In this document: positions 1 through 64,000 of the stretch, in pieces | Layout of the letters: each line of letters begins with the position of its first letter | How positions within the stretch are numbered: the stretch's first letter is position 1 | Translations under genes and position numbers: made by a program | Source of the DNA: Candidatus Omnitrophota bacterium | GTDB taxonomy: Bacteria > Omnitrophota > Gorgyraeia > Gorgyraeales > Gorgyraeaceae | DNA length: 64,000 nt | NCBI GenBank assembly: GCA_041648935.1 | Contig: JBAZOA010000001.1 | Span: 2,433 to 66,432, forward strand | Direction of reading: 5' to 3' | The notes under the pieces: model-generated | Database searches by the model: none | What the model was told of the DNA's origin: nothing | What the model saw: only the letters and a program-made list of their open reading frames with translations

Positions 1-50
1 ATCAACTCTATTAACGTAAAACCTTTTTTACTGCCTGATACCTTTAACAT
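1..50 (-). CDS. pilA: Partial type IV pilin (PilA-like); N-terminus only, gene runs off the window start
   Basis: Reverse complement of 1..50 reads ATG TTA AAG GTA TCA GGC AGT AAA AAA GGT TTT ACG TTA ATA GAG TTG = MLKVSGSKKGFTLIEL, the canonical prepilin leader with G|FTLIEL cleavage/methylation motif. Strong SD AGGAGGG 8 nt upstream at 58..64 on the minus strand. Confidence 0.7.
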   Translation of the reverse strand, partial: MLKVSGSKKGFTLIEL

Positions 51-136
51 TTTAATTCCCTCCTTTTTATTTTTATGGCCAATTATCAACACGTAATATC
101 AAGTTTTTATACTCCTATCACCTCCTTAATTATGCC

Positions 137-1390
137 CTAACCCCTCATGGTCATCGCTATCTTGAATATAGGTACGTAAACAGAAAGCACCAAGGCCAGG
201 ATTATACCGCCAAAGACAATGATGACAAAAGGCTCGAATAAAGACGTAATGACCATTATGGAGCCTTCCACCTCATCCTCATACATGCTCGCGATCGTGT
301 CAAGCACCTGAGGAAGGCGGCCCGAGGTTTCTCCGACCCCGACCATCTGCACCAGTAAACGCGGAAAGTTCTCGTCCTTAGCCAGGCTCCCGGATATGTC
401 AGAGCCGTTTATTATGCGGTCCTTGACGTCCGCCATGGCCTTTTCAAGCGCCCTGTTGGAACACGCCCTTGAACTGATCTCTATAGCGAGGACTATGGGT
501 ACGCCCCCGCGTATCATTATCGCCAGCATCCTGCAAAACCTCGCCAGGGACGCCTTTCTTATTACCTCGCCTAAAAAAACCATGTTAAGCTTGAAACGAT
601 CTATCTTATCCCTGCCGATAACGGAACCGCTGTAGATTATAAAGATAACCGCCAAGCAGGCGATGCCCAGGGTTATCCAGAGTATATTATGGATCATAAA
701 GGCGTTGATCGCGAAAACAACCCGGGAAAACAGCGGCAGCTGCGCCCCGAATCCGGCAAACAAATCCTGGAAGCGGGGCATTATAAAAAGTGTGAGGATC
801 ACGACTACTATGGAGAAAAACGCCGCCACGAAAATAGGGTACGCGGTAATGCTCTGTATCTTCCTCTGCAGCTGCAGGTTCTTTTCCAGATACTGGCTCA
901 GATAATCGAGCACCATGGACATGCTGCCCGATTCCTCGCCGGCCCTCATCAAGGCGATGAATATGGGATTAAAGGCGCGCTTGTGCCTTGACAAGGCCTC
1001 GGAAAAGGCCTTGCCGTTTCTTATGTCGTTATTTACCTCCAGGAGCACTTTTTTAAAATACGGGTTCTCCGTGTCATGCGTGATGGATTGAAGCGCGTCA
1101 ATCAGGTTTATGCCGGAGGATATTGACACGGACAACTGGCGGCAGAAAATGGAAAATTCCCTGAGGCTGATCTTGGACGCGGCGGGAAAAGAAAAAAATT
1201 GTTTTTTGGTTTCAGCGGGCCTGCCTTTTTCCCTGTATTCTTCCTTGACGGACGAGGAATAAGAAATAGAGACTACGGTCAGATCCCGTTCTTTCAGCAG
1301 GCTGATGGCCTCGAAACGCGACCTGCATAAAATCGAGTCCTTTACCATGTTCCCGTTTTTATCTTTCGCTACGAAATTATATTCAAACAA
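137..1390 (-). CDS. pilC: Type IV pilus assembly platform protein PilC (GspF family inner-membrane protein)
   Basis: 417 aa with two T2SS-F-like repeats, 3 TM segments and a typical PilC N-terminus. Sits directly downstream of pilB. Confidence 0.85.
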   Translation of the reverse strand: MFEYNFVAKDKNGNMVKDSILCRSRFEAISLLKERDLTVVSISYSSSVKEEYREKGRPAETKKQFFSFPAASKISLREFSIFCRQLSVSISSGINLIDALQSITHDTENPYFKKVLLEVNNDIRNGKAFSEALSRHKRAFNPIFIALMRAGEESGSMSMVLDYLSQYLEKNLQLQRKIQSITAYPIFVAAFFSIVVVILTLFIMPRFQDLFAGFGAQLPLFSRVVFAINAFMIHNILWITLGIACLAVIFIIYSGSVIGRDKIDRFKLNMVFLGEVIRKASLARFCRMLAIMIRGGVPIVLAIEISSRACSNRALEKAMADVKDRIINGSDISGSLAKDENFPRLLVQMVGVGETSGRLPQVLDTIASMYEDEVEGSIMVITSLFEPFVIIVFGGIILALVLSVYVPIFKIAMTMRG

Positions 1391-1403
1391 ATCAGGTCCT
1401 TGA

Positions 1404-3137
1404 TTATGTATTCTCGGGCGGCGGGCAGACGCTTAAAACTTCCTCTATGGTGGTCACGCCGTCTTTTACTTTTCTAAAACCGCTGTCCAATAACGTCCCC
1501 ATGCCCATTTGGATTGCTTTTTTTCTCAAGGCGCCTTCCGCCCTGGCTTCAGATATCATCTCTTTGATAGTATCCGTGACCTCTAAAAACTCGAATATGC
1601 CGGTGCGGCCTTTGTAACCGGTATTGGAGCATTCCTTGCACCCCTTGCCTTTATAGTGCGTCCATTTATGTATATCCGGTTTAAACTGGCTTATCGCCTT
1701 GAGGCTGTTGTGCGGGGGAATAACCTCTTCCTTGCATTTATCGCATATGACCCTGACCAGTCTCTGAGATATCACCAGGTTCACCGTGGCGGCCACCAGA
1801 TAAGGCTCTATGCCTATGTCCTTTAACCTGTTAAACGCCGATGTCGCGTCGTTGGTGTGCAGCGTGCTCAAGACCAGGTGGCCGGTGAGCGCGGCGCGCA
1901 TGGATATCCTGGCTGTCTCCAAGTCCCTCATCTCTCCTATCATTATTATATCGGGGTCCTGCCTCAGTATAGAGCGCAGGGCGTTCGCGAAAGTAAGGTC
2001 GATGTCTGACTTGGTCTGCATCTGATTCACGCCTTCCACAAAATATTCTATGGGGTCTTCGACTGTCTGTATATTGAGTTCCGGGGTCTTGATAAAATTC
2101 AACGCGCTGTAAAGGGTGGTTGTCTTGCCGCTTCCAGTGGGCCCTGTCAAGAGTATGATACCGTGCGGTTCTTTAAGGATCCTCTGAAAACTCTTCAGGG
2201 TCTCTGTCTCAAGGCCGAGGTCGTTCATGTCAGCGAGCATGGCGCTGCGGTCCAGCACGCGCATGACTATCTTTTCCCCGCACGCCTCCGGCAAAGATGA
2301 AACGCGTATATCCAGGACGCTCTTATCCACCTTGAACTTGAACCTTCCGTCCTGCGGAAGCCGCCTCTCGGCTATATTCATCTTGGAGAGGATCTTTATG
2401 CGAGTTACAATGGCGGGATATAAGGCCTTGGGCGGCGGCGTCACATTCCTCAATTTTCCGTCCACCCGCAGCCTGACGCTGACCTCTTTTTCCCCTGGCT
2501 CAAAATGTATGTCGCTCGCCCCGTCTCTCACGGCCTGCAGCAATAACAGGTTCACGAACCTGACTACAGGGGCGTCGTTCGCGAGTATGCGCAGATGATC
2601 AGAGTCGACGCGCGTTTCCTCAATAACACCCTCTATGCCCTTGCCGTTCTCCAGCTCGACTATATCCTGGAGATTCCTCTCTATGTGGGCCTCTTCCGCG
2701 TAATACTTATTTATCGCGGCCACTATCTTGTCTTCGCTGTTAACCGCCTTCTGCACCTCTAAATTCGTGAGGGTGCGCACCGTATCCACGGCGTTGATGT
2801 CCAGCGGGTCCTTCATCACGATGGTTATTACATTATCGGCTTTTTTAAAAGGGACTATGCAGAACTTGCGGGCGATGGCCTCCGGTATGAGTCTTATCTC
2901 ATCCAGCTCGAGCTTGACGTCCTCCCCCAATTCCACGTACGGTATATTAAGCTGTTCGGACAGGGCCTGGGCTATATCGGCTGGCGAGGCGAAACCTTTC
3001 CGGGTTATTATCTCCCCCAGGAGGACCCGGGTATTCCCGTTTTTCTCTTCCACGGCCGCGCTGAGCTGCTTCTCATCTATCTTCTTGGACCTGAGGAGAA
3101 TGGCGCCTATTAAGTTATTCGCTGTGTTTTTAACCAT
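1404..3137 (-). CDS. pilB: Type IV pilus assembly ATPase PilB (GspE family)
   Basis: 577 aa with GSPII_E N-domain, Walker A GPTGSGKTTTLYSAL, GspE signature (GEMRDLETA...LTGHLVLSTLHTN) and a C-terminal tetracysteine (CDKC...CKEC). Confidence 0.9.
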   Translation of the reverse strand: MVKNTANNLIGAILLRSKKIDEKQLSAAVEEKNGNTRVLLGEIITRKGFASPADIAQALSEQLNIPYVELGEDVKLELDEIRLIPEAIARKFCIVPFKKADNVITIVMKDPLDINAVDTVRTLTNLEVQKAVNSEDKIVAAINKYYAEEAHIERNLQDIVELENGKGIEGVIEETRVDSDHLRILANDAPVVRFVNLLLLQAVRDGASDIHFEPGEKEVSVRLRVDGKLRNVTPPPKALYPAIVTRIKILSKMNIAERRLPQDGRFKFKVDKSVLDIRVSSLPEACGEKIVMRVLDRSAMLADMNDLGLETETLKSFQRILKEPHGIILLTGPTGSGKTTTLYSALNFIKTPELNIQTVEDPIEYFVEGVNQMQTKSDIDLTFANALRSILRQDPDIIMIGEMRDLETARISMRAALTGHLVLSTLHTNDATSAFNRLKDIGIEPYLVAATVNLVISQRLVRVICDKCKEEVIPPHNSLKAISQFKPDIHKWTHYKGKGCKECSNTGYKGRTGIFEFLEVTDTIKEMISEARAEGALRKKAIQMGMGTLLDSGFRKVKDGVTTIEEVLSVCPPPENT

Positions 3138-3203
3138 ATAATCAAGTTTAGGTTATGAGAAATCCTTAGGATATATAATAATATATAGGTTGTATTATAA
3201 TAT

Positions 3204-3232
3204 AACATGGAAATATTGTCAATATTATAATA
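3204..3232 (-). promoter_or_regulatory. Sigma-70-like promoter for the pilB-pilC operon (TTGACA-17 nt-TATAAT)
   Basis: Minus strand reads TTGACAatatttccatgttatatTATAAT, with -35 at 3232..3227 and -10 at 3209..3204. It lies in an AT-rich 165-nt intergenic region about 65 nt upstream of the pilB ATG. Confidence 0.5.
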
Positions 3233-3301
3233 TGACTGACAGGCAGGTTGATTTGACCATGAGGCAGGAAGTGATTTTATCCGAAAAAGGCCGCGCGGGG
3301 G

Positions 3302-4126
3302 CTATTTACGCGAATAAAGGCATATTTCTATCTGCGATGGGTCGCCGAGCACTATTTCCGGCGAACCCTTGTAATCTTTTACCGCGCCATAGACCCTTAT
3401 TGTCTTGCCCCTGAAATAAGAGTCCGGCGAACGCCTGGCCTTGTTTGGCAGTGAAAAAAGCATGTCCTTGAACATGACCACCTTAAACCCGCCCTTGAAC
3501 TTCAAGACCAGCATCTTGTCCGAGATATAGGTATCGACAACCTCCGCCTCTATGACCTTGACCTTGCCTATATTGTCTTTTGCCTCGCTCGCGGGGATGG
3601 CCTCGCCCACGTCAACCCACAATCCCTTTCCTGACGCCCTCGCCTCTCTCTGCGCCTCTAAAAACCTCTCGGCGTATTTTACGTTGGGCGGATACGTGTA
3701 TATCGTCGCGTAACCCTCCCTGATCATGTCCAAATTCACCATTTTATCATCCACGTACACGTACGCGAGAAGCCGGCCGTATCTGTCTTTTTTCTGGACG
3801 TCGAATTCCAGGCGCGCGCGGCGCCCCTCGACCAGTTTTTTATTAAACGCCTTCGCCTCTTCCGCGAAAGGCATGGGTTTATAGACCCACCCGCCGGACT
3901 TCCTCTCTCTTGTCTCGGGCGTATCCACGCCTATGTACCTCACGTTTTCCCCGCTTGAAAGACGGACCGTGTCGCCGTCTACGACATAATCAACGAGATG
4001 CGTCTTATCCTGAAAATCCGAGGATAAAAAATCCTGGTGCCTGAACGCCTTGTTTATGAAAAACAACATGGCCAGGACCAGCAGGGATATTATTCGGGCT
4101 GTCTTTTTGCGGTTTATCTTTTTCAA
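3302..4126 (-). CDS. Membrane-anchored thermonuclease (SNase/micrococcal nuclease-like) family protein
   Basis: N-terminal TM/signal segment followed by an SNase-like motif DGDTVRLSSGENVRYIGVDTPETRE, then an extra ~120-aa C-terminal domain. Confidence 0.7.
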   Translation of the reverse strand: MKKINRKKTARIISLLVLAMLFFINKAFRHQDFLSSDFQDKTHLVDYVVDGDTVRLSSGENVRYIGVDTPETRERKSGGWVYKPMPFAEEAKAFNKKLVEGRRARLEFDVQKKDRYGRLLAYVYVDDKMVNLDMIREGYATIYTYPPNVKYAERFLEAQREARASGKGLWVDVGEAIPASEAKDNIGKVKVIEAEVVDTYISDKMLVLKFKGGFKVVMFKDMLFSLPNKARRSPDSYFRGKTIRVYGAVKDYKGSPEIVLGDPSQIEICLYSRK

Positions 4127-4131
4127 ATATT

Positions 4132-6144
4132 TTAATCCAGCGTCAGCGGATTGTAATTATACTTGGCGAAAATGGTGTAGGCGGTCCCTGCCGTGGACCC
4201 TGTCCTGGCGCCGCGCGGGACCCTCCAGCCATGGCCGGTGTCGACGTCGTCCTGGGTCGCGTAAGGAAGACAGCCCTGGCCCTGGCCTATCCTGGAAGGG
4301 CTTATGATGACCATCTTCTCAAGCTCTGATATGTAAAAATCGGCTTTTTTACCGTAATATTCAGCCCTGTCAAATTCTTTCCGCGCGCGGTAATAATCGG
4401 CCATTATCCTGAAGGTCACGGCCATCTGACCAGTCCACTCGGTTGAGACAACCCCTCCCCTCGCCACGTGTTCGTATTTCCCGAAATCGAATCCCGTGAC
4501 CTTGACGTTCTCGCTGTCAGGCCTTGAATAATCCGTGGCGACCAGGCAATTTGTCTCGGCGAAATCGATTATCTGGTCAGGGTCCATGCCCTCATCCTTC
4601 AGGACCTTCGGCCCTATGGCGGCTATGGCCCAGGCAAACGTATCCGTGGCGATGGTGGCATCGCCCTTGCCCCTATTCATCCTGCCTTCTTTTTTATTAA
4701 AGGCGTTTTTCTTTATCCACGCGAGCGTCTTTTTCCGCGCGTCCAGATACTTCGCCTCTTCCGTGATCTTGTAAAGCATGCCGAAAAAGGCGTAGGCGTC
4801 CAGGTTGTGCTCCGTGCTGAACCACGCGTACCTGGGCCCTCCCTTTATCCCGTATTCCCTGTCCTGCCTCTGCAGATAGATCAGCCACTTGGCGATGTCC
4901 TCCGCCATGGCGAGATACGTCTCGTCTTTAAACTTGGCCGTGTACTGAAGTATCGCGATCCCCAGCCATATGTTAGGCCCGGCGTGGACGATGTATTCGC
5001 TGGGCTTGCCCGTATAGGCGTCATAGGCGTTCACGAACCCGTCATCGACCTTCTGGGCGCCATCCCTGTAAAAATCCAGGGCCGCCTTCGCGTTGCTCTG
5101 GTCGCCCATCAATGTAAAACACTGTATCGCGAGAGACTGGTCATAAGTAAACGCCCAGTCCTCCAGGTCCTTGTCCCCCTCGTAGCTGATCACCAGGCCC
5201 GTGCGCCTGTTCTGATGATTTTTTATCCACTTGTACATGCTGACAACGCTCTTGTCCTCGACCTTCCTGAATGACGCCAAAAGGGCCCTCAGGTTGTCCT
5301 CGACGGAGACCTTGTCGAACGAGATCCTCGAGACCCTGTTTTTCAGATATTCGTTTTCCCTGCTCAACCTGGTTATCCTCGCGTTAAACCTCGCCTTTTC
5401 CAGAAGAGACTGTTTTATCTTTGACTTTGCCTCGAACCCGTTTTCCCTAAGATACGCTATGAGACTGTCCTTCGCCATAAATTCGGAATTCAGCCTGTCA
5501 AGATCCGTCAGCTTGGCCTTGTACTGATCTATCTCGCTTTTATTATCGGAAATCGCGGCCTCTATTTCCTTGTTTTCCCTGTCAAACTGCTTTAGCTTTT
5601 TTTCCAAAGAGGCCTTTTTATCCGAAAGCCGCGCCAGCTCCTGCACTAATTTTTTATTGTCCACCCTTAACTTAAGGTCGCTGGCGGAAAAATACAGAAG
5701 CCCGGCGGCGATAACCAAAAACAGCGCGCCGAAAAATACGGGCGCGAAAACCGTTTTTCTGGCGTGGAGATATATGCGGTTCCTGTCTTTAGGATCTATA
5801 TCCACAAAGGAAAGCCCTATCAGGTATTTATTCGGGTAAGTCGCGCCTACCTTCTGGTGCCAGGCGATCTTCGCGACGGCCTTGGTCTCCATGCGGCTCA
5901 GGGGGATGTGCATCCTGACGTCCAGCCTCGCGCCCGGATCTTTCAGGAATTGTTCCAGGTCGTCCCTGAGGTCGTTCGCCTCCAGACAGATGCCGCCCTT
6001 GCCTATGTTCCTAGTGAAGCCCTGCTTCACGTCGCTTATGGAACCGGACGTCTCGGGATCTATGAATTGGAATTCCACCGGAAAGACCGCGTTGAGGCGG
6101 ATATAATTCCTGCGGTCGGATTGTTTTGGTTGGGACACTGCCAT
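4132..6144 (-). CDS. PilZ-domain membrane protein with coiled-coil and C-terminal alpha/alpha-repeat (glycoside-hydrolase-like) domain
   Basis: N-terminal PilZ motifs (RRNYIRL = RxxxR; DVKQGFTRNIGKGG = DxSxxG-like). One TM helix and a ~150-aa K/E-rich coiled coil. The C-terminal ~350 aa is rich in W/Y and aromatic/Gly repeats and is periplasmic-like. Confidence 0.55.
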   Translation of the reverse strand: MAVSQPKQSDRRNYIRLNAVFPVEFQFIDPETSGSISDVKQGFTRNIGKGGICLEANDLRDDLEQFLKDPGARLDVRMHIPLSRMETKAVAKIAWHQKVGATYPNKYLIGLSFVDIDPKDRNRIYLHARKTVFAPVFFGALFLVIAAGLLYFSASDLKLRVDNKKLVQELARLSDKKASLEKKLKQFDRENKEIEAAISDNKSEIDQYKAKLTDLDRLNSEFMAKDSLIAYLRENGFEAKSKIKQSLLEKARFNARITRLSRENEYLKNRVSRISFDKVSVEDNLRALLASFRKVEDKSVVSMYKWIKNHQNRRTGLVISYEGDKDLEDWAFTYDQSLAIQCFTLMGDQSNAKAALDFYRDGAQKVDDGFVNAYDAYTGKPSEYIVHAGPNIWLGIAILQYTAKFKDETYLAMAEDIAKWLIYLQRQDREYGIKGGPRYAWFSTEHNLDAYAFFGMLYKITEEAKYLDARKKTLAWIKKNAFNKKEGRMNRGKGDATIATDTFAWAIAAIGPKVLKDEGMDPDQIIDFAETNCLVATDYSRPDSENVKVTGFDFGKYEHVARGGVVSTEWTGQMAVTFRIMADYYRARKEFDRAEYYGKKADFYISELEKMVIISPSRIGQGQGCLPYATQDDVDTGHGWRVPRGARTGSTAGTAYTIFAKYNYNPLTLD

Positions 6145-6190
6145 ATCGATAAAATCTTATCAATAACCAACTATAAATGCAAGAAAAATC

Positions 6191-6231
6191 CCTTAGTTGA
6201 CACTCAAGCAATACTCCTTTTGTCAACTTGC
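6191..6231. repeat. E1 palindromic intergenic element, copy A (cttagttgaca-N18-tgtcaacttgc)
   Basis: Shares the AGTTGACA...AAAGGAGTATTGCT...TGTCAACT core with copies at 9595, 25297 and 56101. It reads in opposite orientation on the plus strand and lies 47 nt upstream of the PilZ-protein ATG. Confidence 0.8.
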
Positions 6232-6237
6232 GGGATA

Positions 6238-6645
6238 TTACGGGAGGCGGGGCTTCTTGATTTTCTTTTTAACCTGCCTTGGCTTGATAAAAAAATAGGA
6301 GCACAGAAAACCCAACAATATCACCGCGGAAAATAAAATGTGCGTCTCGCGCCTCATCGGGGAGGCCGCCGTGACAGGAGATGCGCGGTCCGGCGTGACT
6401 TCTTTCCCCGCCGGCGGAACGGGCGCCTCGCCGGAGAACCCATCGTCTTCATCGCCGGCGGCGCTCACGAACGGCCGCAATTTCCTCTTATTTTCCTCTC
6501 TCGCGGAATTTACCTCGTTTGACACGTTGATCTTTTCGATATCCGCAGAGGATTCCTCGGCAACCCATTCCCCGTCCCCCTCGTAAGGCCTCAGGGCGTA
6601 AAGAGAAGGAACGGCTGTCAAGATAATCAGGAAGACAGCCGACAT
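6238..6645 (-). CDS. Hypothetical secreted protein with C-terminal TM anchor and lysine-rich tail
   Basis: ORF with signal-peptide-like start MSAVFLIILTAVPSLYA; start moved to the internal Met to avoid overlap. Acidic, low-complexity middle region. C-terminal hydrophobic helix followed by KKKIKKPRLP. No recognisable domain. Confidence 0.3.
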   Translation of the reverse strand: MSAVFLIILTAVPSLYALRPYEGDGEWVAEESSADIEKINVSNEVNSAREENKRKLRPFVSAAGDEDDGFSGEAPVPPAGKEVTPDRASPVTAASPMRRETHILFSAVILLGFLCSYFFIKPRQVKKKIKKPRLP

Positions 6646-6650
6646 GGTCC

Positions 6651-8156
6651 TTATTCCCACCATCTGATGATCTCCACTTTTTTTGAAACAGGGAGGAAAA
6701 CGTCTATTATCCTGTTTTCGCCGGTCGTGTATCTTGAGTTTATCCGCTCATCGTAGTTGAATGTGAGCGTATTGGTATATATCATCGCCTCGTCTTTGGA
6801 TATCACGGCGCCGTTTATCACCGCGCCTCCGCCTAATTTGCCGGCGACCGCGTGATTTGTATAAAAAACCCCGTCTATCTTGCTTACCCTGTTAGTGGCC
6901 AAATCCCCGAACACGGAGACGCCCGCCGGACAATTCGCGAAGCTTGTTATCGGGACCTGGGTCTGCACGTTTGACCAGGTATAGTCATAGTCGCGCGCGC
7001 CGTCAGCGTCCAGGTCCTCATATTGCGCCTGAAATATCCCGTCGTCCTCATGCGCGTCGTTAGTGTCCGGTATGCCGTCTTCCCCCACGTCTTCGTCTCC
7101 CATCCGATATAGATAACTGCCGGCGGACCATGACCCGCCTGTCTTACCGGTATAATCGCCCAATATTATACTCTCTGTCGCGGCGAAACCCACCAGGTCG
7201 TCGTCTTTATGCGCCTCCACCCATCCGTCTGTCACGCTGGGATCATCCGAGGCCGGCCTTGGGCTCGAAGGGGCGTTTTTATAATTGACGTCGTTGGCGA
7301 CGTATATATTCCGGCCGGCGTAAAGAGTGCCCTGGCCCTTTATAGTGCCTTTTACCACGACATCGCCCCTTACCACCACCGGACCGTCTATCTCTATCGG
7401 ATCAGAGCTCGTGCCCACCAAAACGATATTCCCGCTCTCCCCGGAATCATCCCCGAACACGCCGTCTATCAAAGTAACCCCGTTTACCTTTATCGTGCCG
7501 CCTTCCGTCTTCGCCAGGTCCTCATAATAAGACGTATCATAGAGATTTGGCATTTCTAATTTCTCGGAATCAGGATGCTGATGGTCGGCGTCCCCGCCTG
7601 AACCGCGTATGCCGTCCCCGCCGTCGTCTATCTCAAAACCGGCGTATATATCGCCTGATACCCCGGGTCTGTCCCTGAAATCGAACCTTCCGTTCGAACG
7701 GACATCGCCCTTGGCGTCAATGCCGTTACCATAGAACCATCCCCAATTATTTATGAAATACGCGTAATCAAAGACCGCGGCGGGGGGATTTTTCTGCATG
7801 GTGGCGTTCAGCGTCTTCGCGGAAAAACCTACCTGGCTGAAACTGGCCACCTGATACACACCATTCCCCAGATCCGTCATTGTCACTGTTATGTCGTTAT
7901 CGTCAAGATAATTAAGCGCGGCGGAACCGCCTTTTAACCTGAAGGTCTCGCTTTCCACCACGCTGTCATTCTTTATCCTCCACACGGCCTTTTCCATGCC
8001 CGCTTCCGCTAAAAAGAACGCCTTCTCGGTATTCACCTGTCTCTCGGCGGCCTTCGCCTCGGTGGTGACCATGTAGACATATGAACTTCCACCTACCAAA
8101 AGCATGGTTAAAAAAGACATCGCCACGATTAACACGAACCCTTTTTTTCTCTTCAT
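6651..8156 (-). CDS. PilX-N-terminal-domain pilus assembly protein (minor pilin-like)
   Basis: N-terminus KKGFVLIVAMSFLTMLL...AFFLAEAGMEKAVW matches the PilX N-domain. The rest is a large beta-rich, Gly/Asp-rich body. Lies in the minor-pilin operon. Confidence 0.55.
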   Translation of the reverse strand: MKRKKGFVLIVAMSFLTMLLVGGSSYVYMVTTEAKAAERQVNTEKAFFLAEAGMEKAVWRIKNDSVVESETFRLKGGSAALNYLDDNDITVTMTDLGNGVYQVASFSQVGFSAKTLNATMQKNPPAAVFDYAYFINNWGWFYGNGIDAKGDVRSNGRFDFRDRPGVSGDIYAGFEIDDGGDGIRGSGGDADHQHPDSEKLEMPNLYDTSYYEDLAKTEGGTIKVNGVTLIDGVFGDDSGESGNIVLVGTSSDPIEIDGPVVVRGDVVVKGTIKGQGTLYAGRNIYVANDVNYKNAPSSPRPASDDPSVTDGWVEAHKDDDLVGFAATESIILGDYTGKTGGSWSAGSYLYRMGDEDVGEDGIPDTNDAHEDDGIFQAQYEDLDADGARDYDYTWSNVQTQVPITSFANCPAGVSVFGDLATNRVSKIDGVFYTNHAVAGKLGGGAVINGAVISKDEAMIYTNTLTFNYDERINSRYTTGENRIIDVFLPVSKKVEIIRWWE

Positions 8157-8157
8157 G

Positions 8158-8661
8158 TTAGGCGTTCCTCATGGTGACAGACGTCGACATGCTCGCCCAA
8201 TGCGCCCCGTAAAAGGCGTTATTATCAAAAACCTTAAAGGTTATAACCGCCAATCTTCCGGACAGCTGAAAAAACGGGATGCCCGGCTCAGCGTTCACGT
8301 TACGCAGGAGCGTCACCTGGTCCCCGCTGACAGACACATTCGGATCGTATATGATATCTGTCCCGGATACATAATATTCCCTCGTGATATCGTCTGAGGC
8401 GTCTTGAGGGGTCCTGTTCGGATCGGTAACGAACCTTACGCGGTTTCCGCTGTCCAGTATAGTGGCGCCTGTCGCCGAACGCATACTTCTGCAAATCTTA
8501 TCCAGGCTGACCCTGCCGAGCGACTGAAAGGTAATCTGGGAAAACCCGCCCCTCCACAATCGCTGAGTGGTGACATAGGTCCCGCCGATGATAGCGAACA
8601 CTATCAGGGCGATGCCTAAACTGACCAATAATTCCGCTATGCTGAAACCCTTGTTCCCCAC
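8158..8661 (-). CDS. Prepilin-type N-terminal cleavage/methylation domain protein (PilW-like minor pilin)
   Basis: MGNKGFSIAELLVSLGIALIVFAII has G|FSIAE with Glu at +5 and a hydrophobic helix. Confidence 0.6.
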   Translation of the reverse strand: MGNKGFSIAELLVSLGIALIVFAIIGGTYVTTQRLWRGGFSQITFQSLGRVSLDKICRSMRSATGATILDSGNRVRFVTDPNRTPQDASDDITREYYVSGTDIIYDPNVSVSGDQVTLLRNVNAEPGIPFFQLSGRLAVITFKVFDNNAFYGAHWASMSTSVTMRNA

Positions 8662-8668
8662 GCGCGCC

Positions 8669-9070
8669 TCACAGGTACGAGGTGATGGTCGACTCCAACA
8701 CCTCTGTTATCGGACCATAATAATCGTTCCAGGTAATATTAACCACTATCTTATAGCCCTCCGCGACAGCGTAAATATTCGTGACCATGGTGCCGTTTAT
8801 GTCGTCTGCCGCGGCCGCCGCGGTGCCGGTATCTATCTTGACTGTCTGCGTCAGGGGATAATCCGCCGGGACCATGTCCTCGTAAGACGTGTTTCTAAGG
8901 CCCTCTATCTCCGCCTGAGCGAGATTGGCCGCCATTACACGGTGCTTCGCCAGGGTCGACTGTATGGCGCCCACGGAATACAAGCGCATCATGCCAACCA
9001 ATAAAAAACTGACGATGAATATGCTTACCATCACCTCTACGAGCGTGACGCCTCTTTTATAACGCCTCAT
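8669..9070 (-). CDS. PilV-like minor pilin
   Basis: MRRYKRGVTLVEVMVSIFIV prepilin motif (G|VTLVE). AQAEIEGL is typical of PilV. Confidence 0.6.
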   Translation of the reverse strand: MRRYKRGVTLVEVMVSIFIVSFLLVGMMRLYSVGAIQSTLAKHRVMAANLAQAEIEGLRNTSYEDMVPADYPLTQTVKIDTGTAAAAADDINGTMVTNIYAVAEGYKIVVNITWNDYYGPITEVLESTITSYL

Positions 9071-9093
9071 ATATGTATTATACCTCTATTTAA

Positions 9094-9122
9094 AGTATAC
9101 CCCAAAAAACACCCCCTGTCCA
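9094..9122 (-). promoter_or_regulatory. Sigma-70-like promoter of the minor-pilin operon (TGGACA-17-TATACT)
   Basis: Minus strand reads TGGACAgggggtgttttttggggTATACT, followed by ttaaatagaGGtataatacatatATG (SD plus PilV-like start at 9070). Confidence 0.45.
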
Positions 9123-9176
9123 CCCTCTGTAAAAGGGCGAAAAGGGGGTCTCAAAAACCTGTAATTTTCGCTTATT

Positions 9177-9578
9177 CTATTCGCCGGAAACAACGTTCAG
9201 GAGGGATTCCTCCGCGAAGATCCGCGCCTTTGCCCTGACGGCTATCGCGATGCTGTCGCTGGGCCTGGAGTCCACTTCTATCACGCGGCCGTCCATCTCC
9301 ATGACCAGTTTGGCGAAATACGTGTTCTGCTCTAATTTCGTGATGACTACCTTCGTGATCTTGGCGCCCAATTGCCTGATGGCGTCATGCAATAAATCAT
9401 GGGTCATGGGCCTGGGGGGATTAATCCCGTTTATCTTCATCTTTATGGCCGTAACCTCCATTATGCCTATCACGATGGAAAGCATGCGGCTGCCGGCTTT
9501 TTCCTTCAGGACAATCACCTGCTCCCCCCTGTTTTCGTCTATCCGTATCTTTTTTAACTCCATCTCTATCATGGACAT
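9177..9578 (-). CDS. Bifunctional nuclease (DUF151/BFN) family protein
   Basis: 133 aa; the conserved core PRPMTHDLLHDAIRQLGAKITKVVI matches the BFN (DNase/RNase) family. Confidence 0.65.
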   Translation of the reverse strand: MSMIEMELKKIRIDENRGEQVIVLKEKAGSRMLSIVIGIMEVTAIKMKINGINPPRPMTHDLLHDAIRQLGAKITKVVITKLEQNTYFAKLVMEMDGRVIEVDSRPSDSIAIAVRAKARIFAEESLLNVVSGE

Positions 9579-9594
9579 GTCAAATCTCCTGCCC

Positions 9595-9634
9595 CTTAGT
9601 TGACAAAAGGAGTATTACTCATGTGTCAACTTAG
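9595..9634. repeat. E1 palindromic intergenic element, copy B (cttagttgaca-aaaggagtattactcatg-tgtcaacttag)
   Basis: 11-bp inverted arms with one T:T mismatch; 18-nt spacer contains AAAGGAG. Ends 2 nt before the stop of the 4Fe-4S gene and lies 16 nt upstream of the BFN nuclease ATG. Confidence 0.85.
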
Positions 9635-9636
9635 GA

Positions 9637-10236
9637 TTATGTGTTCAGGGTTATCTCTCTCCTGCATTTGGGACAAAGTATCTTGATCCTGTCCTGGCGG
9701 GTCAATTCTTTCGGCGCCTCGATATTCAGATACGCCAATCTCAGCTCTTTCAACGCGGATAGATACGCCGTGGGGCTTGAATACGCCAGGGCCCCTAATT
9801 TTTTCGCGACCCACACAAGGTGGTCTTTCGCCCCAACCACGCAATTACAACCCTCGCACAAAACAAGCTCTTTTTCAATCGATTCAACGGCGTCTTCCCT
9901 GTTAAATACGGCGAGGTCGAATTTATTCGATAATTTTATGCCTTCCTGCGTTATGCAGGCCGCCTGGCATTGTCCGCAGAATATACATCTGTCATAGCGC
10001 AGATCGAGCCTGCGGACAGGAGGATTTGAATCGATGGAATCCTTTACCTCTATGCACCCCGCGGGGCATACCTCGCTGCAGGCCTTGCAGCCGACGCATC
10101 CGTCCTTAAAATATTCCGGCTTGCCCCTGAAACGCTTGGCGGGCACGTGAGGCTTGGAAGGAAAACTTGTGGTATAGGGGCCTTTTATCAGCGCCCTGAC
10201 CGCCTCAGCCAGTTCTCTCAATTTCGGATATCTCAT
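9637..10236 (-). CDS. 4Fe-4S dicluster ferredoxin-type subunit of membrane-bound hydrogenase (NuoI/EchF/MbhN-like)
   Basis: CVGCKACSEVCPAGC and CIFCGQCQAAC motifs, plus extra Cys pairs (CEGCNC, CPKC). Start moved to MRYPKLREL, which overlaps the mrpG stop by ATGA. The long upstream ORF extension is low-complexity. Confidence 0.7.
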   Translation of the reverse strand: MRYPKLRELAEAVRALIKGPYTTSFPSKPHVPAKRFRGKPEYFKDGCVGCKACSEVCPAGCIEVKDSIDSNPPVRRLDLRYDRCIFCGQCQAACITQEGIKLSNKFDLAVFNREDAVESIEKELVLCEGCNCVVGAKDHLVWVAKKLGALAYSSPTAYLSALKELRLAYLNIEAPKELTRQDRIKILCPKCRREITLNT

Positions 10237-10526
10237 GACCGACCCTCTTTCAAACCTGACTTGCGGACCGCCCTGGCGAGCGCGTGGCTGGCCACCGGGG
10301 CGGTAAAAACTAAAAATAACGCCGTCACTATCGCCTTCACGCCCGCGGTGGAAAAACCTTTTAAAATAAAAGTGCCGAATAGAATAAGGCACGTCCCGAA
10401 TGTGACGCATTTGATCGCGGCCTGTATCCTGCTGTAAAAATCCGGGAAACGCGCGATACCGATACATCCTATGATATTAAAACCCAATCCAATGACGATA
10501 AAAGCCGTCCCTATCATCTCACTCAT
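10233..10526 (-). CDS. mrpG: Mrp/Mnh antiporter subunit G-like
   Basis: 97 aa, 3 TM helices, ARFPDFYSRIQAAIKCVTFG is the PhaG/MnhG signature. Confidence 0.75.
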   Translation of the reverse strand: MSEMIGTAFIVIGLGFNIIGCIGIARFPDFYSRIQAAIKCVTFGTCLILFGTFILKGFSTAGVKAIVTALFLVFTAPVASHALARAVRKSGLKEGRS

Positions 10527-10875
10527 CGAAACCTTTCCCTTCCAGATATTTCGCCAGGGCCAGCGCGCCTATGAAACTCTGAAGCGCCCACGCTATGGCG
10601 ATGTCCAGATACCAATCCCTTCCCGTGGGTATGCTGAGTATGGCGCAAAAACCCACTATCAGGATCCCCAGGGTCTCGATAGCCGCCGCCCTGTCGCCGG
10701 CGGCCGGGCCCGCTATGACCCTGAAGAGGCACATGGCGAAACTGAGCATGAGTATGAAAAAGCATCTCGCCAGAAAAGGCGACTGCCACGCCAATAAAGA
10801 CGGTATCGGATAGATCAGGACAAATAACATGATAACGCCGATAAACAAAAAACCTACCATCCAGCGCGCGTTCAT
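10519..10875 (-). CDS. mrpF: Mrp/Mnh antiporter subunit F-like
   Basis: 118 aa membrane protein with the GDRAAAIETLGILIV motif of MnhF/PhaF. Confidence 0.7.
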   Translation of the reverse strand: MNARWMVGFLFIGVIMLFVLIYPIPSLLAWQSPFLARCFFILMLSFAMCLFRVIAGPAAGDRAAAIETLGILIVGFCAILSIPTGRDWYLDIAIAWALQSFIGALALAKYLEGKGFDE

Positions 10876-11357
10876 TCGAATACCCTCTTTATTATGTTTT
10901 CTATTTTCCCGATCGCGGCGGCCGCGCCCCCCGACCCGATATCAAGACAATGCACGTGCATGACCCCGTTCTCGGCGTCCAGGTCCACAAAAAACACGCC
11001 CGGCATCAGAGTGATCGAATTCGCCAGAAAGGTGATCGCGGTGTCTGACCTTAGAACCGTCTTCACCCTGATCATGCCGGGATTAACGCGCGGCCGCGTG
11101 TCCAGCACCCTTAACGCCATGTCAACGTTCGCCTTCAGAAATTCCCAACTAAGCGCGGCCGCGTAAACCAAAAACCAGAAATATCTTTTTATCTGCCTGA
11201 AATTCTGAGGCCTTCTTATAAACAGATAGCTTGTCAGGCCCGTGACCACGGCGCTGACTATCACGCCGGCTATCACGTGCTGGGTATCGATGGGCCATGA
11301 TAAAAGCGCCCAGATCATGAAATAAATTATGAATAATATTATCTTGTTTAATATCAT
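10872..11357 (-). CDS. mrpE: Mrp/Mnh antiporter subunit E-like
   Basis: 161 aa; SITLMPGVFFVDLD matches the MnhE SITLTPGT motif. Confidence 0.75.
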   Translation of the reverse strand: MILNKIILFIIYFMIWALLSWPIDTQHVIAGVIVSAVVTGLTSYLFIRRPQNFRQIKRYFWFLVYAAALSWEFLKANVDMALRVLDTRPRVNPGMIRVKTVLRSDTAITFLANSITLMPGVFFVDLDAENGVMHVHCLDIGSGGAAAAIGKIENIIKRVFE

Positions 11358-12862
11358 CTCAATACCGCCTTCATCACTATGTTAGCGTAGCTGGTGCCTT
11401 TCAGTAAAACGCCTGAGGCGGTCTCGATAAAAAACCTGAAGGGGGGCAGAAGCATCAGGCCTCCCGCCGCGCACATGACCGCCAGACACACCATGGAAAT
11501 CTTCATCGTGAAAGACGCGTCTTTTACGCCCCTCATCCTGTCTTTTATCTCCCCCAGGAAAGCGAGCTTCCTCGCCTTCATCAGCGCGGACAAGGTGAAC
11601 ACGCTTCCTATTATCGCGCAGAGCGCGTAACCGAAATGCCCTGACTGGACACAGGCCGCGATTATGATAAGCTTGCTGAAAAATCCGCTGAAAGGGGGTA
11701 TGCCCGAGATTGACATGGACGCGATGAGATTCGTCTTTGAGGTAAGCGGCATCAGTTTATCCAATCCCCCCGCCTCTTTCAAGTCCCTCGTACCCGTCGA
11801 ATAATCCATCGCTCCCGCGTTCAAGAAAAGCAGGGACTTCATGACAGAGTGATTGAACAAATGGAAAAGCCCGCCGAACACCCCCAAAGGCGTGCCCAGG
11901 CTGATACCTAATATTATATATCCTATCTGGCTGATAGACGAATAAGCCAGCAGCCTCTTGAAATCCGACTGCCTCAAAGCGAGCATGCCGGCGATTATGA
12001 TAGAGATGACGCCGAAAAACATCAGGGCCTTTAAATATCCCTGGCCGGCGCCTATCACGTTAAATAAAATCCTGGTCAGGCTGTAAATCCCCAGGGTCTT
12101 TATCAAAACCCCGGAAAGCATCGCCGATATGGAGGCCGGGGCCGAGGAATGCGCGTCAGGGAGCCACGCGTGAAACGGGATCAGGGCCGCCTTTAAACTG
12201 AAACCTGCCAGAAACAGGACACCGGCAAACGGCACTACCCAGACGCTGTGCCTGTAACTCAGCACCCTGGCCATGTCCGCCATGTTCAAGGTTGACGTGA
12301 AACTGTAAAGGAGCGCTATGCCCATGAATATGAAACTCGACGCGACCGAACCCATGACGGCGTATTTAAAAGACGCCTCCAGCTCTTCCTCTCCCGTGCC
12401 GAAGGCCACCAGGGCGTAACTCGCCACTGAGGCCACCTCCAGGAACACGAAAAGATTGAACATGTCGCCTGTCATGGCCACGCCGTTCATGCCGCACACC
12501 ATCAGAGAAAATAGGATGAAAAATTTCGGCTTGTCCGTGTATTTTTCCATGTAACCGACAGAATACACGGCGACGAAAAACGCCACGAGATTAACTACCA
12601 CCAGCATCAGGCCGCTGAACCCGTCCAGCACCATGCATATGCCGAAAGGCGGGGCCCACCCGCCCAGCTTGTAAACCAATATCTTGTCCGGCGCGGACTC
12701 AAGCAGGATTCTCGCGTATACGGAAAGGCCAAGCATGAGTCCCGAGCTCACGACCGTCATCACTTCGGCGAACCGCCTCATGTATCTGCCGAACAGGGAA
12801 TTAAGGAACGCGGCGGCAAGGGGCACTATCACGAATAAAGGTATCATATTCAGGGCTTTCAT
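11354..12862 (-). CDS. mrpD: Mrp subunit D / NuoN-like proton-translocating membrane subunit (complex I subunit 2/4/5 family)
   Basis: 502 aa, ~14 TM helices, conserved antiporter-module motifs (HAWLPDAH). Confidence 0.8.
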   Translation of the reverse strand: MKALNMIPLFVIVPLAAAFLNSLFGRYMRRFAEVMTVVSSGLMLGLSVYARILLESAPDKILVYKLGGWAPPFGICMVLDGFSGLMLVVVNLVAFFVAVYSVGYMEKYTDKPKFFILFSLMVCGMNGVAMTGDMFNLFVFLEVASVASYALVAFGTGEEELEASFKYAVMGSVASSFIFMGIALLYSFTSTLNMADMARVLSYRHSVWVVPFAGVLFLAGFSLKAALIPFHAWLPDAHSSAPASISAMLSGVLIKTLGIYSLTRILFNVIGAGQGYLKALMFFGVISIIIAGMLALRQSDFKRLLAYSSISQIGYIILGISLGTPLGVFGGLFHLFNHSVMKSLLFLNAGAMDYSTGTRDLKEAGGLDKLMPLTSKTNLIASMSISGIPPFSGFFSKLIIIAACVQSGHFGYALCAIIGSVFTLSALMKARKLAFLGEIKDRMRGVKDASFTMKISMVCLAVMCAAGGLMLLPPFRFFIETASGVLLKGTSYANIVMKAVLR

Positions 12863-12865
12863 TTC

Positions 12866-13204
12866 TTATCCTTTAAGCCTCCGTATCTTGGTGATATCCA
12901 GGGTGCCGTATTTTTCGTACAGCCTGATGCTGATGGCGATCAAAAGCGCCATTACCGCGAGACCTATGACGATAGAAGTCATGACCAGCGCCTGCGGGAT
13001 TGGGTCAACCATATTGACTATGCCCTGATCATGGGCGTCTATGGGCGCCCTTCCGCGGAACTTGTATCCCAACAATACAAAAAACAAGTTGACCGAATAA
13101 CTCATTATCGCGATGCCCATGATTATCTTGACGATATTGCGCTTGCGCAAGACACCGTAAAGGCCGATAGAAAACAATATAAAGCATAAAAAATAAAGGG
13201 TCAT
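12866..13204 (-). CDS. mrpC: Mrp subunit C / NuoK-like
   Basis: 112 aa, 3 TM helices, typical NuoK/MnhC pattern. Confidence 0.8.
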   Translation of the reverse strand: MTLYFLCFILFSIGLYGVLRKRNIVKIIMGIAIMSYSVNLFFVLLGYKFRGRAPIDAHDQGIVNMVDPIPQALVMTSIVIGLAVMALLIAISIRLYEKYGTLDITKIRRLKG

Positions 13205-13205
13205 G

Positions 13206-13652
13206 TTATTTCCTCGACCTTTCCAAAATCACCAGGGCTAGAAAAATGGCGAACAGGCCGACGCCCACCTTCAGCCCTATGGATATATTGCTCAGGGGTA
13301 TGGTGCCGGCGCTGAACAGGTTGAACGCCTCGCCCTTTGTCATCACGTTCATGAAAAACGTGCCCCCGAAAAACCCCAGGAGCGCCACCGCCAGAAACAT
13401 GACCGCGCCCACGGTCTCCAGTTTAGAGGCGACATTCTCCGAGATCCTCGATAACCTTGTTTCCTTGCCAAAGGCGATCAATAGATTAACAAACGCGAGC
13501 GCTATGATCACCCCTCCCGCGAAACCGCCTCCCGGGGCAAGATGCCCGTGCAGGATGATGTGCAGCCCGAAGATCAGGATGATGCCGGCTGTCAGGCGGC
13601 TCGCCGTCTTCACCACCAAAGACATATCTTCCCTTGAATAGTTACCCGTCAT
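13206..13652 (-). CDS. mrpB: Mrp subunit B (MnhB domain) protein
   Basis: GHLAPGGGFAGGVI is the MnhB signature. Confidence 0.7.
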   Translation of the reverse strand: MTGNYSREDMSLVVKTASRLTAGIILIFGLHIILHGHLAPGGGFAGGVIIALAFVNLLIAFGKETRLSRISENVASKLETVGAVMFLAVALLGFFGGTFFMNVMTKGEAFNLFSAGTIPLSNISIGLKVGVGLFAIFLALVILERSRK

Positions 13653-14179
13653 GCCGCGTCTCCATGATTCTTCTTGCCTGGTTTTCGCAAAACCGCCATT
13701 ATGCCTATTATGGCGGTGAATAAGACCGCGACCTCTCCCAGCGTGTCATACGCCCGGAAGTCCAGCACTGTCGCGCTCACCAGATTAACGGCTCCCGTTT
13801 TATTGACCCCTTCCTCTATGTATTTCCTGACGACCTCCATCAGGGGATTGCCGAAAGACGGCAATTCTCTCAGGGCCAGCCAGCTGAACGAAAGAAATAC
13901 GCAAAGGAAGATAACCGTCGTGAAAGTATTGAAGACCCAGCGGCCCTCTACCACCAGGGGCAGGTCCTTTCTTATGGTCGCCCTGATCAATATTATCAGG
14001 CATAATAATTCCACCACGAGCTGGGTTATGGCCAGATCTGGCGCCTTCAGCATCAAAAAAGCGAGACAAAGGGCGAACCCCACGGCGCCGAGAGAGATGA
14101 CGCTCGAAAACAGGTCTTTCACCTCCATCGCCGTTATCGCGGCGAATATCATGAATAATAAAAGTATGTGCAGTTCCAT
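13649..14179 (-). CDS. MrpA C-terminal-like (DUF4040/MbhD-like) membrane subunit
   Basis: LKAPDLAITQLVVE motif of DUF4040; 176 aa, 5 TM helices; lies between mrpA and mrpB. Confidence 0.55.
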   Translation of the reverse strand: MELHILLLFMIFAAITAMEVKDLFSSVISLGAVGFALCLAFLMLKAPDLAITQLVVELLCLIILIRATIRKDLPLVVEGRWVFNTFTTVIFLCVFLSFSWLALRELPSFGNPLMEVVRKYIEEGVNKTGAVNLVSATVLDFRAYDTLGEVAVLFTAIIGIMAVLRKPGKKNHGDAA

Positions 14180-14180
14180 G

Positions 14181-15959
14181 TCATTTCACCAAAAATAAAA
14201 ACAGCCCCATCATGCCCAATAACGCCCACACCAGATAAGTCGGCAAGACCCCGTTATGCAGATATTGGAAAAATCTCCCGAAACCAAGCGTGATATTTTT
14301 TCCCTGTTCATAGATATCGAAAAATCCGGTTTCCGCCTTTTTATAGATACCCCGCAGCATGCCGTGTTCTTTCACGGTGTTATAAAATTCCGTCCCGGAA
14401 AGCCTCATCTCATCCGATATCTCCTCTCCCCCTATGTAAGGAGGACTTTCCCTGACGCCTTTGAAATTCCCCATAAAACATATCAATACCCCCGCCCCCA
14501 GGCCCGTCAACAAAAACAAGGCGGCTTTTATGGACGGCCAAGCGCCTATGAATGCCAAACCGCCCGGCAACACCGGGATTATCAGATACCTTAACGGGAC
14601 GATATAAGCGAACACGCCGAACACAATGCATAAAACCGCCAGAATCACGACTGGAAGCCACATCTGCCACGGCACCTCACGAGCCAAACCGTGTTTTCTC
14701 GGGCCTAAAAAGACGCCGTTTATCAATTTTACGGACGCCGCCACCGCCAATCCGCTCCCAAACATCGCCGCTACCAGACAAAATATCCATAACACGCCGC
14801 CCTCGCTCCCTTTTTCCACCAGGGCCTGATAGATCATCCACTTTGAGAAGAATCCGTTGAAAGGAGGTATGCCGGACATGGCGAAAAACGCCGTGAGCGC
14901 CGTCATAAACGACAACGGCATCATCTTCGCGAACCCGCCCAGACGGTCCAGGTCGGAATCATTGGCCCTGTACTCGACGTTTCCACAGGACAAGAACAGG
15001 CACGATTTATAGATAGCGTGGTTGACCATGTGGAACAGCCCGCCCGCCAGGCCGATCACGCTGCCCGTACCTATCCCGAGCACTATATACCCTACCTGGC
15101 TTATCGCGCAAAAACTCAGAAGTTTCTTGAAATCATTCTGGACCAGGGCCGCCATGGCCCCGGCCATTATAGTTATCACCCCTATTATCATCAACAGCGC
15201 GCGGGAAAAATTATCAAGTACGAACACGTTCATGACCAATCTCGCCAATAAATATATCCCCAGCAGTTTATCAAGGGAAGCGGGGAGAAACGCTGTCACC
15301 GTAATCGGCGCCTCTTTGGCCGTATCGGGTATCCATGAATGAAAAGGCATGGCCCCGGCTTTGGCGAACGCTCCAATCGCGATGAATAGGAACGCCCAGA
15401 AAGAAAGCGGGTTATCTATCTCCACCCTTATGCCGCTTAAGCTCAAAGAACCCGTGATGCGCCATAATAGGGCGAAACCCAGTATCATGAAACCGTCTGA
15501 ACCGGCCACTATTATCAGGGTCTTCTTGCTTATAGCCGCTGAGCGCGCGCCCGAGACATTGATGAGAGTATAAAGCAAAAGGCCTAAAAACCCCCAGGCG
15601 GCGATCAGTAAAATAACATTATTCGAGACCGAGGCCAATAAAGAAATCCCTATGGTCCATATCACGCAGGCGTAATAAGACGATACGTCTTTATACGACG
15701 ACATGGACCGCGTTGAATACAGGGTGACGAGCGCCCCGAAAAAGCCTATGCCCAGCGCTATGAATCTGGAGAGGGAATCCACGTATAAGAAATCAGCTTC
15801 TATGGGCGCCTTCAAGAAGATCCTGATTGACGCCGCCAATAGGTACAGAGAGGTAACCAAGCTAAAGCCCTCTGTCATCTTCCTGAAGGTCTTTGGAAGG
15901 ACGAGGATAAACAGCCCCGCGATTATCGAAACCAGTATTGGCTGTAACAATACGCCCAT
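14181..15959 (-). CDS. mrpA: Mrp subunit A / NuoL-like proton-translocating membrane subunit
   Basis: 592 aa polytopic protein of the complex I subunit 5 family (HSWIPD motif). Ends 1 nt before the hydrogenase large-subunit stop. Confidence 0.8.
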   Translation of the reverse strand: MGVLLQPILVSIIAGLFILVLPKTFRKMTEGFSLVTSLYLLAASIRIFLKAPIEADFLYVDSLSRFIALGIGFFGALVTLYSTRSMSSYKDVSSYYACVIWTIGISLLASVSNNVILLIAAWGFLGLLLYTLINVSGARSAAISKKTLIIVAGSDGFMILGFALLWRITGSLSLSGIRVEIDNPLSFWAFLFIAIGAFAKAGAMPFHSWIPDTAKEAPITVTAFLPASLDKLLGIYLLARLVMNVFVLDNFSRALLMIIGVITIMAGAMAALVQNDFKKLLSFCAISQVGYIVLGIGTGSVIGLAGGLFHMVNHAIYKSCLFLSCGNVEYRANDSDLDRLGGFAKMMPLSFMTALTAFFAMSGIPPFNGFFSKWMIYQALVEKGSEGGVLWIFCLVAAMFGSGLAVAASVKLINGVFLGPRKHGLAREVPWQMWLPVVILAVLCIVFGVFAYIVPLRYLIIPVLPGGLAFIGAWPSIKAALFLLTGLGAGVLICFMGNFKGVRESPPYIGGEEISDEMRLSGTEFYNTVKEHGMLRGIYKKAETGFFDIYEQGKNITLGFGRFFQYLHNGVLPTYLVWALLGMMGLFLFLVK

Positions 15960-15960
15960 T

Positions 15961-17136
15961 CTATGTCTTTCTCATCCTCTCTGTCTTTTCCTGCGAAAGC
16001 CTGACCAGGTCCTGTCCGGTCATGACCTTTTTACCCGTCCCGCGATCGACCACGGTGACGCGCTCGGTGCAGCAATAACATGGATCGACGGCCGCCAGGA
16101 TTATGGTGGCGTCCGATATGGTCTGGCCCACCACGGCCTTTTTATTGGACGCGATGTTCATGAAGCTCGGCGCCCGTATCTTGTGCCTTGAGGGCGTGTT
16201 TGTCCCGTCTGACATTATGTAATGCGCCACTTCGCCTCTCGGCGCCTCGTGCCTGCCTATGCCCTCGCCCACAGGCATGTCTTTTATGGCCGCGTCTATC
16301 GGGCCGTCCGGCATCTTATCGAGACATTGCGTTATTATGCTCACCGATTCATAAAGTTCCAATACCCTGACAACGGTCTTACTGAACACGTCGCCTTTTT
16401 CCTGCGTCACCACGTTCCACTTCACCTTATCATAGGCCGCGTAGGGATCGTCTTTTCTCACGTCGATCGCGACGCCTGAGGCCCTCGCCGTGGGACCCAC
16501 GACGCAATATGTCTTCACGTCGTCTTTCGTGAGCACCCCGACGCCCTCGGTCCTGGCGCGTATCACGGGGTCGTCCATTATGGCCCCCTTGAACATGTCA
16601 AACTTGGAAAGCAGGCCCTGGAGCGTCTTTTTTATCCACGGGAAATCTTCTTTGGACATGTCCCTTCTGACCCCGCCCGGCTTCATCATGGCGTAATTCT
16701 GCCTGTTACCCGCCACGCATTCGAATATATCCAGCACGGATTCCCTGTATTTCCACGCCCACATCCAAACCGTATTATACCCCAGAAAATGCCCCGCCAG
16801 CCCGAGCCAAAGGAGATGACTGTGTATCCTCTCGAGCTCTCCTATCACGGTCCTTATGTAAAGCGCCCTTTCAGGCGGGTCCTTGGCCAGGAGGTCGTCA
16901 ATGGCGTTCACGTAAGCGAATGGATGCGAGGTCGAGCATATCCCGCAGATCCTTTCCACTAAAAACGTCGCCTGGTCATAACTCTTTGATTCGGATATCT
17001 TCTCGATCAGGCGGTGGTTATAACCGATATCTATGTCTATGTCGACCACTGTCTCGCCTTCGACGTGCAACTTGAAAAATTCAGGCTCTTCCTGCAGCGG
17101 ATGGTACGGTCCTATGGGTATGATCTTGCGCGCCAT
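15961..17136 (-). CDS. Group 4 [NiFe]-hydrogenase large (catalytic) subunit (NuoD/EchE/MbhL-like)
   Basis: N-terminal NiFe motif RICGICSTSH (RxCGxCxxxH) and C-terminal DPCYCCTER (DPCxxC). Confidence 0.85.
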   Translation of the reverse strand: MARKIIPIGPYHPLQEEPEFFKLHVEGETVVDIDIDIGYNHRLIEKISESKSYDQATFLVERICGICSTSHPFAYVNAIDDLLAKDPPERALYIRTVIGELERIHSHLLWLGLAGHFLGYNTVWMWAWKYRESVLDIFECVAGNRQNYAMMKPGGVRRDMSKEDFPWIKKTLQGLLSKFDMFKGAIMDDPVIRARTEGVGVLTKDDVKTYCVVGPTARASGVAIDVRKDDPYAAYDKVKWNVVTQEKGDVFSKTVVRVLELYESVSIITQCLDKMPDGPIDAAIKDMPVGEGIGRHEAPRGEVAHYIMSDGTNTPSRHKIRAPSFMNIASNKKAVVGQTISDATIILAAVDPCYCCTERVTVVDRGTGKKVMTGQDLVRLSQEKTERMRKT

Positions 17137-17571
17137 TTATCGATCTCTCCTTAAAGGATAATTGCCTTTCGGCCAGTCCTCTTTTAAAAGCAGGTGCCTC
17201 AGGTTCGGATGGCCCTTAAAATTAACTCCGAGCATCTCGTGTATCTCCATCTCTATCCACTCCGCGCCTTTCATGACGCCTGTCAACGTTTCCGTCTCGG
17301 GCTCCGGCTTAGCCAAAATAACCCGGAGAGAGACAATAAGCCCTGTCTCGTCTATCGAAAAGTGATAGAGTATCTCTATCGCCTTTCTGGTGTCCACTCC
17401 TGACGCGGTAATGAATCTGGCGCCCGCGTCATTATAAAGATACTTGACCAGCGGGACCAGCGCTGGATTGGAAACGGTAAAATAAATCCTGTTCTTCGAC
17501 CTGTCCTGGAAATCCAGGATGTCTTTTCCCGCGCGCACCTTTATGTTCTCTATTATCTCCTGTCTTTTCAT
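17137..17571 (-). CDS. NuoC/EchD/MbhK-like hydrogenase subunit (30 kDa subunit family)
   Basis: 144 aa NuoC-family fold, immediately upstream of the large subunit. Confidence 0.7.
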   Translation of the reverse strand: MKRQEIIENIKVRAGKDILDFQDRSKNRIYFTVSNPALVPLVKYLYNDAGARFITASGVDTRKAIEILYHFSIDETGLIVSLRVILAKPEPETETLTGVMKGAEWIEMEIHEMLGVNFKGHPNLRHLLLKEDWPKGNYPLRRDR

Positions 17572-17595
17572 TTTAACACCCTTGTCATTGCGAAC

Positions 17596-17635
17596 AGCAA
17601 CAGTAGAGGAGGTTTAAACCTCCTCTACTGTTGCT
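17596..17635. repeat. E2 perfect palindrome, copy 1 (AGCAACAGTAGAGGAGG-TTTAAA-CCTCCTCTACTGTTGCT)
   Basis: 40-bp perfect palindrome. Overlaps the NuoB-like stop codon by 2 nt and lies 24 nt upstream of the NuoC-like ATG. Related to the copy at 20289. Confidence 0.9.
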
Positions 17636-18062
17636 ACTTTTTGCTTGTCAATTTTTCTATGAGTTTCGTGATGCCCGCTATCATGGCCTCCGGCTTAGGC
17701 GGGCAGCCCGGTATGTAGACATCAACCGGCAGGACAGAATCGACCGGATCCGGGCAATTCGGCCCGTTTCTGAAAATACCCTGTCCGCACGCGCACGTGC
17801 CTATGGCGATAACGACGCACGGCTTCGGGGCCTGCGCGTAAATCTTTTTTATCAACGGCAGCGCCTTCAGGTTTAAAGAACCCGTCACCAATATGGCGTC
17901 CGCGTGCCTTATGCTTCCGACCAGCGTGATGCCGAACCTCTCCGCGTCGAACCTCGGGGTCAGCATATCCAATATCTCTATGTCGCAGTTATTACAGCTT
18001 CCCGTCGACATGTGATAAACCCAGATCGACTTGGTCAATGCCTTTAGCCTGAATCCCATCAT
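17634..18062 (-). CDS. [NiFe]-hydrogenase small subunit (NuoB/EchC/MbhJ-like)
   Basis: Fe-S ligand motifs (GSCNNC, GTCA) and the GCPPKPEAMIAGI signature. Confidence 0.85.
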   Translation of the reverse strand: MMGFRLKALTKSIWVYHMSTGSCNNCDIEILDMLTPRFDAERFGITLVGSIRHADAILVTGSLNLKALPLIKKIYAQAPKPCVVIAIGTCACGQGIFRNGPNCPDPVDSVLPVDVYIPGCPPKPEAMIAGITKLIEKLTSKK

Positions 18063-18964
18063 AACCCCGCTATCGCCAATAAAACCGCCAAGGTCGCGAG
18101 CATGGTCATCTTCCCCCAGAAAAACCTCATTGCCTGGTCTATCTTCACCCTTGGGTTAGTGTTTTTTATGAGAATCGCCGCGACCACCAGTATCAGATAT
18201 TTCCACAGGCCGAAACCGCCCAAAAACAAAGTAACCAACAATACGGGCAGGGCCACCATCATCATGGCCCTCGTGAGCTTGAATATAGCCAATAAGATCC
18301 CTGAATATTCTATAAAAACCCCTCCCATTATCTCTGTCTCCGCCTCAGCCATGTCAAAAGGCACGAGCCCGAGCTTTGCCTGGACGCAGAATACGGCTAC
18401 TAAAACAGCCAGGATCCCTGAGGCGCTGAACACGAACGGTCCGTTCGCGGCCTGGTACGCGGCTATCTGGCCAAGACGAAGCAGGCCCCCTGTCTTTATT
18501 ATCGGCACGCTGAGCGAAAGGATAAAGGGAAGTTCGTACGCCAGCATTAGTTTTATCTCTCTTGACGCGCCGAGCGACGCCAGGGGATTCGCGCTCGCCG
18601 AAGCCCCCAACATCACCGCCAAAGACGGCAATGTCAAAAGATACACTATGACTATCAGGTCCCCGGTGAAACCGATCGAGCTGAAATCCATGTTCGCGAG
18701 CCAGATAAAAGTGGATGACAACATTACGGCGCTGAGGCCCAAAAGCGGCGAAAGGAAAAATAACGGCCTTGAAGCGCCCTGAGGCACTGTTATCTCCTTC
18801 ATGCTCAATTTTACCAAATCCAAGAAAGACTGGTACCACGGCGGCCCAACCCTCCATTGCACCCTGGCGCTCACCTTGCGGTCCACCCACGTAACCAAAA
18901 GACCGAAGATGGCCGTGAATAAAAAGCCCGGGAATATTAAAAAATTGAATAAATATCTTATCAT
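18059..18964 (-). CDS. NuoH/EchB/MbhM-like integral membrane hydrogenase subunit
   Basis: 8 TM helices. Start moved to MIRYLFNFLIFPGF, which overlaps the upstream stop by ATGA. The 57-codon Arg-rich upstream extension is rejected. Confidence 0.75.
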   Translation of the reverse strand: MIRYLFNFLIFPGFLFTAIFGLLVTWVDRKVSARVQWRVGPPWYQSFLDLVKLSMKEITVPQGASRPLFFLSPLLGLSAVMLSSTFIWLANMDFSSIGFTGDLIVIVYLLTLPSLAVMLGASASANPLASLGASREIKLMLAYELPFILSLSVPIIKTGGLLRLGQIAAYQAANGPFVFSASGILAVLVAVFCVQAKLGLVPFDMAEAETEIMGGVFIEYSGILLAIFKLTRAMMMVALPVLLVTLFLGGFGLWKYLILVVAAILIKNTNPRVKIDQAMRFFWGKMTMLATLAVLLAIAGL

Positions 18965-19443
18965 GGGTGATACTTTTTCCACGGCATGGCGTGGACCGCT
19001 ATGTGCTTTCCTATCAGATATATATCGTCTTTCTCGGATTCTTCCACATCCATGAACTTCACCGCGTCTTCCACGGAACACGTCTTCACGCAGACAGGAT
19101 CCTCGCTTCCGCTCCTGTCGATGCAGGCGTCGCACTGAGCCACGATATAAGGCACCGTATCAATGGCTATTGTCCCGAAAGGACACGCCATGGAGCAGGA
19201 TTTACAGGACACACAGCGCATGGTATAGCGCTTCACTACCCCGTCCGCCTGTTTTTCCAGAGCCTCCTTTGGACACGAATTGACGCAGGGCGCCTCTTCG
19301 CATTTCCTGCATATGTATAAAAATTCTCCCATCTCCCTCAGGCGCGTAATGCCTGAATTCCCGGGATGATAATAATAACTGCACTCCGCTTTTATGGGCT
19401 CACACTTGTTCAATTTTTCCAAATCGATAAAAAGGCGTTTCAT
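18961..19443 (-). CDS. 4Fe-4S ferredoxin-type electron-transfer subunit (HycB/CooF-like)
   Basis: CRKCEEAPCVNSCP, CVSCKSCSMACPFG, CDACIDRS...CVKTC give four Cys clusters. Confidence 0.7.
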   Translation of the reverse strand: MKRLFIDLEKLNKCEPIKAECSYYYHPGNSGITRLREMGEFLYICRKCEEAPCVNSCPKEALEKQADGVVKRYTMRCVSCKSCSMACPFGTIAIDTVPYIVAQCDACIDRSGSEDPVCVKTCSVEDAVKFMDVEESEKDDIYLIGKHIAVHAMPWKKYHP

Positions 19444-19444
19444 G

Positions 19445-20272
19445 TCAATCCCATATCTCGTGAATGTGGCTTATCCTGTCGTACCTGAATACCGGGCCGT
19501 CCTTGCACGCGTAAAAATTCCCCAGGCGGCAATGGCCACATTTTCCCATACCGCAGCTCATGTTCTTTTCCATCGACAGATAAACCTGGTCCTGCCTGTA
19601 TCCCACGTCCATAAGCTTGAACGTGGCGAACTTCATCATTATGGGCGGCCCGCACACTATCGCCACGCTGTTTTTTAAATCCAGATCCAGCTTGTCCAGC
19701 GTGGTCGTGACCAGGCCGACATTGCCTTTCCAGCTATCATCTTTTCTATCCACTGTTATCCTGAATTTGATCTTCTTTTTGTCCAGGCACTGCCACTTAT
19801 CCAGCATGCAGTCCTTGTATATGATATCTGACGGCGTCCTGGAACCGCAGCAGAACAGGACGCTCTTGTACCTGTCTATGTCGTGCGCCAACGCCAGAAA
19901 AAGCGCCCTCAGAGGCGCGAGCCCGACCCCGCCGCCCACAAGCAGGACGTCCTTGCCCTCGAATTCGGATAACGGATACTCGTTGCCAAAAGGCCCCCTG
20001 AGCCCGACCGCGTCTCCTTTTTTCAGGCCGTGTATCATGCCGGTGATCCTGCCCGCTTTCATTATCGTGACTTCCAGCCTGCTCTTTTCATAAGGGGAGG
20101 ATGAAGGGGTAAAAGGCGCCTCTCCCACGCCGGGCACTGTCATTTCTATGAACTGCCCCGCCTTGAAACCCATCGGCCTCTCAGGCCTCAGACAGAATGT
20201 CTTTATGGTGGGGCTTTCGTCTATTATATCAATTACTTCTGTCTTTACGGGTAAATACGGATTATCTATCAT
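19445..20272 (-). CDS. FAD/NAD(P)-binding oxidoreductase with C-terminal 2Fe-2S (sulfhydrogenase gamma HydG / AsrB-like)
   Basis: FNR-like fold (GQFIEMTVPG, LLVGGGVGLAPL, CGPP) plus C-terminal CGMGKCGHC. Confidence 0.7.
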   Translation of the reverse strand: MIDNPYLPVKTEVIDIIDESPTIKTFCLRPERPMGFKAGQFIEMTVPGVGEAPFTPSSSPYEKSRLEVTIMKAGRITGMIHGLKKGDAVGLRGPFGNEYPLSEFEGKDVLLVGGGVGLAPLRALFLALAHDIDRYKSVLFCCGSRTPSDIIYKDCMLDKWQCLDKKKIKFRITVDRKDDSWKGNVGLVTTTLDKLDLDLKNSVAIVCGPPIMMKFATFKLMDVGYRQDQVYLSMEKNMSCGMGKCGHCRLGNFYACKDGPVFRYDRISHIHEIWD

Positions 20273-20288
20273 CACTTAATCAATCCCT

Positions 20289-20330
20289 CAGCAGCAGTAG
20301 GGGAGGTTTAAACCTCCCCTACTGCTGCTG
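20289..20330. repeat. E2 perfect palindrome, copy 2 (CAGCAGCAGTAGGGGAGG-TTTAAA-CCTCCCCTACTGCTGCTG)
   Basis: 42-bp perfect palindrome, 3 nt after the HydB-like stop and 13-16 nt upstream of the HydG-like start. Differs from copy 1 at positions that are changed symmetrically in both arms. Confidence 0.9.
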
Positions 20331-20333
20331 CTA

Positions 20334-21362
20334 TTACTCAAGCGCTAATTTACTGAGGACTTCCCTTATGTCTATCTTCCCGGGACACGCCTCCACACAC
20401 CTGCCGCAGCCGGTGCACCCGAACCTGGCGATATTATCGGGGAAAAAATTGAATTTCTTGTCAAATCTATTTCTCAGGCGCTGCGCGAGGAGCTTGCGGG
20501 GATTCGCGCCTCCGGCGACCCTCGCGAAAGACATCAAGAGACAGGAATCCCATTGCCTCAACCGCTCAAAACCCTCTTCGCCGTTCTGGTCCTTCAGCAC
20601 GAAACAATGGCAGGCCGGACATATGAAATTGCACGCGCCGCATTCAACACACGTCTTCGCCGTCTCTTCCCACAATTTCGACTCGAATTTTTTCCTGAAT
20701 AAACCCTGCACGGCATCGCTCGGCGGGATATTGCTCTTCTCCACGTGCCTCGAAAGCCTGTCTTTCAGCTGTCTCCTGTTGGATTCTCTTTTTTCGGAAT
20801 AGGGCGCGGCGCTCTGGAATAATTTAAAATATTCCCTTATTATCTTTTCTCCCTTATTGGAACCGGCCTCCGCCACATAACCGCTTTCTATCTCGGAGAT
20901 ATTTATGTCAAAATTATCCGTTGGGTAAGGCATTATGCCTATGGCGAGACAAAAACACGTCTGGCCATGGGTAGTGCAATCGGATGATATGATCAGGCCT
21001 TCTTCTCTCCTGGAGACGTAAAAGGGATCCTTGAACGGTTCCTGCGAATATACATAGTCCATGACCTTGAAGGAAGCGAGATCGCATGCCTTGGCGCCTA
21101 TTATGGCGATGGGCCTTTCAGTCCTGTCGCTGTTCTTTTCCGAAAAATAACCCGCCACCTTTGACCGCGCCGGAAAATAAAAACTCTTCAGGGGTTCGAC
21201 GGCCCTGATCTCCCCCAGCACGGCGCCTTCAAGCCCTTCCTCCCCCATTTTCTTATAAAACCGCTCTTCACCTGACTTGACCGGGACATAAACCCTGTAC
21301 GTCTTGGCCAAAGACATGGCCAATCTGTCCAGGTTCGGCCTATTAATAAAGTATAAATCCAT
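20334..21362 (-). CDS. Fe-S oxidoreductase subunit (sulfhydrogenase beta HydB / AsrA-like)
   Basis: CVECGACNFICPACHC and CTGCGRCVEACP 4Fe-4S motifs plus an N-terminal Cys cluster; pairs with the adjacent HydG-like gene. Confidence 0.65.
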   Translation of the reverse strand: MDLYFINRPNLDRLAMSLAKTYRVYVPVKSGEERFYKKMGEEGLEGAVLGEIRAVEPLKSFYFPARSKVAGYFSEKNSDRTERPIAIIGAKACDLASFKVMDYVYSQEPFKDPFYVSRREEGLIISSDCTTHGQTCFCLAIGIMPYPTDNFDINISEIESGYVAEAGSNKGEKIIREYFKLFQSAAPYSEKRESNRRQLKDRLSRHVEKSNIPPSDAVQGLFRKKFESKLWEETAKTCVECGACNFICPACHCFVLKDQNGEEGFERLRQWDSCLLMSFARVAGGANPRKLLAQRLRNRFDKKFNFFPDNIARFGCTGCGRCVEACPGKIDIREVLSKLALE

Positions 21363-21431
21363 TGGGTTGATCCTTAGAAGACTTCGTGAAATTTATCACA
21401 ATCTTTTGAAAAAAAAATAAATTACCTATAT

Positions 21432-21460
21432 TTTATAATACAAAGACGCTCTCCTGTCAA
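21432..21460 (-). promoter_or_regulatory. Sigma-70-like promoter upstream of the hydB-like/hydrogenase/mrp operon (TTGACA-17-TATAAA)
   Basis: Minus strand reads TTGACAggagagcgtctttgtatTATAAA, 70 nt upstream of the HydB-like ATG, in a 115-nt AT-rich intergenic region. Confidence 0.45.
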
Positions 21461-21477
21461 TATAAATTTTACCGGCG

Positions 21478-21885
21478 TTAGAAATGCAGCTCCATGGCGC
21501 GAGGCGGACAAGCCTTGATGCACAATTCACAAGCAATGCACTTGTCTTCATAAAACAGGACCTTGCGGGTCACGGGATCCGTTACCAGCGCGGCTGTGGG
21601 GCATATCGGCACGCACGCGCCGCAGTGGGTACATTTCGCCTCGTTTCTCTTGATGTCCTTTGAAAGCGGCTGGACCGTCACGCCGAGAGACCTAGCGTGT
21701 TTTACTGCCTTTTCAAGGTTCGCCTCGTCGCCGGTGAACTCAAGCACCAGGAGCCCTTCCTCTCTGGGCGTCACGTAGGCCTTTAATATATTGAATTCCA
21801 GGTCAAAATCCTTTACCATCCTGTACACTATGGGCTGATCCACAAGCCTGTGGGGAAATTTTAAAACAATTCGCCTTGAAACCAT
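21478..21885 (-). CDS. NIL-domain 4Fe-4S ferredoxin
   Basis: N-terminal NIL-like domain. C-terminal CTHCGACVPICP and CIACELCIKACP. Confidence 0.55.
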   Translation of the reverse strand: MVSRRIVLKFPHRLVDQPIVYRMVKDFDLEFNILKAYVTPREEGLLVLEFTGDEANLEKAVKHARSLGVTVQPLSKDIKRNEAKCTHCGACVPICPTAALVTDPVTRKVLFYEDKCIACELCIKACPPRAMELHF

Positions 21886-21902
21886 ATTGGACCTCCTTCC
21901 GG

Positions 21903-22634
21903 CTACGCCAACTCTATATTGCCAGCGCTCCCGAAATCACTGCCGATTATCGCCAACGCGCCCTCGACACCTTTAATAGAAACGGCGAATTCTAAAGCCG
22001 CCTTTATGTCTTTTTTATCTTTTATCCTGTTGCAGACGGCGGTCGCCATCGCGTCCGCCAGAGATGTCGACTTGGATATTATAACACAGGCATCGGCTTT
22101 TCCAAAGCTCAAAGAATGACCCACTGTACCGCTGGACGCGCATACCCCCAAAGGTGTCTCCGCGGCTTTTATCTTTATAAAAAGTTTATTGCTCAATGGG
22201 GAATCGCCCGCGAATATCGCTACGATCCTCTCCTTCAGAGATTTTATGAATATGTCCCCGCCGTTTTCTATGATAACCTGTCTGGAACGCGCCAATAGCT
22301 CCCCGCCGACAAATTCAGCGATCGCCCCGGCCACCGCGGCCATTGGTCCGACCCCGGCCAAACCCGACGCCCTGATCATCTCTCTTATGATTTCCGGGGC
22401 GGATAGGTCCTGGCCGACAGGCCCCAGGCTCGCCTGGAATTCAGGTCTTTTTTTTATATACCCCTCTATCTCTCTCCTGTATTTCTTGACGGCGTCCTCC
22501 GCGGCGCGGCTCAGATCCTTTTCAGCGAAAATGAAAAGGTCAGTCTCTTTAACGACAACCTCCTGTCCAGTGAGGTCGCCGGAACCGGACCATTTTCTGT
22601 AAAACCGCTCCTGGAAATCCTTGCGCTTGGCCAT
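21903..22634 (-). CDS. UPF0280/ApbE-superfamily-like protein
   Basis: Gly/Ala-rich core (GLAGVGPMAAVAGAIAEFVGGELL) reminiscent of the UPF0280 family. Start moved to MAKRKDF; the Arg-rich extension is rejected. Confidence 0.35.
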   Translation of the reverse strand: MAKRKDFQERFYRKWSGSGDLTGQEVVVKETDLFIFAEKDLSRAAEDAVKKYRREIEGYIKKRPEFQASLGPVGQDLSAPEIIREMIRASGLAGVGPMAAVAGAIAEFVGGELLARSRQVIIENGGDIFIKSLKERIVAIFAGDSPLSNKLFIKIKAAETPLGVCASSGTVGHSLSFGKADACVIISKSTSLADAMATAVCNRIKDKKDIKAALEFAVSIKGVEGALAIIGSDFGSAGNIELA

Positions 22635-22639
22635 GCCGC

Positions 22640-22984
22640 TTAATCCACCTCTATTGACTCGACGCTGATGCCTGCGCCCCCAATGACTTCCACCGCGGCT
22701 GACTTGCACTCGGGACACCCCTTAACGAACTTACCGGCCAGAAATTCATTGCCGCAATTCTTGCATCTGAACCCCGGCTTGACCTTTTTAAATTTCAATA
22801 TCGCCTTTTCCAAAGACGTCCCAACGGCCCGCTCTTTAAAATGAAACTCAAAATGATCAGCGCTTATCTGCTCCAATTCCCCCAGGAGTATATTAATCCT
22901 AAGGACCCTCGAATAAGGGCCAATCTCCTTGAGCTTTGAATTTACTATGAAAATTATGTTGTCCACAACCCCTGTCTCGTGCAT
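22640..22984 (-). CDS. hypA: Hydrogenase nickel-incorporation protein HypA
   Basis: Starts MHE; two CxxC pairs (CKNCG...CPEC); 114 aa. Confidence 0.8.
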   Translation of the reverse strand: MHETGVVDNIIFIVNSKLKEIGPYSRVLRINILLGELEQISADHFEFHFKERAVGTSLEKAILKFKKVKPGFRCKNCGNEFLAGKFVKGCPECKSAAVEVIGGAGISVESIEVD

Positions 22985-22994
22985 ATGCTCTCCT

Positions 22995-23993
22995 CTAACA
23001 AATCCTCGGCAGCTGCTCCCCTGTCAGCATGTCCAGGATCCTGGCGCCGCCAATCCTTGTTTTCATGTAAACCCCGCCGCCCTTGTCTCCGGTAACCTCT
23101 CCTATTATCCCGCAGGACCTGCCGAGAGGATGTTTTTTCATCTTGTTCAGCACCCCCATCGCCGACTCAGGGGAGACAATCGCCACAACCTTTCCCTCAT
23201 TGGCCATGTAAAGAGGGTCAAACCCCAATATCTCGCACAGGGCCCTTACCGAGCTTCTCACCGGGATAGACGCCTCTTCTATGAAAATATCGCGTCCCAG
23301 CGCCGCGCTTATCTCATTCAAGGTGGTTGCCAGGCCTCCCCGCGTGGGGTCTCTCATGAATTTTATACCCCGGCACATCACGCTCGACACAAGCCCGTTC
23401 AGGGGAGCGCAGTCACTGAAGATCCTCGCCCTGAATTTAAGGTCCTCCCTGGCCAATAATATCGACGCCGCGTGATCCCCCGCAGTCCCGCTCAAGATTA
23501 TCTTGTCGCCGGGCCGAATCCTGTCCATGGATAAATCAGCGTTTTTATATACCTCTCCCACGCCTGAGGTATTTATAAAAATCTTGTCCGCGCCGCCCTT
23601 TTCGACAACCTTGAAATCGCCCGTGACCACATCCACCCCCGCCTGCTCGCAGGCGGACTTTATTGACACGGTTATCTTCCTGAGTTCGTCATATCCGAAC
23701 CCCTCCTCCACGATCATGGCGCACGACAAATACCTCGGCCTGGCGCCGCTGACGCACAGGTCATTGACAGTGCCGCTGACCGCCAATCTGCCTATATCCC
23801 CCCCCGGGAAAAATATCGGCCTGACCACGAATGAATCCGTCGTGTACGCCAATTTTTTCCCTGCCATGTCTATAAAAGCGGAATCGCCCAGTTTATCAAG
23901 GGAGGGATTTCCAAAATTCTTTAAAAACAACTCCCTGATCAATTCATGCGTCAATCTTCCGCCGCTGCCGTGAGATAAGGTTATTTTTTTCAT
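22995..23993 (-). CDS. hypE: Hydrogenase maturation protein HypE
   Basis: MKKITLSHGSGG N-terminus, AIR-synthase-related fold, C-terminal PRIC. Start overlaps the hypD stop (ATGA). Confidence 0.85.
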   Translation of the reverse strand: MKKITLSHGSGGRLTHELIRELFLKNFGNPSLDKLGDSAFIDMAGKKLAYTTDSFVVRPIFFPGGDIGRLAVSGTVNDLCVSGARPRYLSCAMIVEEGFGYDELRKITVSIKSACEQAGVDVVTGDFKVVEKGGADKIFINTSGVGEVYKNADLSMDRIRPGDKIILSGTAGDHAASILLAREDLKFRARIFSDCAPLNGLVSSVMCRGIKFMRDPTRGGLATTLNEISAALGRDIFIEEASIPVRSSVRALCEILGFDPLYMANEGKVVAIVSPESAMGVLNKMKKHPLGRSCGIIGEVTGDKGGGVYMKTRIGGARILDMLTGEQLPRIC

Positions 23994-25075
23994 TTTCTGT
24001 ACCTGTAATACGCGGCGCACGCGCCTTCGCCTGAAACCATGCACGCGCCTCTTGGATTTTCCGGAGTACAGCTTTTCCCGAATAGCCTGCAGTCGCGCGG
24101 CGTCTTGATGCCCTTCAAAACCTCGCCGCATACGCATCCCTTGTCGGGCCTTGTAATCACGCGGGGAAGACGAAATACCTTCCCGGCGTCAAGATCGGAA
24201 TAGGCCTTATTTACGCTCAATCCGCTTTTAGGTATGATCCCCATGCCGCGCCACTCTGAATCGCCCTCCGAAAAGACCCTGGACATTAACGCCAGGGCCT
24301 TCCTGTTTCCGGACCGCCTCACGACCCTTGCGTACTGATTTTCGACCTCCGAGCGGCCTGACTTCAGCTGCTTTACCAGCATAAGGATAGACTGCAATAT
24401 GTCCAATGGCTCAAATCCGCTTATCACGCAGGGTATCTTGTATTTTTTGGAGATCCCGGCATAAGGCCCCGTGCCTATGACGGCGCTCACGTGCGCGGGG
24501 CATAAAAACCCCTGTATATTTATCCTTTTGTCCCTGGCCAGTAAATCCATGGCCGGCGGCATGACCTTGTGGCCGGAATAAACGAAAAAATTCCGTATCT
24601 TTCTCTTTCGCGCCAATTCCATGCTCGCCGCGACCGTCGGGACCGTTGTCTCAAATCCTATGCCGAGAAACACTATTTTTTTATCCGGGTTTTTCGCCGC
24701 GAAATCCATCGCGTCCAGTACGGAATAAACGACCCTAACCTTACCCTTCCCTCTTTCCTGGGCGAGGGTCGAATCGGAACCCGGCACCTTGAGCATGTCC
24801 CCGAAACTGGCCACTGTAACGTCTTTGATGCCCGCGAGGCCTATCGCCCTGTCTATGTAATCTTTGGGCGTGACGCATACCGGGCATCCCGGACCCGAGA
24901 TAAGATTTATATCCCGCGGCAGCATCCTCCGTATGCCGAATCTCTCCACCGCCATGGTATGTGTCCCGCACACCTCCATGAAATTCACGCCGCCCAGACC
25001 CCTGGCGTGAGAGGATATAGCCCCGGCTATGTCCCGCGCGATCTTAAAATTTCTGAATTCATCTACGTATTTCAC
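23990..25075 (-). CDS. hypD: Hydrogenase maturation protein HypD
   Basis: CGTHT, GPGCPVCV, CPVC-type motifs. Confidence 0.85.
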   Translation of the reverse strand: MKYVDEFRNFKIARDIAGAISSHARGLGGVNFMEVCGTHTMAVERFGIRRMLPRDINLISGPGCPVCVTPKDYIDRAIGLAGIKDVTVASFGDMLKVPGSDSTLAQERGKGKVRVVYSVLDAMDFAAKNPDKKIVFLGIGFETTVPTVAASMELARKRKIRNFFVYSGHKVMPPAMDLLARDKRINIQGFLCPAHVSAVIGTGPYAGISKKYKIPCVISGFEPLDILQSILMLVKQLKSGRSEVENQYARVVRRSGNRKALALMSRVFSEGDSEWRGMGIIPKSGLSVNKAYSDLDAGKVFRLPRVITRPDKGCVCGEVLKGIKTPRDCRLFGKSCTPENPRGACMVSGEGACAAYYRYRK

Positions 25076-25281
25076 TTGATCTCTCTCAATAACCGCAATG
25101 TCTCTTTCGCCTTTCCAGGATCTATCCTCTCTATCGCGAAACCGGCGTGTACTATGACGTAATCCCCTGTCTTGGGCCTTGTCAGGAAACCTATGTTAAT
25201 CCTGCGCCGCACAGACTCCACGGACACGATAGCGCTGTCGCCCTCTATCTTTAAAATCTTCATCGGGATACCGAGACACAT
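25072..25281 (-). CDS. hypC: Hydrogenase maturation chaperone HypC
   Basis: MCLGIP N-terminus; 69 aa. Confidence 0.8.
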   Translation of the reverse strand: MCLGIPMKILKIEGDSAIVSVESVRRRINIGFLTRPKTGDYVIVHAGFAIERIDPGKAKETLRLLREIK

Positions 25282-25296
25282 CTTACCTTTCCTTCG

Positions 25297-25337
25297 CTAA
25301 GTTGACAAAAGGAGTATTGCTTGTTGTGTCAACTTAG
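25297..25337. repeat. E1 palindromic intergenic element, copy C (ctaagttgaca-N19-tgtcaacttag; perfect 11-bp arms)
   Basis: Contains the hypF-like TGA stop in its arm and ends 15 nt upstream of the hypC ATG. Confidence 0.85.
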
Positions 25338-26489
25338 ACCGGCTATTATTGCCTGACCCAGAGGTATGCCGCCGTCATGCGTCGGGATATTTTTATGTAA
25401 ATACGCCTTAAAACCGCTTTTCCCTAAAATGGACCCAACGCGGCCGCTCAGGTATCTGTTCTGGAACACGCCTCCGCTCAGGCATACCCTTGATATTCTA
25501 TATCTTTTCCTCAATAAAACGCAAACATCTTTTATCATCCCGCATACCGCGTCGTGGAATTTTAAAGAAATGACGCCGGGCGGGATTTTCTTATCTAAAT
25601 CCCTGATTATACCCTTAATCACTGGCCCGGGCTCTATGATAAAAATATCCTTATCTTTAATTATATCAAACTTATACCTTGTGACCTTGTGACCTTGTGA
25701 CCTTGTGACCAATATCTCTTTCTCTAATTTAACTGCCGCCTCCCCCTCGTATTTCGCGAAGCCGCATATCCCGATCAACGCCGAGACAGCGTAGAAAAGA
25801 CGGCCCGCGCTCGAAGTCAACGGGCTGTTTATGTTTTTCGCTATCATCTGAATCGCGATATTCGTATTTTCCCTGTTTATTTTCAACCTGCTCATGTCTT
25901 TATCGTGAACGCCATGCAGATAACTCAGCGCCATGCGCCAGGGCTCCCTGACGCACGCCTCTCCCCCGGGCATGGGCATGTATCTCAAATGTCCGGCGCG
26001 CGCGAACCCCCTGAAGCCGCCGATAAAAAATTCCCCGCCCCAGATATTTCCGTCAGGGCCGAATCCTGTCCCGTCAAACGCGACACCTATTATTTCGCCC
26101 TTGACATTATTATCAGCCATGCAGCTCGCCACGTGCGCCTCGTGATGCTGTATTTTTTTTATCCTTAACCCTTCGTCCCGCGCCAGCTCATCCGCGTATT
26201 TAGCGGAAATATATTCCGGATGCAGATCGCATGCTATTATTTTCGGCTTTACGCGGAATTTCTTACGCGCCGCTCTAATATGCCGCTCGAAAGACCTGAA
26301 ATTACCCAGCTCGGACAAATCTCCCCCCGCTTCCGAGAGATACGCGACATTCCCATCGGCAAGGCAAAAGGCGCTCTTTGACTGGGCGCCAAGCGCGAGG
26401 ACGCTGTTCTTTAAACGATAAGGTAAAATAATTTTGATATAATCCATAAAAATAACTTTGTCTCCGGCCGACAGGCCTGAGAAAAGCAT
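25329..26489 (-). CDS. hypF: HypF-like carbamoyltransferase, C-terminal Kae1/YgjD-like domain only (lacks acylphosphatase, Zn-finger and YrdC domains)
   Basis: Aligns with only the C-terminal ~380 aa of HypF (LALGAQSKSAFCLADGNVAYLSEAGGDL...). Start uncertain (Met at 26489 or 26447), and no SD before either. Confidence 0.55.
   Translation of the reverse strand: MLFSGLSAGDKVIFMDYIKIILPYRLKNSVLALGAQSKSAFCLADGNVAYLSEAGGDLSELGNFRSFERHIRAARKKFRVKPKIIACDLHPEYISAKYADELARDEGLRIKKIQHHEAHVASCMADNNVKGEIIGVAFDGTGFGPDGNIWGGEFFIGGFRGFARAGHLRYMPMPGGEACVREPWRMALSYLHGVHDKDMSRLKINRENTNIAIQMIAKNINSPLTSSAGRLFYAVSALIGICGFAKYEGEAAVKLEKEILVTRSQGHKVTRYKFDIIKDKDIFIIEPGPVIKGIIRDLDKKIPPGVISLKFHDAVCGMIKDVCVLLRKRYRISRVCLSGGVFQNRYLSGRVGSILGKSGFKAYLHKNIPTHDGGIPLGQAIIAGLS
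25681..25710. repeat. Tandem octamer repeat (gtgacctt) x3.75 inside the hypF-like coding sequence
   Basis: gtgaccttgtgaccttgtgaccttgtgacc encodes VTRSQGHKVTR on the minus strand. Confidence 0.9.
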
Positions 26490-26511
26490 TGTTTGTTCGA
26501 GCGGGCACGGT

Positions 26512-26536
26512 GTCCCGGCGCTGAAAGTGCCGGGAC
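26512..26536 (-). other. GC-rich hairpin (GTCCCGGC-N9-GCCGGGAC) in the leader of the hypF-like gene
   Basis: Perfect 8-bp GC stem 22 nt upstream of the candidate hypF start, within an unusually GC-rich 137-nt intergenic segment. Confidence 0.4.
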
Positions 26537-26555
26537 GAGCGAGAAGAAACACTGA

Positions 26556-26570
26556 GCGAGGCCGCCTCGC
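26556..26570 (-). terminator. Candidate terminator hairpin (GCGAGGC-C-GCCTCGC) for the metE-like gene
   Basis: GC hairpin followed on the minus strand by UCAGUGUUUCUUCUC, about 57 nt after the metE-like stop. Confidence 0.3.
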
Positions 26571-26626
26571 TGGGGCGGCCGAGCGTCTTTTCGAAGGCCT
26601 GCCGGCCGGAGACATAAATTATCTTA

Positions 26627-27658
26627 TTAAAATTTTTCTCTAGCTAATTTTGCTACCTTGCCCAATTTACTGATAATGTCTTCCGCGAGCGCTTCAGAAA
26701 GGGTACCCATGCCACAACTCGGGGTAAGCATTGAATTGGATATTATCAAATCTCTGGGGATTGATTTCGCGGCCAGCCTCTCCATCCCTTCGGACAATCT
26801 CTTAAAAAGCGACGCCGGCGTCTCTTTCAAAGCGGCCTCCGAGGTAGGCACTATGCCCCACGCCAGATATCCGCCCCTCTTCAAAAATCCCGCGATATCC
26901 CCGGAACACAGCAATAACCCCTCCAGGTATGAATACGCGTCAAAATTTATTATATCGACCTTCGTGTCCGTGAGTATCGACCAATCCGTGTTGCCGCAGC
27001 AATGAATCCCCGCGAAGGCCCCTCCCGCGTGTATCTTATCTATGACCGCGTCCAGCATTAATACTATCTCCCGCTTTTCCACATTAAAAAAACTTGAGCC
27101 GAAACTCACCAGATACGGCTCATCTATGAAAATTATGACATCTCTCTCCGAGGTCTTTAATCTATCTATCTGCCAGCGCGCCTTTATGCCCAGGAGCTTG
27201 ATAAACGCGTCTTTCAGCGTGTCATCATAAATAATCGATTTTCCGTTTTCATCAACCACGCCCAGCCCGAAACTCACCGGTCCCGTGACCTGGCCTTTTA
27301 CGTATTTTTTATCACAGGTCTCCATGCCGTCCAGAAACGCGTAAAGGCCGGCCGCGAAATCATCCGTCATCCCCAGGCCGCCGTAATCCCCGGAAAGATA
27401 CGCCTCGTATATGGCGCTCAACCCCTCGCTCAGGTCGCCGGAACTATCCACATGCATCTTTTTGTTTTTTTCGTCAATGACGACCGAAGGCAATCCCTGG
27501 GCATACTGCGAATACATGCCTTCCTTGAAAGACATCTTCGGCAGCTGCGGCCAGAATGGGATGTCAAAGTTATCGCGCACGATCCTGACGGCCTTTTCGG
27601 CGTCCAGGTGCGGCAAACTGCCTATCCCTATCGTCAGAAATTTACCGTCTATCCTCAT
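26627..27658 (-). CDS. Cobalamin-independent methionine synthase (MetE) catalytic-domain-like / UroD-superfamily methyltransferase
   Basis: LTIGIGSLPH N-terminus resembles the MetE C-domain. IHCCGNTDW has His/Cys Zn-ligand-type residues. 343 aa. Confidence 0.45.
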   Translation of the reverse strand: MRIDGKFLTIGIGSLPHLDAEKAVRIVRDNFDIPFWPQLPKMSFKEGMYSQYAQGLPSVVIDEKNKKMHVDSSGDLSEGLSAIYEAYLSGDYGGLGMTDDFAAGLYAFLDGMETCDKKYVKGQVTGPVSFGLGVVDENGKSIIYDDTLKDAFIKLLGIKARWQIDRLKTSERDVIIFIDEPYLVSFGSSFFNVEKREIVLMLDAVIDKIHAGGAFAGIHCCGNTDWSILTDTKVDIINFDAYSYLEGLLLCSGDIAGFLKRGGYLAWGIVPTSEAALKETPASLFKRLSEGMERLAAKSIPRDLIISNSMLTPSCGMGTLSEALAEDIISKLGKVAKLAREKF

Positions 27659-28653
27659 CGCGGCGCCCGGCAGGAATTACGCTCTATCAATTCTGTGTCC
27701 AATATTATCTTCTTGTTGGCCTTTATCTTCTTGAATATTACCTGATTCAGGGTCTCCACGCTGATAACCGCCATCTCGTGCAAAGGCTGCCTTATGGTGG
27801 TAAGAGGCACGGGAGAATAACTCAGGGCAAACTGGTTATCGTCAAAACCTATCACGGAAATGTCCCTGGGGACGCTTACGCCGTTTTCAAGACAGGTCTC
27901 TATCGCGCCGACCGCCATCTCGTCGCTGGCCGCGAATATGGCCGTGGGCGGGTTTTTTAACCTCAGGAGTTCCTTCACCGCCTTCTTGGCGGACCCCCTG
28001 CCGAAATCGCCGTATTTTATGTAGTCATCCCTCTTTGTCACGTTGCGTTTCTCAAGGGTCTTCAGATAACCGTTTAAACGGTCTATCGCCACCTGGGATT
28101 TCAGCTCTCCCGTGACAGTGGCTATCCTGGAATGGCCGAGTTTTATCAGATACTCTGTCGCCTTCACCGCCGCCTTGAAATTATCTATGGATACGCAGGA
28201 CACGGGCAGGTCTCTCGTAAAATAATTCATGATAACGCACGGGAGCCCGGCCTCCAGGACATTGTCTACCTGGTCCTCATTGCCTATGATATCGGAAAAG
28301 ATGACGCCTTCCACGGAAGACATGTTTAAAAAACTTTCGCCGTTACTGATGTGCACCAGGAGGTCCATCTTAAGGCGCTCCACGGCCAGGCCGACGCCCT
28401 GGATTATCTGAAGCGCGTAAAACGAGTGGAATATATCCTCGTACCGGGGAATGACCAGTCCTATGGTATTATTGTGTTTTGTCGCCAGCCGCTGCGCGCT
28501 TATGTTAGGCCTGAATTTAAGCTCTCCTATGGCCTTCTCTACCTTCTCCTTATTATATCTTTTCACGGAACCCTGCTTATTTACCACCCTGGAAACCGTG
28601 GCTATTGACACGCCGGCCAATCTCGCCACGTCTTTTATGTTGACCTTGCTCAT
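27655..28653 (-). CDS. LacI-family transcriptional regulator
   Basis: N-terminal HTH IKDVARLAGVSIATVSRVVN plus a periplasmic-binding-protein-like sugar-binding domain. Confidence 0.8.
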   Translation of the reverse strand: MSKVNIKDVARLAGVSIATVSRVVNKQGSVKRYNKEKVEKAIGELKFRPNISAQRLATKHNNTIGLVIPRYEDIFHSFYALQIIQGVGLAVERLKMDLLVHISNGESFLNMSSVEGVIFSDIIGNEDQVDNVLEAGLPCVIMNYFTRDLPVSCVSIDNFKAAVKATEYLIKLGHSRIATVTGELKSQVAIDRLNGYLKTLEKRNVTKRDDYIKYGDFGRGSAKKAVKELLRLKNPPTAIFAASDEMAVGAIETCLENGVSVPRDISVIGFDDNQFALSYSPVPLTTIRQPLHEMAVISVETLNQVIFKKIKANKKIILDTELIERNSCRAPR

Positions 28654-30161
28654 TTTAACGTCTCCCCGGCCTTGCCCAGTATGCTCGCCGTTACGAATAT
28701 CAATAGGTTTTTTCTTTCCACGCTGTCTGAATTCTTCCTGAAAAGCCCTCCCAAAAGCGGCATGTCCCCCAGCACGGGGACCTTTGTCTTCGTATTAGTC
28801 CTTGATTCTTTTATTAGCCCCCCCAGCACCACGGTGTCTCCGTTGCGCACCGCCACGTTCGTGGCGAGGTCCCTTGTCGTGAATTTCGGCAGTTTGACCT
28901 CCCCGCTGTACTCAAAAGCGTTTTCCTCGTATTCGCTCACTTCGGGATTCAGGGTCAGGGCTATGATCTCCTTGTCTTTGCCCACGCTCGGCGTCACGTT
29001 CAGGAGTATCCCTACGTCCCTCGTCTCAAAACCCTGGGGGACATTGACAAACCTGGTCTCTTTTATGCTGACCCCGCTGACTACCACCGTATCCAGGAAG
29101 TCGCCGTCGTTATTCAAGTCCTCTTTTGTGAGGGTCGGTTCATACCTCGTGGGATACACGTATTCGTCCGCTATCTTTATGGTCGCTGTCTGGTTATTCA
29201 GGGTAGTTACCCGCGGCGCGGAAAGGGTCTTCGACTTTGTCTTTTTCTCAAGGGCATGCAAGACCGCTGAAAACTGCGGCCTCGTAAGCAGTCCCTGATA
29301 ACTCAGATTAAGGCCTTCCGTGGGCGCGCCCGTAAACGCTGAAAACATGGAACCGCTGTTCGCGCCTACCTGATTCACGGCCGAACCGGAATCTTTATAT
29401 ATCACCCATGGGGTATCAAGGGACAGGTTAACGCCCAGCTCGCTTAAATCCGTCACGTTTATCTCGACGAATTTCGCCTCGATCAGGATCTGCACCGCGT
29501 CTATGTCCAGATTATAAAGGATATCCTCGACTACCTTTAAATTCGACGGGGTATTCGTGACTATCAAGGCGCCCGTGCGCTCGTCCAGATTTATCTTTGA
29601 ATCGCTCGGCCATGCCACCGCGTTTTCGAGCACGTCTTTTATGGTGCTTGTCTTCGATATCCCGGCCGCGCCCCCGAATCCGCCTTTTATGCCGCTGGTA
29701 TTGCCGCTGAATTCGGTATACATGGCAAGCCCCTGATCAAGAAAATACATCCTTGTCTCAGGCGTTTCCTTGTCCATGTTGTCAAAACTATCCACCCATA
29801 TCGCGTTCTTGTCCACCCTGTAGGCGAGCCCCTGGTTCCTGAAGATATACTTCAACAGGCTTTCCAGCGGCATGTCCTTCACCTTTATGCTGACTTTTTT
29901 CTCCGACAGCTTAATCCCGTTCCCGGGTATTATGTTCACGCCCGTGGCGTCTGATAAAAAATCTATCACGTAATCGAGGCCCACGTCCCTGAAATCAACC
30001 GTGACAGGCATGCGGATCTTATTCCTGATCTCCGGGACCGACACTATGGCGTGCCCTTCGCCGCCGTCGCGGCCTTTATCCATCGGCCTGGATTCATAGG
30101 CATAAAGCCCCTCGCAGGATATTAAAAATAAACACAGGTATATGACCAGATTTTTCTTCAT
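28650..30161 (-). CDS. pilQ: Secretin (PilQ/GspD family), lipoprotein-type signal
   Basis: Lipobox FLISC; secretin N-domains; C-terminal secretin domain TKVPVLGDMPLLGGLFRKNSDSVERKNLLIFVTASIL. Confidence 0.8.
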   Translation of the reverse strand: MKKNLVIYLCLFLISCEGLYAYESRPMDKGRDGGEGHAIVSVPEIRNKIRMPVTVDFRDVGLDYVIDFLSDATGVNIIPGNGIKLSEKKVSIKVKDMPLESLLKYIFRNQGLAYRVDKNAIWVDSFDNMDKETPETRMYFLDQGLAMYTEFSGNTSGIKGGFGGAAGISKTSTIKDVLENAVAWPSDSKINLDERTGALIVTNTPSNLKVVEDILYNLDIDAVQILIEAKFVEINVTDLSELGVNLSLDTPWVIYKDSGSAVNQVGANSGSMFSAFTGAPTEGLNLSYQGLLTRPQFSAVLHALEKKTKSKTLSAPRVTTLNNQTATIKIADEYVYPTRYEPTLTKEDLNNDGDFLDTVVVSGVSIKETRFVNVPQGFETRDVGILLNVTPSVGKDKEIIALTLNPEVSEYEENAFEYSGEVKLPKFTTRDLATNVAVRNGDTVVLGGLIKESRTNTKTKVPVLGDMPLLGGLFRKNSDSVERKNLLIFVTASILGKAGETLK

Positions 30162-30175
30162 GTTGCGCGCCCGCC

Positions 30176-32662
30176 TTACTGTTCGATGGCCGCCGGCCTG
30201 CCGCCCAAGACGCTCGCCATCCTGTCTTCGTCTCTATTCATGACGCTGGCCGTGACAAATATCAAGAGATTCCTGCGTTCCGTGGAATCCGTGCTCTTCC
30301 TGAATAATCCCCCGACAAAAGGCATGTCCCCCAACAAAGGCACCTTTGTCTTCACTGTCGTGTTCGTCTCTTTTATGAGGCCGCCCATCACCACTGTCTC
30401 GCCGTCCTTTATTATCACGCTGGTGCTGAGATTGCGCGTGGTGAACTGCGGTATGGTCACGCTCCCCGAGTACGACTGCGTGCCTGAGGCCTCGCTTACC
30501 TCCGGCGTCAGCGCGAGCGTTATGTTCTTGCCGTCCACCCCGACGCTGGGCTTCACGTGCAGCATTATGCCGACGTTACGTGTGACAAAGTCCTGGGGTA
30601 TGTTCGCCCACTCTGTCTCGCCGGCGTCGTCAAAGTCACCGTCGCCGTTTATGTCATACTGCACCAGGCTGACCTCATACCTGGTCGGATATATATATTC
30701 GTCTATCACCTCTATCGTGGCCGCCTGGTTATTCATGGTGGTGACGCTCGGGGCGGACAACGTCTTCACGTTCTGCCGTTCCTGCAGTGCGTGGAGCGCG
30801 GCCTGGAACTGCGGATGGCTGAGTATGCCCTGGTACGTCAGGTTAAATCCCTCGTCCGACCGGCTGAAATCCGAAAAACCAACACCGCTGCCTGACGCGA
30901 CGCCATGCAGGGCCTGCCTGGAATTGCTCACCTTCGCGCCCCAGTCGCTGTTCAATATCCATTCAAAACCTAATTCATCCGTGTCAGTGACCTTTACCTC
31001 CAAAAACTTCGCCTCTATGAGCACCTGCACCGGCGTGATGTCCAGGTTATAAAGCAGATTTTCCACTATCTCCAGATTTGATGGGATATTGCTGACTATC
31101 AGGGCGCCTGTCCTGTCGTCAAGCGTCAATTTGGATTCCTTCGGCCATTCCACCGCGTTCTGAAGCACGTCTTTCACCGTCTTGACCTCGGCGGAAATCG
31201 ATGAGGACGAGGAGGAACCTTCCAGATCCCCGCCCTTCGCCTGTGTGATGAATTCCGCGAACCTGCCCACGCCCTCGTTCAAAAAATACACCCTTGTCTC
31301 GACCTTTTCGTTGTCAAGCTCCTCTTTTGTCGCTATCCAGACAGCGTCCTCCTCTATCCTGTAGACAAGGTCCAGCGATTTCAATATATACATCAACGCC
31401 TCTTCCAGGGGCATGTTCTTTATCTTCATGGTCACCTTGCTCTCCGATATGTCTATCTGGGTCGAAGGCACTATGTTCACGCCCGTGGCGTCCGAAAGAA
31501 AGGCCAGGACATAATCAAGCCCCACGTCCTTGAAATCCACGCTGATCGGTATCTTGAGCCGCTTGCGTATCTCAGGCACCTTCACGAGCGGCGTTATCTT
31601 CTTCTTTCTCTCAAGGGCCCCTGTTTTTTCCTCGGGCAGGATGTGTTCCCTGGCCACGTCCAGGAGCATCCTCTCCTCTGTCAGCTCTCTCGCCTTTTTC
31701 AGGGCGTCCTCTTCCGTCTTTATCCGCTGCGTCTCAATATAATGCAGGGTCTCCTTGAATTTTTCGTTCTCCGGCAATTCCGATATGGCCCTGTTCGCGG
31801 TCTCTATCGCCTGGTCAAAATCCTTGCCCTTGATGTCCTTTATTATGGAGTCCATGTAATCGGTGACCTTGGCTATCTTTTCATGCGCTTCCCGCGCCTT
31901 TAACCTCTGTTCAAAGACCCTTTTAAGGGCGATCTTTTCCACCTCTTTTCTCTGGCGCTCCGCCTCCCGTATCCTCTTTTGCCTCTCCATCTCCAGCTTC
32001 GCGAGCCTCGCGCCTTCCATCCTCGCCAAGAGCAGTCTTTCCTCGTCTTTCTTTATCCGCTTCCGCATGTCGTTTATGAGAGATTCCGCCTGAGGGACCA
32101 ACTCGTTCACCGGATCTATCTCTTTGATCTTTTTCAATACCACTATGGCCAGGGGATAATTCCTCTGCTTGTAATATTCCATGCCCTGTTTATATGCCAG
32201 TTGTATCTTCTGCTGCTGGAATAACCTCTGTTTCCTCCTGGCCTCTTCCCAGGCGATCCTCCTCATCTCTTCCAGATTCACTATCCTTTCCTCTTCCTGC
32301 CTGGCCATCTTCTCCGCCTCCGAGACAACATCCTGCTTCATCTTTTCCAGTTTTTTGTACTGCAGTACCAGCATCTCCGACATCCTGGCCTTGGATTTAT
32401 CGATGTAGATCTCGGCGAAAGGCGTGAAATACGGCTCGCCCTGCTTTTCCTCCACCTCTATGAGCCTTTCGAACAGCGCGATCGCCTCCTTGTATTTCCC
32501 ATTCTCGAATAAGGACATCGCCTCCTCAAAATATTTCCGCAGATCGACCTTTGAAAGCACGGCGGTCCTGACATAAGAGGGATCCAGGGACGCGGCGCCG
32601 GGGCCGCACCACAGGCCGATACTGAACAATACTATTAAAATGCCGCTCAAGATCTTTCTCAT
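30176..32662 (-). CDS. Secretin paralogue with ~330-aa N-terminal TPR/coiled-coil extension
   Basis: C-terminal half parallels the adjacent secretin (TKVPLLGDMPFVGGLFRKSTDSTERRNLLIFVTASVM). The N-terminus has a signal peptide, TPR-like repeats and a long K/E/R-rich coiled coil. Confidence 0.8.
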   Translation of the reverse strand: MRKILSGILIVLFSIGLWCGPGAASLDPSYVRTAVLSKVDLRKYFEEAMSLFENGKYKEAIALFERLIEVEEKQGEPYFTPFAEIYIDKSKARMSEMLVLQYKKLEKMKQDVVSEAEKMARQEEERIVNLEEMRRIAWEEARRKQRLFQQQKIQLAYKQGMEYYKQRNYPLAIVVLKKIKEIDPVNELVPQAESLINDMRKRIKKDEERLLLARMEGARLAKLEMERQKRIREAERQRKEVEKIALKRVFEQRLKAREAHEKIAKVTDYMDSIIKDIKGKDFDQAIETANRAISELPENEKFKETLHYIETQRIKTEEDALKKARELTEERMLLDVAREHILPEEKTGALERKKKITPLVKVPEIRKRLKIPISVDFKDVGLDYVLAFLSDATGVNIVPSTQIDISESKVTMKIKNMPLEEALMYILKSLDLVYRIEEDAVWIATKEELDNEKVETRVYFLNEGVGRFAEFITQAKGGDLEGSSSSSSISAEVKTVKDVLQNAVEWPKESKLTLDDRTGALIVSNIPSNLEIVENLLYNLDITPVQVLIEAKFLEVKVTDTDELGFEWILNSDWGAKVSNSRQALHGVASGSGVGFSDFSRSDEGFNLTYQGILSHPQFQAALHALQERQNVKTLSAPSVTTMNNQAATIEVIDEYIYPTRYEVSLVQYDINGDGDFDDAGETEWANIPQDFVTRNVGIMLHVKPSVGVDGKNITLALTPEVSEASGTQSYSGSVTIPQFTTRNLSTSVIIKDGETVVMGGLIKETNTTVKTKVPLLGDMPFVGGLFRKSTDSTERRNLLIFVTASVMNRDEDRMASVLGGRPAAIEQ

Positions 32663-33216
32663 TCAGGGCCTTTCTCCGAAAGCTCTTCCTCTTTTTCCTT
32701 CCTGACCGTACCCAGCACGAGCTCTTCCCCGTCATCTTTCTTCAGGCGCACCTCTCTATCCCCCACGCTCGACACTATGTAATCGGCCACCTTGTCGCCC
32801 TCCTGGACCGAATAACTCTTCCCCGTACCCTCGTCTTCTATGATGACCATGACCTTGGAGCCGAGGGTGATCCTGCCCTTGTAAACCAGCACGGGTTTCC
32901 TGGGCGCCTCTTCCTCAAGAGGTATTATCTCCGGTTTTTTCGCGGCGGTATCTTCTGTCACCAATTTTCCGAAAATATTTCTCCTCAAAAGCGGCTCGCC
33001 GCCGTCAAGGGAATCCTCCGACTTCAGTACGGCCGTATCCCAGATATCCTTAAAGGCCTTCTTCCTGGCCTTGGCCTTTTCAGTGGCGCTCTGCATGTCC
33101 TTCATAAACTCATCCGCCTCTGTCTTTTTCTTCTCCTGGGAATTAAGGCCCACCGCCAGGCTGATCGCCAGACCTATCACCAGTAACCAGAATATGACCT
33201 TCTCTTTTGTGATCAT
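32659..33216 (-). CDS. PilP-like pilus assembly protein (tentative)
   Basis: N-terminal TM/lipoprotein-like segment, then a charged linker and a C-terminal beta-domain (VLVYKGRITLGSKVMVIIEDEGTGKSYSVQEGD). Position between pilO-like and the secretin. Confidence 0.4.
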   Translation of the reverse strand: MITKEKVIFWLLVIGLAISLAVGLNSQEKKKTEADEFMKDMQSATEKAKARKKAFKDIWDTAVLKSEDSLDGGEPLLRRNIFGKLVTEDTAAKKPEIIPLEEEAPRKPVLVYKGRITLGSKVMVIIEDEGTGKSYSVQEGDKVADYIVSSVGDREVRLKKDDGEELVLGTVRKEKEEELSEKGPE

Positions 33217-33971
33217 TTTTTTGGCCTCGCCACCATGAACGTGCTCGCCACGAAACTCACTTCCAGGTCTTCGGATTCTTTGCTGTTTTTCACGTGCAGT
33301 TCCTTCACCGAGACAACGGGGCTCCCGTTCCTCAATATCGTCAAAAGGCCTGCCAGGGTTTCGTGATCTGTCTTGATCGAAACCTGAACAGGCAATTCAG
33401 TATAAAATAACCCCTTGCCCGAGGGCACGGCGTAATCGATGGACTTGAGCGGTTTCAGGGCGTATATCTCTATATTTCCGCTTTTCAAGAGCGTGCCCAG
33501 GATCAGCTCTATTGTCTCCAGCTGTCTAAGAAGCGCCTCTACCATGCTGTCTTTGGGGAGCCCATCCCCGAAGCCCAGGTTCTCCGGGACCTTCACGCCT
33601 TTTTCGGCCGCGGACGGCTCAAACTCCTTCATCGTGCCGTGCAGCCTCTCTATGAAATACAGGCCCGCCTCCGCGCCGGATTCCAAGATCCTTGTTTTTT
33701 TCGGGTCCACGAAATCCATAAGCTCTGAAAACTTATTCTCGAGCGCCGAGTTTTCCTTCTCCATCCTGTCAAAACTCTCCTTGGACGGCAGGGATCCCGT
33801 GCGTGTCACGTACCTCTTTATCTCCAGGGTCTTGCGGTCCAGCTCCTCATCCATCATGCTCTTCCCTTCCTTCAGAAACGGATTTATTAAAAATACGTAC
33901 AGGCCCAGCATCGCGCCAAGCGCTATCAGACCCTGCTTCAAGAAAGTTTTTTCCCTGCCTGCCTTCAACAT
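33213..33971 (-). CDS. PilO-like pilus assembly protein (tentative)
   Basis: Single N-terminal TM, coiled coil and C-terminal alpha/beta domain; located after the pilM-N fusion. Confidence 0.45.
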   Translation of the reverse strand: MLKAGREKTFLKQGLIALGAMLGLYVFLINPFLKEGKSMMDEELDRKTLEIKRYVTRTGSLPSKESFDRMEKENSALENKFSELMDFVDPKKTRILESGAEAGLYFIERLHGTMKEFEPSAAEKGVKVPENLGFGDGLPKDSMVEALLRQLETIELILGTLLKSGNIEIYALKPLKSIDYAVPSGKGLFYTELPVQVSIKTDHETLAGLLTILRNGSPVVSVKELHVKNSKESEDLEVSFVASTFMVARPKK

Positions 33972-33972
33972 G

Positions 33973-35496
33973 TTACTCCCCGCTGGCGTTGATGTCCATG
34001 GTTATGCTGAACTTCACGACCTCCTCGGCCGTATCCTTGTCTTTTTCCACGGAAGACGATATGGGCTTCACGTCCCTGAAAGTGGGGGACGCCTTGAGCG
34101 CCGTGACAAAATTATTGACCGCCTGGTACGAAAACGCCTTGCCGTTCAGGTCCAGACGCCCCAACCCGCTTTTTTCCATGGAGACCACGCCTGAAAAATC
34201 AGTGAGCCAGACATCATCCGGGATTATGCCTGAAATGATGCCGAAGACGTCCAGCCACATGGCCCGGGAAAAAGCCACCTGGTAAATCGCGCCGATCTTC
34301 TCCTTCAGCGCCTCTTCGCTTTCCTGTATTTCTTTTATCTTCGGCTCATAGGTCCTGTAGACCTCCATCATCTCGTCTATCTTTTCCAGCTTGGCCTTCT
34401 TCAGAAAATAATCCTGCCTCATGAAAATAGATACGCTGGCCAATAAAAGCGCCAGGGCGGCGGCGGAAAGACCCGTGTAAACGCGTTTCTGCGCGGCCCT
34501 GGACCTTTCGCTGATCGTCTCTTTCAAAAAATTAACCTCTATCTTTAAAGGCTCCATGTCTCTCAGCGCGAGGCCCACCGCCACGCCGAACTGATTCTTG
34601 ATACCCTTTGCCTGCGCGGCCTGGAACATCTCCTTGGCTATGCGTAATTTTCTAAAGGGGTCCAGGAGACGCGGTTTTACCCCGAGCCGCTCCGCGAACA
34701 CGGCCTCCATGTCCTCAAACAAACTCCCCCCGCCGGTTATTATCAGGTCGTCTAATTTCTTCTTGCCGGACGGGTCCTCGCCCTGCTGCATGAAATAATA
34801 TTCCAACGAGCGCTCTATCTCGGAAATAATCTCCTCCGCGCCCTGGCCGCGCGATTCCCGCATCCTGTCAGCCGCTATGGGAAAACTCCGTATCCACACA
34901 TTTCCCTTGTTATATACTATAAAGTTCGTTGACTTTGAGCCCATGTCGACTATGGCCCCCAGCTTGGAATCATCGTAATCCTCATTAAAGGCCATGCAAT
35001 TATACACGCTCAGGGTGGAGACATCTATTAAAGAAGTCGATAATTTCGCTGACTTCAACGCGGATATCGTATCCTCGATGATATTCTTTTTTATGGCGAT
35101 AATCACCGCCTTCTGTGCCGCGCCCTTGTCCTTATCCAGCACGGCCCAATCCCAATTTACCTCGTTCAGGGGGAAAGGTATCTGGTTCTGGGCCTCGAAC
35201 TTCATTGTCTGCCTCAGCTTATCTTCCTTTACGCTTAACAGCTTGACAAACCTTATGAATACGGATTGGCCGCTCGCGCAGACGTTGACGCTGGACGGTT
35301 TTATCTTGTTTTCGGAAAACAACTGGGATATAAGCTGGGATATGGCCTTGTTCCTGTCCAAGCCGGGGTCATCAGGGATCTCTTTTATGCCGAATTTGGT
35401 CAGCATGACGCCCTTGCCCGCCCTTTTCAATTCCACGAGCTTTATGTACCGGCTGCCTATGTCCAACCCTATTGAACTCGACTTGTGTTTAGCCAT
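33973..35496 (-). CDS. pilMN: PilM-PilN fusion protein
   Basis: N-terminal actin-like PilM (SSIGLDIGSRYIKLVELKR). An internal TM (VYTGLSAAALALLLASVSIFM) is followed by PilN-like coiled-coil and periplasmic regions. 507 aa. Confidence 0.7.
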   Translation of the reverse strand: MAKHKSSSIGLDIGSRYIKLVELKRAGKGVMLTKFGIKEIPDDPGLDRNKAISQLISQLFSENKIKPSSVNVCASGQSVFIRFVKLLSVKEDKLRQTMKFEAQNQIPFPLNEVNWDWAVLDKDKGAAQKAVIIAIKKNIIEDTISALKSAKLSTSLIDVSTLSVYNCMAFNEDYDDSKLGAIVDMGSKSTNFIVYNKGNVWIRSFPIAADRMRESRGQGAEEIISEIERSLEYYFMQQGEDPSGKKKLDDLIITGGGSLFEDMEAVFAERLGVKPRLLDPFRKLRIAKEMFQAAQAKGIKNQFGVAVGLALRDMEPLKIEVNFLKETISERSRAAQKRVYTGLSAAALALLLASVSIFMRQDYFLKKAKLEKIDEMMEVYRTYEPKIKEIQESEEALKEKIGAIYQVAFSRAMWLDVFGIISGIIPDDVWLTDFSGVVSMEKSGLGRLDLNGKAFSYQAVNNFVTALKASPTFRDVKPISSSVEKDKDTAEEVVKFSITMDINASGE

Positions 35497-35685
35497 CTAC
35501 CTTGCCCTTCCCATTATGGCCCTTAGTTTTCTGACGTCGTCCTCCGTGTACTCCCTCCAGCCGTTCAGGGCATTTCTCCCCGGCTCCGGAAACAATTTTT
35601 TATTCTCATAACGAACAAGGGTCTGTTTTGATATACCCAGAAGCCTGGCTGTTTCCGTGACAGAATAGTATTTTTTCTCTTTCAT
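35497..35685 (-). CDS. Small MerR/excisionase-type HTH DNA-binding protein
   Basis: YSVTETARLLGISKQTLVRYE HTH. Start set at MKEKKYY, which has a GAGG SD 9 nt upstream; the longer ORF extension is rejected. Confidence 0.5.
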   Translation of the reverse strand: MKEKKYYSVTETARLLGISKQTLVRYENKKLFPEPGRNALNGWREYTEDDVRKLRAIMGRAR

Positions 35686-35861
35686 ATATAAAACCTCGCT
35701 TTTTAACATCACGCCTATCCGCCCCCCCAGACAAATTAGGCCGAATCTCTTCGGCCTTACCTTGAATGCGCCCCATCTTATGACCCTGATACGGGTTGAT
35801 ATGGAGTGATACAACTATATACTATCAAATAGTGTTTGTCAAGGGCAGGGGGTAAAAATAC

Positions 35862-37664
35862 TTATTCTTCTTTCCAGAACTTGAAGGGCTTTTTGGCGGG
35901 CGCTTCCGGCTTCGGTACGCCTTTTTCGTTTATAGTCCATGCCCTTTCCGCGGGCACGGGATCCATCTCGTCCAGATCGATGACGCCGTTATTGTTCACG
36001 TCTTTCGCGGCCTGAACCTTAAAATAATGGTTGCCATCGGCTAAATCCTTCCTGCCCGCGGACGAATCGCGGGACGACCACTCAGACCATTCCTCATTAT
36101 CAAATTGCCATCTGAACAAACATCCGTCCACGGTGCCCTTAAAGGTAAACAAGGCGTCCCTGGATCTGGTCAGCAGGCTTGGCCCGCTTGTTATCAGGGT
36201 GTCAGGCGCTATTATTATGAGCTCTATGGTATCGCTTACTATCTCTGACTCGTTCCCGGCCGAATCCCTGAATTTCGCGTATACCTTGCGCGTGCCGGTT
36301 ATAGGGGTAAGCACCCAGTTCTCTTTCTTTGTCTGATAAGGCTCCCATGCCTCGGTGTCGAAAACGCCGTCATTTGAAATGGCCATGTACTCCACGTTCG
36401 AGGTGGAGTCGGAGGCGGAGATCGCCAGGTTCACGTAAACCGAATTAGTGGTCGCGTCCTGATTATTTATAATAAGATATCCTGAAGGACCCTTCGTGTC
36501 TACAACGAAACTCCACACCACCGGAGAGGTCTCGTTGCCAACGACATCGCTCACCTGTATGGATACCACGTTATCCCCTTCGCTCAGGGGGGTGGAAGGT
36601 ATGTATATCACGCTCTTCGAGTTTTCGTCATAAGTGGCGTTTACGCTTCCTTTATTTATGGTCATGTTTATGGACTCCGGATCCACGCCGCTGTGATCAT
36701 CCGTAACGCTTATGGAAATAGTCGACCTGTCATTGGATATCATGGCGCTGTTGGTCGGAGAATAACCGCCTATGACAGGACTTGCCCTGTCTATCCATAT
36801 CTCAAAAGAGGCGGTATCGCCCCAATTCCCGGCTGAATTCTGCGCCTTGAGATTAAACACCCTGACTCCGTCGGAAAGCAGGCTCGAGGGCGTCTGATAA
36901 GACACGGATTGCGTGTCCGCCTCATCGTCAGGCACGTCGCCCCAGGCATAGCTGTATCCGATAATCCTGACCCCGGTGACGGGATATTCCCAATACATGT
37001 AAGGGTCGGCGCAGCCCTGCCATAATTTCGCGGGTATGTCCTGGCCCGCGGGGGCTGTCTTGGCCCAGATTATGGGCACGTCCGCCGCTCCTGTAGAAAG
37101 CCTGAATCCGCTCGTGGCCGTCTTCCACCCGGAATAATCATAACCGTCGCTTACCCTCACGCGCCACCTGTAATCCACGCTTTGCTCTGTGGTGGAAAGC
37201 ACGGGGGTAGTGTAGTCATTGCCGCCGGACGCCACGAGGCCTGAATCCACGCTGAGCGTGACAAAATTATCCTTTGATACCTGGACCTGGTAATAACGCT
37301 GTCTGTGGCCGTCTTTATCCGAATAGGCCCAGCTCAAGGTAGGCGTGCTGTCAACGGTTATGAGGCCGTCGTTGAAACTCGTTACGCTGACATCCGGGAT
37401 CATGTTGCTTGAAGCCAGCATGCCTCCGTATATCTTATAGGCCTTTCCTATGGCGACGCTGGTCCCCAAAGGACTGCCGACGCTATTCTGGCTGTTATAA
37501 CTGCTGGAGGCCCCTGCCGCGCCGCCGTTGTCCGCGACCGCGGAGTGAAGCTTATAGCTCTTGCTGGAAGATATGGCCGCGCGCGCGGCGCCCGTGAAAA
37601 TAAAAAAGGCCGCCATCAAAATAATAGCGACCCTTATAATAAATCTATGACATATGTTATTCAT
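35862..37664 (-). CDS. Secreted protein with multiple beta-sandwich (Ig/FN3-like) domains
   Basis: Signal peptide, Ser/Thr/Gly-rich composition, and repeated ~90-aa segments rich in beta-strand motifs. Confidence 0.4.
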   Translation of the reverse strand: MNNICHRFIIRVAIILMAAFFIFTGAARAAISSSKSYKLHSAVADNGGAAGASSSYNSQNSVGSPLGTSVAIGKAYKIYGGMLASSNMIPDVSVTSFNDGLITVDSTPTLSWAYSDKDGHRQRYYQVQVSKDNFVTLSVDSGLVASGGNDYTTPVLSTTEQSVDYRWRVRVSDGYDYSGWKTATSGFRLSTGAADVPIIWAKTAPAGQDIPAKLWQGCADPYMYWEYPVTGVRIIGYSYAWGDVPDDEADTQSVSYQTPSSLLSDGVRVFNLKAQNSAGNWGDTASFEIWIDRASPVIGGYSPTNSAMISNDRSTISISVTDDHSGVDPESINMTINKGSVNATYDENSKSVIYIPSTPLSEGDNVVSIQVSDVVGNETSPVVWSFVVDTKGPSGYLIINNQDATTNSVYVNLAISASDSTSNVEYMAISNDGVFDTEAWEPYQTKKENWVLTPITGTRKVYAKFRDSAGNESEIVSDTIELIIIAPDTLITSGPSLLTRSRDALFTFKGTVDGCLFRWQFDNEEWSEWSSRDSSAGRKDLADGNHYFKVQAAKDVNNNGVIDLDEMDPVPAERAWTINEKGVPKPEAPAKKPFKFWKEE

Positions 37665-37675
37665 ATATTAGCTTG

Positions 37676-37704
37676 ATTATAATAAATCAAAAAAATATAA
37701 TCAA
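37676..37704 (-). promoter_or_regulatory. Candidate promoter (TTGATT-17-TATAAT) for the 600-aa secreted protein gene
   Basis: Minus strand reads TTGATTatatttttttgatttatTATAAT, ending about 12 nt before the ATG; this would give a near-leaderless transcript. Confidence 0.3.
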
Positions 37705-37761
37705 GAGAAATATTACTTTCTTTGACCGCCAGGCCTAAAGAAACAATTTAATTTAAAAACG

Positions 37762-40700
37762 TTATCTCTCGAAGACCGCCCAGATCTTCTTCTCTGCCAG
37801 GACCTTTCCGTTTTCCAGCACCTGCGCGGTGACAATAATCCTGTAAAGATTGGAATGCACCGTGACAAGATTCGATATCCGCTTGAATCTGTTCTTTTTA
37901 TCCGCGTCGCTTGAGCCGAGCGTGTCCGCGTAAAGCAGGTCTCCTATGCCCAGCTTCAATCCGCCCTTATTACCGAATACCCTGTTATTTACAATGCTAT
38001 TCGCCGTGGCGTCGTCTATGCCGGGCAGGACAGCCAGGATACGGTTGGACGCGGTGTTGACATTCACCCTCCCGTCAAAGGTATTTACGGGATCCAGCCT
38101 TATGAAATCAAAATGCGCGGCGCCTGTCTTTGAGCGATTTTTTATCTTTAACTCCAAGATGCCCGTCCCTATCTCTACGTCCCCGAAAACTATCCCATTA
38201 TCCGGGCCCGGGCTTAACGCCGGGGTCCATTGACTCCAGGTCCCGTCAGCCAGGCGCGCTGAAACGCTGATCTCTTCCTCTTCCTGGCCGAATATCCTCA
38301 GTTTATAATAACCGTCTTCCGCCTCCCATTTCCAGGTTCCTATGGAATCCGGCGAACCGCTTTCGAAATGGTCTGTCAGGGGCGCGGCCCTCTGCACGAT
38401 CTTCCATCCGCTTTCAGATTCAGGGACCATATGTCCTTCCGCCTCAAGCCGTATCCCGAATACCGTCAGCCTGTCCGCTATCTTCGCCACGTCTTCCGTC
38501 GTAATGGTTGACCAGTCATCCAGGCCTATCGGCACGAACCCGGCCTCTCCCACTGAGGAAAAATTCCTGTTCTTCACGTTCACTTCCGTGTCGTAATGCT
38601 CTATTATCTCCTCTCCTATCCTCTCTTTCATGCCCTCGTTATTGTTCGGCAGGCCGGGCGTCCCGCCTTTATCCGCTGCCGAGACATGCCAGTTATCAGG
38701 CGCCCCGTTATTGTTCGAATCGATCACGTGGCTCGGATCTGATTTTTCCAGGCTCTTGCTGTTCGTGACGCGGCCGGAAAAATATTCCTCCTTGTCAACA
38801 ACGTGGCCCATCGGGTCTTTTAAAATAATTATATTCCCGCCCACGGCGTCGGTGTTTGATAATAGGTCCGACTGCGGCGTTATGGTCCTTAAAAAATGCA
38901 GGGCCGCTGACCTCTGCCTGCCCCAGATGGAAACAAAAGATAATCCGTTGCCGCTTATCCCGGACTGAGAATCGTCTTTATCCACGGCGAGCGCCAGGTG
39001 TTCGTGCGGCCCTATGGTTGTCCCCAAAGGGATGGTGGCCGGCCATCCTTCCTTGCCGGGACCCTCCAGACTCCAGCCGCTCAGGTTTACCTCGCGCGGC
39101 GTCAGATTTATAAGCTCCACGTATTCCCCGTCCGGCTCCTGGCTCAATTCCACTGATTTAAAATAAGTCTCCCCGGCCGGGAGATTATTCTGCACGCTGA
39201 CCGTGAGTTTTCCGCCCGAGACGGTCAAGACCTTGCCTCCGCCGAACAAATCCCCGTCCTTCAGATTCTTAGAGTAAGATCCGTTGATCTCGGCGTCTCC
39301 TATGTCGCGTCCGGACGCGCCGCCAAAAAACCTGACATAATATTTCCCGGCGGGTATGTCTTTCCATGTCCACGTCCCTTCGCCCTGTTTTCCGCCGTTC
39401 GGCTTATCATTCCGATAAAAACCATTCTGCCATGCCCAATCACCTCCCGGCTCCTGTCCGCTGAAGGCCTCCCTGGCGATGACCGGTTTTACCATTATCT
39501 CGTTTATCCTTATGCCTTCACAGCCGCGTATCTCGACTGAGCTAAAACCCTGCTGGCCTAAGCGCGGATACAGTTCCAGGTAAGAAAAATAACACGTCTT
39601 ATCCGAATTATTCGTGATCATGAGGTTAAGGATCCTGTCCGCGAAAGACACTGCCCCCATCCTCAATATCTCCCCGTGCGCGACCGAACCCTGAGTCATG
39701 TTGTTTATCGTAATGTCCCCGACCAATTCGTCTTTCACGCCGAATACGCCCACGTAATATTCGCCTTCCGGCACATTCAGCCAGGTCAGTATGAGGTCCT
39801 GGCCTTCCCTGATATCGCTCTCGTAACGCCCGCCGCGCCATATCCAATCCCCGATGGGCCCTTTATTTATCGCGGAAAGCCTGTTATACAGCTTTGTCAC
39901 GACGCTCTGGCTGAAATCTTCGTCACAGGCGTCTATCATGTTCACCGCCTTCTGAAAAGGATCCCTGACGCCGGCATCCTCCAGCGATACCAGCAGAGAA
40001 TTCGCGTCCATGAAATTTATATTATTCCTAAGGCGGCCTTCGACATCCACGTTCCTGTCGGTCGAATAAGTTGTCAGATAAGCGCACAAATCCCTGACCG
40101 TCTCCCTGGGGATAGACCTGATCTTGCTTATCTCGAAAGGGGTCTCGAACGCCCTGTCGTCCCCGGCCGGGGATTTAGGGGAAAATTCGAGCGGCTCGTC
40201 GACGCCTTCGCCGGATTCGTCTATGACCCCGTCCGCGTTATTGTCTATGCCGTCGTAATCCAATATCCTCTGGTTCTGGTTATCATCAACGCCCGCGGCG
40301 CCGGGCTGGCCGTCCGGACCGTATCTGAAATCGGCCACGTCCTCATATATGTCTTCTGAATTGTCCAGCTTGAATGAATCGAAAAATTTCTTGAGGTCCA
40401 GCTCGAAAGGCGCCCAGCCCTCCGTGACCTTTAAAGGCGAGAGATTCTGCTTGTCCGCGATATTGATGTTCAGCAGGCCGGCTTCGTCCTTTACCAGCAC
40501 GGCGTAGCGGCCTATCGTGTCCCCGCCGTCGTCCCGGACGTTTATCCATTTTGAATCAGCCTCGCCGTCGGAATCATTGTCTACCTCATCTCCGACGAAG
40601 ACAGCGCGCCAATTATCCTCAAAACTATCTATGTCCCGCTCATCTTCCTCCAGGATGACCTGGGCGTGAGTGATGCCCGTCTCCGCCAGCTGAGACGCCC

Positions 40701-40845
40701 TGACCGCCTCCAAATAATTAACGGCCGCTTTCAGCTCCAGCCGCATGGTAAACGCGAACGCCACCGCCATTATGCCCGCGACCGCCAACACGCTTATTAC
40801 CAGTATTAAAGCAACTCCTCTATCCTCTTTTATCATTCTCATCAT
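37762..40845 (-). CDS. GspK/PilX-like minor pseudopilin, giant variant with lamin-tail domain and C-terminal ComEA-like helix-hairpin-helix
   Basis: N-terminus RGVALILVISVLAVAGIMAVAFAF...LEAVRASQLAETG matches GspK. LTD motif EYVELINLTPREVNLSGWSL. C-terminal HhH VNVNTASNRILAVLPGIDDATANSIVNNR. The track start is TTG; an ATG about 9 codons in, preceded by GGGTGG, is preferred. Confidence 0.55.
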   Translation of the reverse strand: MMRMIKEDRGVALILVISVLAVAGIMAVAFAFTMRLELKAAVNYLEAVRASQLAETGITHAQVILEEDERDIDSFEDNWRAVFVGDEVDNDSDGEADSKWINVRDDGGDTIGRYAVLVKDEAGLLNINIADKQNLSPLKVTEGWAPFELDLKKFFDSFKLDNSEDIYEDVADFRYGPDGQPGAAGVDDNQNQRILDYDGIDNNADGVIDESGEGVDEPLEFSPKSPAGDDRAFETPFEISKIRSIPRETVRDLCAYLTTYSTDRNVDVEGRLRNNINFMDANSLLVSLEDAGVRDPFQKAVNMIDACDEDFSQSVVTKLYNRLSAINKGPIGDWIWRGGRYESDIREGQDLILTWLNVPEGEYYVGVFGVKDELVGDITINNMTQGSVAHGEILRMGAVSFADRILNLMITNNSDKTCYFSYLELYPRLGQQGFSSVEIRGCEGIRINEIMVKPVIAREAFSGQEPGGDWAWQNGFYRNDKPNGGKQGEGTWTWKDIPAGKYYVRFFGGASGRDIGDAEINGSYSKNLKDGDLFGGGKVLTVSGGKLTVSVQNNLPAGETYFKSVELSQEPDGEYVELINLTPREVNLSGWSLEGPGKEGWPATIPLGTTIGPHEHLALAVDKDDSQSGISGNGLSFVSIWGRQRSAALHFLRTITPQSDLLSNTDAVGGNIIILKDPMGHVVDKEEYFSGRVTNSKSLEKSDPSHVIDSNNNGAPDNWHVSAADKGGTPGLPNNNEGMKERIGEEIIEHYDTEVNVKNRNFSSVGEAGFVPIGLDDWSTITTEDVAKIADRLTVFGIRLEAEGHMVPESESGWKIVQRAAPLTDHFESGSPDSIGTWKWEAEDGYYKLRIFGQEEEEISVSARLADGTWSQWTPALSPGPDNGIVFGDVEIGTGILELKIKNRSKTGAAHFDFIRLDPVNTFDGRVNVNTASNRILAVLPGIDDATANSIVNNRVFGNKGGLKLGIGDLLYADTLGSSDADKKNRFKRISNLVTVHSNLYRIIVTAQVLENGKVLAEKKIWAVFER

Positions 40846-40870
40846 TATACAAACCACCCGTTGAATTTGC

Positions 40871-40911
40871 AAATAAAAACCCCGTCCACCAAAAAACTTC
40901 GGTGGACGGGG
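40871..40911 (-). terminator. Rho-independent terminator (bidirectional-type hairpin)
   Basis: CCCCGTCCACC-aaaaaacttc-GGTGGACGGGG is a perfect 11-bp GC-rich stem followed by UUUUUAUUU on the minus strand, 30 nt downstream of the stop of the 40941..41615 gene. Confidence 0.75.
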
Positions 40912-40940
40912 TCATGTCACGAACCAACAAATCTAAATAA

Positions 40941-41615
40941 TTATTTACCCTTTAGCTGGTCAACCATCTGCTGGATTAACTTTCCGGCGATGTCCTTTGA
41001 ACCAATGCCTACCGCTATGGCAACGGCCAACCCTATGGAACCCAGCAATATGTTAATCGTGGTTGTCAATACGGTGGCGGCTATATTAAGCTGTTCCAGG
41101 GTCATCACCACAGAGAAAATCACTATGACTATCTGGGACAACTGGCCTAAAAACTTCGCCTGCGTGATCCCCGCGTTGGTGCTGGCCGTGCGCACTATAG
41201 TCCCTATGACGCTGGCGAAGAATATGCCCAGGGCCAATATGAATATGGCCGCGATCACGTTCGGGATATAGAGTATGACCTTGTCCAACAACGACGCGAC
41301 AACCGTCATCCCAAGGGCATTCAAGGCAGCCATAAACACCAATAACATTATTAACCAATAGATGATTCCGCCTATTAATTCAGCCAGGCTGTTTTTTATG
41401 CCTCCCCGTCTCAATACGTCGGCAAGCCCCGATTTTTCGCTGGCGACGTCGAACTGTATCAGCTTTAACAGCTTTACAACGACGCTCTTCAGCACGGCCG
41501 CTATTATCCAGCCGACTATCAATATCACAAGGATACCTATCAAGGTCGGCAAAAATGTAGCTGCCCTCACCAGCATAGCCTTTACCGGCTCTATCACAAT
41601 AACATTCCAATCCAT
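40941..41615 (-). CDS. Integral membrane protein with repeated conserved TM-helix motifs (MscS-N-terminal-like)
   Basis: 224 aa with 5-6 TM helices and repeated LxxLxxALxILxxG-type segments. Confidence 0.35.
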   Translation of the reverse strand: MDWNVIVIEPVKAMLVRAATFLPTLIGILVILIVGWIIAAVLKSVVVKLLKLIQFDVASEKSGLADVLRRGGIKNSLAELIGGIIYWLIMLLVFMAALNALGMTVVASLLDKVILYIPNVIAAIFILALGIFFASVIGTIVRTASTNAGITQAKFLGQLSQIVIVIFSVVMTLEQLNIAATVLTTTINILLGSIGLAVAIAVGIGSKDIAGKLIQQMVDQLKGK

Positions 41616-41640
41616 ATACTACCCCCTTTCTAAACGAGAA

Positions 41641-41669
41641 AGTATACCCTATGATTATAAAATCGTCAA
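41641..41669 (-). promoter_or_regulatory. Sigma-70-like promoter (TTGACG-17-TATACT)
   Basis: Minus strand reads TTGACGattttataatcatagggTATACT, followed by ttctcgtttagaaAGGGGGtagtATG. Confidence 0.5.
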
Positions 41670-41704
41670 GGGCAACAACCTTACATTCCCGCAATACCGC
41701 TTTG

Positions 41705-42463
41705 TCAAGTTGTTTTGGCCTTGCCCTGTTTTGCCACGGATTCCATGGCTGACTTTACCTTTTCAGGGTCTCCGAGGTAATAATGTCTGATGGGTTTCAG
41801 ATCTTTGGTAAGCTCATAAACGAGCGGGATGCCCGTAGGTATGTTTAACCTGACTATCTCTTCATCTGACATGCTATCCAAATACTTCACTAGTGCCCTT
41901 AAGCTATTGCCGTGCGCGGCTATTATAACCCTCTTGCCTGACCTTACATCCGGCGCTATCACATCCTCCCAATAAGGTACGAACCTGGCCACAGTATCCT
42001 TCAGGCATTCTGTGAGAGGGATGTCTTTTTTATCCAGATCCTTATATCTCGGATCGTTTCCCGGGTAACGCGGGTCGTCTTTCGCGAGGGCCTTTGGCGG
42101 GATGTCGTAACTGCGTCTCCATATTAAAACCTGCTCCTCCCCGAATTTCGCGGCCATCTCTGACTTATTAAGACCCTGCAGCGCTCCGTAATGCCTCTCA
42201 TTCAAGCGCCAGGAATTATATACGGGTATCCACATGAGATCCATCTCGTCCAACGCGATCCACAACGTCCTTATCGCCCTTTTCAGGACAGAGGTATGGG
42301 CGGCGTCAAACACGAACCCTTCTTTCTTTAAAACCCTGCCCGCCTCGCGCGCCTCTTCAACGCCCTTGTCGGACAGATCCACATCAGTCCAGCCGGTGAA
42401 TTTGTTTTCCTTGTTCCAGACGCTTTCCCCGTGCCGCAGAAGAACTACTTTGATATCAGTCAT
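41705..42463 (-). CDS. gpmA: 2,3-bisphosphoglycerate-dependent phosphoglycerate mutase
   Basis: [10 protein letters not shown] catalytic His motif and RAIRTLW; 252 aa, full length. Confidence 0.9.
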
Positions 42464-42532
42464 TATGCAATCTCCGTGTTTTTAATAAATATAATGATAC
42501 ACTAACGCCTTTTAAAAATCAAAGAAAATATG

Positions 42533-45500
42533 CTACAGGCAGGCTCCGGAAGCCCGGAGCGGATAGAATAAACCCATGAATTCTGTTGTCTCTTGCATGG
42601 CTGATCTTGTCCCGTCCCACAGCCCTCGCGTAAGTTCGTCCTGCCGGACGCCGTCGCTGTAAAATCTTTTTACAATCCCGGATTCCAGCGGATCGCGGCT
42701 ATCCTTATTTATAACCACGACATCCTCATCGCCCAGTTGATTCGCCAGTCTCCGTAAATCGCGCTGACCGTAACCCAGCGTGAACGCGTCTATGACAAAC
42801 CCATCCTCTGTCTCTACCCAATACTGGCCATTATACATGACATGCGCCTTTATCCCGCGCTCCTTGAAAAGCCTTTCTACAATAATTTCCGCGTGCCTCT
42901 TGCACGCGCCGGCGGTACCCTTTAAAAACTCATGCACATCACGCGCCAGGCCATTATACAAAAGCTTTTTCTCATCCAAACTGACTCCGGATATATCAAT
43001 ATCCCCCCAATCCCAAGAAGTCACTCTCGCCCCGTCTTTTTCTAAAGTCAAACACACAACCCTGACCGGATAGTTAATAAACGGCCTGTTTGCCATCGCG
43101 AAAGTGAAGTTAGATTCCGACCCAACCTCATCCCAAAGAATGACTTTTTTACGCGGCCTGTTCAACAATGTTTCCAGATGCATGTCAAAGAAATGACCTA
43201 AATACATGTCATATGACATCTCATTATTAAGGATATGCTCCTTATCTTTATATAACAACTTCAGATAAAGATCATTGTTACGCGAAACAGTGTCATCCCC
43301 ATCCCTGATCCTGCGAAAACCGCCGGCAAAAAGCTGGTCTATTATAACTAAAATCTCTTCCGGATTAAACATGCCCGCATTATATCTATATTTTTCATCA
43401 ACCTTTACGCCGGGATTCATGATGGTTTTCGCGAGAGTACTTTTTCCCCTCACGCCGGCCTCAGAATCAAGCAAGAACAGCACGGGCTTCTCTGATTCGG
43501 ATATATGGCGGCCCGCGTAGTCAAGGGCCTGCTGTGTATCGGAAAATCTGGCTTGTTTTTTCATTTCCTCTATTTTTTGAACCGCATCCCCAAGATACTC
43601 TAACCCAAAAATAAACCCTCTATCAAGAATAAAACGATCCAGAAACTTGCCAAGCATACTATCCATCATACTATTAAAAATAAATTTCTCTCTTCCTAAG
43701 GTATCCCACTCAGGAACAGCCTCGCCGCATCTCTTAATTATATCTCTATATTCATCCTCTGTTATTTGTATCGCGGCGGCGCGCTTTCCCGAACCCGGAA
43801 ACATGAACACCGTATCTCTCGCGAAAAATTTTGAGCGCAGGTCCGGCATTTTATCGGAATATGTCTTCACGAATAACAGCGCCGGCAGATGATTCAATTC
43901 CTGATCGCTCAATTTCCCCCAATCTCTGCCCATCTGCTTGGCCGCGTAAGAAACAACATCTCTAAGCGCCGTATCCAGCATTTCCCTGAAATCAGCGACA
44001 TCAAGTTTTCTGGCGTTTCTGTTTATAATATAAGCGGTCCCGTGAAAATCTGTGGTCAGGGCCCTGTTCAGCTGCGAGCGGGGCAGTCCATGAATACCTA
44101 TATTGGGCAGAGAATCTATAATCTGTCTTGCCACTGTATCGTCCCGCCATATTTCTAACATATTATTGGACGCCAGTGTCCCGCCGGCCGCGGCTAATCC
44201 GGCGTAAGCCTGATTCTTTTTAAATTCAGCGCTCCTTAAAAACATCAGATACGCCTTTACCTTCCCGAGGCTCCTTTTCTGGCCTGTCATCGACCTTACT
44301 ACGCCTGTATACCTGGCCGCCGCGGCATAGTGATAAAAATAAGGAGGATAGTAAGACGAGTTGAAAATCCCGCTATATCGATCCTCAAATTCAGGCCCTG
44401 TGATTTTTTGAAACTTATCCACAACCCACGAATCTGAATGCTGTTTCATCTTAGAGACATCCGGTATCGCCTTCTCGTCTTTATTGCTGTCAAGTATCCC
44501 GTCTACCGCGGTCCTTATGGCCTTCGCGGCAAGCAATATGTTCACCGCGTCTATGCCCGCCACCCCGATTAATAACCCCTTATTGACTGTTATATATCCC
44601 TGCCGGATGCCGTATTCCTCAGAGTATGAGACAAGATTAAGATCGATAAATTCCTGGAACGCCGCCCTGTCTTTTTCGCCGGTAATCATTGAAAACAAAA
44701 GCTCCTTATTGTCGTATAACAAAGTCAAGACATCGTCTTTCGCGATGAAATCCGCCCTCACGTTGGCCATGCCTGTCGTATTTCTAAAATCAAACATGCC
44801 CATCAATTCCGAGAGATACTCTTTTACAGCCCTTTTTATGGAATTCTGATTATCAGAATCCAGTTTTTCCTCGTACGCCACCCCGGCCAGAAACTCCGGT
44901 TCAAGACCATACTGCCCCGCGGCGAACCTTATCGCCTTTGCGCGCGAAGGGGTTAGAAAACCTTTTACTATTTTCATATCTTCTTTGGATAAAAGGCTTT
45001 TCTTTGTCGCTCTGGAGGCGCGGAAATATCTCAGCTGGGCGGCAAAGGCCCTTTCCTCAACATATCTTTCTTTGTGAAGGGGGCTGAGCAAATCCTCCCG
45101 CTCCGCCTTTTCGCGGGAAGAAGGCTCTCCGAGTTCCAGCGCCAATCTCCCTGCGCCCAAAAGCAATAAGAGACCGCCTCCCCTCTTCACCCCCCTGCTA
45201 AGGAACTCCCTTCTTGATATGTTTTTATTGGAGGCTAAAGTTACCGGGCCTTTATCTATTACTAATGGCGTGATCGCCAGAGGCAGCGTTCCGCCCTCAT
45301 TAGATTTAACCTGTTCTAACTGCGACAACAGAGGATCCAATAAATCAAAGGACAGATTTTTCACGTTGGCGGGCAGATCAAACTGCTTGGAGTCCCCGGA
45401 ATTAACAAATGACAGGGCAACCCCTCCTTTTATCTGCGGCATGACTATGCCCGTGACCTTTTTAATCCTGGTTAATGTTTCCTGCACCATCTTAGAGTCT

Positions 45501-48500
45501 TTTATGTCAGAAAAGAATTTTTCTACCGTCTCGGTATGATTCGCGGCATGCGGATGCAAATTCACCAAAGAATGCCCCTGCAGAAGGTCGTCGTCGATTG
45601 TGATCAAAGAGGCTTTATTGAAAATGTCAAGCCCGAGACCCTTGCTGAAAACATCATCCACGTAAGCCAATGAAACGAGTTTTCCGACCTGCCAATTGCC
45701 GGTTATCGGCACAATCCTTTCTATTGTCCTTCCGTCTCCGGACCACCTGCCCTTATTGACGCGCACATAAGTCATCAATTTATAATGCGGGTCGTCAATC
45801 ATGACACCCTTGACGATAAAATCAAAATCAGACCTTTTTATCCCCAGCCTGGTAAAATCTTCCGTATTTTCTATGTATCTCTTGGCCTTTCTTATCCCTT
45901 TCAAAACGTCTTTTCTGTTTATCTCCCCTGGTATCTGAACAAGCGCGGCGCCATGACTGACTATGCCCGCTATGACATTGTCATTGCCGCGCAAGACCTC
46001 CAATAGTTTCTTTAAATTTTTTATCTTTGGCTGTCTGCGCAAATCCCACAGTGTCTCATCTATATCGAACATGACTATGACAGGCTCTTTGATATCTTGC
46101 AGCGTATCGGAGATAGCCTTTAACCTGTTATTATCATCATCTTCTGAAACATTTATCAAAACAGGATAATCTCTTATCCTGCGGGTCATGTCCGCGAAAG
46201 AAGGTTCTACAAAATAATTGACCGCCATTTCCTGTTTGCCTGTCAAATGGTCTCTGGCCAAGGCGACATTTATGATCTCAAGACCTTCCTCAACGTATGG
46301 CGCCAATAAATCCTCTTTCAATATACGGAACACCTTATAACTATTAATCCCGTCGTATAACACAATTTCGTTGGAATCCAGACTGACAGAAAGTTCTTCC
46401 AGGATATTATCCAGCTGCCCCTTGGACACGTTTCTCAGCCTGTATCCTATCTGATGCTTATCTTCGTCTACCCGGCCTATTTTTTTAGCTCCAAGCTCTC
46501 TCTGAAGCCGGATCGTAAAAATAGTCTTGCCTGACATTTGATTGCCGTTAATTAAAATGAGTTTCTTTTTCCCCGGATTTTCCATTACCATGGCTTTGAT
46601 TTTCTTGACTCCCTCATCCAAAGAAAAGCTCCCCGCTTTCTTTTCCATGATACTGGCGTCCAGCCTGCCTTTTAGTATCCCGGCGTTGGAGGCCATGCCG
46701 CCGCTTCCATTCGCGCCATCAAATCTGTCTCTGAAGCTATCTTTGGATTCCGCTGAATTCGCCAGGGGCGCCCTTAATTTCCCGTTCACCTCGCTTATCA
46801 GCTCTTCTATGGGCTTTCGCTTGCCGGACAATAAATATTTATAATTCTCCTCGTCTATCTCCGTGCTGGAATACGGCGTTATGACTACGTATGAATATCC
46901 GTTTTCCTTTAATAACCTTGTTATCCCCTCCGTATGGAACCCCCCTGATATCAGGGCGGCAGTCTTGACTTTGCGTTTTTCTATCTCGCTCGCCGCGTTA
47001 TCGAATAAAACATTGTCCCTTTTGCGCGCGATCTCATAGAAACGCTCAAGCTGAGAAAAATGTCCATCTATCAAGGCGGGATCATAATCCGCCGCCGTCC
47101 GTATATTATATTTGGGCAGGTTTTCCTTTAAGAACCTCTCAAAAAATCCTATCTTGAAATCATCCTTATTTTTAAGATAATAAGTTAATTCCTCGTTTGA
47201 GAGTCTGAGGTTAAAAAATGAATCCAGGATCTTTATGTGCCTCAGGGCCTTCGAGAGAAATCTCTGGTCTGAATTTTCAGACAAGCTGTCTTTTATTTGG
47301 GAGGCCAGATCTTCTATCTCATTAAAGAGCTTTACCGCGTCAAGGGAATTGGCCTTTCTCAGATAAGCCAAAAACCGCCTGACATCCTGAAAATCGCTTA
47401 ATTCGTCCGTTAAATGCCTTTGGGCCAATTCATCCAGATAACCATAAAAAGAATATGGCGAGATCTTTTGGTCCTTGAATAAGGACGCCTTGGCAAGCAA
47501 GGTCTCTGTCTCGCTTTTATTATCCTTCTCTGTCAGGACAGCCTGAAGTCTCGCCAGCAAATCCTGAGAGTCGTTTTTAATTTTTTCCTGGTCTATTGTT
47601 TTTTCAAAATCAAGCGATTCTTTCAGTATCGCTATATTTTTAAAGCCGCTTATATCCATATCCCCGACCAGGGCGAGAAGATAATTCAAATATTCATTCG
47701 TTCCCAGCTTGGCGCGTTCATATTCTTTTTCCTTCGCGTCTATTTTCAGGAGTTCGGAGGAATACATCTTTGGCTTCAACTCTTCCAGCGCCGATTTGAC
47801 CTGGTCAATCACAAACTGGCTATCCGCGGAATATTCCATTATCTTGTTAAACTCCGCGATATTTTCGAAATAAAGCCCCTTATCCTCGATACCCCATATC
47901 GGAAGCTCGGGATATTTTGTTATGGACAGATATTCCTCTCCGGTGAGTTCCCCTGATTCCACAAAGAGCCTGGCTGTCTTTTCACGGACCTCTGGGTCAG
48001 GAAAACCAGCCACGGAACTCGTATCAACCTCGCCCTCGGCCCCCTCTGAACACACGAGGCCCAGATCATAATCTTTTATCAAAATCTCCAAAATACCGGC
48101 CAGGTTAAAACTCGCTTCCGGGTTAGTGTGCAGGTCCTGGATATGGACCACTAACGGCTTTCTCGCCTTTTGGTCCGCGCCTTGGGCCTCATACACCTCA
48201 ATTACCTTTCCTGTCGTTTCCGGTATATATATGCTAGATATATCTTTGAAAGAAGATAACTTTACGCTATGAGATATATCTTTATCGTAAACGCTGGATT
48301 TGGAGGCATGGGCCTTGCCCGACAGGATATCCGTCTTTTTCTGAATCTCCGATTCTCTTTGCTCCTGTATCTTTTTGTAATCAGGTCTTTTGCCCTTGAA
48401 TATACTCCTGTCGCTTGGCTCAGGATAGACCGCGCCAGTGGCCAAAAATACCTGGACCAACAATAAAGATATTATTTTTATTGATATTCTTTTTTGAGGG

Positions 48501-48649
48501 TTCAGCATGGTTAAAAAAATCCCGGGCACGTCCCTTATTAGTATGTGGTCTCTGCCATGGGAGAGAGGCCATATTAAGAGGCGATGCCCGAGAAATATCC
48601 TTTTTAACAAAAAGGCCAGGTCTCCTTCTACCTGGCTATTGAGACCCAT
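42533..48649 (-). CDS. Giant multidomain protein (2038 aa) with two P-loop kinase-like motifs, a HAD-like motif and an internal TM segment
   Basis: Uninterrupted 6.1 kb ORF. Motifs include a signal-like MLNPQKRISIKIISLLLVQVFLATGAV, LILINGNQMSGKT and VLFLLDSEAGVRGKSTLAKTI (AAA_33/zeta-toxin-like P-loops), VIVMFDIDETLWD (HAD motif I), and an internal SRREFLSRG-GGGLLLLLGAG TM segment. Confidence 0.5.
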   Translation of the reverse strand: MGLNSQVEGDLAFLLKRIFLGHRLLIWPLSHGRDHILIRDVPGIFLTMLNPQKRISIKIISLLLVQVFLATGAVYPEPSDRSIFKGKRPDYKKIQEQRESEIQKKTDILSGKAHASKSSVYDKDISHSVKLSSFKDISSIYIPETTGKVIEVYEAQGADQKARKPLVVHIQDLHTNPEASFNLAGILEILIKDYDLGLVCSEGAEGEVDTSSVAGFPDPEVREKTARLFVESGELTGEEYLSITKYPELPIWGIEDKGLYFENIAEFNKIMEYSADSQFVIDQVKSALEELKPKMYSSELLKIDAKEKEYERAKLGTNEYLNYLLALVGDMDISGFKNIAILKESLDFEKTIDQEKIKNDSQDLLARLQAVLTEKDNKSETETLLAKASLFKDQKISPYSFYGYLDELAQRHLTDELSDFQDVRRFLAYLRKANSLDAVKLFNEIEDLASQIKDSLSENSDQRFLSKALRHIKILDSFFNLRLSNEELTYYLKNKDDFKIGFFERFLKENLPKYNIRTAADYDPALIDGHFSQLERFYEIARKRDNVLFDNAASEIEKRKVKTAALISGGFHTEGITRLLKENGYSYVVITPYSSTEIDEENYKYLLSGKRKPIEELISEVNGKLRAPLANSAESKDSFRDRFDGANGSGGMASNAGILKGRLDASIMEKKAGSFSLDEGVKKIKAMVMENPGKKKLILINGNQMSGKTIFTIRLQRELGAKKIGRVDEDKHQIGYRLRNVSKGQLDNILEELSVSLDSNEIVLYDGINSYKVFRILKEDLLAPYVEEGLEIINVALARDHLTGKQEMAVNYFVEPSFADMTRRIRDYPVLINVSEDDDNNRLKAISDTLQDIKEPVIVMFDIDETLWDLRRQPKIKNLKKLLEVLRGNDNVIAGIVSHGAALVQIPGEINRKDVLKGIRKAKRYIENTEDFTRLGIKRSDFDFIVKGVMIDDPHYKLMTYVRVNKGRWSGDGRTIERIVPITGNWQVGKLVSLAYVDDVFSKGLGLDIFNKASLITIDDDLLQGHSLVNLHPHAANHTETVEKFFSDIKDSKMVQETLTRIKKVTGIVMPQIKGGVALSFVNSGDSKQFDLPANVKNLSFDLLDPLLSQLEQVKSNEGGTLPLAITPLVIDKGPVTLASNKNISRREFLSRGVKRGGGLLLLLGAGRLALELGEPSSREKAEREDLLSPLHKERYVEERAFAAQLRYFRASRATKKSLLSKEDMKIVKGFLTPSRAKAIRFAAGQYGLEPEFLAGVAYEEKLDSDNQNSIKRAVKEYLSELMGMFDFRNTTGMANVRADFIAKDDVLTLLYDNKELLFSMITGEKDRAAFQEFIDLNLVSYSEEYGIRQGYITVNKGLLIGVAGIDAVNILLAAKAIRTAVDGILDSNKDEKAIPDVSKMKQHSDSWVVDKFQKITGPEFEDRYSGIFNSSYYPPYFYHYAAAARYTGVVRSMTGQKRSLGKVKAYLMFLRSAEFKKNQAYAGLAAAGGTLASNNMLEIWRDDTVARQIIDSLPNIGIHGLPRSQLNRALTTDFHGTAYIINRNARKLDVADFREMLDTALRDVVSYAAKQMGRDWGKLSDQELNHLPALLFVKTYSDKMPDLRSKFFARDTVFMFPGSGKRAAAIQITEDEYRDIIKRCGEAVPEWDTLGREKFIFNSMMDSMLGKFLDRFILDRGFIFGLEYLGDAVQKIEEMKKQARFSDTQQALDYAGRHISESEKPVLFLLDSEAGVRGKSTLAKTIMNPGVKVDEKYRYNAGMFNPEEILVIIDQLFAGGFRRIRDGDDTVSRNNDLYLKLLYKDKEHILNNEMSYDMYLGHFFDMHLETLLNRPRKKVILWDEVGSESNFTFAMANRPFINYPVRVVCLTLEKDGARVTSWDWGDIDISGVSLDEKKLLYNGLARDVHEFLKGTAGACKRHAEIIVERLFKERGIKAHVMYNGQYWVETEDGFVIDAFTLGYGQRDLRRLANQLGDEDVVVINKDSRDPLESGIVKRFYSDGVRQDELTRGLWDGTRSAMQETTEFMGLFYPLRASGACL

Positions 48650-48697
48650 GGCTACTTAAAATCAAATTTTGATTAACTCTTTTATAAACTCTATCAT

Positions 48698-48725
48698 AAG
48701 TATACCACAAAACTTAATTTTGTCA
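48698..48725 (-). promoter_or_regulatory. Sigma-70-like promoter (TTGACA-16-TATACT) for the giant gene
   Basis: Minus strand reads TTGACAaaattaagttttgtggTATACT, about 45 nt upstream of the annotated start. Confidence 0.45.
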
Positions 48726-48751
48726 AGGTCTCCTCCAATCTTTGTTGCGTG

Positions 48752-49303
48752 TCAAGTTGTTGGCAGGGTTATGGTCTTTTGGGATTGATAACGGCCTTTG
48801 CGGTCAGCGTAGGTGACCTGACATTGCTCATTCGATTGAAAAAATACCACTTGAGCCATGCCCTCATTGGCGTAAAGCTTTACAGCGGAAGGAGATGTAT
48901 TGCTTATCTCCATTGTGATATATCCATCCCAGGAAGGTTCCAGGGGCGTGACATTCACGACCACGCCTATCCTGGCATAAGTGCTCTTACCCGAGCAGAG
49001 CGCCAGGACATCGCTGGGAATTTTAAAGTACTCGAACGATCTCGCTAAAACAAATGAGTTTGGGGGAATGACGCAGATGGGGCCCTTAAAATCCTCAAAT
49101 AAATCGGATCTCGCGTTCTTGGGATCCAGGATATCGCCGGAAGAACCCTTGTATATCTTGAATTCATCGGCTATGCGTATGTCATAACCGTAACTCGAAA
49201 GGCCGAAAGAGATATTCCCTTTTTTTATTTGATCGGGTTCGAACGGCTTTATCATTTCATATTCCAAGGCCATTCTTTTGATCCAGGCATCGGGTTTCAG
49301 CAT
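48752..49303 (-). CDS. dcd: dCTP deaminase
   Basis: 183 aa with the Dcd fold ([27 protein letters not shown]). Confidence 0.9.
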
Positions 49304-51591
49304 TTAGAATATCCGCACGAACGACAGACCACGCAGCCCTCCTCGTGCCTCAGGGCGGCTCCGCAATCAGGACAAACCCCGACCACGTTACCCAGCTTAT
49401 CCTCTATCATTGTGTGAGGGGAATGATGCTCCAGCTCTTCTTCTTTATGATGCATCTTGCCGTTGCCGAGCCTCAATTCAAGGACCCTGGCGATGGCGTC
49501 GGAACAGGAGAAGATCCTCCCCGTCTTTTCCCAAGAGGGGGACGGGCAGCGTATGCCTCTTAACTGCTCCACGATCTTGCTGTTCTCGACCCCTGAACGA
49601 AGCGCCAATGACACCAGACGGCCTATCGCCTCCAGCTGACTGGCGGCGCAGCCTCCGGCCTTGCCCATCTGGATAAAGACCTCGAAAGGCAGATTATTAT
49701 CGTCCACGTTTATGGTGATATAAAGGTTCCCGCATCCTGTCGCGACCTTTGTCGTGGTGCCCTTGGTGACTATCGGCCTGGGTCTCGGGGCGACGCCTTT
49801 TTTATCCTTTGTCTCAGCGTTGGCGCCGGATGGGTTTTGTTTCTTGCTGTCGATATTCAACACTTGCTCCTCCCTGCTTTTATCTCTATATATGGTCACT
49901 CCCTTGCATCCCAATTTAAAGGCCAGCATGTAAACCTCTCTCACCTCTTCCTTTGTCGCGTCGTGCGGAAAATTCACGGTCTTGGAAACCGCGTTATCCG
50001 TGTATTTCTGAAACGCCGCCTGCATCCTTATATGCCATAAAGGGGCAATGTCGTGGGATGTGACAAAGATCTTCCTGTATCTCTCCGGCACCTCGGAAAT
50101 CTCTCTCACGGAACCTTTTTCCGCGACGGTCTCCATAAGCTCCCTTGAATAAAACCCCTCTTTCTTCGCTATCTCCTCGAATAACGGGTTGGCCTCCACG
50201 AGCTTATCGTTATCCATCACATTCCTGTAATAGGACAGGGCGAATATGGGCTCTATGCCGCTCGACGTATTTGATATGATCGAGATGGTCCCCGTGGGCG
50301 CTATCGTGGTCAAGGTAGCGTTCCTGATCTTTTCCGCGCCGTCTTTACCGAACACGCTTTGGCTGAAAGACGAGAACTCGCCTTTCATGCCGGCCAGCTC
50401 GATTGATTTTTTTCTCGCCTCCTCATTTATAAAACCCATCAATCTCTCGGCCAGCTTCACGGCCTCTTCGCTGTTATACGACATGTCCAATTTTATCAGC
50501 ATGTCGGCCCAGCCCATGATGCCCAGGCCTATCTTTCTATTCTTCTTTGTCATCTCCTCTATCTGATCCAGCGGAAACCTGTTCATGTCAATGACGTTAT
50601 CCAGAAAATGCACCCCCAGACGCGTCAGGCGTTTTAATTTTTCCCAATCGACTTCCTTGCCGCCGTTTTCGGACACGACCTTGGAAAGATTTATCGAACC
50701 GAGATTACAGCTCTCAAAAGGCAACAGCGGCTGCTCTCCGCATGGATTGGTGCTTTCTATGTTCCCCAGCGAAGGCGTGGGATTGTCCTTGTTTATCCTG
50801 TCGATAAACACTATGCCCGGCTCCCCGTTCTTCCAGGCCATGTCCACGATCAGGTCAAACACCTCTTTTGCCCTGAGCCTCCTGACCTCCTTGTGATCGT
50901 GCGGGTCTATCAAGGAATACTCCGAATCCTCTATCACCTTGTTCATAAAATCTTCGGTGATGGCGATGGAGATATTAAAATTGGTTATCTCCTTGTCGCT
51001 CTCCTTGCATTTGATGAATTCCAGGATATCCGGATGGTCCACTCTCAGGATGCCCATGTTCGCGCCCCTGCGGGTACCTCCCTGTTTCACGGCCTGCGTG
51101 GCTGAATTAAACACCTTCATGAAAGACACCGGACCGCTGGAAACGCCTCCTGTCGAGCGCACGACGCTGTTTTTCGGTCTAAGGCGGGAAAAATTGAAAC
51201 CCGTGCCGCCGCCTGATTTATGGATCATGGCGGTATTCTTTATCGCCTCGAAAATCGATTCCATCGAATCTTCCACCGGAAGGACAAAACACGCGGACAG
51301 CTGACCCAGGTCCTTGCCGGCGTTCATCAGGGTAGGGCTGTTAGGCATGAACTCAAAATTAGATATCGCGTCATAAAACTCGTTCTCGACCTCTTTTATT
51401 TCCTTGTCGGTGGCGCCGTATAATCCGTCAGCGGACGCTATGTATCTCGCGACCCTCCTGCACATCTCCTCCGGCGTTTCTATCACCTTTCCCTGCTCAT
51501 CCTTAGTAAGATAACGTTTTTCAAGTACCTTCAAACAATTTTCCGTGATGTCTAATTTTTTCGCGCTGTTCACTCCTGCCCGCATCTTCAC
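49297..51591 (-). CDS. nrdJ: Class II (adenosylcobalamin-dependent) ribonucleotide reductase with C-terminal zinc ribbon
   Basis: NPCGEQPL active-site motif, B12-RNR architecture, 764 aa, C-terminal CPDCG...CVVCRSCG. Confidence 0.85.
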
Positions 51592-51626
51592 CCCCTTAAA
51601 TTTTTTAAAATTTTAATACAAAAACA

Positions 51627-51654
51627 AGTATATCACTTGAAAAATCAGTGTCAA
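51627..51654 (-). promoter_or_regulatory. Sigma-70-like promoter (TTGACA-16-TATACT) for nrdJ-dcd
   Basis: Minus strand reads TTGACActgatttttcaagtgaTATACT, about 35 nt upstream of the AAGGGGGTG SD and ATG. Confidence 0.5.
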
Positions 51655-51717
51655 GTTAAAAATACAACCTATTGATATTTTTTCAGCTAAATCGTCTATA
51701 TATAGTGGTTCGACAGG

Positions 51718-52473
51718 TTAAATTATTTCCACGCCGGCCTTGGGAAGCCAGCCCCTCAGGTCTTTTGAAAGATCTATCTCATACCAGCCCTGGCTTTCTT
51801 TTACCACGCGGACCTCGGTGCCTTCGTGCAGCGTAAACTGTAAAAGATAATCGTCTTTTGGGCCGCTTCTGACGTCTATTTTTTCGGATACGATGACCGC
51901 CTTCATGGCGGCATTCTCTCCCTGTATCTTCGCGGCCAGAAAAACTAAAAAGACAAGTGACATGAAACCGGTTACCCAAACATTATAAAAAATTATCCGC
52001 CTTTTGGAAACAAAAAAGATAAAAAATATTAAAAGCAGCGCCGTGGCCAGATAAAAAACAAAACATGCCGCGGTCAGTTCTTCTATGCTCATCCTGTCGT
52101 ACAAAAAAAACGCGGCGTTTAAAATAAAGCCCCTGTCCGAGATGTTTATCTTGTCTACGGCCATCTCCCGCGCGAGTTTCAGATTCAGGCGCGCGTCCCT
52201 GTCTCTGGGCGCCAGGCGAAGCGCCCTTTCGTAATTCGCGATTGCCATGCCGATCTTTTTTGATTTAAAGAAACTGTTGCCGAGATTGTAAAATACCTCG
52301 GGTGAGACCCTGTCCATCCTGACAAGCGTCTCGTAAAGCGATATCGCCTTGGCGTAATCGCCATTCTCGTAACTAAGATTCGCCTCGGCGTAAATCTCTT
52401 CCGGCGCCTGGGCGGAAGACGCGCCGGCCAAACCAAAAAACATGACGATTAGAAATAACAGCGCCTTTCTCAT
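51718..52473 (-). CDS. batE: BatE-like TPR plus SH3b membrane protein
   Basis: Signal peptide, TPR repeats, TM segments and a C-terminal SH3b motif (VRSGPKDDYLLQFTLHEGTEVRVVKESQGWYEI...GWLP). Confidence 0.65.
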   Translation of the reverse strand: MRKALLFLIVMFFGLAGASSAQAPEEIYAEANLSYENGDYAKAISLYETLVRMDRVSPEVFYNLGNSFFKSKKIGMAIANYERALRLAPRDRDARLNLKLAREMAVDKINISDRGFILNAAFFLYDRMSIEELTAACFVFYLATALLLIFFIFFVSKRRIIFYNVWVTGFMSLVFLVFLAAKIQGENAAMKAVIVSEKIDVRSGPKDDYLLQFTLHEGTEVRVVKESQGWYEIDLSKDLRGWLPKAGVEII

Positions 52474-54293
52474 GATCTTATTCTCTCCAATCCCATTACC
52501 GCGTATTCCGCCTCACGTAACGTCCTGGTCATGTCTTCTTTGGTAAATTTTACCGAAGCGAATCTCGCCATGTCGCAGACATCGAACAGGTCTTTTACTT
52601 TATCTATCACCGCTTTATCCACGCCCCTCTTTATCAATTTTTCCTCGAGGGCGTCTTTCGTGATAGACGCGTGCGGGATGTTCAATTTGTCGCCTATGTA
52701 CTCGATCACGGCTTTATATATCTCGGCGTAAAAATCCTTCACGAGCTCCTTCCGCAGGAGGTTTTCCGCGCGTTTCAATCTTTTTGACGCCGCGCCGCGC
52801 GCGCGTATCGAACGCGCGTATCCCATGTCAGTCCTTACGCGCGCCCTATGCAGTTCATACGCGTAAAGCGACGCTAAAATAAGGATAAGCGCGAGATTCA
52901 AAGACAAGAATATCTTATTTCTATACAAGAATGCCCCCTTGGGCCTGAACCTCGGGGGCGAAGTTTTTATATAGGCGATGTCTTTCTTCAGTATCTCCAC
53001 CTCTTCCTTCGTAAACCCGGGCAACCGGGTCTCAACGCGTTCCTCCGTTGACTTTGTCGCGGTTATCGTTATCGGGGAAAGCCGCTTGTTGACATATTCT
53101 TTTGATTCGACATCGAAATAATTGTACTCCAGCGGCCCTATCGTGAAAGTACCCGGCCTTTTCGGTATGATCACCTTCTCAAAGATCTTCTCTCCCTGCA
53201 CCGTGTAATTTGATTTGGAAATATTCTCGGAACTTGCCGAATCGTATATCTTCGCGTCCGCGATCTCCGGTATCGCGGGCGCGGATATCGTCTTTATATT
53301 CCCCTTCCCGCTGATCTTCATCCTCAACGTAACCGGCTGATTCTCCTCAACCGCGGTCTTATCCACGTTTACGGATACCTCGAGCTTGCCGACATCGCCT
53401 TTAAAATTAACGGGTTTATTTTCTTCGGGCAGCGGTATTATCTCCACGGTTATGGGATCCGTTGTAAGCACTATGGGCTTACCCCTCCTGAACATGCTGA
53501 AAGGATCGTTGTCAAATATACCGAACGGGCTTCTTGAAAACATCCTTTCCAGGTCCTCAACGCTTGCCTCCAGCCGCGCGGGGCCTATCGTAAATTCTCC
53601 ATGGGAGGTGCCGAACAGGGCTGTCTTGATCTCCGTCACGAGATATCTTCTGCCGTTTATGACCTTATAATATTTTTTCTGGGGAGGCATGTCCTCTGTC
53701 CAGAACCCCGTGGTGGAAGGCGCGCTATACACCGGATTCTCAAACAGGTCCACTGATTGATAAAAAGCGAAGGTCAGGGTTATCTGCTCATTCACGTACG
53801 CCCTGAGTTTATCCACGTATGTCTCTATGAAAAGTTCCTTGCCTTGCTGTCTGGCGTCAATCCCATGATCCGGCTCTTGAGGCTCCTGCGCCGGGAGCGG
53901 CGTGGACTGAGAACCGCCTTTTGGCAGCACCTTTATTATTATGGGGTCCGATGAATATGTCCGGCCTTTATAGTCTATGGTAAAAGGACCCAGCGCGAAA
54001 TCCCCTGTTTCGTTCGGGACCAGCATGTAGGTAAAAGATACGGAGCTTGAAACCTGCCCGTTAATTATAGAAATATTCTGAGACCTGCCGCTTGAATAAG
54101 AAGTAAAGCCTTTCAAATCCGGAATGGAAGGCTGCGGGATGTTAGAGACATTGCCGGTGACTGTTATGACCAGGGCCACCTGCTCGTCCAGGAAAATCTC
54201 ATTTTTATCCGCCTCAGCGGTAATAAAAATATCCTCGGCGTAAGATACGCTGGATATAAAAAATAATAAAATTATAAATATGAATTTTTTCAT
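52470..54293 (-). CDS. batD: BatD-like oxygen-tolerance family protein
   Basis: 607 aa with signal peptide, large periplasmic beta-rich region and C-terminal TM; position within the bat operon. Confidence 0.6.
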   Translation of the reverse strand: MKKFIFIILLFFISSVSYAEDIFITAEADKNEIFLDEQVALVITVTGNVSNIPQPSIPDLKGFTSYSSGRSQNISIINGQVSSSVSFTYMLVPNETGDFALGPFTIDYKGRTYSSDPIIIKVLPKGGSQSTPLPAQEPQEPDHGIDARQQGKELFIETYVDKLRAYVNEQITLTFAFYQSVDLFENPVYSAPSTTGFWTEDMPPQKKYYKVINGRRYLVTEIKTALFGTSHGEFTIGPARLEASVEDLERMFSRSPFGIFDNDPFSMFRRGKPIVLTTDPITVEIIPLPEENKPVNFKGDVGKLEVSVNVDKTAVEENQPVTLRMKISGKGNIKTISAPAIPEIADAKIYDSASSENISKSNYTVQGEKIFEKVIIPKRPGTFTIGPLEYNYFDVESKEYVNKRLSPITITATKSTEERVETRLPGFTKEEVEILKKDIAYIKTSPPRFRPKGAFLYRNKIFLSLNLALILILASLYAYELHRARVRTDMGYARSIRARGAASKRLKRAENLLRKELVKDFYAEIYKAVIEYIGDKLNIPHASITKDALEEKLIKRGVDKAVIDKVKDLFDVCDMARFASVKFTKEDMTRTLREAEYAVMGLERIRS

Positions 54294-54338
54294 CGCGCTA
54301 CTTGTGACTTTGTGTCCTTGTGTCTTGGTGACCTTTTA

Positions 54339-55082
54339 TCACCAATCCTTCTCCACCCTGTATCCCCCATCCCCCTGTCTCTCCCTGAGCTCTTTCTGCA
54401 AATCTCTCTCATCATCTTTCATGGCGTCCAAAAGCCTCATCGCGTCCTCTTTTGACATCTCGCCTTTTTTATCCTCCTGGCCAGCGGCCTCCTCATCCTC
54501 TTTTTGTTCTCCCGCTTTCTTATCTTCCTCGGCCCGCGCCTCTTTATTTTTTTCCTTTTCTTCGGCCTGTTCTCGCTCTTCCCCCGCGCCTTCTTCCTCT
54601 TCCGATTCCAGCGCCTGCCGCTGGTCCTGTCCTTCTTTTTCCAAATTCTCCTTTATCTTTTTCCTCACAAATTCTATGTTGTATTTAGCGTCCTCGTCAT
54701 CGGGATTTATATCCAGGCATTTCTTGTAGGCGTCTATGGCCTCGGGCAGCTTGCCCATCCTGTAATAGTTATTTCCAATATTATAATACGCCTTGGCCTG
54801 AAGCGCAGTATCTTTTGTGTCCAGCGTCTTCTCGTACTCATTAAGGGCATCCTCGTGTTTCTTCTGCTCGTAAAGCCCGTTCCCTATATTATAATGCAGT
54901 TCCTTTTTATCCGGGCTCTCGATCTGGGCATCGCGCCATTTTGAAAGGGCCTCGTCAACCTTGCCTTCCTTGTATAATTTATTCCCCTGATTGTTCTTTG
55001 CCGCGAGAGAATCCCAAAATCCCCACCCCGGCACAGAGACATAAAATAAAACCATTAGAAATATCCTGACGGCCAGATTCAT
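54339..55082 (-). CDS. batC: BatC-like TPR protein with acidic C-terminal tail
   Basis: TPR repeats followed by an E/K-rich tail. Start set at MNLAVRIF, overlapping the batB stop by ATGA. Confidence 0.6.
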   Translation of the reverse strand: MNLAVRIFLMVLFYVSVPGWGFWDSLAAKNNQGNKLYKEGKVDEALSKWRDAQIESPDKKELHYNIGNGLYEQKKHEDALNEYEKTLDTKDTALQAKAYYNIGNNYYRMGKLPEAIDAYKKCLDINPDDEDAKYNIEFVRKKIKENLEKEGQDQRQALESEEEEGAGEEREQAEEKEKNKEARAEEDKKAGEQKEDEEAAGQEDKKGEMSKEDAMRLLDAMKDDERDLQKELRERQGDGGYRVEKDW

Positions 55083-56080
55083 TTTTTTCTCCTGTCGCCG
55101 ATCGCGAATTCCGCGCATAATAGTATAAACGCTATCCCGAGAAAATACTGAAACCTGTCCTCAAACTGAGCGAACAGCCTGTTGGATAACTCTTTCTTCT
55201 CCATCCCGCTGATCTCATCGTAAATCCTGTCCAGCTCAAATTCGCCGGCCGTGGCGTGATAATACTTCCCATCTGTCAACAGGGCGATCTTCTGCAGCGC
55301 CGTCTCGTCCAATCTTGTCATGACTATATCGCCGTTTTTGTCTTTCTTGTATCCCGTGACCTTGCCGGCCCCATCTATTACAGGTATGGGCTCTCCCTTG
55401 GAGGTGCCTATGCCTATGGCATAGATTATTACTCCCTCTTTCTTTGCCTCCTGGGCCGCGGCCACAGGATCTGTCTCATGGTCTTCCCCATCCGTCAAAA
55501 GCACCAGGACCTTGTGTTTTCTCTCTTTCTTGATAAACGATTTGGCCGCCAGGCGTATCGCGTCGCCCACGGCTGTCCCCGGCCTGGGCATCATGCCAGG
55601 CTCTATTATGCTTAAAAACATCTTCACGGCGTTATAATCCAGTGTCAGCGGACACTGGACAAAACTGTCTCCTGAAAAAGTCAATATCCCGATCCTGTCG
55701 CCTTTTAATCTGTCTATTAAAGACGCTACCTCCAGCTTGGCCTTTTCCAATCTGTTGGGTTTTATATCCTGGGCGAGCATGCTTGACGACGTGTCTATGG
55801 CCACCATCATGTCCACGCCGTAACGCTTTGTCATGGTTAGCCGCGTGCCTATCTGCGGTCTTGCCAGCGCCAGGATCAATAAACTGACCGCGATAACAAT
55901 CAGGATCCTCCCGGCCCTTTCCTTGGCCGCGCTCTTGAAAAAAGACAGTCGCTCCATCAGCCTGGGATCCCCGAACGCCTCCATCCTCTTTCTCTTATTC
56001 ATTGACACGAATATGAAAAATACCGCCAAAAGAGGTACTAATATCAAAAGATTCAAATATACCGGCGCGCCCCAATGCAT
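55079..56080 (-). CDS. batB: BatB-like von Willebrand factor A domain membrane protein
   Basis: N-terminal TMs and vWA MIDAS DxSxS (AIDTSSSM). Confidence 0.8.
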   Translation of the reverse strand: MHWGAPVYLNLLILVPLLAVFFIFVSMNKRKRMEAFGDPRLMERLSFFKSAAKERAGRILIVIAVSLLILALARPQIGTRLTMTKRYGVDMMVAIDTSSSMLAQDIKPNRLEKAKLEVASLIDRLKGDRIGILTFSGDSFVQCPLTLDYNAVKMFLSIIEPGMMPRPGTAVGDAIRLAAKSFIKKERKHKVLVLLTDGEDHETDPVAAAQEAKKEGVIIYAIGIGTSKGEPIPVIDGAGKVTGYKKDKNGDIVMTRLDETALQKIALLTDGKYYHATAGEFELDRIYDEISGMEKKELSNRLFAQFEDRFQYFLGIAFILLCAEFAIGDRRKK

Positions 56081-56100
56081 AAATCCACATCCCCGCTTCG

Positions 56101-56140
56101 CTAAGTTGACAAAAGGAGTATTACTCGAGTGTCAACTAAG
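56101..56140. repeat. E1 palindromic intergenic element, copy D (ctaagttgaca-aaaggagtattactcgag-tgtcaactaag)
   Basis: Contains the batA TAG stop in its right arm and lies 20 nt upstream of the batB ATG. Confidence 0.85.
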
Positions 56141-57125
56141 GAATTTTAAGAAACAGCGTGTTCGCCAATATTATCTCCGAAAACAGGATCAAAAATCCCG
56201 GCAGCAGGAAATAACCGGCCAATTCAGTGTAATTCGCGTATTCCTTGGTCTCTATCTTTGTCTTTTCCAGCTGTCCTATGGTTTTATATATCTCTTTCAG
56301 CCCGTCTTTGTCCTTTGCCCTGAAATACAACCCGCCTGTCTGGTCCGCGATCTTCCGCAGAAGCGCCTCGTCTATCTCGGTATCCATGCGCACGTATCTC
56401 TTGCCGAATATGGGGTCTTCCAGGGGATACAGCGCGCCGCCCGGCTGGCCGGCGCCTATGGTATAAATCTTTATCCCCAGCGCCTTTGCCGCGTTCGCGG
56501 CCGTGAGAGGGTCTATCTTGCCCGCGTTATTAACCCCGTCCGTCAATAATATCATGATCTTGCTCTTAGCCGTTGAATCGCGCAGGCGATTGGCGCCCAT
56601 GGCTATGGCCGTGCCTATCGCCGTGCCGTCCTCTATCATGCCTATCTGTATCTTTTCCAGGAGATCCACCAGGACGCCGTAATCGAGCGTGAGCGGGCAC
56701 TGGGTAAAACTGAATCTTGAAAATACCACCAGACCGATCCTGTCGTGTTTTCTGGACTTGATGAAATCCTCCATGACCTCTTTCGCCGCGCCCAGCCTGT
56801 TCTGCGGCTTGAAATCCTCGGCCTTCATGCTGCCTGAGATATCAAGTGTCAGCATTATATCTATGCCTTCGGTGAGGATCTCCTCCTCCTTTTGTCCGGC
56901 CTGCGGACGCGCCAGCGCGAGTATGAGAATAAACAGCGCCGCCATGCGCAATATCATGGGCGCGCGGCGGTATTTCGCGCGGAAACCCGGCCGGACATCC
57001 CTGGCCATGGAAATATCAGAGAATATGATCCCTGTCTCTCTCGCCTTGCGGCGACGGAAATAATCCCAGACCAGCAAAGGGATCATGCCCAATAATATTA
57101 AAAATATGGGATTAGCGAATCGCAA
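56136..57125 (-). CDS. batA: BatA-like vWA domain membrane protein
   Basis: vWA MIDAS LDISGSM and N-terminal TMs. Confidence 0.8.
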   Translation of the reverse strand: MRFANPIFLILLGMIPLLVWDYFRRRKARETGIIFSDISMARDVRPGFRAKYRRAPMILRMAALFILILALARPQAGQKEEEILTEGIDIMLTLDISGSMKAEDFKPQNRLGAAKEVMEDFIKSRKHDRIGLVVFSRFSFTQCPLTLDYGVLVDLLEKIQIGMIEDGTAIGTAIAMGANRLRDSTAKSKIMILLTDGVNNAGKIDPLTAANAAKALGIKIYTIGAGQPGGALYPLEDPIFGKRYVRMDTEIDEALLRKIADQTGGLYFRAKDKDGLKEIYKTIGQLEKTKIETKEYANYTELAGYFLLPGFLILFSEIILANTLFLKIP

Positions 57126-57597
57126 CGATCTCCTCCGCCCGCCTGTATATCTCTTCCGTCTCTGCCCGCGCGGGTATGTACTTCGCGAATTTCACCATGT
57201 CGCAATCCTCAAGAAAATCATTTATCTTGTCGATATGGCCGCGCTCGAACCTCTTCGAACGCATCTCCTGATAAAGCTCCCAGGTCGTCCTGTCCAGGGC
57301 GGATACCCTGAACCTGCCTTCTATGAATTTCCGTATGATATCCGAAAGCCGTATATAATATTCCTTTACCATGCCTTTTTCCGCCAGCTTCTCTTCCAGG
57401 AGGGCCGCCAGCTCTTCCATCGCTATCTCCTCGGGCGGCCTTGGCGGCAAAACCGGCTCATTCTTTTTGGCCATCTTCTTTCTGAAATAGAAAAATGCCG
57501 TCACGGCCGCTATAAATAAAATAAAAATAATAAATACCCACATCAAAAACCAGTCGCTTATCTCCACCGGGCCTTTTAACGGTCTTATGTCATCCAT
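57112..57597 (-). CDS. DUF4381-like membrane protein of the bat operon
   Basis: Single TM helix followed by a charged helical domain; occupies the conserved position between DUF58 and batA. Confidence 0.45.
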   Translation of the reverse strand: MDDIRPLKGPVEISDWFLMWVFIIFILFIAAVTAFFYFRKKMAKKNEPVLPPRPPEEIAMEELAALLEEKLAEKGMVKEYYIRLSDIIRKFIEGRFRVSALDRTTWELYQEMRSKRFERGHIDKINDFLEDCDMVKFAKYIPARAETEEIYRRAEEIVAIR

Positions 57598-57817
57598 TAC
57601 CTATCCCCACTATTTTTTTATTGCTTGTCTCGCCTGAAATAATTTTAATTTGATTTCTTGGCACGCCGAACTCTTCTGAAAGAAGCTCAATAACTTTTTC
57701 GTTTGCCCTGCCTTTCTCAGGCGGGGCCGAAACCTTGATCCTGTAATTATTTTCGCCCAGCTTTTGTATTTCTTCTTTTTTGGCGCGCGTGATTACCTTG
57801 ATTTCTATCTTCTTCAT
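57590..57817 (-). CDS. DUF167 (YggU) family protein
   Basis: SAPPEKGRANEKVIELL and ISGETSNKKIV match the DUF167 motifs. Confidence 0.55.
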   Translation of the reverse strand: MKKIEIKVITRAKKEEIQKLGENNYRIKVSAPPEKGRANEKVIELLSEEFGVPRNQIKIISGETSNKKIVGIGNG

Positions 57818-57823
57818 GCCTTT

Positions 57824-58702
57824 TTACCTGTGTCTCCTGGCGCGGGTCTTGAAAAAGCGTATCAGGGGCCCTGTGTAAGACCTGTCCGTGGATATCTCCA
57901 CGAGGTCCACCGCCATTGATCGAAGCGCCCTGTCGCGGCCCTCCGTGAAACGCGCCCTTCTTTTTCCAAATTCCTTTTTTAAAAAATCATCTCCCGTGTC
58001 TAAGAATAAAATCTCGCCTGTCTCCCCGTCCTCAAGCCCCACGAGCCCCGCGTCAGGCAGGTTCGATTCCCTGGGATCGGATATCGAGATAGCGGCGATA
58101 TCGTGCCGCTTGTTCAGTATCCTCAGGAGCCGCTCGTAACCGGAATCCATGAAATCCGATATCAGGAAGACCACCGCCTTCTTTTTCAACACCTTGCCCA
58201 GATACTCCAGCGCCGTCCTCACGCTCGTCTTTTTCGAAGAGGGCCTGAAATACAGAAGCTCCCTTATTACCCTCAGCACGTGAAGCCTGCCTTTTTTCGG
58301 GGGGATGTACTTTTCCACGCGGTCGGTGAAAAGCAGGAGCCCTACCTTGTCGTTGTTCTTTATGGCGCTGAACGCGATTATGGCGGCCAGCTCCGCCGCT
58401 ATCTCCGATTTCATCTTATTCCTGGTACCGAAATAACCGGAACCGCTCATGTCAGCCATCAATATTACCGTGAGCTCTCTCTCTTCGATGAATTTCTTGA
58501 CGTAAGGATGGCCGGCCCTGGCGGTGACATTCCAGTCGATGGAACGGATGTCGTCCCCGGGCACGTACTCGCGGACCTCATGGAATTCCATGCCCCTGCC
58601 CTTAAAGATAGACTCGTACTCTCCGGCAAAGACATCGTTCACGAGCCTGCCGGCGCGTATCTCGATCTGCCTGACTTTTTTAAGTATGTCCTTTGGGATC
58701 AT
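57824..58702 (-). CDS. DUF58 domain protein (vWA-like, MoxR partner)
   Basis: FKGRGMEFHEVREYVPGDDIRSIDW is the DUF58 signature. Confidence 0.8.
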   Translation of the reverse strand: MIPKDILKKVRQIEIRAGRLVNDVFAGEYESIFKGRGMEFHEVREYVPGDDIRSIDWNVTARAGHPYVKKFIEERELTVILMADMSGSGYFGTRNKMKSEIAAELAAIIAFSAIKNNDKVGLLLFTDRVEKYIPPKKGRLHVLRVIRELLYFRPSSKKTSVRTALEYLGKVLKKKAVVFLISDFMDSGYERLLRILNKRHDIAAISISDPRESNLPDAGLVGLEDGETGEILFLDTGDDFLKKEFGKRRARFTEGRDRALRSMAVDLVEISTDRSYTGPLIRFFKTRARRHR

Positions 58703-59709
58703 TACGGAACTTCTATTTCGTCAAATACCTTTTTTACAATGTCCTCGCTTGTCATCTCCTCGGCCTCCGCCTCGTAAGTAACAATCACGCGATGCCGCAA
58801 TACGTCCATGCCTATCGCCTTTATGTCCTCGGGGGTCACGTAACCCCTGCCCCGGACAAAGGCGTGCGCCTTGCTGGCTATATTAAGGTATATGGAAGCC
58901 CTTGGAGACGCCCCGTAAGCGATAAAATTCTTGATATCCAAATTGTATTCCTCGGGAGTCCTGGTGGCGTATATCAAATTCACTATGTAATCCTTTATCT
59001 TATCATCCATGTAGATCTCACCCACGACCTTCCTCGCCTTCATTATGTCTTCCGGGGAAATCACGGGCCTCACCTCAGCGGGCTCGTGGCCGGCCATGCG
59101 CTCCATGATCTCCTTTTCCTCTTTCTTGTCGGGATATCCTATCTTTATCTTGAGCATGAACCTATCAACCTGCGCCTCGGGCAAAGGATACGTGCCTTCC
59201 TGCTCTATGGGATTCTGGGTCGCCAATACCAAAAACGGCTCCGCCAGCGGATACGTGTTGTCCCCTATGGTAACCTGGCGTTCCTGCATCGCCTCTAAAA
59301 GCGCGCTCTGCACCTTCGCGGGGGCCCTGTTGATCTCATCGGCCAATATCAAATTTGAGAATATCGGGCCTTTTTTCGTGGTAAATACGCAGTCTTTTGG
59401 ATTGTAAACAAGGGTGCCCACCAGGTCAGCGGGCAGCAGATCGGGCGTGAACTGTATCCTTTGAAATTTTGTCTGGACGCATCTTGAAAGCGTCTTCACG
59501 GCGAGCGTCTTCGCCAGGCCGGGCACGCCTTCTATCAATATGTGCCCGTTCGCCAGCAGCGCTATCAAGAGCCTGTCGACAAGATAACGCTGGCCGACTA
59601 TAACCTTTCCCAATTCCTGAGAGATCTGCTGGATGAATAAGCTCGCATCCTTGACCTTTTCGTTTATCTCCCTTATGTCCTGTCCGTATTTTGGATTGAA
59701 ATCAGTCAT
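58702..59709 (-). CDS. moxR: MoxR-family AAA+ ATPase
   Basis: GHILIEGVPGLAKT Walker A, sensor motifs, 335 aa. Confidence 0.9.
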   Translation of the reverse strand: MTDFNPKYGQDIREINEKVKDASLFIQQISQELGKVIVGQRYLVDRLLIALLANGHILIEGVPGLAKTLAVKTLSRCVQTKFQRIQFTPDLLPADLVGTLVYNPKDCVFTTKKGPIFSNLILADEINRAPAKVQSALLEAMQERQVTIGDNTYPLAEPFLVLATQNPIEQEGTYPLPEAQVDRFMLKIKIGYPDKKEEKEIMERMAGHEPAEVRPVISPEDIMKARKVVGEIYMDDKIKDYIVNLIYATRTPEEYNLDIKNFIAYGASPRASIYLNIASKAHAFVRGRGYVTPEDIKAIGMDVLRHRVIVTYEAEAEEMTSEDIVKKVFDEIEVP

Positions 59710-59788
59710 ACGCGCCTCCGAATTTTGTGAAACAAAATTCGTCCCGAGCGACCAGCTTTTTACAGCGCTGTCGCGAGGGACCTTTAGT

Positions 59789-60661
59789 TTATATTGTTGT
59801 TATATTCTCCAGCCTCCTTACTCTTTCCTTTATAGGGGGATGCGTGCTGAAAAGCGCGGCCATCCCTCCCCCGCTCAGGGGGTTCACTATGAATAAATGC
59901 GCGGTGGCCTGATTCGCCGCCATGGGATAGGCCTTGGCCCCTCTTTCTAATTTTAAGAGCGCGTCCCTGAGGCCCATCGGCCCGCCCGCTATCAACGCGC
60001 CTCTTTTATCGGCGGCGTATTCCCTTGAGCGGGATATGGCGAGCTGTATGAGCATGGCCGCTATGGGCGCGACTATCATCATGATCAGCAGCCCTATCGC
60101 GTTATTATCCCTGTCCCTGCCTCTTCCTCCCATGCCGCCGAATATCGCCGCCCATCTCGCCATGTTCGCGATCATCGTGATGGCCCCGGCTATGGTAGCC
60201 GCTATCGTCATGATAAGCGTATCCCTGTTTTTTATGTGCGACAGCTCATGGGCTATCACTCCTTTTAATTCCTCGCGGCTCAAAAGACTCAATATGCCCT
60301 GGGTCACGCAAACGGCCGAGTGTTTCGGGTCCCTGCCTGTCGCGAACGCGTTGGGCGACGACTGGGGCGCGATGTATATTTTCGGCATCGGGAGCTTCGC
60401 CGCGGCCGTCAGCCCTTTTACCATATCGTACAGTTCCGGGGACTCGCCGGGATTCACCTCTTTCGCGCCGTACATCATGAGCACTATCCTGTCGCTGAAC
60501 CAATACGCGCCCACGTTCATGACAAGGGCGAACATAAACGCGTATATCGCCCCGTACCGGCCTCCGAAATACCCGCCCGCGAATACCAGGATCGCTGTGA
60601 GACCCGCCAATAATATCGTTGTCTTGAGATAATTCATCGAATGCCTCCGGGTTGGACCCAA
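59789..60661 (-). CDS. htpX: Zinc metalloprotease HtpX (M48 family)
   Basis: [10 protein letters not shown] HExxH motif, 4 TM segments, 290 aa. Confidence 0.85.
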
Positions 60662-60667
60662 ATGAAG

Positions 60668-60691
60668 AAAGCCCTCTAACCGCAGGGCTTT
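60668..60691 (-). terminator. Candidate Rho-independent terminator (AAAGCCCT-ctaaccgc-AGGGCTTT)
   Basis: 8-bp stem followed by UCUUCAUUU on the minus strand, 30 nt downstream of the stop of the small membrane-protein gene. Confidence 0.5.
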
Positions 60692-60720
60692 TCCTCAAGC
60701 ATCACGCGTACTTATCGTGG

Positions 60721-60939
60721 TTACTTTTTATCCGGTGTCTTTGCCTCTTCTTTCTTGGTCTGCATGGAATCTTTTATCTCGCTGATGCCCGCGAAAAGAG
60801 CCGCCAGTCCTCCGAGTCCCAGTATCGGCGGGACAGAACCCTTTAAAAGCGCCACAAACTCAAACCTCCACGCCAGGATCCCCCATATACCAAGAATAAT
60901 GCTTATTAAGCCGCCAAGCACTGTTATGTATTTACCCAT
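60721..60939 (-). CDS. Small two-TM membrane protein (hypothetical)
   Basis: 72 aa with two hydrophobic helices and a Lys-rich C-terminus. Confidence 0.3.
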   Translation of the reverse strand: MGKYITVLGGLISIILGIWGILAWRFEFVALLKGSVPPILGLGGLAALFAGISEIKDSMQTKKEEAKTPDKK

Positions 60940-61016
60940 TTTGATCCCCCTCCTTTTTTCTGTTCAGATATTTATATACCATTTTAAACAAAATTTGTCA
61001 ATACCAAAAAATAACT

Positions 61017-61628
61017 TTACATATGCTTGCCGAGCTCAGCCCAGGTCTTGGGCCCGACCACGCCGTCGGCCACCAGCCCTTTAGCCGCCTGAAAATCCTT
61101 TATGGCCTGCCTGGTCTTCTGCCCCATCTTGCCGTCTATCGGCCCGGGATCGAAACCAGCGTTCTTCAGGGCGGTCTGTATGTCCTTTGTGGTCGGCGTG
61201 AAAGGCTTGGCGTCCGAATAGGTGTCGAGCGCGTCCTTTATGCCCGGGGCCTTTGCCTTCAGCGGCGTCGATGTCTTTGACGCGGCGGCGCGGCTTCTCT
61301 TCGGCTCAAGCGCCTCCCTGGCCCTCCTCAATTCCTCCAGCTGGGTCAGCGTCATGTCATCTATGTAACCCGTACTCCTTATGCCAAGCGATTCCTGGAA
61401 CGCCTTTATGGCGTCACGGGTCTCCTTGCCCATGTCACCGTCAGTATTCCCGGTCTCGTATCCCTCGTTTTTCAATATCACCTGTATCTCTTCTACCTTG
61501 GGATTCACGATATCCGTACTGCCTATCAGGCCCTCTTCCTCTTTTTGATACTGCACTGATTTCGGCACGATATTGCACCCATAGCATAATAACACCGCCA
61601 AAAGAATAACGCCCATTAACCTCTTCAT
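61017..61628 (-). CDS. Lipoprotein with two peptidoglycan-binding (PG_binding_1-like) domains
   Basis: Lipobox LLCYGC; repeated GxxDGxxGxxTRxAIKxFQ motifs appear twice. Confidence 0.6.
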   Translation of the reverse strand: MKRLMGVILLAVLLCYGCNIVPKSVQYQKEEEGLIGSTDIVNPKVEEIQVILKNEGYETGNTDGDMGKETRDAIKAFQESLGIRSTGYIDDMTLTQLEELRRAREALEPKRSRAAASKTSTPLKAKAPGIKDALDTYSDAKPFTPTTKDIQTALKNAGFDPGPIDGKMGQKTRQAIKDFQAAKGLVADGVVGPKTWAELGKHM

Positions 61629-61703
61629 GACCCTTCCTCCTTTTTGCTGTATTATAACAAAAAAGGGATGTAAAGAAAAGAACTTTAATGATAGAATTAT
61701 ACC

Positions 61704-62924
61704 ATGAAATTCGGACAGATCGTGCCTGAAAAAATATGCCTGGCCTGCGACGTGTGCTGCAGGTTCATAGATAAAGACAGCCCGCTGAGGCCCTTTTTCT
61801 TCCCGAAAGAAATAACGGCCGGGATAAGGCCGCGCCTGGATAAGTCAGGACGGATTTCCCTGAAAAAACACCCGGACATACATACCTGTCCTTTTTTTAA
61901 TTTAAAAAACAATAAATGCGCCATCTACGCCAAGAGACCCCTTGACTGCCGGCTCTACCCGTTCACCGTGATGTTCGGCGTGAACAAAGAAAAGATCATC
62001 CTGGGACTGGACACCAAATGCCCCTTTGCCGCCGACTCAAAAAATCAGGCCGCGCTTAAAAAATATTCCTCCTGGCTCGTGAGCGCGCTTGAAACTGAAA
62101 AGGCCGCGGGACTCATCGCGTCAAATCCCTTATTTATAGGCGGCTTCCAGGATGATGTCGTAAAAATCGCCTGTCTTGACAGGATCGCGAAGATCCTTAT
62201 ACATGACCCCGCGAAAAACGGATTCAGGCCGCTCGCCCTGAAAGACAGGCGGGCCCTTGGCCATTTCAGAGAACCGTTTGTGAATCTGTACATATGGAAA
62301 GACCTGAATCCTGTCTGGTGGAAAAAAGAAGGCGGAAAGATAAAACTCCTCCTGGAAACTGAATCAGGATACATTGATTATTCCTCCATAAAAAAATTTC
62401 CCGATTACATCTACTTAAGAAAAGACCTGGCTGAACTGAAAGGCAAGAGATACAGGCACAAGAGGGCGAGCTGTAATCACTTCGCGAAAAATTACAAATT
62501 CCGGTATCTGCCGTACAGGGAAAACATGAAAAACGAGTGCCTCAGGCTTTTTTCCAGATGGGCCGCTGAAAGAAAGAAAAAATTCAATGACCCGTATTAC
62601 CGCTGTCTTTTAAAAGACAGCTCCTCGGCCCACAGGACCGCCATGGAAAATCACAAGGCCCTGGGCCTTGTCGGCAGGGTCATAAAAATAAAAGGCGGGA
62701 TTCGCGGCTATGCCTTTGGGTTCAAGCTGAAAAAGGACACCTTCTGCGTCTTATTGGAAGTAACTGATCTGAAATTCAACGGCATATCGGAATTTATTTT
62801 CAGGGAATTCTGCAAGGAAATGTCCGGCTACAGATACATCAACACCATGGACGACTCCGGGCTTGAAAACCTGCGCGCCTCAAAGCTCTCTTATCACCCC
62901 ATAAATCATCCCCAGCAGATGTGA
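61704..62924 (+). CDS. YkgJ-type CxxCxxCC Fe-S/zinc-chelating domain fused to a DUF2156 (phosphatidylglycerol lysyltransferase C-terminal, GNAT-like) domain
   Basis: N-terminus CLACDVCC...C...C (UPF0153/YkgJ pattern). C-terminal ~280 aa resembles DUF2156. Confidence 0.45.
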   Translation: MKFGQIVPEKICLACDVCCRFIDKDSPLRPFFFPKEITAGIRPRLDKSGRISLKKHPDIHTCPFFNLKNNKCAIYAKRPLDCRLYPFTVMFGVNKEKIILGLDTKCPFAADSKNQAALKKYSSWLVSALETEKAAGLIASNPLFIGGFQDDVVKIACLDRIAKILIHDPAKNGFRPLALKDRRALGHFREPFVNLYIWKDLNPVWWKKEGGKIKLLLETESGYIDYSSIKKFPDYIYLRKDLAELKGKRYRHKRASCNHFAKNYKFRYLPYRENMKNECLRLFSRWAAERKKKFNDPYYRCLLKDSSSAHRTAMENHKALGLVGRVIKIKGGIRGYAFGFKLKKDTFCVLLEVTDLKFNGISEFIFREFCKEMSGYRYINTMDDSGLENLRASKLSYHPINHPQQM

Positions 62925-64000
62925 TCAAAATCGCAGTAATCGCATTTCTTCCTGTCGCGTTCCGGAAGTTTCTCGAAACGAAGCTCCTGTATGCCTCTCC
63001 AGGTATTCTTTATTACGCTGACGATCTCATCTACCATCTCGTCCGTGAGGGCTACCTTGAACTCCGTGGGTTCGCCCTTTTTTATGCCGTACCTGATGAG
63101 ATTTTCCCTGGCGGGCTCCACGAACGCCAGGACCCCGTGGGTGACTATGAGATCCTTGTCCTGCCGCGTCGTGTCCCTTTCATATAAAAGCTTATAACAC
63201 ACAAGCTGTCTGAAATAACCATCGCAATTCTCGTCCTCCAGGCTCCTGACATCGAATATGCCCCTGGCGTGCTTGTTGGGCTGGCCTGTCTTGTAATCCA
63301 CCACCCTGACTGATTTTTGTTTTGCGTCCTCGGTCTCCAGTTTATCGTATTTTCCGGTAAATATTATCCCGTCTATATTGATGGGCATGCGGTTTTCAAG
63401 GCCCAGCGGCTTTATCGGCCTTGAGGCGAGCCTTTCATAATATCTCCTGATACCCTCAAATTGGTCCCTGCACCTCAGCTCAACGCCCTTTTCAGGGCCC
63501 TGGAATTTCAGCGCGTCCGAAAACTTCTCCTTGAAAAACTGAAAATCAGGGAACCTGCCCTTTCTCATGTACTCCAGGAATAAATGCTCCAGGCCGCTAT
63601 GCACCGCGTTTCCGAATATCAGGCTCTGTTTTTTTCCAGACGGAAGCATGAGGACATTATCATAGAGAAACTTCCTCCCGCACTCCAGGTAATTATTCAG
63701 GCTCGTGGGATTGAGCCTGATATCCGCCACCAGATCCCTCAGGACCTCCTCGGTGCCTATGAACGGGTCTTCGAGCCTGGTCTTTTCCAGGGATTTGACG
63801 AGCGTCTCTTCCTCGCCCAGCCCGGATCCCATGGCGGCGGGGCCCATCCTGCTTAAAAAAGAACTGGAAACGGAGTTTTCTTCCGGGCTCGATGTAAAGA
63901 TAATATTGCTCTTCGCCCTTGAGACAGCCACGTAGAAAAGCCTTGCCTCGTCAAAATGATGGAGCTCTTTTATCCTCTCTTTGTTATCCACCCTTTCCAT
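62906..64000 (-). CDS. Partial (C-terminal 364 aa) UvrD-family helicase / PD-(D/E)xK nuclease (AddA/AddB-like); N-terminus beyond window
   Basis: LFYVAVSRAK is the UvrD C-terminal motif, and the C-terminal CDYCDFDHIC Cys cluster is typical of the AddB/Cas4-type nuclease Fe-S domain. The ORF is open to the window edge. Confidence 0.5.
   Translation of the reverse strand: MERVDNKERIKELHHFDEARLFYVAVSRAKSNIIFTSSPEENSVSSSFLSRMGPAAMGSGLGEEETLVKSLEKTRLEDPFIGTEEVLRDLVADIRLNPTSLNNYLECGRKFLYDNVLMLPSGKKQSLIFGNAVHSGLEHLFLEYMRKGRFPDFQFFKEKFSDALKFQGPEKGVELRCRDQFEGIRRYYERLASRPIKPLGLENRMPINIDGIIFTGKYDKLETEDAKQKSVRVVDYKTGQPNKHARGIFDVRSLEDENCDGYFRQLVCYKLLYERDTTRQDKDLIVTHGVLAFVEPARENLIRYGIKKGEPTEFKVALTDEMVDEIVSVIKNTWRGIQELRFEKLPERDRKKCDYCDFDHICWG

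Follow-up and report, generated by a model that had tools for sequence, protein, structure and literature searches.

The locus described here raises the question of whether the transfer module of HypF is sufficient in vivo on its own and, if so, by whom its carbamoyl-AMP is supplied. HypF is usually described as an enzyme with three active sites and an internal channel for labile carbamate and carbamoyl-AMP. The canonical form uses its acylphosphatase and YrdC-like domains to convert carbamoyl phosphate and ATP to carbamoyl-AMP. The one exception that has been studied, HypF1 of C. necator (Ralstonia eutropha), always occurs beside full-length copies, so its own sufficiency has never been settled. 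In the 64,000-nucleotide stretch of an Omnitrophota contig analyzed here (the window), a gene that we term hypF' encodes only the Kae1-like module. Its place is that of hypF in a hypF'-hypC-hypD-hypE(-hypA) operon, and the genes of a group 4 [NiFe] hydrogenase follow directly downstream (Table 1). Kae1-only HypF is kept in the sole hypF slot of the hydrogenase operon of Omnitrophota down to approximately 41% identity and thus provides a natural test of both parts of the question. The gene is real and its novelty is modest: the shortened form is a conserved trait of the candidate phylum Omnitrophota, and C. necator HypF1 had already provided an example of the Kae1-only architecture.

Table 1. 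Features of the hypF' locus and its surroundings (positions are those of the window).
Feature	Position	Strand	Basis
Group 4 (Mbh/Mrp-type) membrane-bound [NiFe] hydrogenase, with Fer4_22 and FAD/NAD subunits	9637..21362	-	Pfam
Hydrogenase large subunit	15961-17136	-	RICGICSTSH and DPCYCC motifs
NIL-domain ferredoxin	21478..21885	-	ORF; 135-aa orthologues carry PF09383 NIL and Fer4
UPF0280/ApbE-like (COG2122-type) protein	21903..22634	-	NCBIfam PRK04334, 300 bits; PF27030 in relatives
hypA	22640..22984	-	Pfam HypA, E=2.8e-23
hypE, carbamoyl acceptor, 332 aa from 'MKKITLSHGSGG', C-terminus ...PRIC	22995..23993	-	Pfam AIRS/AIRS_C; homologues 332 aa
hypD	23990..25075	-	Pfam HypD, E=4e-145
hypC	25072..25281	-	Pfam HupF_HypC, E=8.5e-26
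hypF', stand-alone Kae1-like carbamoyltransferase module of HypF, 372 aa + stop from the most likely start	25329..26447	-	Pfam, 3VTH alignment, homologue N-termini, structure model
Perfect 8-bp tandem repeat (ACCTTGTG x4.4), coding region, variable surface loop	25676..25710	.	TRF score 70, 100% matches
Tyr219 (codon TAC) in place of invariant Asp	25791..25793	-	Alignment with homologues
Structured palindromic intergenic element (metE-like stop to hypF' start)	26448..26626	-	Folding, inverted arms; no Rfam match
MetE-like 'core methionine synthase'-type protein, 343 aa	26627..27658	-	NCBIfam PRK00957, E=9e-9; model; motifs; synteny

The orientation of the gene was corrected: hypF' lies on the minus strand. 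Its stop codon is at 25329-25331, and starts at 26615, 26552, 26489 and 26447 are candidates. Judged from the N-termini of nearly all of the 59 homologues inspected, which read M-[KND]-Y-x-x-I and are equivalent to MDYIKIILPY in HypF', the true start is most likely the ATG at 26447, giving a protein of 372 residues. The start at 26489 given in the initial annotation then lies 14 codons too far upstream, and the non-coding gap to the stop of the metE-like gene grows from the 137 nt reported there to 179 nt. In relatives the spacing between these two genes is only 7-50 nt. The frame is open as far as 26615, the stretch beyond 26447 being read-through of a palindromic element of about 180 nt (MFE -95.4 kcal/mol, z = -9.2) with inverted arms of 41 nt each (26446-26486 / 26587-26627). 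Two GC hairpins are contained in it, and a terminator-like hairpin lies at 26571-26555. The GC-rich hairpin that had been noticed in front of the start is therefore present, yet it is part of this larger palindrome; the start had also been thought to lack a Shine-Dalgarno sequence, and a weak one does exist in the element (GGAG, approximately 13-14 nt upstream of ATG 26447). A riboswitch or other known RNA in this intergenic region was rejected since there was no Rfam match, and assignment of the inverted-repeat element to a MITE family was rejected since neither the window nor the related loci contain a second copy.

Pfam detected HypF_C (PF17788, E=6e-30) and HypF_C_2 (PF22521, E=2.6e-76) in the hypF' ORF and nothing else. 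No match to acylphosphatase (PF00708), zf-HYPF (PF07503) or YrdC (PF01300) was obtained in the ORF or upstream of it, in line with the earlier statement that the N-terminal modules are not encoded there; in full-length HypF controls the YrdC domain was clearly detected by the same scan. The NCBIfam model TIGR00143 for HypF matched at profile positions 384-740 of 741 only, with 261.4 bits, so that the whole protein scores below the curated cut-off of 466.1 bits. In a phmmer search against the PDB, the match was confined to residues 392-746 of the 761-residue HypF 3VTH (E=1.3e-78), and HypF' begins about 5 residues ahead of residue 392. The AlphaFold model (pLDDT 93.8) superimposed on the Kae1-like domain of 3VTH/3VTI with a TM of 0.91-0.92 and an rmsd of 1.6 A. 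The initial reading of the ORF as a stand-alone HypF Kae1-like domain is thus borne out by Pfam, TIGR00143, the 3VTH alignment and the structural superposition. Compared with canonical HypF (E. coli b2712; structures 3TSP/3TSQ, 3VTH/3VTI and 4G9I), the Kae1-like domain is 28-38% identical, and rmsd values range from 1.6-2.4 A on the C. subterraneus (3VTH/3VTI) and E. coli (3TSP/3TSQ) domains to 2.9-3.4 A on that of T. kodakarensis (4G9I). HypF' shares with the canonical enzyme the HypE-binding module seen in 3VTI and the same operon partners, but has only one of the three active sites and no internal channel, as the acylphosphatase, both Zn-finger motifs and the YrdC-like domain are missing from it.

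Carbamoyl transfer in several different reactions depends on Kae1-like domains (TsaD, TobZ/NodU), and the domain in HypF' might have been recruited to another carbamoylation substrate or to a TsaD-like tRNA function and no longer act as a HypF. We disfavor this reading as very improbable because HypF' reached only 19.9 bits with the TsaD family model TIGR03723 (cut-off 296), because its identity to the Kae1-like domains of true HypFs is 38-48% and it falls among these, and because linkage of the truncated hypF to hypCDE is invariant across related loci. The structural TM with TsaD was just 0.55-0.59.

The residues equivalent to E. coli H475, H479, D502, N701 and D727 are all present in HypF' and are 100% conserved in approximately 110 truncated homologues. 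The His/His/Asp/Asp metal site (H475, H479, D502 and D727 equivalents) is intact in the window copy and invariant in the family, and the metal and nucleotide residues align with the Zn ligands His111/His115/Asp300 and with Asn272 of TsaD (TsaD roles: PMC7913687). The alignment contains hardly any residue specific to the truncated clade and no clade-specific active-site adaptation, indicating that the family is an ordinary Kae1-like module. The window copy deviates at three positions that are at least 90% conserved, two of the changes being mild. At the Asp of the GRxFD motif (E. coli HypF D599, equivalent to TsaD Asp167, a nucleotide-ribose ligand; PMC7913687), which is Asp in 100% of the roughly 110 truncated and 97% of 67 full-length homologues, it has Tyr219, alone among the truncated homologues aligned. 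The 8-bp repeat occurs once in the window and is absent from every related locus that was fetched.

Tyr219 and the slippage-prone repeat could mean that the window copy is impaired in this strain, or could reflect an error in the MAG consensus. That the gene is inactive in its own genome, be it decaying, phase-variable or a sequencing or assembly artefact, would also agree with the palindromic insertion just upstream, which would make the GGAG and the start codon inaccessible. We nevertheless consider it improbable: the reading frame is intact, conserved positions are altered as sparingly as stated above, the loop that holds the repeat has a length similar to that in homologues, the adjoining hypC, hypD, hypE and hypA appear intact, and the truncation is no artefact but common to 39 genomes.

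These 39 genomes (species-level, labelled Omnitrophota or mislabelled Planctomycetia) account for every Omnitrophota-type species genome in the 80 best genome matches, and in each of them HypF is truncated at the same domain boundary. All 40 scorable HypFs from other phyla among these matches are full length. The truncation boundary lies at HMM position 386-400 of 763 and is seen in over 100 metagenomic clusters as well. A pseudogene or an assembly error, which the initial annotation had considered as the cause of the missing 5' part, is ruled out by this shared boundary together with the invariant catalytic residues; the truncation is real. In a neighbor-joining tree the truncated Omnitrophota proteins form one clade (41-63% identity) nested among full-length HypFs and beside that of Atribacterota (Atribacterota/Bacillota), which points to a single loss long ago and to prolonged purifying selection since then. 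C. necator HypF1 groups with the full-length HypF2 of its own host, and the two truncations therefore arose independently.

The operon hypF'-hypC-hypD-hypE was found in all 39 genomes, and a group 4 [NiFe] hydrogenase lies beside it wherever the locus is long enough. The client of the operon in the window is the hydrogenase encoded just downstream of the hyp genes. Its large subunit keeps both CxxC motifs and HypE keeps its C-terminal PRIC. Group 4g Mbh+Mrp has been reported for Omnitrophota (PMC8542988).

An HMM built from 67 full-length HypFs was run on six-frame ORFs of the window, of two contig extensions and of all related loci. The N-terminal half (HMM positions 1-390) gave no match even at E<=10 in the 64-kb window or in approximately 12 kb of further contig, a coverage of about 76 kb of 157.7 kb, nor within +-10 kb of 49 truncated-gene loci (48 Omnitrophota-type loci and the C. 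necator HypF1 locus; 657 kb). The ORFs inspected in intra-operon gaps were prepilin-like, GIY-YIG and similar inserts and did not encode an N-terminal half. A split gene with an adjacent half is therefore disfavored, and a distant half stays compatible with these findings.

On balance, we think it probable, with some reserve, that HypF' is a functional, naturally shortened HypF in which the Kae1-like (ASKHA-fold) domain alone would transfer the carbamoyl group from separately made carbamoyl-AMP onto HypE. The adenylate would have its source in another gene product: a YrdC/TsaC/Sua5-type adenylate-forming protein, or else an N-terminal half of HypF that is detached and encoded elsewhere in the genome. 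HypF' would dock on HypE as in the 3VTI complex and carry out the last step by itself, moving carbamoyl from carbamoyl-AMP to HypE. This explanation is supported by the full conservation of the metal and nucleotide residues in the truncated homologues and by the precedent of C. necator HypF1, which has the same two domains. Kae1-fold transferases that receive a labile acyl-adenylate from a separate YrdC-fold enzyme, as proposed for HypF', also exist in t6A synthesis, where TsaD/Kae1 works with a separate TsaC/Sua5; TsaD takes threonylcarbamoyl-AMP from TsaC. TsaD and HypF' have in common a His/His/Asp metal site and an Asn that contacts adenine, the ribose-binding Asp being shared with the rest of the HypF' family. 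They differ in the acceptor, which is tRNA A37 for TsaD and a protein thiol for HypF', and in the partners TsaB/TsaE that only TsaD has. The O-carbamoyltransferases TobZ/NodU/CmcH likewise use a Kae1-like domain to transfer carbamoyl from carbamoyl-AMP; as far as we know, however, these always carry a YrdC-like domain fused C-terminally, which HypF' does not. In the roughly 76 kb of contig and the 657 kb of related loci no candidate carbamoyl-AMP supplier was found, and the key partner of HypF' is therefore hypothetical. Carbamoyl-AMP is labile and is passed through an internal channel in canonical HypF (PMC6022934, PMC10484737), so free diffusion between two proteins is likewise only hypothetical.

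C. necator H16 HypF1 (pHG1, 394 aa, WP_011153939.1) resembles HypF' in having only HypF_C and HypF_C_2, starting from the YrdC/Kae1 boundary, in its position directly upstream of hypC-hypD-hypE, and in its conserved metal ligands; its ribose-binding Asp is conserved as well. The two are only 30% identical and do not share descent as truncated forms. It has been stated that HypF1 'likely requires carbamoyl adenylate' (PMC9100943), and HypF1 did not complement an E. coli hypF mutant (PMC5350229). HypF1 shares its replicon pHG1 with the full-length HypF2 and HypF3 and serves O2-tolerant uptake hydrogenases, while the Omnitrophota are anaerobic hosts of a group 4 Mbh-type hydrogenase with no full-length copy in the loci searched. 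The C. necator arrangement, together with reports from E. coli hosts that HypF1 can be omitted or even has an inhibitory effect (PMC9100943, PMC5350229), suggests a further reading: a full-length hypF elsewhere would be the copy that really matters, or would provide the adenylate, and the Kae1-only copy would play an accessory part or compete for HypE. We regard such redundancy as unlikely in Omnitrophota, where the truncated gene fills the sole hypF position of an operon that serves a hydrogenase, no full-length gene occurred among the Omnitrophota-labelled loci in the 80 best genome matches, and every catalytic residue is kept at 41% identity, which would be unexpected for a redundant copy.

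The finding that none of the 48 Omnitrophota-type loci has an N-terminal half within +-10 kb would also suit a self-sufficient minimal system with no YrdC-type step, in which the Kae1-like module alone would carbamoylate HypE using another donor (e.g. carbamoyl phosphate beside AMP/ADP) or would be helped by the MetE-like, COG2122-like or NIL-ferredoxin proteins. The MetE-like gene is indeed present in 33 of 35 informative truncated-HypF genome loci and in 0/40 full-length loci, and it adjoins hypF' in every close relative, with a gap of just 7 nt in some loci. The UPF0280/COG2122-type gene behaves likewise, being conserved downstream of hypE/hypA in Omnitrophota loci and absent from full-length-HypF loci. 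Several findings nonetheless make this reading quite unlikely. Clade-specific changes in the active site of HypF' are virtually lacking, and we know of no Kae1/TsaD-family enzyme that forms its own adenylate. In the deeper clade the MetE-like gene and hypF' are not adjacent, with genes for agmatinase and pyruvoyl arginine decarboxylase in between, and remoter MetE-like homologues (approximately 46-50% identical) occur in unrelated contexts without adjacent hyp genes. The MetE-like protein itself retains the MetE fold (model pLDDT 90.9, with MetE enzymes as the best PDB folds) and homocysteine- and Zn-type motifs, its invariant motifs being IGSxP, TGP, DEPYL, HCCGN and PxCG. COG2122 and the NIL-ferredoxin are documented homocysteine-synthesis genes (PMC5764234). 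On the last four of these grounds the MetE-like protein was downgraded as the missing HypF partner and, though syntenic with hypF', its gene probably belongs to a methionine/homocysteine gene set. A PDB sequence search with the MetE-like protein returned only spurious PPR-repeat matches.

More tentatively, the Kae1-only protein may be the sole HypF of Omnitrophota, with no HypF-type acylphosphatase/Zn-finger/YrdC half anywhere in the genome. The adenylate would then be the product of an enzyme other than HypF, for instance the housekeeping TsaC/Sua5, or another carbamoyl donor would be used, and the MetE-like, COG2122-like and NIL-ferredoxin proteins might participate. This possibility is rather doubtful; if true, a whole phylum would make the CN ligands of its [NiFe] hydrogenases with a one-domain HypF. 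The truncated genes also matter for annotation, as they are labelled 'hypothetical protein' or plain 'HypF', and pipelines may mis-score the completeness of hydrogenase maturation. Of the matches of intermediate length (440-640 aa) in the representative search, the six that were scanned with Pfam start inside a domain and so look like 5'-cut fragments, not like a separate YrdC+Kae1 class.

The minus-strand open reading frame that ends at 25329 and stays open as far as 26615, here called hypF', encodes only the Kae1-like domain of HypF. Pfam assigned to it PF17788 (E=6e-30) and PF22521 (E=2.6e-76), the two halves of this domain, and nothing else. The NCBIfam hypF profile TIGR00143 was matched at positions 384-740 of 741 only, scoring 261 bits where the cut-off is 466. 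Alignment to HypF structures, suggested as a check in the initial annotation, was carried out by PDB sequence search and placed the ORF on residues 392-746 only of the 761 residues of 3VTH (E=1.3e-78) and on the corresponding parts of 4G9I and 3TSP. An AlphaFold model calculated from the family alignment (pLDDT 93.8) gave TM 0.91-0.92 and an rmsd of 1.6 Å when superimposed on the 3VTH/3VTI Kae1-like domain. Hence we conclude that the ORF was correctly described as a stand-alone HypF Kae1-like domain. The start first assigned to it, 26489, lies 14 codons too early as judged by the N-termini of homologues (n=59), nearly all of which read M-[KND]-Y-x-x-I. The window counterpart, MDYIKIILPY, begins at ATG 26447, which makes a protein of 372 aa most likely.

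A protein database search listed more than 120 clusters with 46-63% identity to the hypF' product, many of them labelled Candidatus Omnitrophica/Omnitrophota. Nearly all complete clusters comprise 336-432 aa with the two Kae1 Pfam domains only, and the few shorter ones are fragments. One genome per GTDB species was scanned, and the six-frame ORFs of the best 80 loci were searched with an HMM built from 67 full-length HypFs. Among these loci, HypF starts at HMM position 386-400 of 763 in 39/39 assessable Omnitrophota-type loci (labelled Omnitrophota, or 'uncultured Planctomycetia' yet nested in the same clade) and is full-length in all 40 loci of Atribacterota, Bacillota, Bacteroidota, Brocadiaceae and other phyla. 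Truncation as an artefact was rejected, given the same boundary in 39 genomes and more than 100 metagenomic clusters. In a neighbor-joining tree of the Kae1 region, the truncated forms make up one clade without any full-length member inside, and its sister is a full-length Atribacterota HypF. About 110 truncated homologues all retain the equivalents of E. coli H475, H479, D502, N701 and D727, and hardly any residue conserved among the truncated forms is rare in the full-length HypFs. The simplest reading of these sequences would be a single ancient loss of the N-half (the acylphosphatase, Zn-finger and YrdC part of canonical HypF), after which an ordinary transferase module stayed under purifying selection for a long time. 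The same operon occurs in MAGs named 'uncultured Planctomycetia bacterium' (loci L015, L023, L025, L029, L032, L037, L045, L052, L066); these labels look unreliable, as the HypF' of those MAGs nests inside the Omnitrophota clade.

Outside that clade, a library of representative proteins clustered at 50% identity and the tree contained about 22 further complete-looking Kae1-only clusters of 361-407 aa with a Met start at the domain boundary. The architecture thus seems recurrent in uncultured lineages, where the one-domain form may have evolved several times. In a neighbourhood survey of 600 HypFs near [NiFe] hydrogenases, YrdC was present in 97% and lacking in about 3% (PMC12727194). Exactly the two-domain content of HypF' is found in Cupriavidus necator H16 HypF1 (394 aa), the gene of which lies directly upstream of hypC-hypD-hypE on pHG1, a replicon that encodes two full-length HypFs besides HypF1. 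An E. coli hypF mutant was not complemented by HypF1 (PMC5350229). HypF1 is only 30% identical to the window protein and clusters in the neighbor-joining tree with the full-length C. necator HypF2, apart from the Omnitrophota clade; therefore, the HypF1 and Omnitrophota truncations are independent, and hypF' is an independently evolved, apparently phylum-wide new example of the known truncated HypF1 kind.

The initial annotation had also considered a split hypF. HMM positions 1-390 matched no ORF in the 64-kb window, nothing in about 12 kb of further contig (ENA ERZ27247363 k141_2608681, 157,694 bp, with the window at one end) and, even at E<=10, nothing in 657 kb around 49 truncated-gene loci (48 Omnitrophota-type loci and the C. 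necator HypF1 locus). Small gaps within the operons contained nothing YrdC-like. These searches argue against a split gene with an adjacent N-half and are compatible with a distant one; such an N-half, or a second full-length hypF, may lie elsewhere in the genome. The hypF' product may be the sole HypF of these organisms. Canonical HypF forms first carbamate and then carbamoyl-AMP, which travels in an internal channel as far as the Kae1-like site, where the HypE cysteine is carbamoylated (PMC6022934; PMC10484737). Since Omnitrophota HypF' retains the last active site and the HypE-binding module only, we propose that it would perform the transfer step alone with carbamoyl-AMP supplied in trans, the same division of labour as between TsaC and TsaD in t6A synthesis. 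Carbamoyl-AMP might come from an enzyme of the TsaC/Sua5 type, from a HypF N-half detached and encoded at another genomic site, or from a full-length HypF paralogue.

Features of the window and of related loci
Feature	Position	Description
hyp region, minus strand		LacI-type regulator, MetE-like (343 aa), hypF', hypC, hypD, hypE, hypA
After hypA, minus strand		UPF0280/ApbE-like, NIL-ferredoxin, Fer4_22 + FAD/NAD subunits, Mbh/Mrp-type group 4 [NiFe] hydrogenase
Palindromic GC-rich element	26446-26627	~180 nt; fills MetE-like/hypF' intergenic space
Inverted arms of element	26446-26486; 26587-26627	41 nt each
Perfect 8-bp tandem repeat	25676-25710	ACCTTGTG x4.4; inside hypF' coding region, variable loop
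Codon 219 of hypF'	25791-25793	TAC
Order MetE-like, agmatinase, pyruvoyl-dependent arginine decarboxylase, hypF'		L035, L036, L040, L042, L045, L047, L053, L056, L058; further L077, L087; also L009
Kae1-only clusters outside the Omnitrophota clade		P0121, P0125, P0128, P0136, P0142, P0149, P0151, P0156, P0158, others
Foreign small genes inside hyp operon of relatives	L006 11474-11731; L035 8715-9188; L058 3036-3602	
2038-aa ORF	42533-48649	
MamI-match gene	~60721-60939 (L095 9018-9236)	72-aa product

The hydrogenase large subunit carries the motifs RICGICSTSH and DPCYCC, so the enzyme is a true [NiFe] hydrogenase requiring the Fe(CN)2CO cofactor. The window HypE has the C-terminus PRIC. Omnitrophota MAGs are reported to have group 4g Mbh with Mrp, in a paper that does not mention Hyp proteins (PMC8542988). 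hypB was absent from the hyp cluster of the window (21900-26500) and of every related locus examined, and hypA had no match in several relatives (e.g. L001, L003, L005, L011, L013, L014). The hyp operons of some relatives contain foreign small genes (Table); hypD and hypE are separated in Ca. Gorgyraea atricola by a GIY-YIG nuclease gene, and two other relatives have prepilin-like ORFs with an N-terminal methylation motif between hypF' and hypC.

A MetE-like homologue adjoins hypF' or lies just upstream of it in 33 of 35 informative truncated loci, in some with a gap of just 7 nt, as against 0/40 full-length HypF loci with such a gene near hyp genes. This association could mean that the MetE-like protein or other neighbours act directly in maturation, e.g. 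by replacing the N-half. We consider this unlikely and favour a housekeeping role for the MetE-like protein. Its model (pLDDT 90.9) finds its best matches among cobalamin-independent methionine synthases, the motifs IGSxP, TGP, DEPYL, HCCGN and PxCG are invariant, and KGxxTGPV and IDEP, in both the window sequence and the family consensus, align with E. coli MetE. Moreover, genes for agmatinase, whose reaction releases urea, and pyruvoyl arginine decarboxylase stand between the MetE-like gene and hypF' in the deeper Omnitrophota clade, and more distant MetE-like homologues (~46-50% identity) occur in other gene contexts. The sandwich of MetE-like gene, hyp genes and UPF0280 (which presumably corresponds to COG2122) plus NIL-ferredoxin is kept across the Omnitrophota clade (L001-L007, L011-L058) and absent from full-length HypF loci; no DUF39 gene was seen near it. 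COG2122 and NIL-ferredoxin families are known components of homocysteine synthesis (PMC5764234). On this evidence the hyp genes seem to sit within a neighbourhood of methionine/homocysteine genes.

From ATG 26447 to the upstream stop there are 179 nt, rather than the 137 nt first reported. The palindromic element in this space folds with -95.4 kcal/mol (z=-9.2) and includes a terminator-like hairpin; one arm overlaps the metE-like stop codon, the other the GGAG and start codon of hypF'. Rfam contained no match to it, it was present only once in the window and all loci fetched, and relatives without it have 7-50 nt between the same two genes. The element may be a small MITE- or REP-like insertion, or else a structure acting in termination or translation control. 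The 8-bp repeat within hypF' was found at this locus alone, and one unit more or fewer would cause a frameshift.

Residue 219 of the window protein is Tyr. This position is Asp in all ~110 truncated homologues aligned, in 97% of full-length HypFs, and in E. coli HypF (D599), C. necator HypF1 and E. coli TsaD (Asp167); Tyr, a one-base difference, occurs in the window sequence alone. Asp167 of TsaD forms a hydrogen bond with the ribose when a nucleotide or an adenylate analogue is bound (PMC7913687). Tyr219 may be a recent mutation, inactivating or tolerated, or a MAG consensus error. At positions of at least 90% conservation, hypF' shows just two other deviations, both mild, so it is, judging by conservation, not decaying overall.

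Elsewhere in the window, the 2038-aa ORF has no Pfam match, coincides with the lowest GC (0.43-0.47 vs ~0.51) and is surrounded by type IV pilus/T2SS, secretin and Ig-like surface-protein genes. A further small gene has a precomputed Pfam match to MamI (PF26391), a magnetosome membrane protein family, and adjoins a peptidoglycan-binding protein gene and a BatA-D/MoxR/VWA cluster.

What the first reader, a model, noticed from the sequence alone, without database searches (positions are those of the whole stretch)
37762..40845. 1036-aa GspK-like minor pseudopilin with an inserted lamin-tail domain and other large insertions
GspK/PilX-type pseudopilins are normally about 330 aa. This one keeps the GspK N-terminal helix and the C-terminal HhH (VNVNTASNRILAVLPGIDDATANSIVNNR) but contains about 700 aa of insertions. 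These include an LTD motif (EYVELINLTPREVNLSGWSL) and several Gly/Asp/Trp-rich beta modules. It may be a pilus-tip adhesin or DNA receptor. A strong terminator hairpin sits immediately upstream of its start.
Basis: partly seen in the sequence, partly recalled or inferred. Interest (0 to 1): 0.65.

Follow-up and report, generated by a model that had tools for sequence, protein, structure and literature searches.

The report
Giant pilus-tip pilin with adhesin inserts
This gene from an uncultured Omnitrophota bacterium encodes the cap subunit of a pilus-like filament that has been enlarged threefold by binding-type domains inserted at its exposed tip, so it is probably what these tiny, host-dependent cells use to grab a target. 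It is a real but uncharacterised variant of a known design.

Summary
A 1027-aa ORF on the minus strand (37762-40845; 1036 aa from an unlikely TTG) has a GspK-type prepilin N-terminus without Glu5, a GspK-like core, a lamin-tail domain (LTD) and three beta modules. A strong terminator lies just upstream. It is not a fusion artefact: about 75 full-length Omnitrophota homologs exist, and the AF2 model is confident (pLDDT 89). The three beta modules are paralogous CBM6-like sandwiches, and one is nested inside the LTD. Shorter relatives in other candidate phyla have only the LTD, placed between the two halves of the GspK alpha-domain. The wider family has about 300 clusters. Relatives show GspI-GspJ-K gene order. 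In the window the gene is followed by PilMN, PilO, GspC-like and two secretin genes. It is most likely the apical minor pilin displaying a built-in adhesin. The DNA-receptor idea is weak: the protein is very acidic, the HhH belongs to the GspK fold, and bacterial LTDs are dispensable for DNA degradation. One new lead emerged. This K-pilin ends flush, and the conserved downstream secreted Ig-rod protein ends in a motif that partner-less relatives carry in cis on the K-pilin. That suggests a PilY1-like "plug". It is a new variant of a known kind, of moderate interest.

The parts
37762..40845 (-). CDS of the enlarged GspK/PilK-family apical minor pilin (1027 aa plus stop). It is identical to NCBI 'hypothetical protein WC569_00230', Candidatus Omnitrophota MAG.
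40636..40845 (-). aa 1-70: prepilin leader (MMRMIKEDRG|), a hydrophobic N-terminal helix with Leu rather than Glu at +5, and the long alpha-1 helix.
   Evidence: helix 5-67
40471..40635 (-). aa 71-125: first beta-strands of the pilin fold.
   Evidence: part of the NCBIfam GspK match
39913..40470 (-). aa 126-311: first half of the GspK alpha-domain. It is very acidic (net -23), carries an invariant DxDxDG-like loop (D187...E220), and has an HhH-like segment at aa 230-258.
39520..39912 (-). aa 312-442: beta-module B1, a CBM6-like jelly roll and the most variable domain in the family.
39487..39519 (-). aa 443-453: first strand of the LTD (GIRINEIMV), separated from the rest of the LTD by B2.
   Evidence: LTD profile coverage extends from 21-107 to 7-107 when B2 is removed
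39142..39486 (-). aa 454-568: beta-module B2, a paralog of B1 nested inside the LTD.
   Evidence: (B1~B2 E=2.6e-39)
38746..39141 (-). aa 569-700: remainder of the lamin-tail domain (EYVELINLTPREVNLSGWSL...).
38578..38745 (-). aa 701-756: linker or extension after the LTD. Its fold is unassigned.
38356..38577 (-). aa 757-830: segment X2 with the motif VKNRxFxSVGE. It is conserved in all relatives, including those without B modules, and is probably a return to GspK alpha-domain sequence.
38083..38355 (-). aa 831-921: beta-module B3, the third paralog of B1 and B2.
37861..38082 (-). aa 922-995: GspK HhH sub-domain (GRVNVNTAS...), matching PF03934 and PF12836.
37765..37860 (-). aa 996-1027: C-terminal beta-hairpin that closes the pilin sheet. 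The protein ends flush at ...AVFER with no extra tail.
40878..40913 (-). Intrinsic terminator of the upstream msc-like gene. A promoter-like TTGCAA-17-TATAAT follows at 40872..40844.
35862..37664 (-). Conserved downstream partner: a 600-aa Sec-secreted rod of about 5 Ig/FN3-like domains. It is a candidate PilY1/MshQ-like tip partner.
35865..35891 (-). The partner's extreme C-terminal motif KPFKFWKEE-COOH. It is conserved across orthologs and has low confidence when modelled alone. It is a candidate 'plug' strand.
35497..35814 (-). Small MerR-type HTH gene (probably about 70 aa from an internal ATG), conserved between the partner gene and PilMN.
33973..35496 (-). PilM-PilN fusion (GspL-like, Amuc_1101-like) assembly protein.
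33213..33971 (-). PilO/GspM-like protein (Amuc_1100-like).
32659..33216 (-). GspC/PilP-like protein (weak match).
30176..32662 (-). Secretin with an N-terminal TPR (Amuc_1098-like).
28650..30161 (-). Second secretin, in tandem with the first.

Best explanation
The gene encodes the apical (GspK/PilK-family) minor pilin of a type IV filament machine in a Candidatus Omnitrophota bacterium. The machine is a T2SS/T4aP hybrid of the PVC 'Amuc_1098-1101' kind.

Shown:
- The protein has a prepilin-type N-terminus lacking Glu5 and a GspK-like pilin core.
- About 600 aa are inserted into the tip-facing alpha-domain. The insert holds one lamin-tail (Ig-like) domain and three paralogous CBM6-like beta-sandwiches. 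One sandwich is nested inside the LTD, and one is a separate insertion further downstream.
- The LTD insertion is ancient and defines a broad family in several candidate phyla. The three sandwiches are an Omnitrophota addition.

Inferred:
- After cleavage by prepilin peptidase at G|VALILV, the protein caps the filament together with GspI/J-like pilins.
- The filament passes through the secretin(s).
- The displayed module array binds an external ligand, most likely a glycan or envelope component of a surface or of a host/prey cell. This would give these ultra-small, host-dependent bacteria a built-in tip adhesin, as in CpaL, ComZ and the S. sanguinis modular pilins.

Further inferred: this K-pilin ends flush after its last strand, so the extra C-terminal beta-strand that K-family pilins need may be supplied in trans. 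The candidate donor is the conserved C-terminal motif (KPFKFWKEE-COOH) of the secreted Ig-rod protein encoded immediately downstream, as PilC/PilY1/MshQ do. The tip would then carry two large binding proteins.
For: GspK identity:
- N-terminus and absence of Glu5.
- NCBIfam GspK E=6.7e-15, rising to 58 bits when the inserts are removed.
- Foldseek match to XcpK 9a1f_T, probability 1.0 over 309 columns.
- PF21687 and PF03934 pass their cutoffs in relatives and flank the LTD.
- GspI-like and GspJ-like genes lie directly upstream in relatives.
- GspF/PilC and GspE/PilB lie upstream in distant relatives.
- PilMN, PilO, GspC-like and two secretin genes lie downstream in the window.

One folded protein: AF2 pLDDT 88.9, pTM 0.85, and about 75 homologs of the same length.

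Inserts:
- LTD scores 34.8 bits, rising to 47.9 bits with profile coverage 7-107 when B2 is removed.
- B1, B2 and B3 are paralogs.
- The modules match the CBM6/CBM36 fold with probability 1.0 and TMt about 0.6.

Family breadth:
- 300 clusters at E<=1e-30.
- LTD motifs are invariant in 47 divergent representatives.
- Short relatives carry only the LTD.

Framework from the literature:
- K-family pilins lack Glu5 and are apical, and large inserts in K homologs act as built-in adhesins (CpaL, ComZ).
- The modular-pilin concept, with a pilin+LTD architecture listed in a census.
- Omnitrophota T4aP are proposed to mediate host attachment.

Plug idea:
- The partner gene is always directly downstream in Omnitrophota.
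- Its C-terminal motif is conserved in 38 orthologs at 33-68% identity.
- The tail has low confidence and no secondary structure in the monomer model.
- K-pilin tail length is bimodal: 141 with 0-4 aa, 65 with 11-27 aa.
- A matrix trained only on partner tails scores the cis tails far above background (p~1e-10).
- A tail-less K co-occurs with a partner in 9 loci, and a cis-tailed K with no partner in 9 loci. No locus has both. Fisher p = 3e-4 to 2.6e-3.
Against: - There is no experimental evidence of any kind. All sequences come from MAGs.
- Curated HMM cutoffs for GspK are not reached by this protein (55 vs 130 bits; PF03934 18.4 vs 24.2).
- A core-only profile recovers solved GspK only through its HhH (E=0.048).
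- In this window no GspI/J-like genes, major pilin, ATPase or platform are adjacent. The nearest candidates are about 28 kb away and already have their own K-like (PilX_N) pilin.
- The ligand is unknown. LTD function in bacteria is unresolved. The CBM6 resemblance is fold-level only, with no Pfam hit.
- For the plug idea: the K-pilin has a long C-terminal hairpin of its own. Half of the cis tails do not score above background. L007 and L010 are tail-less with no visible partner. The loci are phylogenetically non-independent. No complex could be modelled here.
Confidence: 0.62

Rival explanations
1. DNA receptor: the tip pilin captures extracellular DNA through its LTD and HhH motifs, for natural transformation or for DNA scavenging as a nutrient, as ComZ does in Thermus.
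For: - The HhH segments align to ComEA and EEPD1 HhH motifs.
- LTDs occur in the extracellular nucleases ExeM and Xds.
- The window's other pilus cluster contains an SNase-family nuclease and a bifunctional-nuclease-domain gene.
- ComZ sets a precedent for a DNA-binding insert in a tip pilin.
Against: - The HhH is the intrinsic GspK alpha-domain element (PF03934 overlaps it) and is present in non-competence T2SS GspK.
- The protein is strongly acidic: net -60, pI 4.6. The LTD has a family mean net charge of -14 and pI 4.26, with a maximum of 4.86.
- In both ExeM and Xds the LTD is dispensable for DNA degradation.
- The nucleases are 28 kb away, in a different pilus gene set.
- The added modules look like carbohydrate-binding folds.
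Confidence: 0.12
2. Periplasmic T2SS pseudopilus tip: the filament never leaves the cell. The enlarged GspK recognises or pushes secreted substrates, or gates the secretin. The downstream Ig-rod protein would then be a secreted substrate rather than a tip partner.
For: - The gene order in relatives is T2SS-like (F-G-I-J-K-L/M-C-D).
- The PilM-PilN fusion is GspL-like, and the GspM and GspC-like hits fit a T2SS.
- GspK-type minor pseudopilins are implicated in substrate binding.
- The partner has a Sec signal, as T2SS substrates do.
Against: - A ~110-kDa cap carrying four extra beta-sandwich domains is hard to reconcile with a short periplasmic piston.
- Adhesin-like folds (CBM6-like, Ig rods resembling SiiE and GhpA) suggest external ligands.
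- The apparatus also matches the Amuc_1098-1101 'type IV pilus' families.
- The cis/trans distribution of the C-terminal motif fits stable tip anchoring better than a released substrate.
Confidence: 0.18
3. Assembly or annotation artefact: several adjacent genes (a pilin, an LTD protein, an HhH protein) fused by a mis-assembly or frameshift.
For: The unusual length, and weak scores for the individual domains.
Against: - The exact protein and about 75 full-length homologs come from independent assemblies and sources.
- It is a single uninterrupted frame.
- The AF2 model is confident, with the two ends forming one pilin fold.
- The domains are nested rather than arranged head-to-tail.
Confidence: 0.01

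Closest known systems
T2SS GspK / XcpX (ETEC 3CI0; P. aeruginosa 5VTM, 9A1F)
   Same: It shares the prepilin N-terminus without Glu5, the pilin fold interrupted by an alpha-domain containing HhH elements (INVNTA motif), gene order after GspI and GspJ in relatives, and a proposed apical position.
   Different: It is three times larger. About 600 aa of beta-sandwich domains are inserted within the alpha-domain, and there is an extra acidic DxDxDG-like loop. It scores well below the curated GspK cutoffs. It ends without the additional C-terminal strand or tail that many relatives carry.
K-family pilins with built-in adhesin or receptor inserts: CpaL (Caulobacter Tad), ComZ (Thermus), V. cholerae competence PilX (PMC13533445; PMC7248040)
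   Same: These are apical minor pilin-like proteins in which several hundred residues are inserted into the pilin module, so that the tip subunit itself is the binding device.
   Different: Here the insert sits inside the GspK-type alpha-domain, not between the last strand and its acceptor sheet. The domain types differ (LTD plus CBM6-like, against a beta-solenoid and others). A separate partner protein is also present.
Modular pilins of Streptococcus sanguinis (PilB-vWA, PilC-lectin) and the InterPro census of Raynaud et al. 2021 (PMC8179133)
   Same: A functional module from a family not specific to pili is carried by a pilin for display. The census already lists 'pilin + LTD (IPR001322)' in 6 proteins.
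   Different: Those modules are grafted C-terminally through a linker. Here they are inserted and nested within a K-family pilin, which the IPR012902-based census would mostly miss. None has been studied.
PilX/PilK + PilY1/PilC and MshP + MshQ tip complexes
   Same: A large Sec-secreted non-pilin protein is encoded directly after the K-family pilin gene, with a short conserved extreme C-terminus that is disordered when modelled alone. In L037 the partner is a Laminin_G_3 protein, like MshQ.
   Different: The Omnitrophota partner is an Ig/FN3 rod with no PilY1 beta-propeller. The K-pilin also carries its own large binding modules. The interaction is inferred only from the cis/trans motif distribution.
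Verru_Chthon cassette protein A (TIGR02600) and the Akkermansia Amuc_1098-1102 pilus-like cluster
   Same: These are PVC-group systems with a very large GspK-like first protein followed by prepilin-type proteins. The window's secretin, PilM-like and PilO-like proteins hit the Amuc_1098, Amuc_1101 and Amuc_1100 families.
   Different: Only the N-terminal 54 residues match TIGR02600 (21.7 bits against a 332-bit cutoff). The scores to the Amuc families are far below their cutoffs. No LTD or CBM architecture has been reported for those systems, to my knowledge.

Membership tests
GspK/PilK-family apical minor pilin | Class III (prepilin) signal: a short charged leader ending in Gly, followed by about 20 hydrophobic residues. 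| tested here: met
   The sequence is MMRMIKEDRG|VALILVISVLAVAGIMAVAFAF. It is conserved in 41 aligned homologs.
GspK/PilK-family apical minor pilin | No Glu at position +5 of the mature protein. | tested here: met
   Position +5 is Leu, and the family consensus is G-[IV]-A-L-I-L. The criterion is taken from PMC13533445.
GspK/PilK-family apical minor pilin | Score above the curated HMM cutoffs (NF037980, PF03934, PF21687). | tested here: not met
   NF037980 scores 55.4 bits against a cutoff of 130, and PF03934 scores 18.4 against 24.2. Relatives do pass: L014 has PF21687 at 34.6 and PF03934 at 27.6, and many homologs carry precomputed PF03934. The protein is therefore a remote member by sequence.
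GspK/PilK-family apical minor pilin | Pilin fold with an alpha-domain inserted in the beta-sheet, superposable on solved GspK. | tested here: inconclusive
GspK/PilK-family apical minor pilin | Gene directly follows the GspI-like and GspJ-like minor pilin genes. | tested here: inconclusive
   This is met in relatives L001, L002, L033, L034 and L036. It is not met in this window, where msc and gpmA lie upstream.
GspK/PilK-family apical minor pilin | Located at the filament tip in complex with GspI and GspJ. | not testable with these tools
   This needs complex modelling or experiments.
Lamin tail domain (PF00932) | Score at or above the Pfam gathering threshold. | tested here: met
   The score is 34.8 bits against 34.3. 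It rises to 47.9 bits with profile coverage 7-107 of 109 after excising nested module B2.
Lamin tail domain (PF00932) | Ig-like beta-sandwich fold. | tested here: inconclusive
   The AF2 model shows beta-strands with pLDDT above 90 in this region. No domain-level fold comparison was possible.
CBM6/CBM35/CBM36-type carbohydrate-binding modules (for B1-B3) | Beta-jelly-roll fold similar to solved CBM6. | tested here: met
   Foldseek matches 2cdp, 2cdo, 8j3x and 7ay3 with probability 1.0, about 135 columns and TMt about 0.6.
CBM6/CBM35/CBM36-type carbohydrate-binding modules (for B1-B3) | Sequence-family membership. | tested here: not met
   The isolated modules have no Pfam family at E<=1. A profile search in the large protein database was uninformative.
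CBM6/CBM35/CBM36-type carbohydrate-binding modules (for B1-B3) | Binds carbohydrate. | not testable with these tools
   Conserved Trp and Tyr residues (W..W, G.YY) are compatible with carbohydrate binding but are not diagnostic.
PilC/PilY1/MshQ-type tip partner (for the 600-aa downstream protein) | Sec-secreted non-pilin protein encoded directly after the K-family pilin gene. | tested here: met
   A signal peptide is present (helix 3-23). The position is conserved in L001-L006, L008, L009 and L034.
PilC/PilY1/MshQ-type tip partner (for the 600-aa downstream protein) | Short conserved extreme C-terminal motif that is disordered when modelled alone. | tested here: met
   The motif P-phi-[KR]-phi-W-[KR]-x-E-COOH is present in 109 of 114 family members. 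The last 20 residues have pLDDT 50-58 and no secondary structure.
PilC/PilY1/MshQ-type tip partner (for the 600-aa downstream protein) | C-terminal PilY1 beta-propeller (IPR008707). | tested here: not met
   The protein has only Ig/FN3-like domains. It is therefore not a PilY1 homolog and is at most a functional analog.
PilC/PilY1/MshQ-type tip partner (for the 600-aa downstream protein) | C-terminal strand augments the K-pilin beta-sheet. | not testable with these tools
   The support is indirect only: the cis/trans distribution of the motif.
DNA-receptor pilins (ComZ/ComP-like) or ComEA-type HhH DNA binding | Electropositive DNA-binding surface or a dedicated DNA-binding domain. | tested here: not met
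   The protein has net charge -60, and the LTD has a family pI of 4.26. Only the HhH sub-domain is near neutral to basic, with a variable pI of 4.2-10. That HhH is the one intrinsic to GspK.

The most novel reading that the evidence does not exclude
The filament tip of Omnitrophota is a two-protein adhesin. One part is a K-family pilin whose alpha-domain displays an LTD/CBM-like array. The other is an Ig-rod protein anchored to it by a C-terminal 'plug' strand. In evolution that strand moved from the K-pilin's own tail (cis, in Ratteibacteria, TA06, Planctomycetota and other relatives) to a separate secreted partner (trans). The partner is an Ig rod in Omnitrophota and a LamG protein in another lineage. 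This would be a natural evolutionary demonstration of the beta-strand-augmentation licensing model published in 2026. It would identify the host- or surface-recognition device of a phylum of ultra-small, host-dependent bacteria. It would also mark the GspK alpha-domain as a general insertion platform across about 300 protein clusters.
Probability: 0.35. Interest if true: 0.7.

Novelty: new variant of a known kind. Interest (0 to 1): 0.5.

Why it matters
Omnitrophota are widespread, uncultured, ultra-small bacteria thought to depend on hosts, and their type IV pili have been proposed as the attachment device (PMC10066038). What the pilus actually binds with is unknown, and this protein is the most plausible candidate. 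It is the cap subunit, and it carries four binding-type domains exactly where the filament meets the outside world.

More generally, it shows that the GspK alpha-domain, whose function is still called unclear in the pilus literature, is used in many candidate phyla as a scaffold for inserted modules. The invariant first insert is an LTD.

The cis/trans distribution of the C-terminal motif gives a comparative-genomics test of the newly proposed 'plug / beta-strand addition' mechanism of tip-complex licensing. It also suggests new, non-PilY1 families of tip partners that could be found by the same logic.

Tried and rejected
- Profiles of the whole family and of the insert-deleted core were searched against PDB sequences. 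Only HhH-level hits came back (EEPD1, ComEA, PsbU; XcpK at E~0.05). This gave no independent confirmation of the GspK core by sequence.
- A profile of the B1/B2 modules searched against the 5.8-billion-protein index found one fragment. The word prefilter failed, so the search says nothing about where else the modules occur.
- My first hand-written regex for the tail motif was too narrow (3 of 44 cis tails). I discarded it in favour of a matrix trained only on partner tails.
- The partner's weak hit to the CPR pilus tip protein PamT (25.6 bits against a 240-bit cutoff) reflects generic Ig similarity only.
- The 2038-aa upstream ORF has no pilin features and no plug-like C-terminus, so I treated it as unrelated.
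- I looked for the 'symbiotic F-type ATPase next to T4aP' reported for Omnitrophota. The block next to the other pilus cluster is an Mbh-type hydrogenase/Mrp module instead.
- I searched the literature for LTD together with pseudopilin or GspK and found nothing.

Full report
**1. What is there**

The finding's coordinates enclose one long ORF on the minus strand. It runs 37762..40872 from a TTG (1036 aa) or 37762..40845 from the first ATG (1027 aa). The TTG lies in the T-tail of the upstream terminator. Homolog N-termini have only 5-9 residues before the conserved Gly. The ATG form is therefore preferred, and all residue numbers below use it.

The terminator is real: a 16-bp stem plus T-run at 40913..40878 (minus strand), dG -30.9 kcal/mol, z = -5.3. 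It ends the upstream mechanosensitive-channel-like gene. A promoter-like TTGCAA-17-TATAAT follows it.

**2. Domain evidence**

- Pfam finds an LTD (aa 572-688) at 34.8 bits, just above the 34.3 cutoff. It also finds sub-threshold HHH_3 and T2SSK hits on the same C-terminal HhH.
- NCBIfam finds GspK at E=6.7e-15 over aa 9-265, but at 55 bits against a cutoff of 130.
- The exact protein is in NCBI as a hypothetical protein of a Candidatus Omnitrophota MAG.
- About 75 full-length homologs (35-72% identity, 1003-1111 aa) exist in independent assemblies. They are variously named GspK, LTD-containing or HhH-containing.

An AF2 model built on 41 homologs is confident (pLDDT 88.9, pTM 0.85). The order of elements is:
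- a 63-residue N-terminal helix;
- pilin strands;
- a helical, very acidic region;
- a long all-beta stretch;
- HhH helices;
- a final beta-hairpin.

Foldseek against the PDB returns CBM6/CBM36 modules (probability 1.0, TMt about 0.6). It also returns the P. aeruginosa GspK homolog XcpK (9a1f_T; probability 1.0, 309 columns).

**3. Anatomy of the insertions**

The three 'Gly/Asp/Trp-rich' modules are B1 (aa 312-442), B2 (454-568) and B3 (831-921). They are paralogs: hhalign gives B1~B2 E=2.6e-39, and B1~B3 and B2~B3 probabilities of 96-97%. None is related to the LTD.

Removing B2 in silico raises the LTD score from 34.8 to 47.9 bits and extends profile coverage from 21-107 to 7-107. The strand GIRINEIMV (aa 445-453) is therefore LTD strand 1, and B2 is nested inside the LTD.

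Shorter relatives of 686-864 aa occur in Ratteibacteria, Aerophobetes, TA06 and Planctomycetota. They show the Pfam order T2SSK_1st - LTD - T2SSK/HHH_3 and have no B modules. From this:
- The LTD sits exactly between the two halves of the GspK alpha-domain. It is the ancestral insert.
- B1, B2 and B3 are later additions in Omnitrophota.
- The segment VKNRxFxSVGE (aa 757-830) is conserved in all relatives. It probably belongs to the GspK core, which makes B3 a separate insertion.

An exhaustive profile search finds 300 clusters (50% identity) at E<=1e-30. About 25 have the full architecture. Many others share only the N-terminal ~315 aa and range from 600 to 2200 aa. In 47 divergent representatives the LTD motifs YG.E...NE and IEL.N are invariant, and Pfam detects the LTD in 22 of them.

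**4. Context**

Downstream on the same strand lie:
- a 600-aa secreted Ig-domain protein;
- a small MerR-like gene;
- a PilM-PilN fusion (GspL-like);
- a PilO/GspM-like gene;
- a GspC-like gene;
- a TPR-secretin;
- a second secretin.

Several of these weakly match the Akkermansia Amuc_1098/1100/1101 families. This order is conserved in close relatives.

In more distant relatives the K gene directly follows GspF/PilC, a G-type pilin and GspI- and GspJ-like genes. In other phyla it follows PilB-PilC-pilins. In this window those components are not adjacent. A separate pilus gene set lies at 137-9578, holding PilC, PilB, an SNase, a PilZ protein, a PilX_N pilin, two small pilins and a BFN nuclease.

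**5. Function**

Published work places K-family pilins, which lack Glu5, at the apex of type IV filaments. It also shows that large inserts in K homologs (CpaL, ComZ) act as built-in adhesins or receptors. 'Modular pilins' are a recognised strategy, and a pilin+LTD architecture already appears as a row in a census table. T4aP are proposed to mediate host attachment in Omnitrophota. The best reading is therefore a tip-displayed adhesin array.

The DNA-receptor alternative is weak, for three reasons:
- The HhH is intrinsic to GspK.
- The protein is very acidic. It has net charge -60, and the LTD has a family pI of 4.26.
- LTDs are dispensable for DNA degradation in ExeM and Xds.

A purely periplasmic T2SS role cannot be excluded.

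**6. A lead beyond the original finding**

The downstream partner is always present in Omnitrophota. Its model is a rod of about five Ig/FN3 domains resembling adhesin stalks such as SiiE and GhpA. It ends in a conserved motif, P-phi-[KR]-phi-W-[KR]-x-E-COOH, that follows a variable linker. Those last 20 residues have low confidence in the monomer model.

The K-pilin C-termini fall into two classes: 141 end flush (0-4 residues after the last strand), 65 carry an 11-27-residue tail, and none are intermediate. A matrix trained only on partner tails scores the cis tails far above background ORF C-termini (median 0.7 against -7.1, p~1e-10). Tail-less K-pilins score no better than the background threshold predicts (4.5% exceed its 95th percentile).

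In loci with readable context:
- A tail-less K co-occurs with a plug-bearing partner in 9 loci. One of these is L037, where the partner is a Laminin_G_3 protein ending PPRRFWTWEEGD.
- A cis-tailed K occurs without a partner in 9 loci.
- No locus has both. Fisher p = 3e-4 to 2.6e-3.

This mirrors the published dichotomy between GspK (strand supplied in cis) and PilK plus PilY1/MshQ (strand supplied in trans).

Caveats:
- The loci are phylogenetically non-independent.
- L007 and L010 are exceptions.
- Half of the cis tails do not score above background.
- The K-pilin has its own hairpin.
- No complex could be modelled here.

**7. Verdict**

It is a remote, enlarged member of the GspK/PilK family with nested LTD and CBM-like inserts. 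It belongs to a sizeable uncharacterised family in candidate phyla. It is a new variant of a known design (the modular tip pilin) rather than a new kind of system. No experiment exists. Interest is moderate, and would be higher if the two-component tip and the cis/trans plug are confirmed.

Noticed in passing
window 28650-32662 (minus strand): Two secretin genes sit in tandem. One is 828 aa with an N-terminal TPR region (Amuc_1098-like) and the other is 503 aa. The pair is conserved in relatives L003, L004 and L006. Whether they form a hetero-oligomer or serve two filaments is unknown.
   Followed up: partly
window 137-9578 (minus strand): A second pilus gene set holds PilC, PilB (with MshEN), a staphylococcal-nuclease homolog, a 670-aa PilZ/coiled-coil protein, a 501-aa PilX_N (K-family) pilin, two small pilins (PilV/ComGE-like and Verru_Chthon-C-like) and a bifunctional-nuclease-domain gene. 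The nucleases embedded in a pilus cluster hint at DNA processing by that system.
   Followed up: partly
window 35497-35814 (minus strand): A small MerR-type HTH gene is conserved between the Ig partner gene and PilMN in the window and in L003, L004, L006 and L034. It is a possible local regulator of the assembly genes.
   Followed up: no
window 35862-37664, partner aa 25-84: The partner's N-terminal 60 residues after the signal peptide are predicted disordered (pLDDT 33-49). They nevertheless contain conserved positions (S53, G63, G81) and strand-like YKL / YKIYGG motifs. This may be a second interaction segment.
   Followed up: no
window 42533-48649 (minus strand): A 2038-aa ORF has no Pfam or NCBIfam hit and an N-terminal hydrophobic segment. 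It is one of the large orphan proteins typical of Omnitrophota. It has no pilin features and no plug-like C-terminus.
   Followed up: partly
window 9637-27658 (minus strand): This stretch holds an Mbh-type group 4 [NiFe] hydrogenase with Mrp-antiporter-like subunits, ferredoxin and oxidoreductase genes, and HypD/HypE/HypF-like maturation genes. It is not the 'symbiotic' F-type ATPase reported next to Omnitrophota T4aP loci.
   Followed up: partly
window 51718-59709 (minus strand): A BatA-BatD / MoxR-DUF58-VWA 'aerotolerance'-type operon with TPR/SH3 proteins.
   Followed up: no
L037:4639-5004 and L037:8325-8663: In one relative the K-pilin gene is flanked by two small four-helix-bundle genes of the 23S_rRNA_IVP / bAvd type. 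bAvd is the accessory protein of diversity-generating retroelements. No reverse transcriptase or repeats were looked for.
   Followed up: no
L021:4443-12535: Two giant GspK-like paralogs (1333 and 1313 aa) are encoded in tandem. L024, L025, L029 and L030 carry K-like proteins of 2100-3000 aa with many DxDxDG (thrombospondin-type-3-like) acidic repeats.
   Followed up: no
window 40836-40872 (minus strand): The -10 element of the promoter-like site overlaps the ATG cluster. A transcript starting about 7 nt downstream would begin at the third ATG (MIKEDRG...), so the mRNA may be leaderless. This is speculative.
   Followed up: no

Follow-up and report, generated by a model that had tools for sequence, protein, structure and literature searches.

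A probable lineage-specific family of modular giant proteins in Omnitrophota, with a conserved head, junction motifs and exchangeable enzyme cassettes

The giant "multi-enzyme metabolic cluster" proteins of Omnitrophota and Archaeovorins have been described in two preprints (West-Roberts et al. 2023, 10.1101/2023.11.21.568195; 2026, 10.64898/2026.06.07.730766). They consist of unrelated enzyme domains tiled behind a domain-less N-terminal signal/transmembrane region; proposals connect them with the degradation of cell walls and with possible cleavage after translation. Separately, internal twin-arginine signals are known from dual Sec/Tat-inserted proteins, including the actinobacterial Rieske protein Sco2149, Sco3746 and others (Keller 2012; Tooke 2017). 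Here, we describe a gene from an uncultured bacterium of the same phylum with a similarly tiled product, located in a 64-kb window (the whole stretch of 64,000 nucleotides that was analysed). It is very likely a genuine single gene of a lineage-specific modular family, in which an N-terminal helix is followed by an optional ~550-aa Tiki-type head, an LRxPL motif and exchangeable enzyme cassettes separated by LASN motifs. With the same confidence, cassettes are exchanged between paralogues and even between positional orthologues.

An ORF check of the window found a stop-free frame of 2038 codons at 42533-48649 on the minus strand, as are all features below; a preliminary description of the region had reported this uninterrupted frame correctly, with the strand unstated. 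Its product is 100% identical to the NCBI entry [quoted passage not shown], and the identical record occurs in NCBI, JGI and ENA, on a 157.7-kb host contig. The annotated start codon at 48649 falls inside a conserved leader and is probably false. Comparison of related sequences indicates that the true start is very probably M48 (ATG at 48508), giving a revised coding sequence at 42533..48508 that encodes 1991 aa plus the stop, because at least eight homologues start exactly at this position, gene callers place the start there in syntenic loci, and codons 1-47 overlap the leader, which is conserved at the DNA level and whose indels in other genomes disrupt that reading frame. Residue numbers throughout follow the 2038-codon ORF.

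The gene had been credited with its own TTGACA-16-TATACT promoter, and this is indeed the best promoter-like site in the region: a sigma-70-like sequence (48699..48726) with an extended −10 TG and matches at 11/12 positions. Its −10 block, TGnTGTATACTTAT, is unchanged across three syntenic genomes. Between this site and M48, a structured 5′ leader RNA (48509..48692) is indicated by long invariant DNA blocks common to five genomes and by three stem pairs in which both sides are altered and pairing is retained. The leader comprises a hairpin (48652-48615) followed by a U-run, and then a long stem-loop (about 48594-48519) containing the invariant 17-mer GGCCTCTCTCCCATGGC at 48570-48554. A comparison with Rfam gave no family match for the leader.

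A signal-like helix had been proposed for the N terminus. There is a hydrophobic helix at aa 55-75 (48425..48487), evident from hydropathy and modelled as a helix by AF2, but it is N-terminal only if translation starts at M48. It follows the basic segment MLNPQKRISIK and resembles a Sec-type signal or anchor, and the same helix type opens nearly all family members, including head-less ones. The head follows (aa 76-624; 46778..48424) and appears to have a Tiki/erythromycin-esterase/ChaN-type alpha/beta core interrupted by a ~290-aa helical insertion. This head, absent from the preliminary description, is the only widely conserved part of the protein: it is detectable in 53 giant proteins, which have aa 48-634 in common, and is 50-60% identical in ~37. 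Its candidate catalytic residues (D172, H174, E202, R544 and H572) form an intact DxH..E..R..H constellation, and the D/H/E/R/GGxH columns are invariant among family members. In the head, H174 and E202 are 28 residues apart, as are R544 and H572; the corresponding spacings are 28 (H3902 to E3930) and 29 (R4001 to H4030) in RRSP, and 28 (H85 to E113) in Bcr135 (PMC6254334).

The likeness to the Tiki superfamily (Tiki/TraB/PrgY, EreA/B/C, Bcr135/136, ChaN and RRSP) covers the alpha/beta core and the pattern [E/D]xH ... E (+28) ... R ... H (+28/29); appended domains are also typical of the superfamily. PF04187 (ChaN, Tiki superfamily) is the sole recurrent Pfam match for the head, found for 5/25 head members (best E 7.2e-6). 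The AF2 model of the head (pLDDT 80) has Ere-family proteins as its top fold matches: erythromycin-esterase-family structures make up four of the top ten Foldseek matches, which are led by EreC, 3b55 and 2rad and are statistically weak (E about 0.04; TM 0.19-0.26). By contrast with the superfamily, the core of the head is split by the helical insertion, the 2His/2Glu motif has Asp as its first acidic residue, the sequence and fold scores of the head are under normal significance thresholds, and fusion to kilobases of exchangeable cargo is without earlier description.

Synteny with cargo replacement is directly observed at this locus. In three genomes, the flanking proteins are 64-84% identical over their full length, and the giant genes are 56-65% identical over their first ~590-640 residues. 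Past the head, there is no similarity between the giant protein of the window and that of locus L003, or between those of L002 and L003; between the window protein and that of L002, similarity is confined to the C-terminal module and a weak match in ModC. The downstream gene, a histidine phosphatase, is 82-84% identical regardless of cargo, and the neighbourhood of the giant gene includes a type IV pilus and secretin cluster. Housekeeping metabolic enzymes, for example PGK, enolase, aldolase, PGM, UGPase and PGI, make up most of the cargo across the family. Exchange of cargo between orthologues had escaped the preliminary description.

Two short motifs mark the junctions, and neither is in the preliminary description. 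The first, LR[VAPKIM]P[LM], occurs as LRAPL at the head-to-cargo junction (aa 625-629; 46763..46777), in a low-pLDDT segment of the AF2 model. Each of 39 proteins has a single LRxPL, against a total expectation of 1.7, always just past the head or, in head-less proteins, past the N-terminal helix; standalone single-cassette proteins have the same N-terminal helix and LRVPL. The second motif, LASN, occurs at aa 1138-1141 (45227..45238; 26 bits against the motif profile), where homology blocks begin, and at aa 1492-1495 (44165..44176; 21 bits), where they stop. LASN is ten-fold enriched (39 observed versus 3.9 ± 2.0 expected), is present in only 21/94 proteins examined, and falls between Pfam domains in P0008, P0010 and P0014. 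LASN sites coincide with homology-block starts in 20/39 cases (3.3 ± 1.6 for random sites) and with block ends in 17/39 (3.6 ± 1.7), a coincidence that may be inflated since the protein sample was gathered by similarity to the giant protein. In cassettes with a Tat-type signal and a muramidase-like domain, LASN lies 3-4 residues upstream of S/T-RR. Ahead of the first P-loop module, MASN (aa 652-655, in MASNAGIL; 46685..46696) is tentatively read from the sequence as a LASN variant; it resembles LASNAGL contexts and scores below the profile threshold.

The cargo of this copy, as part of the same well-supported reading, very likely comprises a P-loop NTPase and a HAD-type phosphatase; a Tat-type signal and a Tse3-like muramidase; and an unassigned region, a P-loop NTPase and a papain-like domain with Gln in place of the catalytic His. 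P-loop module 1 (aa 663-799; 46253..46663) has GNQMSGKT (702-709) as its Walker A motif and IVLYDG (762-767) as a Walker B-like one; the homologues of this module, P0074 and P0081, have the C-terminal module as well. P-loop module 2 (aa 1677-1885; 42995..43621) contains AGVRGKST (aa 1731-1738), with Walker A ending in GKST (K1736) and Walker B VILWDE (D1840). The two P-loops noted previously are genuine Walker A motifs; they are paired with hhhhD/E Walker B motifs and kept in homologues. The further assignment to AAA_33, zeta-toxin or chloramphenicol-phosphotransferase families found no support in searches (KTI12, E 0.012; Der GTPase, 0.0027; guanylate kinase, 0.02; zeta toxin, 0.34), the likeness being at the Walker A level only.

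In the HAD-type phosphatase-like module (aa 803-1132; 45254..46243), the identification of FDIDETLWD as HAD motif I holds at the motif level. Motif I (D862-x-D864-x-T866, within FDIDETL at aa 861-867), motif II (S898, in GIVSHG), the invariant K990 and motif IV (D1019-D1021) are kept in seven homologues, and the best PDB profile matches, although weak, are HAD enzymes aligned at motif I. The function-unassigned region (aa 1496-1676; 43622..44164) has only one weak homologue, P0093. The C-terminal papain-like module (aa 1886-2038; 42536..42994; AF2 pLDDT 88.6), a further element missing from the earlier account, has C1916 at a helix N terminus, an invariant D1954, and Q1942 at the position of the homologues' His; its top Foldseek matches (Ceg10, MepS and an entry named "bacterial peptidase") are all non-significant (E of at least 1).

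The middle cassette opens with a predicted internal twin-arginine signal (aa 1145-1177; 45119..45217) in which n-, h- and c-regions are all present: SRREFLSRG, a short Gly/Leu/Ala h-region and small residues (GAG|R), followed by GEPS. SRREFLSRG and GGGLLLLLGAG had both been recognized, but the former lies at aa 1145-1153, not around residue 1180. Their twin-arginine appearance is consistent with matches of Pfam TAT_signal to 4/16 homologous segments (best E 8.1e-5) and of the Rieske Tat signal model to 2/16, both ModC segments (7.9e-5); the protein's own segment has no TAT_signal match at E <= 1. The h-regions of such cassettes are short (about 13-16 residues), Ala/Gly-rich and moderately hydrophobic, with basic residues on the N-terminal side and AxA-like small residues after them. 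The segment had been considered a possible relic of gene fusion; instead, it is a conserved cassette start, internal in about 13 other giant proteins, and none of the homologues is split at this position. No Tat machinery gene was detected within the 64-kb window, an uninformative absence.

Behind the signal, a domain not previously noted (aa 1178-1490; 44180..45118) resembles Tse3, the Pseudomonas aeruginosa T6SS muramidase with an SLT/goose-lysozyme-like fold. Its profile matches six Tse3 PDB sequences (E about 7e-5) across the Glu250 region, and PF22115 matches one member of the cassette group. The catalytic Glu250 of motif 1 corresponds to the candidate E1261 in LEPEFLAGVAYEE; in motif 2 (G1293..N1296) the Gly is retained, and a second weak stretch aligns with a buried helix. 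Unlike in Tse3, Gln280 of motif 2 is replaced by Asn, and the module stands behind a Tat-type signal rather than being T6SS-delivered, with no evident immunity gene.

How might such a protein function? Our tentative preference is for a membrane-tethered precursor (polyprotein) that would be cut at the LRxPL and LASN junctions, in disordered linkers. The candidate protease would be the Tiki-type head, acting in cis, and in trans on head-less members that retain LRxPL. Cuts at LASN-1138 and LASN-1492 would free a ~350-aa pre-muramidase with an ordinary Tat signal (...NKNISRREFL...) at its new N terminus. This product could be exported in folded form to attack the peptidoglycan of the own cell, a host or prey; the kinase-like and phosphatase-like parts would remain on the cytoplasmic side. 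Several points weigh against cleavage. The Tiki superfamily also holds esterases (Ere) and the haem-binding ChaN, such that the head is not necessarily a protease; its structural match is weak, and its first acidic residue is Asp. LASN could instead cap cassettes structurally or result from the way they recombine, the P-loop and HAD modules would end up extracellular if the signal anchor were N-in, and the C-terminal domain lacks the expected His.

It is rather less probable that the protein is an uncut, membrane-embedded multi-enzyme, with the N-terminal helix inserted by Sec/YidC, the internal twin-arginine segment, a transmembrane helix of low hydrophobicity, passed on to Tat so as to place the muramidase-like domain outside the membrane, and LASN and LRxPL as mere linker or cassette-cap sequences. 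Internal Tat signals after Sec-inserted helices are established experimentally (PMC5449189, PMC3471235), and in those proteins, as here, the N terminus is distant from a consensus Tat motif, which stands directly before a low-hydrophobicity stretch and a globular domain expected outside the membrane. The Rieske-model matches to ModC segments and the basic residues preceding the h-region are also in keeping with this, as are published DeepTMHMM predictions that larger Omnitrophota giants are mostly membrane-anchored. However, in the dual-targeted proteins known so far, the RR motif comes after two or four Sec helices, an even number, and the Tat segment is the last transmembrane helix, whereas here one helix is detectable, followed by ~1100 soluble-type residues before the motif and ~550 after it, making the topology inconsistent. 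The h-region resembles a cleavable signal peptide, not an anchor; P-loop module 2 would lie outside the cell, without ATP; and the conservation of the junction motifs, with LRVPL retained in head-less proteins, would be left unexplained.

Still less likely is a secreted polymorphic effector against host or prey, in which a conserved N-terminal trafficking region would carry exchangeable enzymatic "warheads", including cell-wall hydrolases, as in Rhs, CdiA and MARTX toxins. A constant head combined with changing cargo at orthologous positions fits this pattern, the Tse3-like and papain/NlpC-P60-like modules are reminiscent of Tse3 and Tse1, which T6SS delivers against cell walls, the Tiki-fold enzyme RRSP is a MARTX effector, Omnitrophota have been proposed as predators or episymbionts with cell-wall-degrading giant proteins, and the type IV pilus and secretin cluster is nearby. 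Against it, the locus lacks a variable immunity gene, the downstream phosphatase being constant; housekeeping enzymes rather than toxins dominate the family cargo; searches with toxin and defence models gave no match; and RHS, VENN, RTX and CPD elements were not found. The preliminary suggestion of a "toxin, effector or surface enzyme" is possible. That the long frame is an artefact, with an assembly chimera or sequencing frameshift joining neighbouring genes, is hardly credible: the source is a short-read metagenome assembly (k141 contig) and ~1400 aa are almost without close homologues, but the same sequence stands in three repositories on a long contig with ordinary, collinear flanks, independently assembled related genomes have one ORF (1848 or 1619 aa) at the same position, every cassette, including that started by RRxFL, is internal to many other long ORFs from unrelated samples, and the junctions have a specific conserved motif and no frame breaks.

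In MARTX toxins, a built-in cysteine protease domain cuts between the effector domains. Like these and viral-type polyproteins, the giant protein combines several independent enzymatic modules and a built-in hydrolase domain in one ORF, with short conserved sequences in the disordered stretches that link the modules; RRSP, a component of MARTX toxins, has the Tiki fold. It differs in having neither RTX repeats nor a CPD domain, in its mostly housekeeping cargo, and in that its cleavage is inferred. Its junction motifs provide a concrete handle to test the cutting of giant proteins into separate enzymes. Overall, the protein is a variant form of the known Omnitrophota multi-enzyme giants. Those proteins are 10,000 to 147,000 aa long, compared to ~2,000 aa here, and have C39 and S8 peptidase domains proposed as their processing enzymes; the preprints make no mention of a Tiki-type head, LASN/LRxPL, a Tse3-like module or cargo-swapped orthologous loci.

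The minus strand carries, from 48649 down to 42533, a 6.1-kb frame that is free of stops for 2038 codons, as the preliminary description stated. Its translation is 100% identical to an NCBI protein, [quoted passage not shown], and the identical protein, on a 157.7-kb contig, is also present in JGI and ENA records. The promoter proposed for the gene (TTGACA-16-TATACT, with an extended -10 TG, at 48726..48699 on the minus strand) is the top of 20 consensus matches in the region. The peptides quoted in the preliminary description are all found in the translation, i.e., a hydrophobic helix (aa 55-75; residues are numbered by the 2038-codon frame), GNQMSGKT (aa 702-709), FDIDETL (aa 861-867), GKST (aa 1735-1738), and SRREFLSRG, the last at aa 1145-1153 rather than near residue ~1180.

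Translation most likely begins downstream of the annotated start. Homologues start at M48 (MLNPQKR...), and gene callers pick the equivalent Met at syntenic loci; the corresponding ATG is at 48508, with ~190 nt separating it from the promoter. Indels of at least 17 nt in other genomes disrupt the annotated frame of codons 1-47, and the annotated M1 (48649) lies within one arm of a conserved leader hairpin. Because the homologues start at M48, the leader contains invariant DNA blocks, and the indels break the frame, we read the locus as a structured leader followed by a protein that is most likely 1991 aa long; the 2038-aa annotation of WC569_00245 probably begins 47 codons too early (48508-48649, minus strand). 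The leader itself (48509-48692, minus strand) occupies the interval from the promoter to the probable start codon and contains long invariant DNA blocks common to genomes whose proteins are just 60-84% identical. RNAalifold, applied to five genomes, predicts two elements: a hairpin followed by a U-run (48652-48606, minus strand), and a longer stem-loop immediately 5' of the start codon, in which three pairs are altered on both sides. The second element contains the invariant 17-mer GGCCTCTCTCCCATGGC. Counterparts of the leader are present at four related loci (L002:5395-5650, L003:7690-8000, L005:2728-3000, and L010:2750-2985). An Rfam search of the window and the leader returned no family. 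One possibility is that the leader acts as a new attenuator or riboswitch-like element; another is that the promoter and terminator delimit a small RNA. In UBA10183 (loci L005 and L006, on two contigs), only one of the two Tiki-head paralogues has the leader RNA motif.

The neighbours of the giant gene are ordinary bacterial chromosomal genes, on the same strand throughout: a Bat/VWA operon and genes for a class II ribonucleotide reductase, a dCTP deaminase, a histidine phosphatase, a mechanosensitive-channel-like protein, an LTD protein, an Ig-like protein, and type IV pili. Directly downstream of the giant gene (minus strand, 35862-40872 and ~27655-35496) are a 1036-aa lamin-tail-domain/HhH protein, a 600-aa Ig-like protein, a MerR regulator, and the type IV pilus cluster (PilM/N and a secretin), and this whole block is collinear in related genomes. 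A tRNA scan found none. The G+C content of the giant gene (42533-48508) is below that of its neighbours, with modules at 0.43-0.48 (head, 0.437; second P-loop module, 0.431) and a single exception, the C-terminal module, at 0.516. In 2-kb windows, the downstream flank has a G+C content of 0.50-0.54 and the immediately upstream flank (48001-54000) just 0.48-0.49.

The closest relatives of the giant protein, P0002 and P0005, are encoded at loci whose gene order matches that of the window across 14 or more genes. The proteins on either side share 64-84% identity along their full length, and the giant proteins are 56-65% identical over their first ~590-640 residues. Beyond that point there is no similarity, except in P0002, which still has the C-terminal module (53%) and, weakly, the cassette that we term ModC (26%). 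Because the head and the flanks are similar and the remainder is unrelated, we conclude that the cargo has been replaced within an orthologous gene. Such wholesale exchange of cargo amid collinear neighbours is an unusual form of bacterial protein evolution outside toxin systems. The cargo of other family members includes PGK, enolase, aldolase, PGM, UGPase, PGI, PFK, glutamate dehydrogenase, CMP kinase, and methyltransferases, among others. A word-indexed search with aa 635-2038 gave one cargo relative, and an exhaustive HMMER search gave the rest. In one member, P0010 (3214 aa), Enolase_C (1639-1936) lies ahead of Enolase_N (2065-2173), and the catalytic domain of glutamate dehydrogenase (618-774) lies ahead of its N-terminal dimerisation domain (909-1008); this reversed domain order suggests that enzyme cassettes in family members are circularly permuted.

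No scan of the whole protein, whether against Pfam, NCBIfam, PDB sequences, or PADLOC, gave a match above threshold, so the parts of the giant protein were delimited from its homologues. The head (aa 48-634) is common to ~53 other long proteins of 1200-3400 aa, and all of those with a source name are from Omnitrophota. A scan of species-representative genomes with a single-sequence query found the head in Omnitrophota MAGs only, all close relatives, with one genome having it twice. In a 25-sequence alignment, H174, E202, Y538, R544, G569, G570, and H572 are invariant, and D172 nearly so. These residues match the Tiki pattern, i.e., D172-x-H174, E202 (+28), R544, and H572 (+28), with Asp instead of Glu as the first acidic residue. 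The reference spacing (ExH, E ~28 on, R, and H ~29 on) comes from RRSP and Bcr135, with which the head shares the [E/D]xH ... E ... R ... H constellation at equal spacing (PMC6254334). Pfam ChaN (PF04187), of the Tiki superfamily, matches 5 of 25 head members (best E 7.2e-6) and has no match to the giant protein itself. An AF2 model of the head (pLDDT 80) has a beta-alpha core broken by a ~290-aa helical insertion, and the PDB entries closest to it, all weak matches (E ~0.04), are the erythromycin esterases EreC, 3b55, and 2rad. We assign the head as putatively Tiki-type by its catalytic motif, with the model being suggestive only of a Tiki fold. Some genomes have paralogous heads: Candidatus Omnitrophota UBA10183 (L005/L006) carries at least two Tiki-head genes per genome, and two Tiki-head paralogues (P0026 and P0035) are encoded on one 107,731-bp contig. 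The same order of dcd, leader, and giant gene, with a head 58% identical to that described here, occurs at L010 (CAZMID010000006.1), a contig labelled "uncultured Planctomycetia bacterium"; the bin may have been misclassified and belong to Omnitrophota.

Two short motifs mark the junctions between the parts. The first, LR[VAPKIM]P[LM], which we refer to as LRxPL, occurs exactly once per protein in 39 proteins, with 1.7 expected in total by chance, in a protein set collected by similarity to the giant protein. It is positioned directly behind the head (LRAPL, aa 625-629, in the giant protein) or, in relatives that have no head, ~30-48 residues from the N-terminus. These head-less proteins start with the same type of helix, and they include standalone HAD, second P-loop, and C-terminal cassettes. 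The second motif, LASN, was observed 39 times in the similarity-selected set, versus 3.9 +/- 2.0 expected, within an extended context of [K/S]-LASN-[E..]-[G/N]-[I/L/M]. LASN falls between Pfam domains in three test proteins; of its 39 sites, 20 coincide with the start of a homology block (random, 3.3 +/- 1.6) and 17 with the end of one (random, 3.6 +/- 1.7). The giant protein has LASN twice, at 1138 and 1492, exactly flanking ModC, and a variant, MASN, precedes its first P-loop module. We also considered whether a 12-nt DNA identity at LASN sites drives recombination; this idea was dropped, with three sites in the gene (GCC/GCG TCC AAT/AAC) being too few. If the motifs are mere cassette caps, they would still provide a practical rule for dividing giants into units that can be folded separately in structure prediction.

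ModC (aa 1138-1491) opens with an S/T-RR-x-F-L-K n-region, a short Ala/Gly-rich h-region, and a small-residue c-region, followed by GEPS. The giant protein has SRREFLS, GGGLLLLLGAG, and GAG|R at these positions, and its homologues have RRxFLK with AFA|G or AGA|V. Pfam TAT_signal matches 4 of 16 homologous segments (8.1e-5), a Rieske Tat-signal model matches 2 of 16, and TAT_signal gave no match at E <= 1 to the giant protein's own segment. The twin-arginine signal had been described as lying in the middle of the protein and as a possible relic of gene fusion. The motif, the h- and c-regions, and the internal position (aa 1145 of 2038) hold; a one-off relic does not fit, since the signal is likewise internal, not N-terminal, in all ~13 other giants that have ModC. 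Cleavage at the adjacent LASN would give the signal an N-terminal position. A Met preceding RR in homologues was rejected as a relic start codon: it occupies the hydrophobic +6 position (I/L/M) of the LASN motif, where the giant protein has Ile (codon ATA). No TatA-like motif was found within the 64-kb window, which is part of the genome only. The body of ModC (aa 1178-1490), used as a profile, matches six PDB sequences of Tse3, a T6SS muramidase of Pseudomonas aeruginosa, with E values of 6.6e-5 to 7.9e-5, and PF22115 matches one ModC member (E 0.0035). The matched region comprises the catalytic Glu250 region and motif 2 of Tse3; Glu250 aligns with E1261, and GLGQ of motif 2 aligns with G-M-A-N (Gln280 to Asn). 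By these motifs, aa 1178-1490 is a putative Tse3-like muramidase. A candidate transmembrane helix at aa 1359-1378 was discarded, as it aligns with a buried helix of Tse3. ModC is followed by a region with no assigned function (aa 1496-1676).

The remaining modules of the giant protein are recognisable mainly by their motifs. P-loop module 1 (aa 663-799) has a Walker A motif, GNQMSGKT, and a Walker B-like IVLYDG; P-loop module 2 (aa 1677-1885) has Walker A GKST (K1736) and Walker B VILWDE (D1840). Thus, both P-loops of the preliminary description stand, but their likeness to AAA_33, zeta-toxin, or chloramphenicol phosphotransferase does not extend beyond Walker A: no Pfam or NCBIfam match to these families was found for the protein, and the only matches, to KTI12 (E 0.012), Der GTPase (0.0027), guanylate kinase (0.02), and zeta toxin (0.34), cover the Walker A region only. 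The similarity of module 2 to PDB entries is restricted to the P-loop, and a PDB search with module 1 gave nothing useful. The HAD phosphatase assignment is borne out at the level of motifs: the module (aa 803-1132) has motif I (D862/D864/T866), motif II (S898), K990, and motif IV (D1019-D1021), all kept in seven sequences, with S898 replaced by Thr in homologues and D1020 and K990 invariant. Its database matches are weak: Acid_PPase in Pfam (E 0.17) and, in a profile search of PDB, phosphomannomutase 7myv (E 0.13) and HAD protein GK1056 (E 0.55), aligned at motif I. The C-terminal module (aa 1886-2038) is common to P0002, P0056, and several standalone proteins of 200-230 aa. In its AF2 model (pLDDT 88.6), a conserved Cys (C1916) starts a helix and the next conserved polar residues lie on the following strands, with D1954 on the third, a predicted arrangement that is papain-like. 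The Cys/His/Asp pattern is incomplete: where 10 of 13 homologues have the expected His, the giant protein has Q1942 and P0002 likewise has Gln, and the papain-like domain may for this reason be inactive here. A fold search with this module gave Ceg10, MepS (NlpC/P60), and an entry named simply "bacterial peptidase", all non-significant (E >= 1); profile and Pfam searches with the module gave nothing, nor did Pfam searches with short standalone homologues of the cargo modules. P-loop module 1 has just two homologues, P0074 and P0081, both of which also bear the C-terminal module; the P-loop and papain-like modules lie at aa 78-212 and 1061-1204 in P0074 and at aa 56-181 and 367-490 in P0081. 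This co-occurrence hints that the two modules cooperate.

The architecture is shown directly; for the mechanism, which is inferred, we tentatively favour a processed precursor. A single ORF would encode a membrane-anchored head, a Tiki-type protease, followed by interchangeable enzyme cassettes that each start with LASN, and cutting at LRxPL and LASN would yield independent enzymes. Cleavage would also free an N-terminus, such that the internal RRxFL becomes a working Tat signal for the muramidase. Head-less members would be processed in trans, and a previously undescribed structured leader RNA would control the locus. Five considerations lead us to favour processing: (i) the short conserved motifs sit in unrelated, apparently disordered linkers; (ii) the catalytic residues of the conserved hydrolase head are intact, and site-specific proteases (Tiki and RRSP) are among the characterised relatives of this head; (iii) head-less relatives keep LRxPL, suggesting recognition in trans; (iv) a full Tat signal lies 3-4 residues past LASN and would be in its normal N-terminal place only once cut; and (v) the cargo enzymes normally act as free soluble proteins. 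The complete scheme, a bacterial polyprotein system with all of these parts, is put forward tentatively, and we would sooner doubt it than rely on it.

The main rival is that the protein stays uncut and is inserted by Sec and Tat jointly, as in actinobacterial Rieske proteins; however, the topology is inconsistent with the single detectable upstream helix, and an ATP-binding module would be left outside the cell. A polymorphic effector or toxin of the Rhs or CdiA type would also combine a constant head with variable cargo, but this explanation is weakened by the absence of a co-varying immunity gene: the downstream histidine phosphatase is 82-84% identical in three genomes with differing cargo, and the toxin reading was dropped because of this invariance. 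Moreover, the cargo is mostly housekeeping, and no toxin or defence model matches. An assembly artefact, which could join separate genes into one long frame, is very unlikely, because there are independent assemblies and every cassette also lies internally in many other proteins.

The favoured reading, a processed precursor, bears on a question raised for the giant proteins of Omnitrophota in general. Whether these act as single molecules or are cut is acknowledged as open, with no cleavage points known (West-Roberts et al.). The family described here makes the question directly testable: a member of ~2,000 aa is small enough for expression; the family supplies two motifs, LASN and LRxPL, as candidate cut sites or junctions and a candidate built-in hydrolase with mutable residues (D172, H174, E202, R544, and H572); and the Tat-type signal, which should function only after cleavage, provides a built-in read-out. 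Two preprints on Omnitrophota giant proteins make no mention of LASN or LRxPL motifs, linkers, a Tiki domain, or a muramidase, and do not discuss Tat; a literature search found no paper connecting Omnitrophota with Tiki. The giants of that literature (>= 10,000 aa or > 30,000 aa) have the same kind of architecture as the protein studied here, which, at 1991-2038 aa, falls below those size classes. Multi-enzyme giant proteins of Omnitrophota are known in outline, and what appears to be new is the shared N-terminal leader with its Tiki-type head, the two junction motifs, the replacement of cargo at an orthologous locus, the cassette combining a Tat-type signal with a Tse3-like domain, and the conserved leader RNA.
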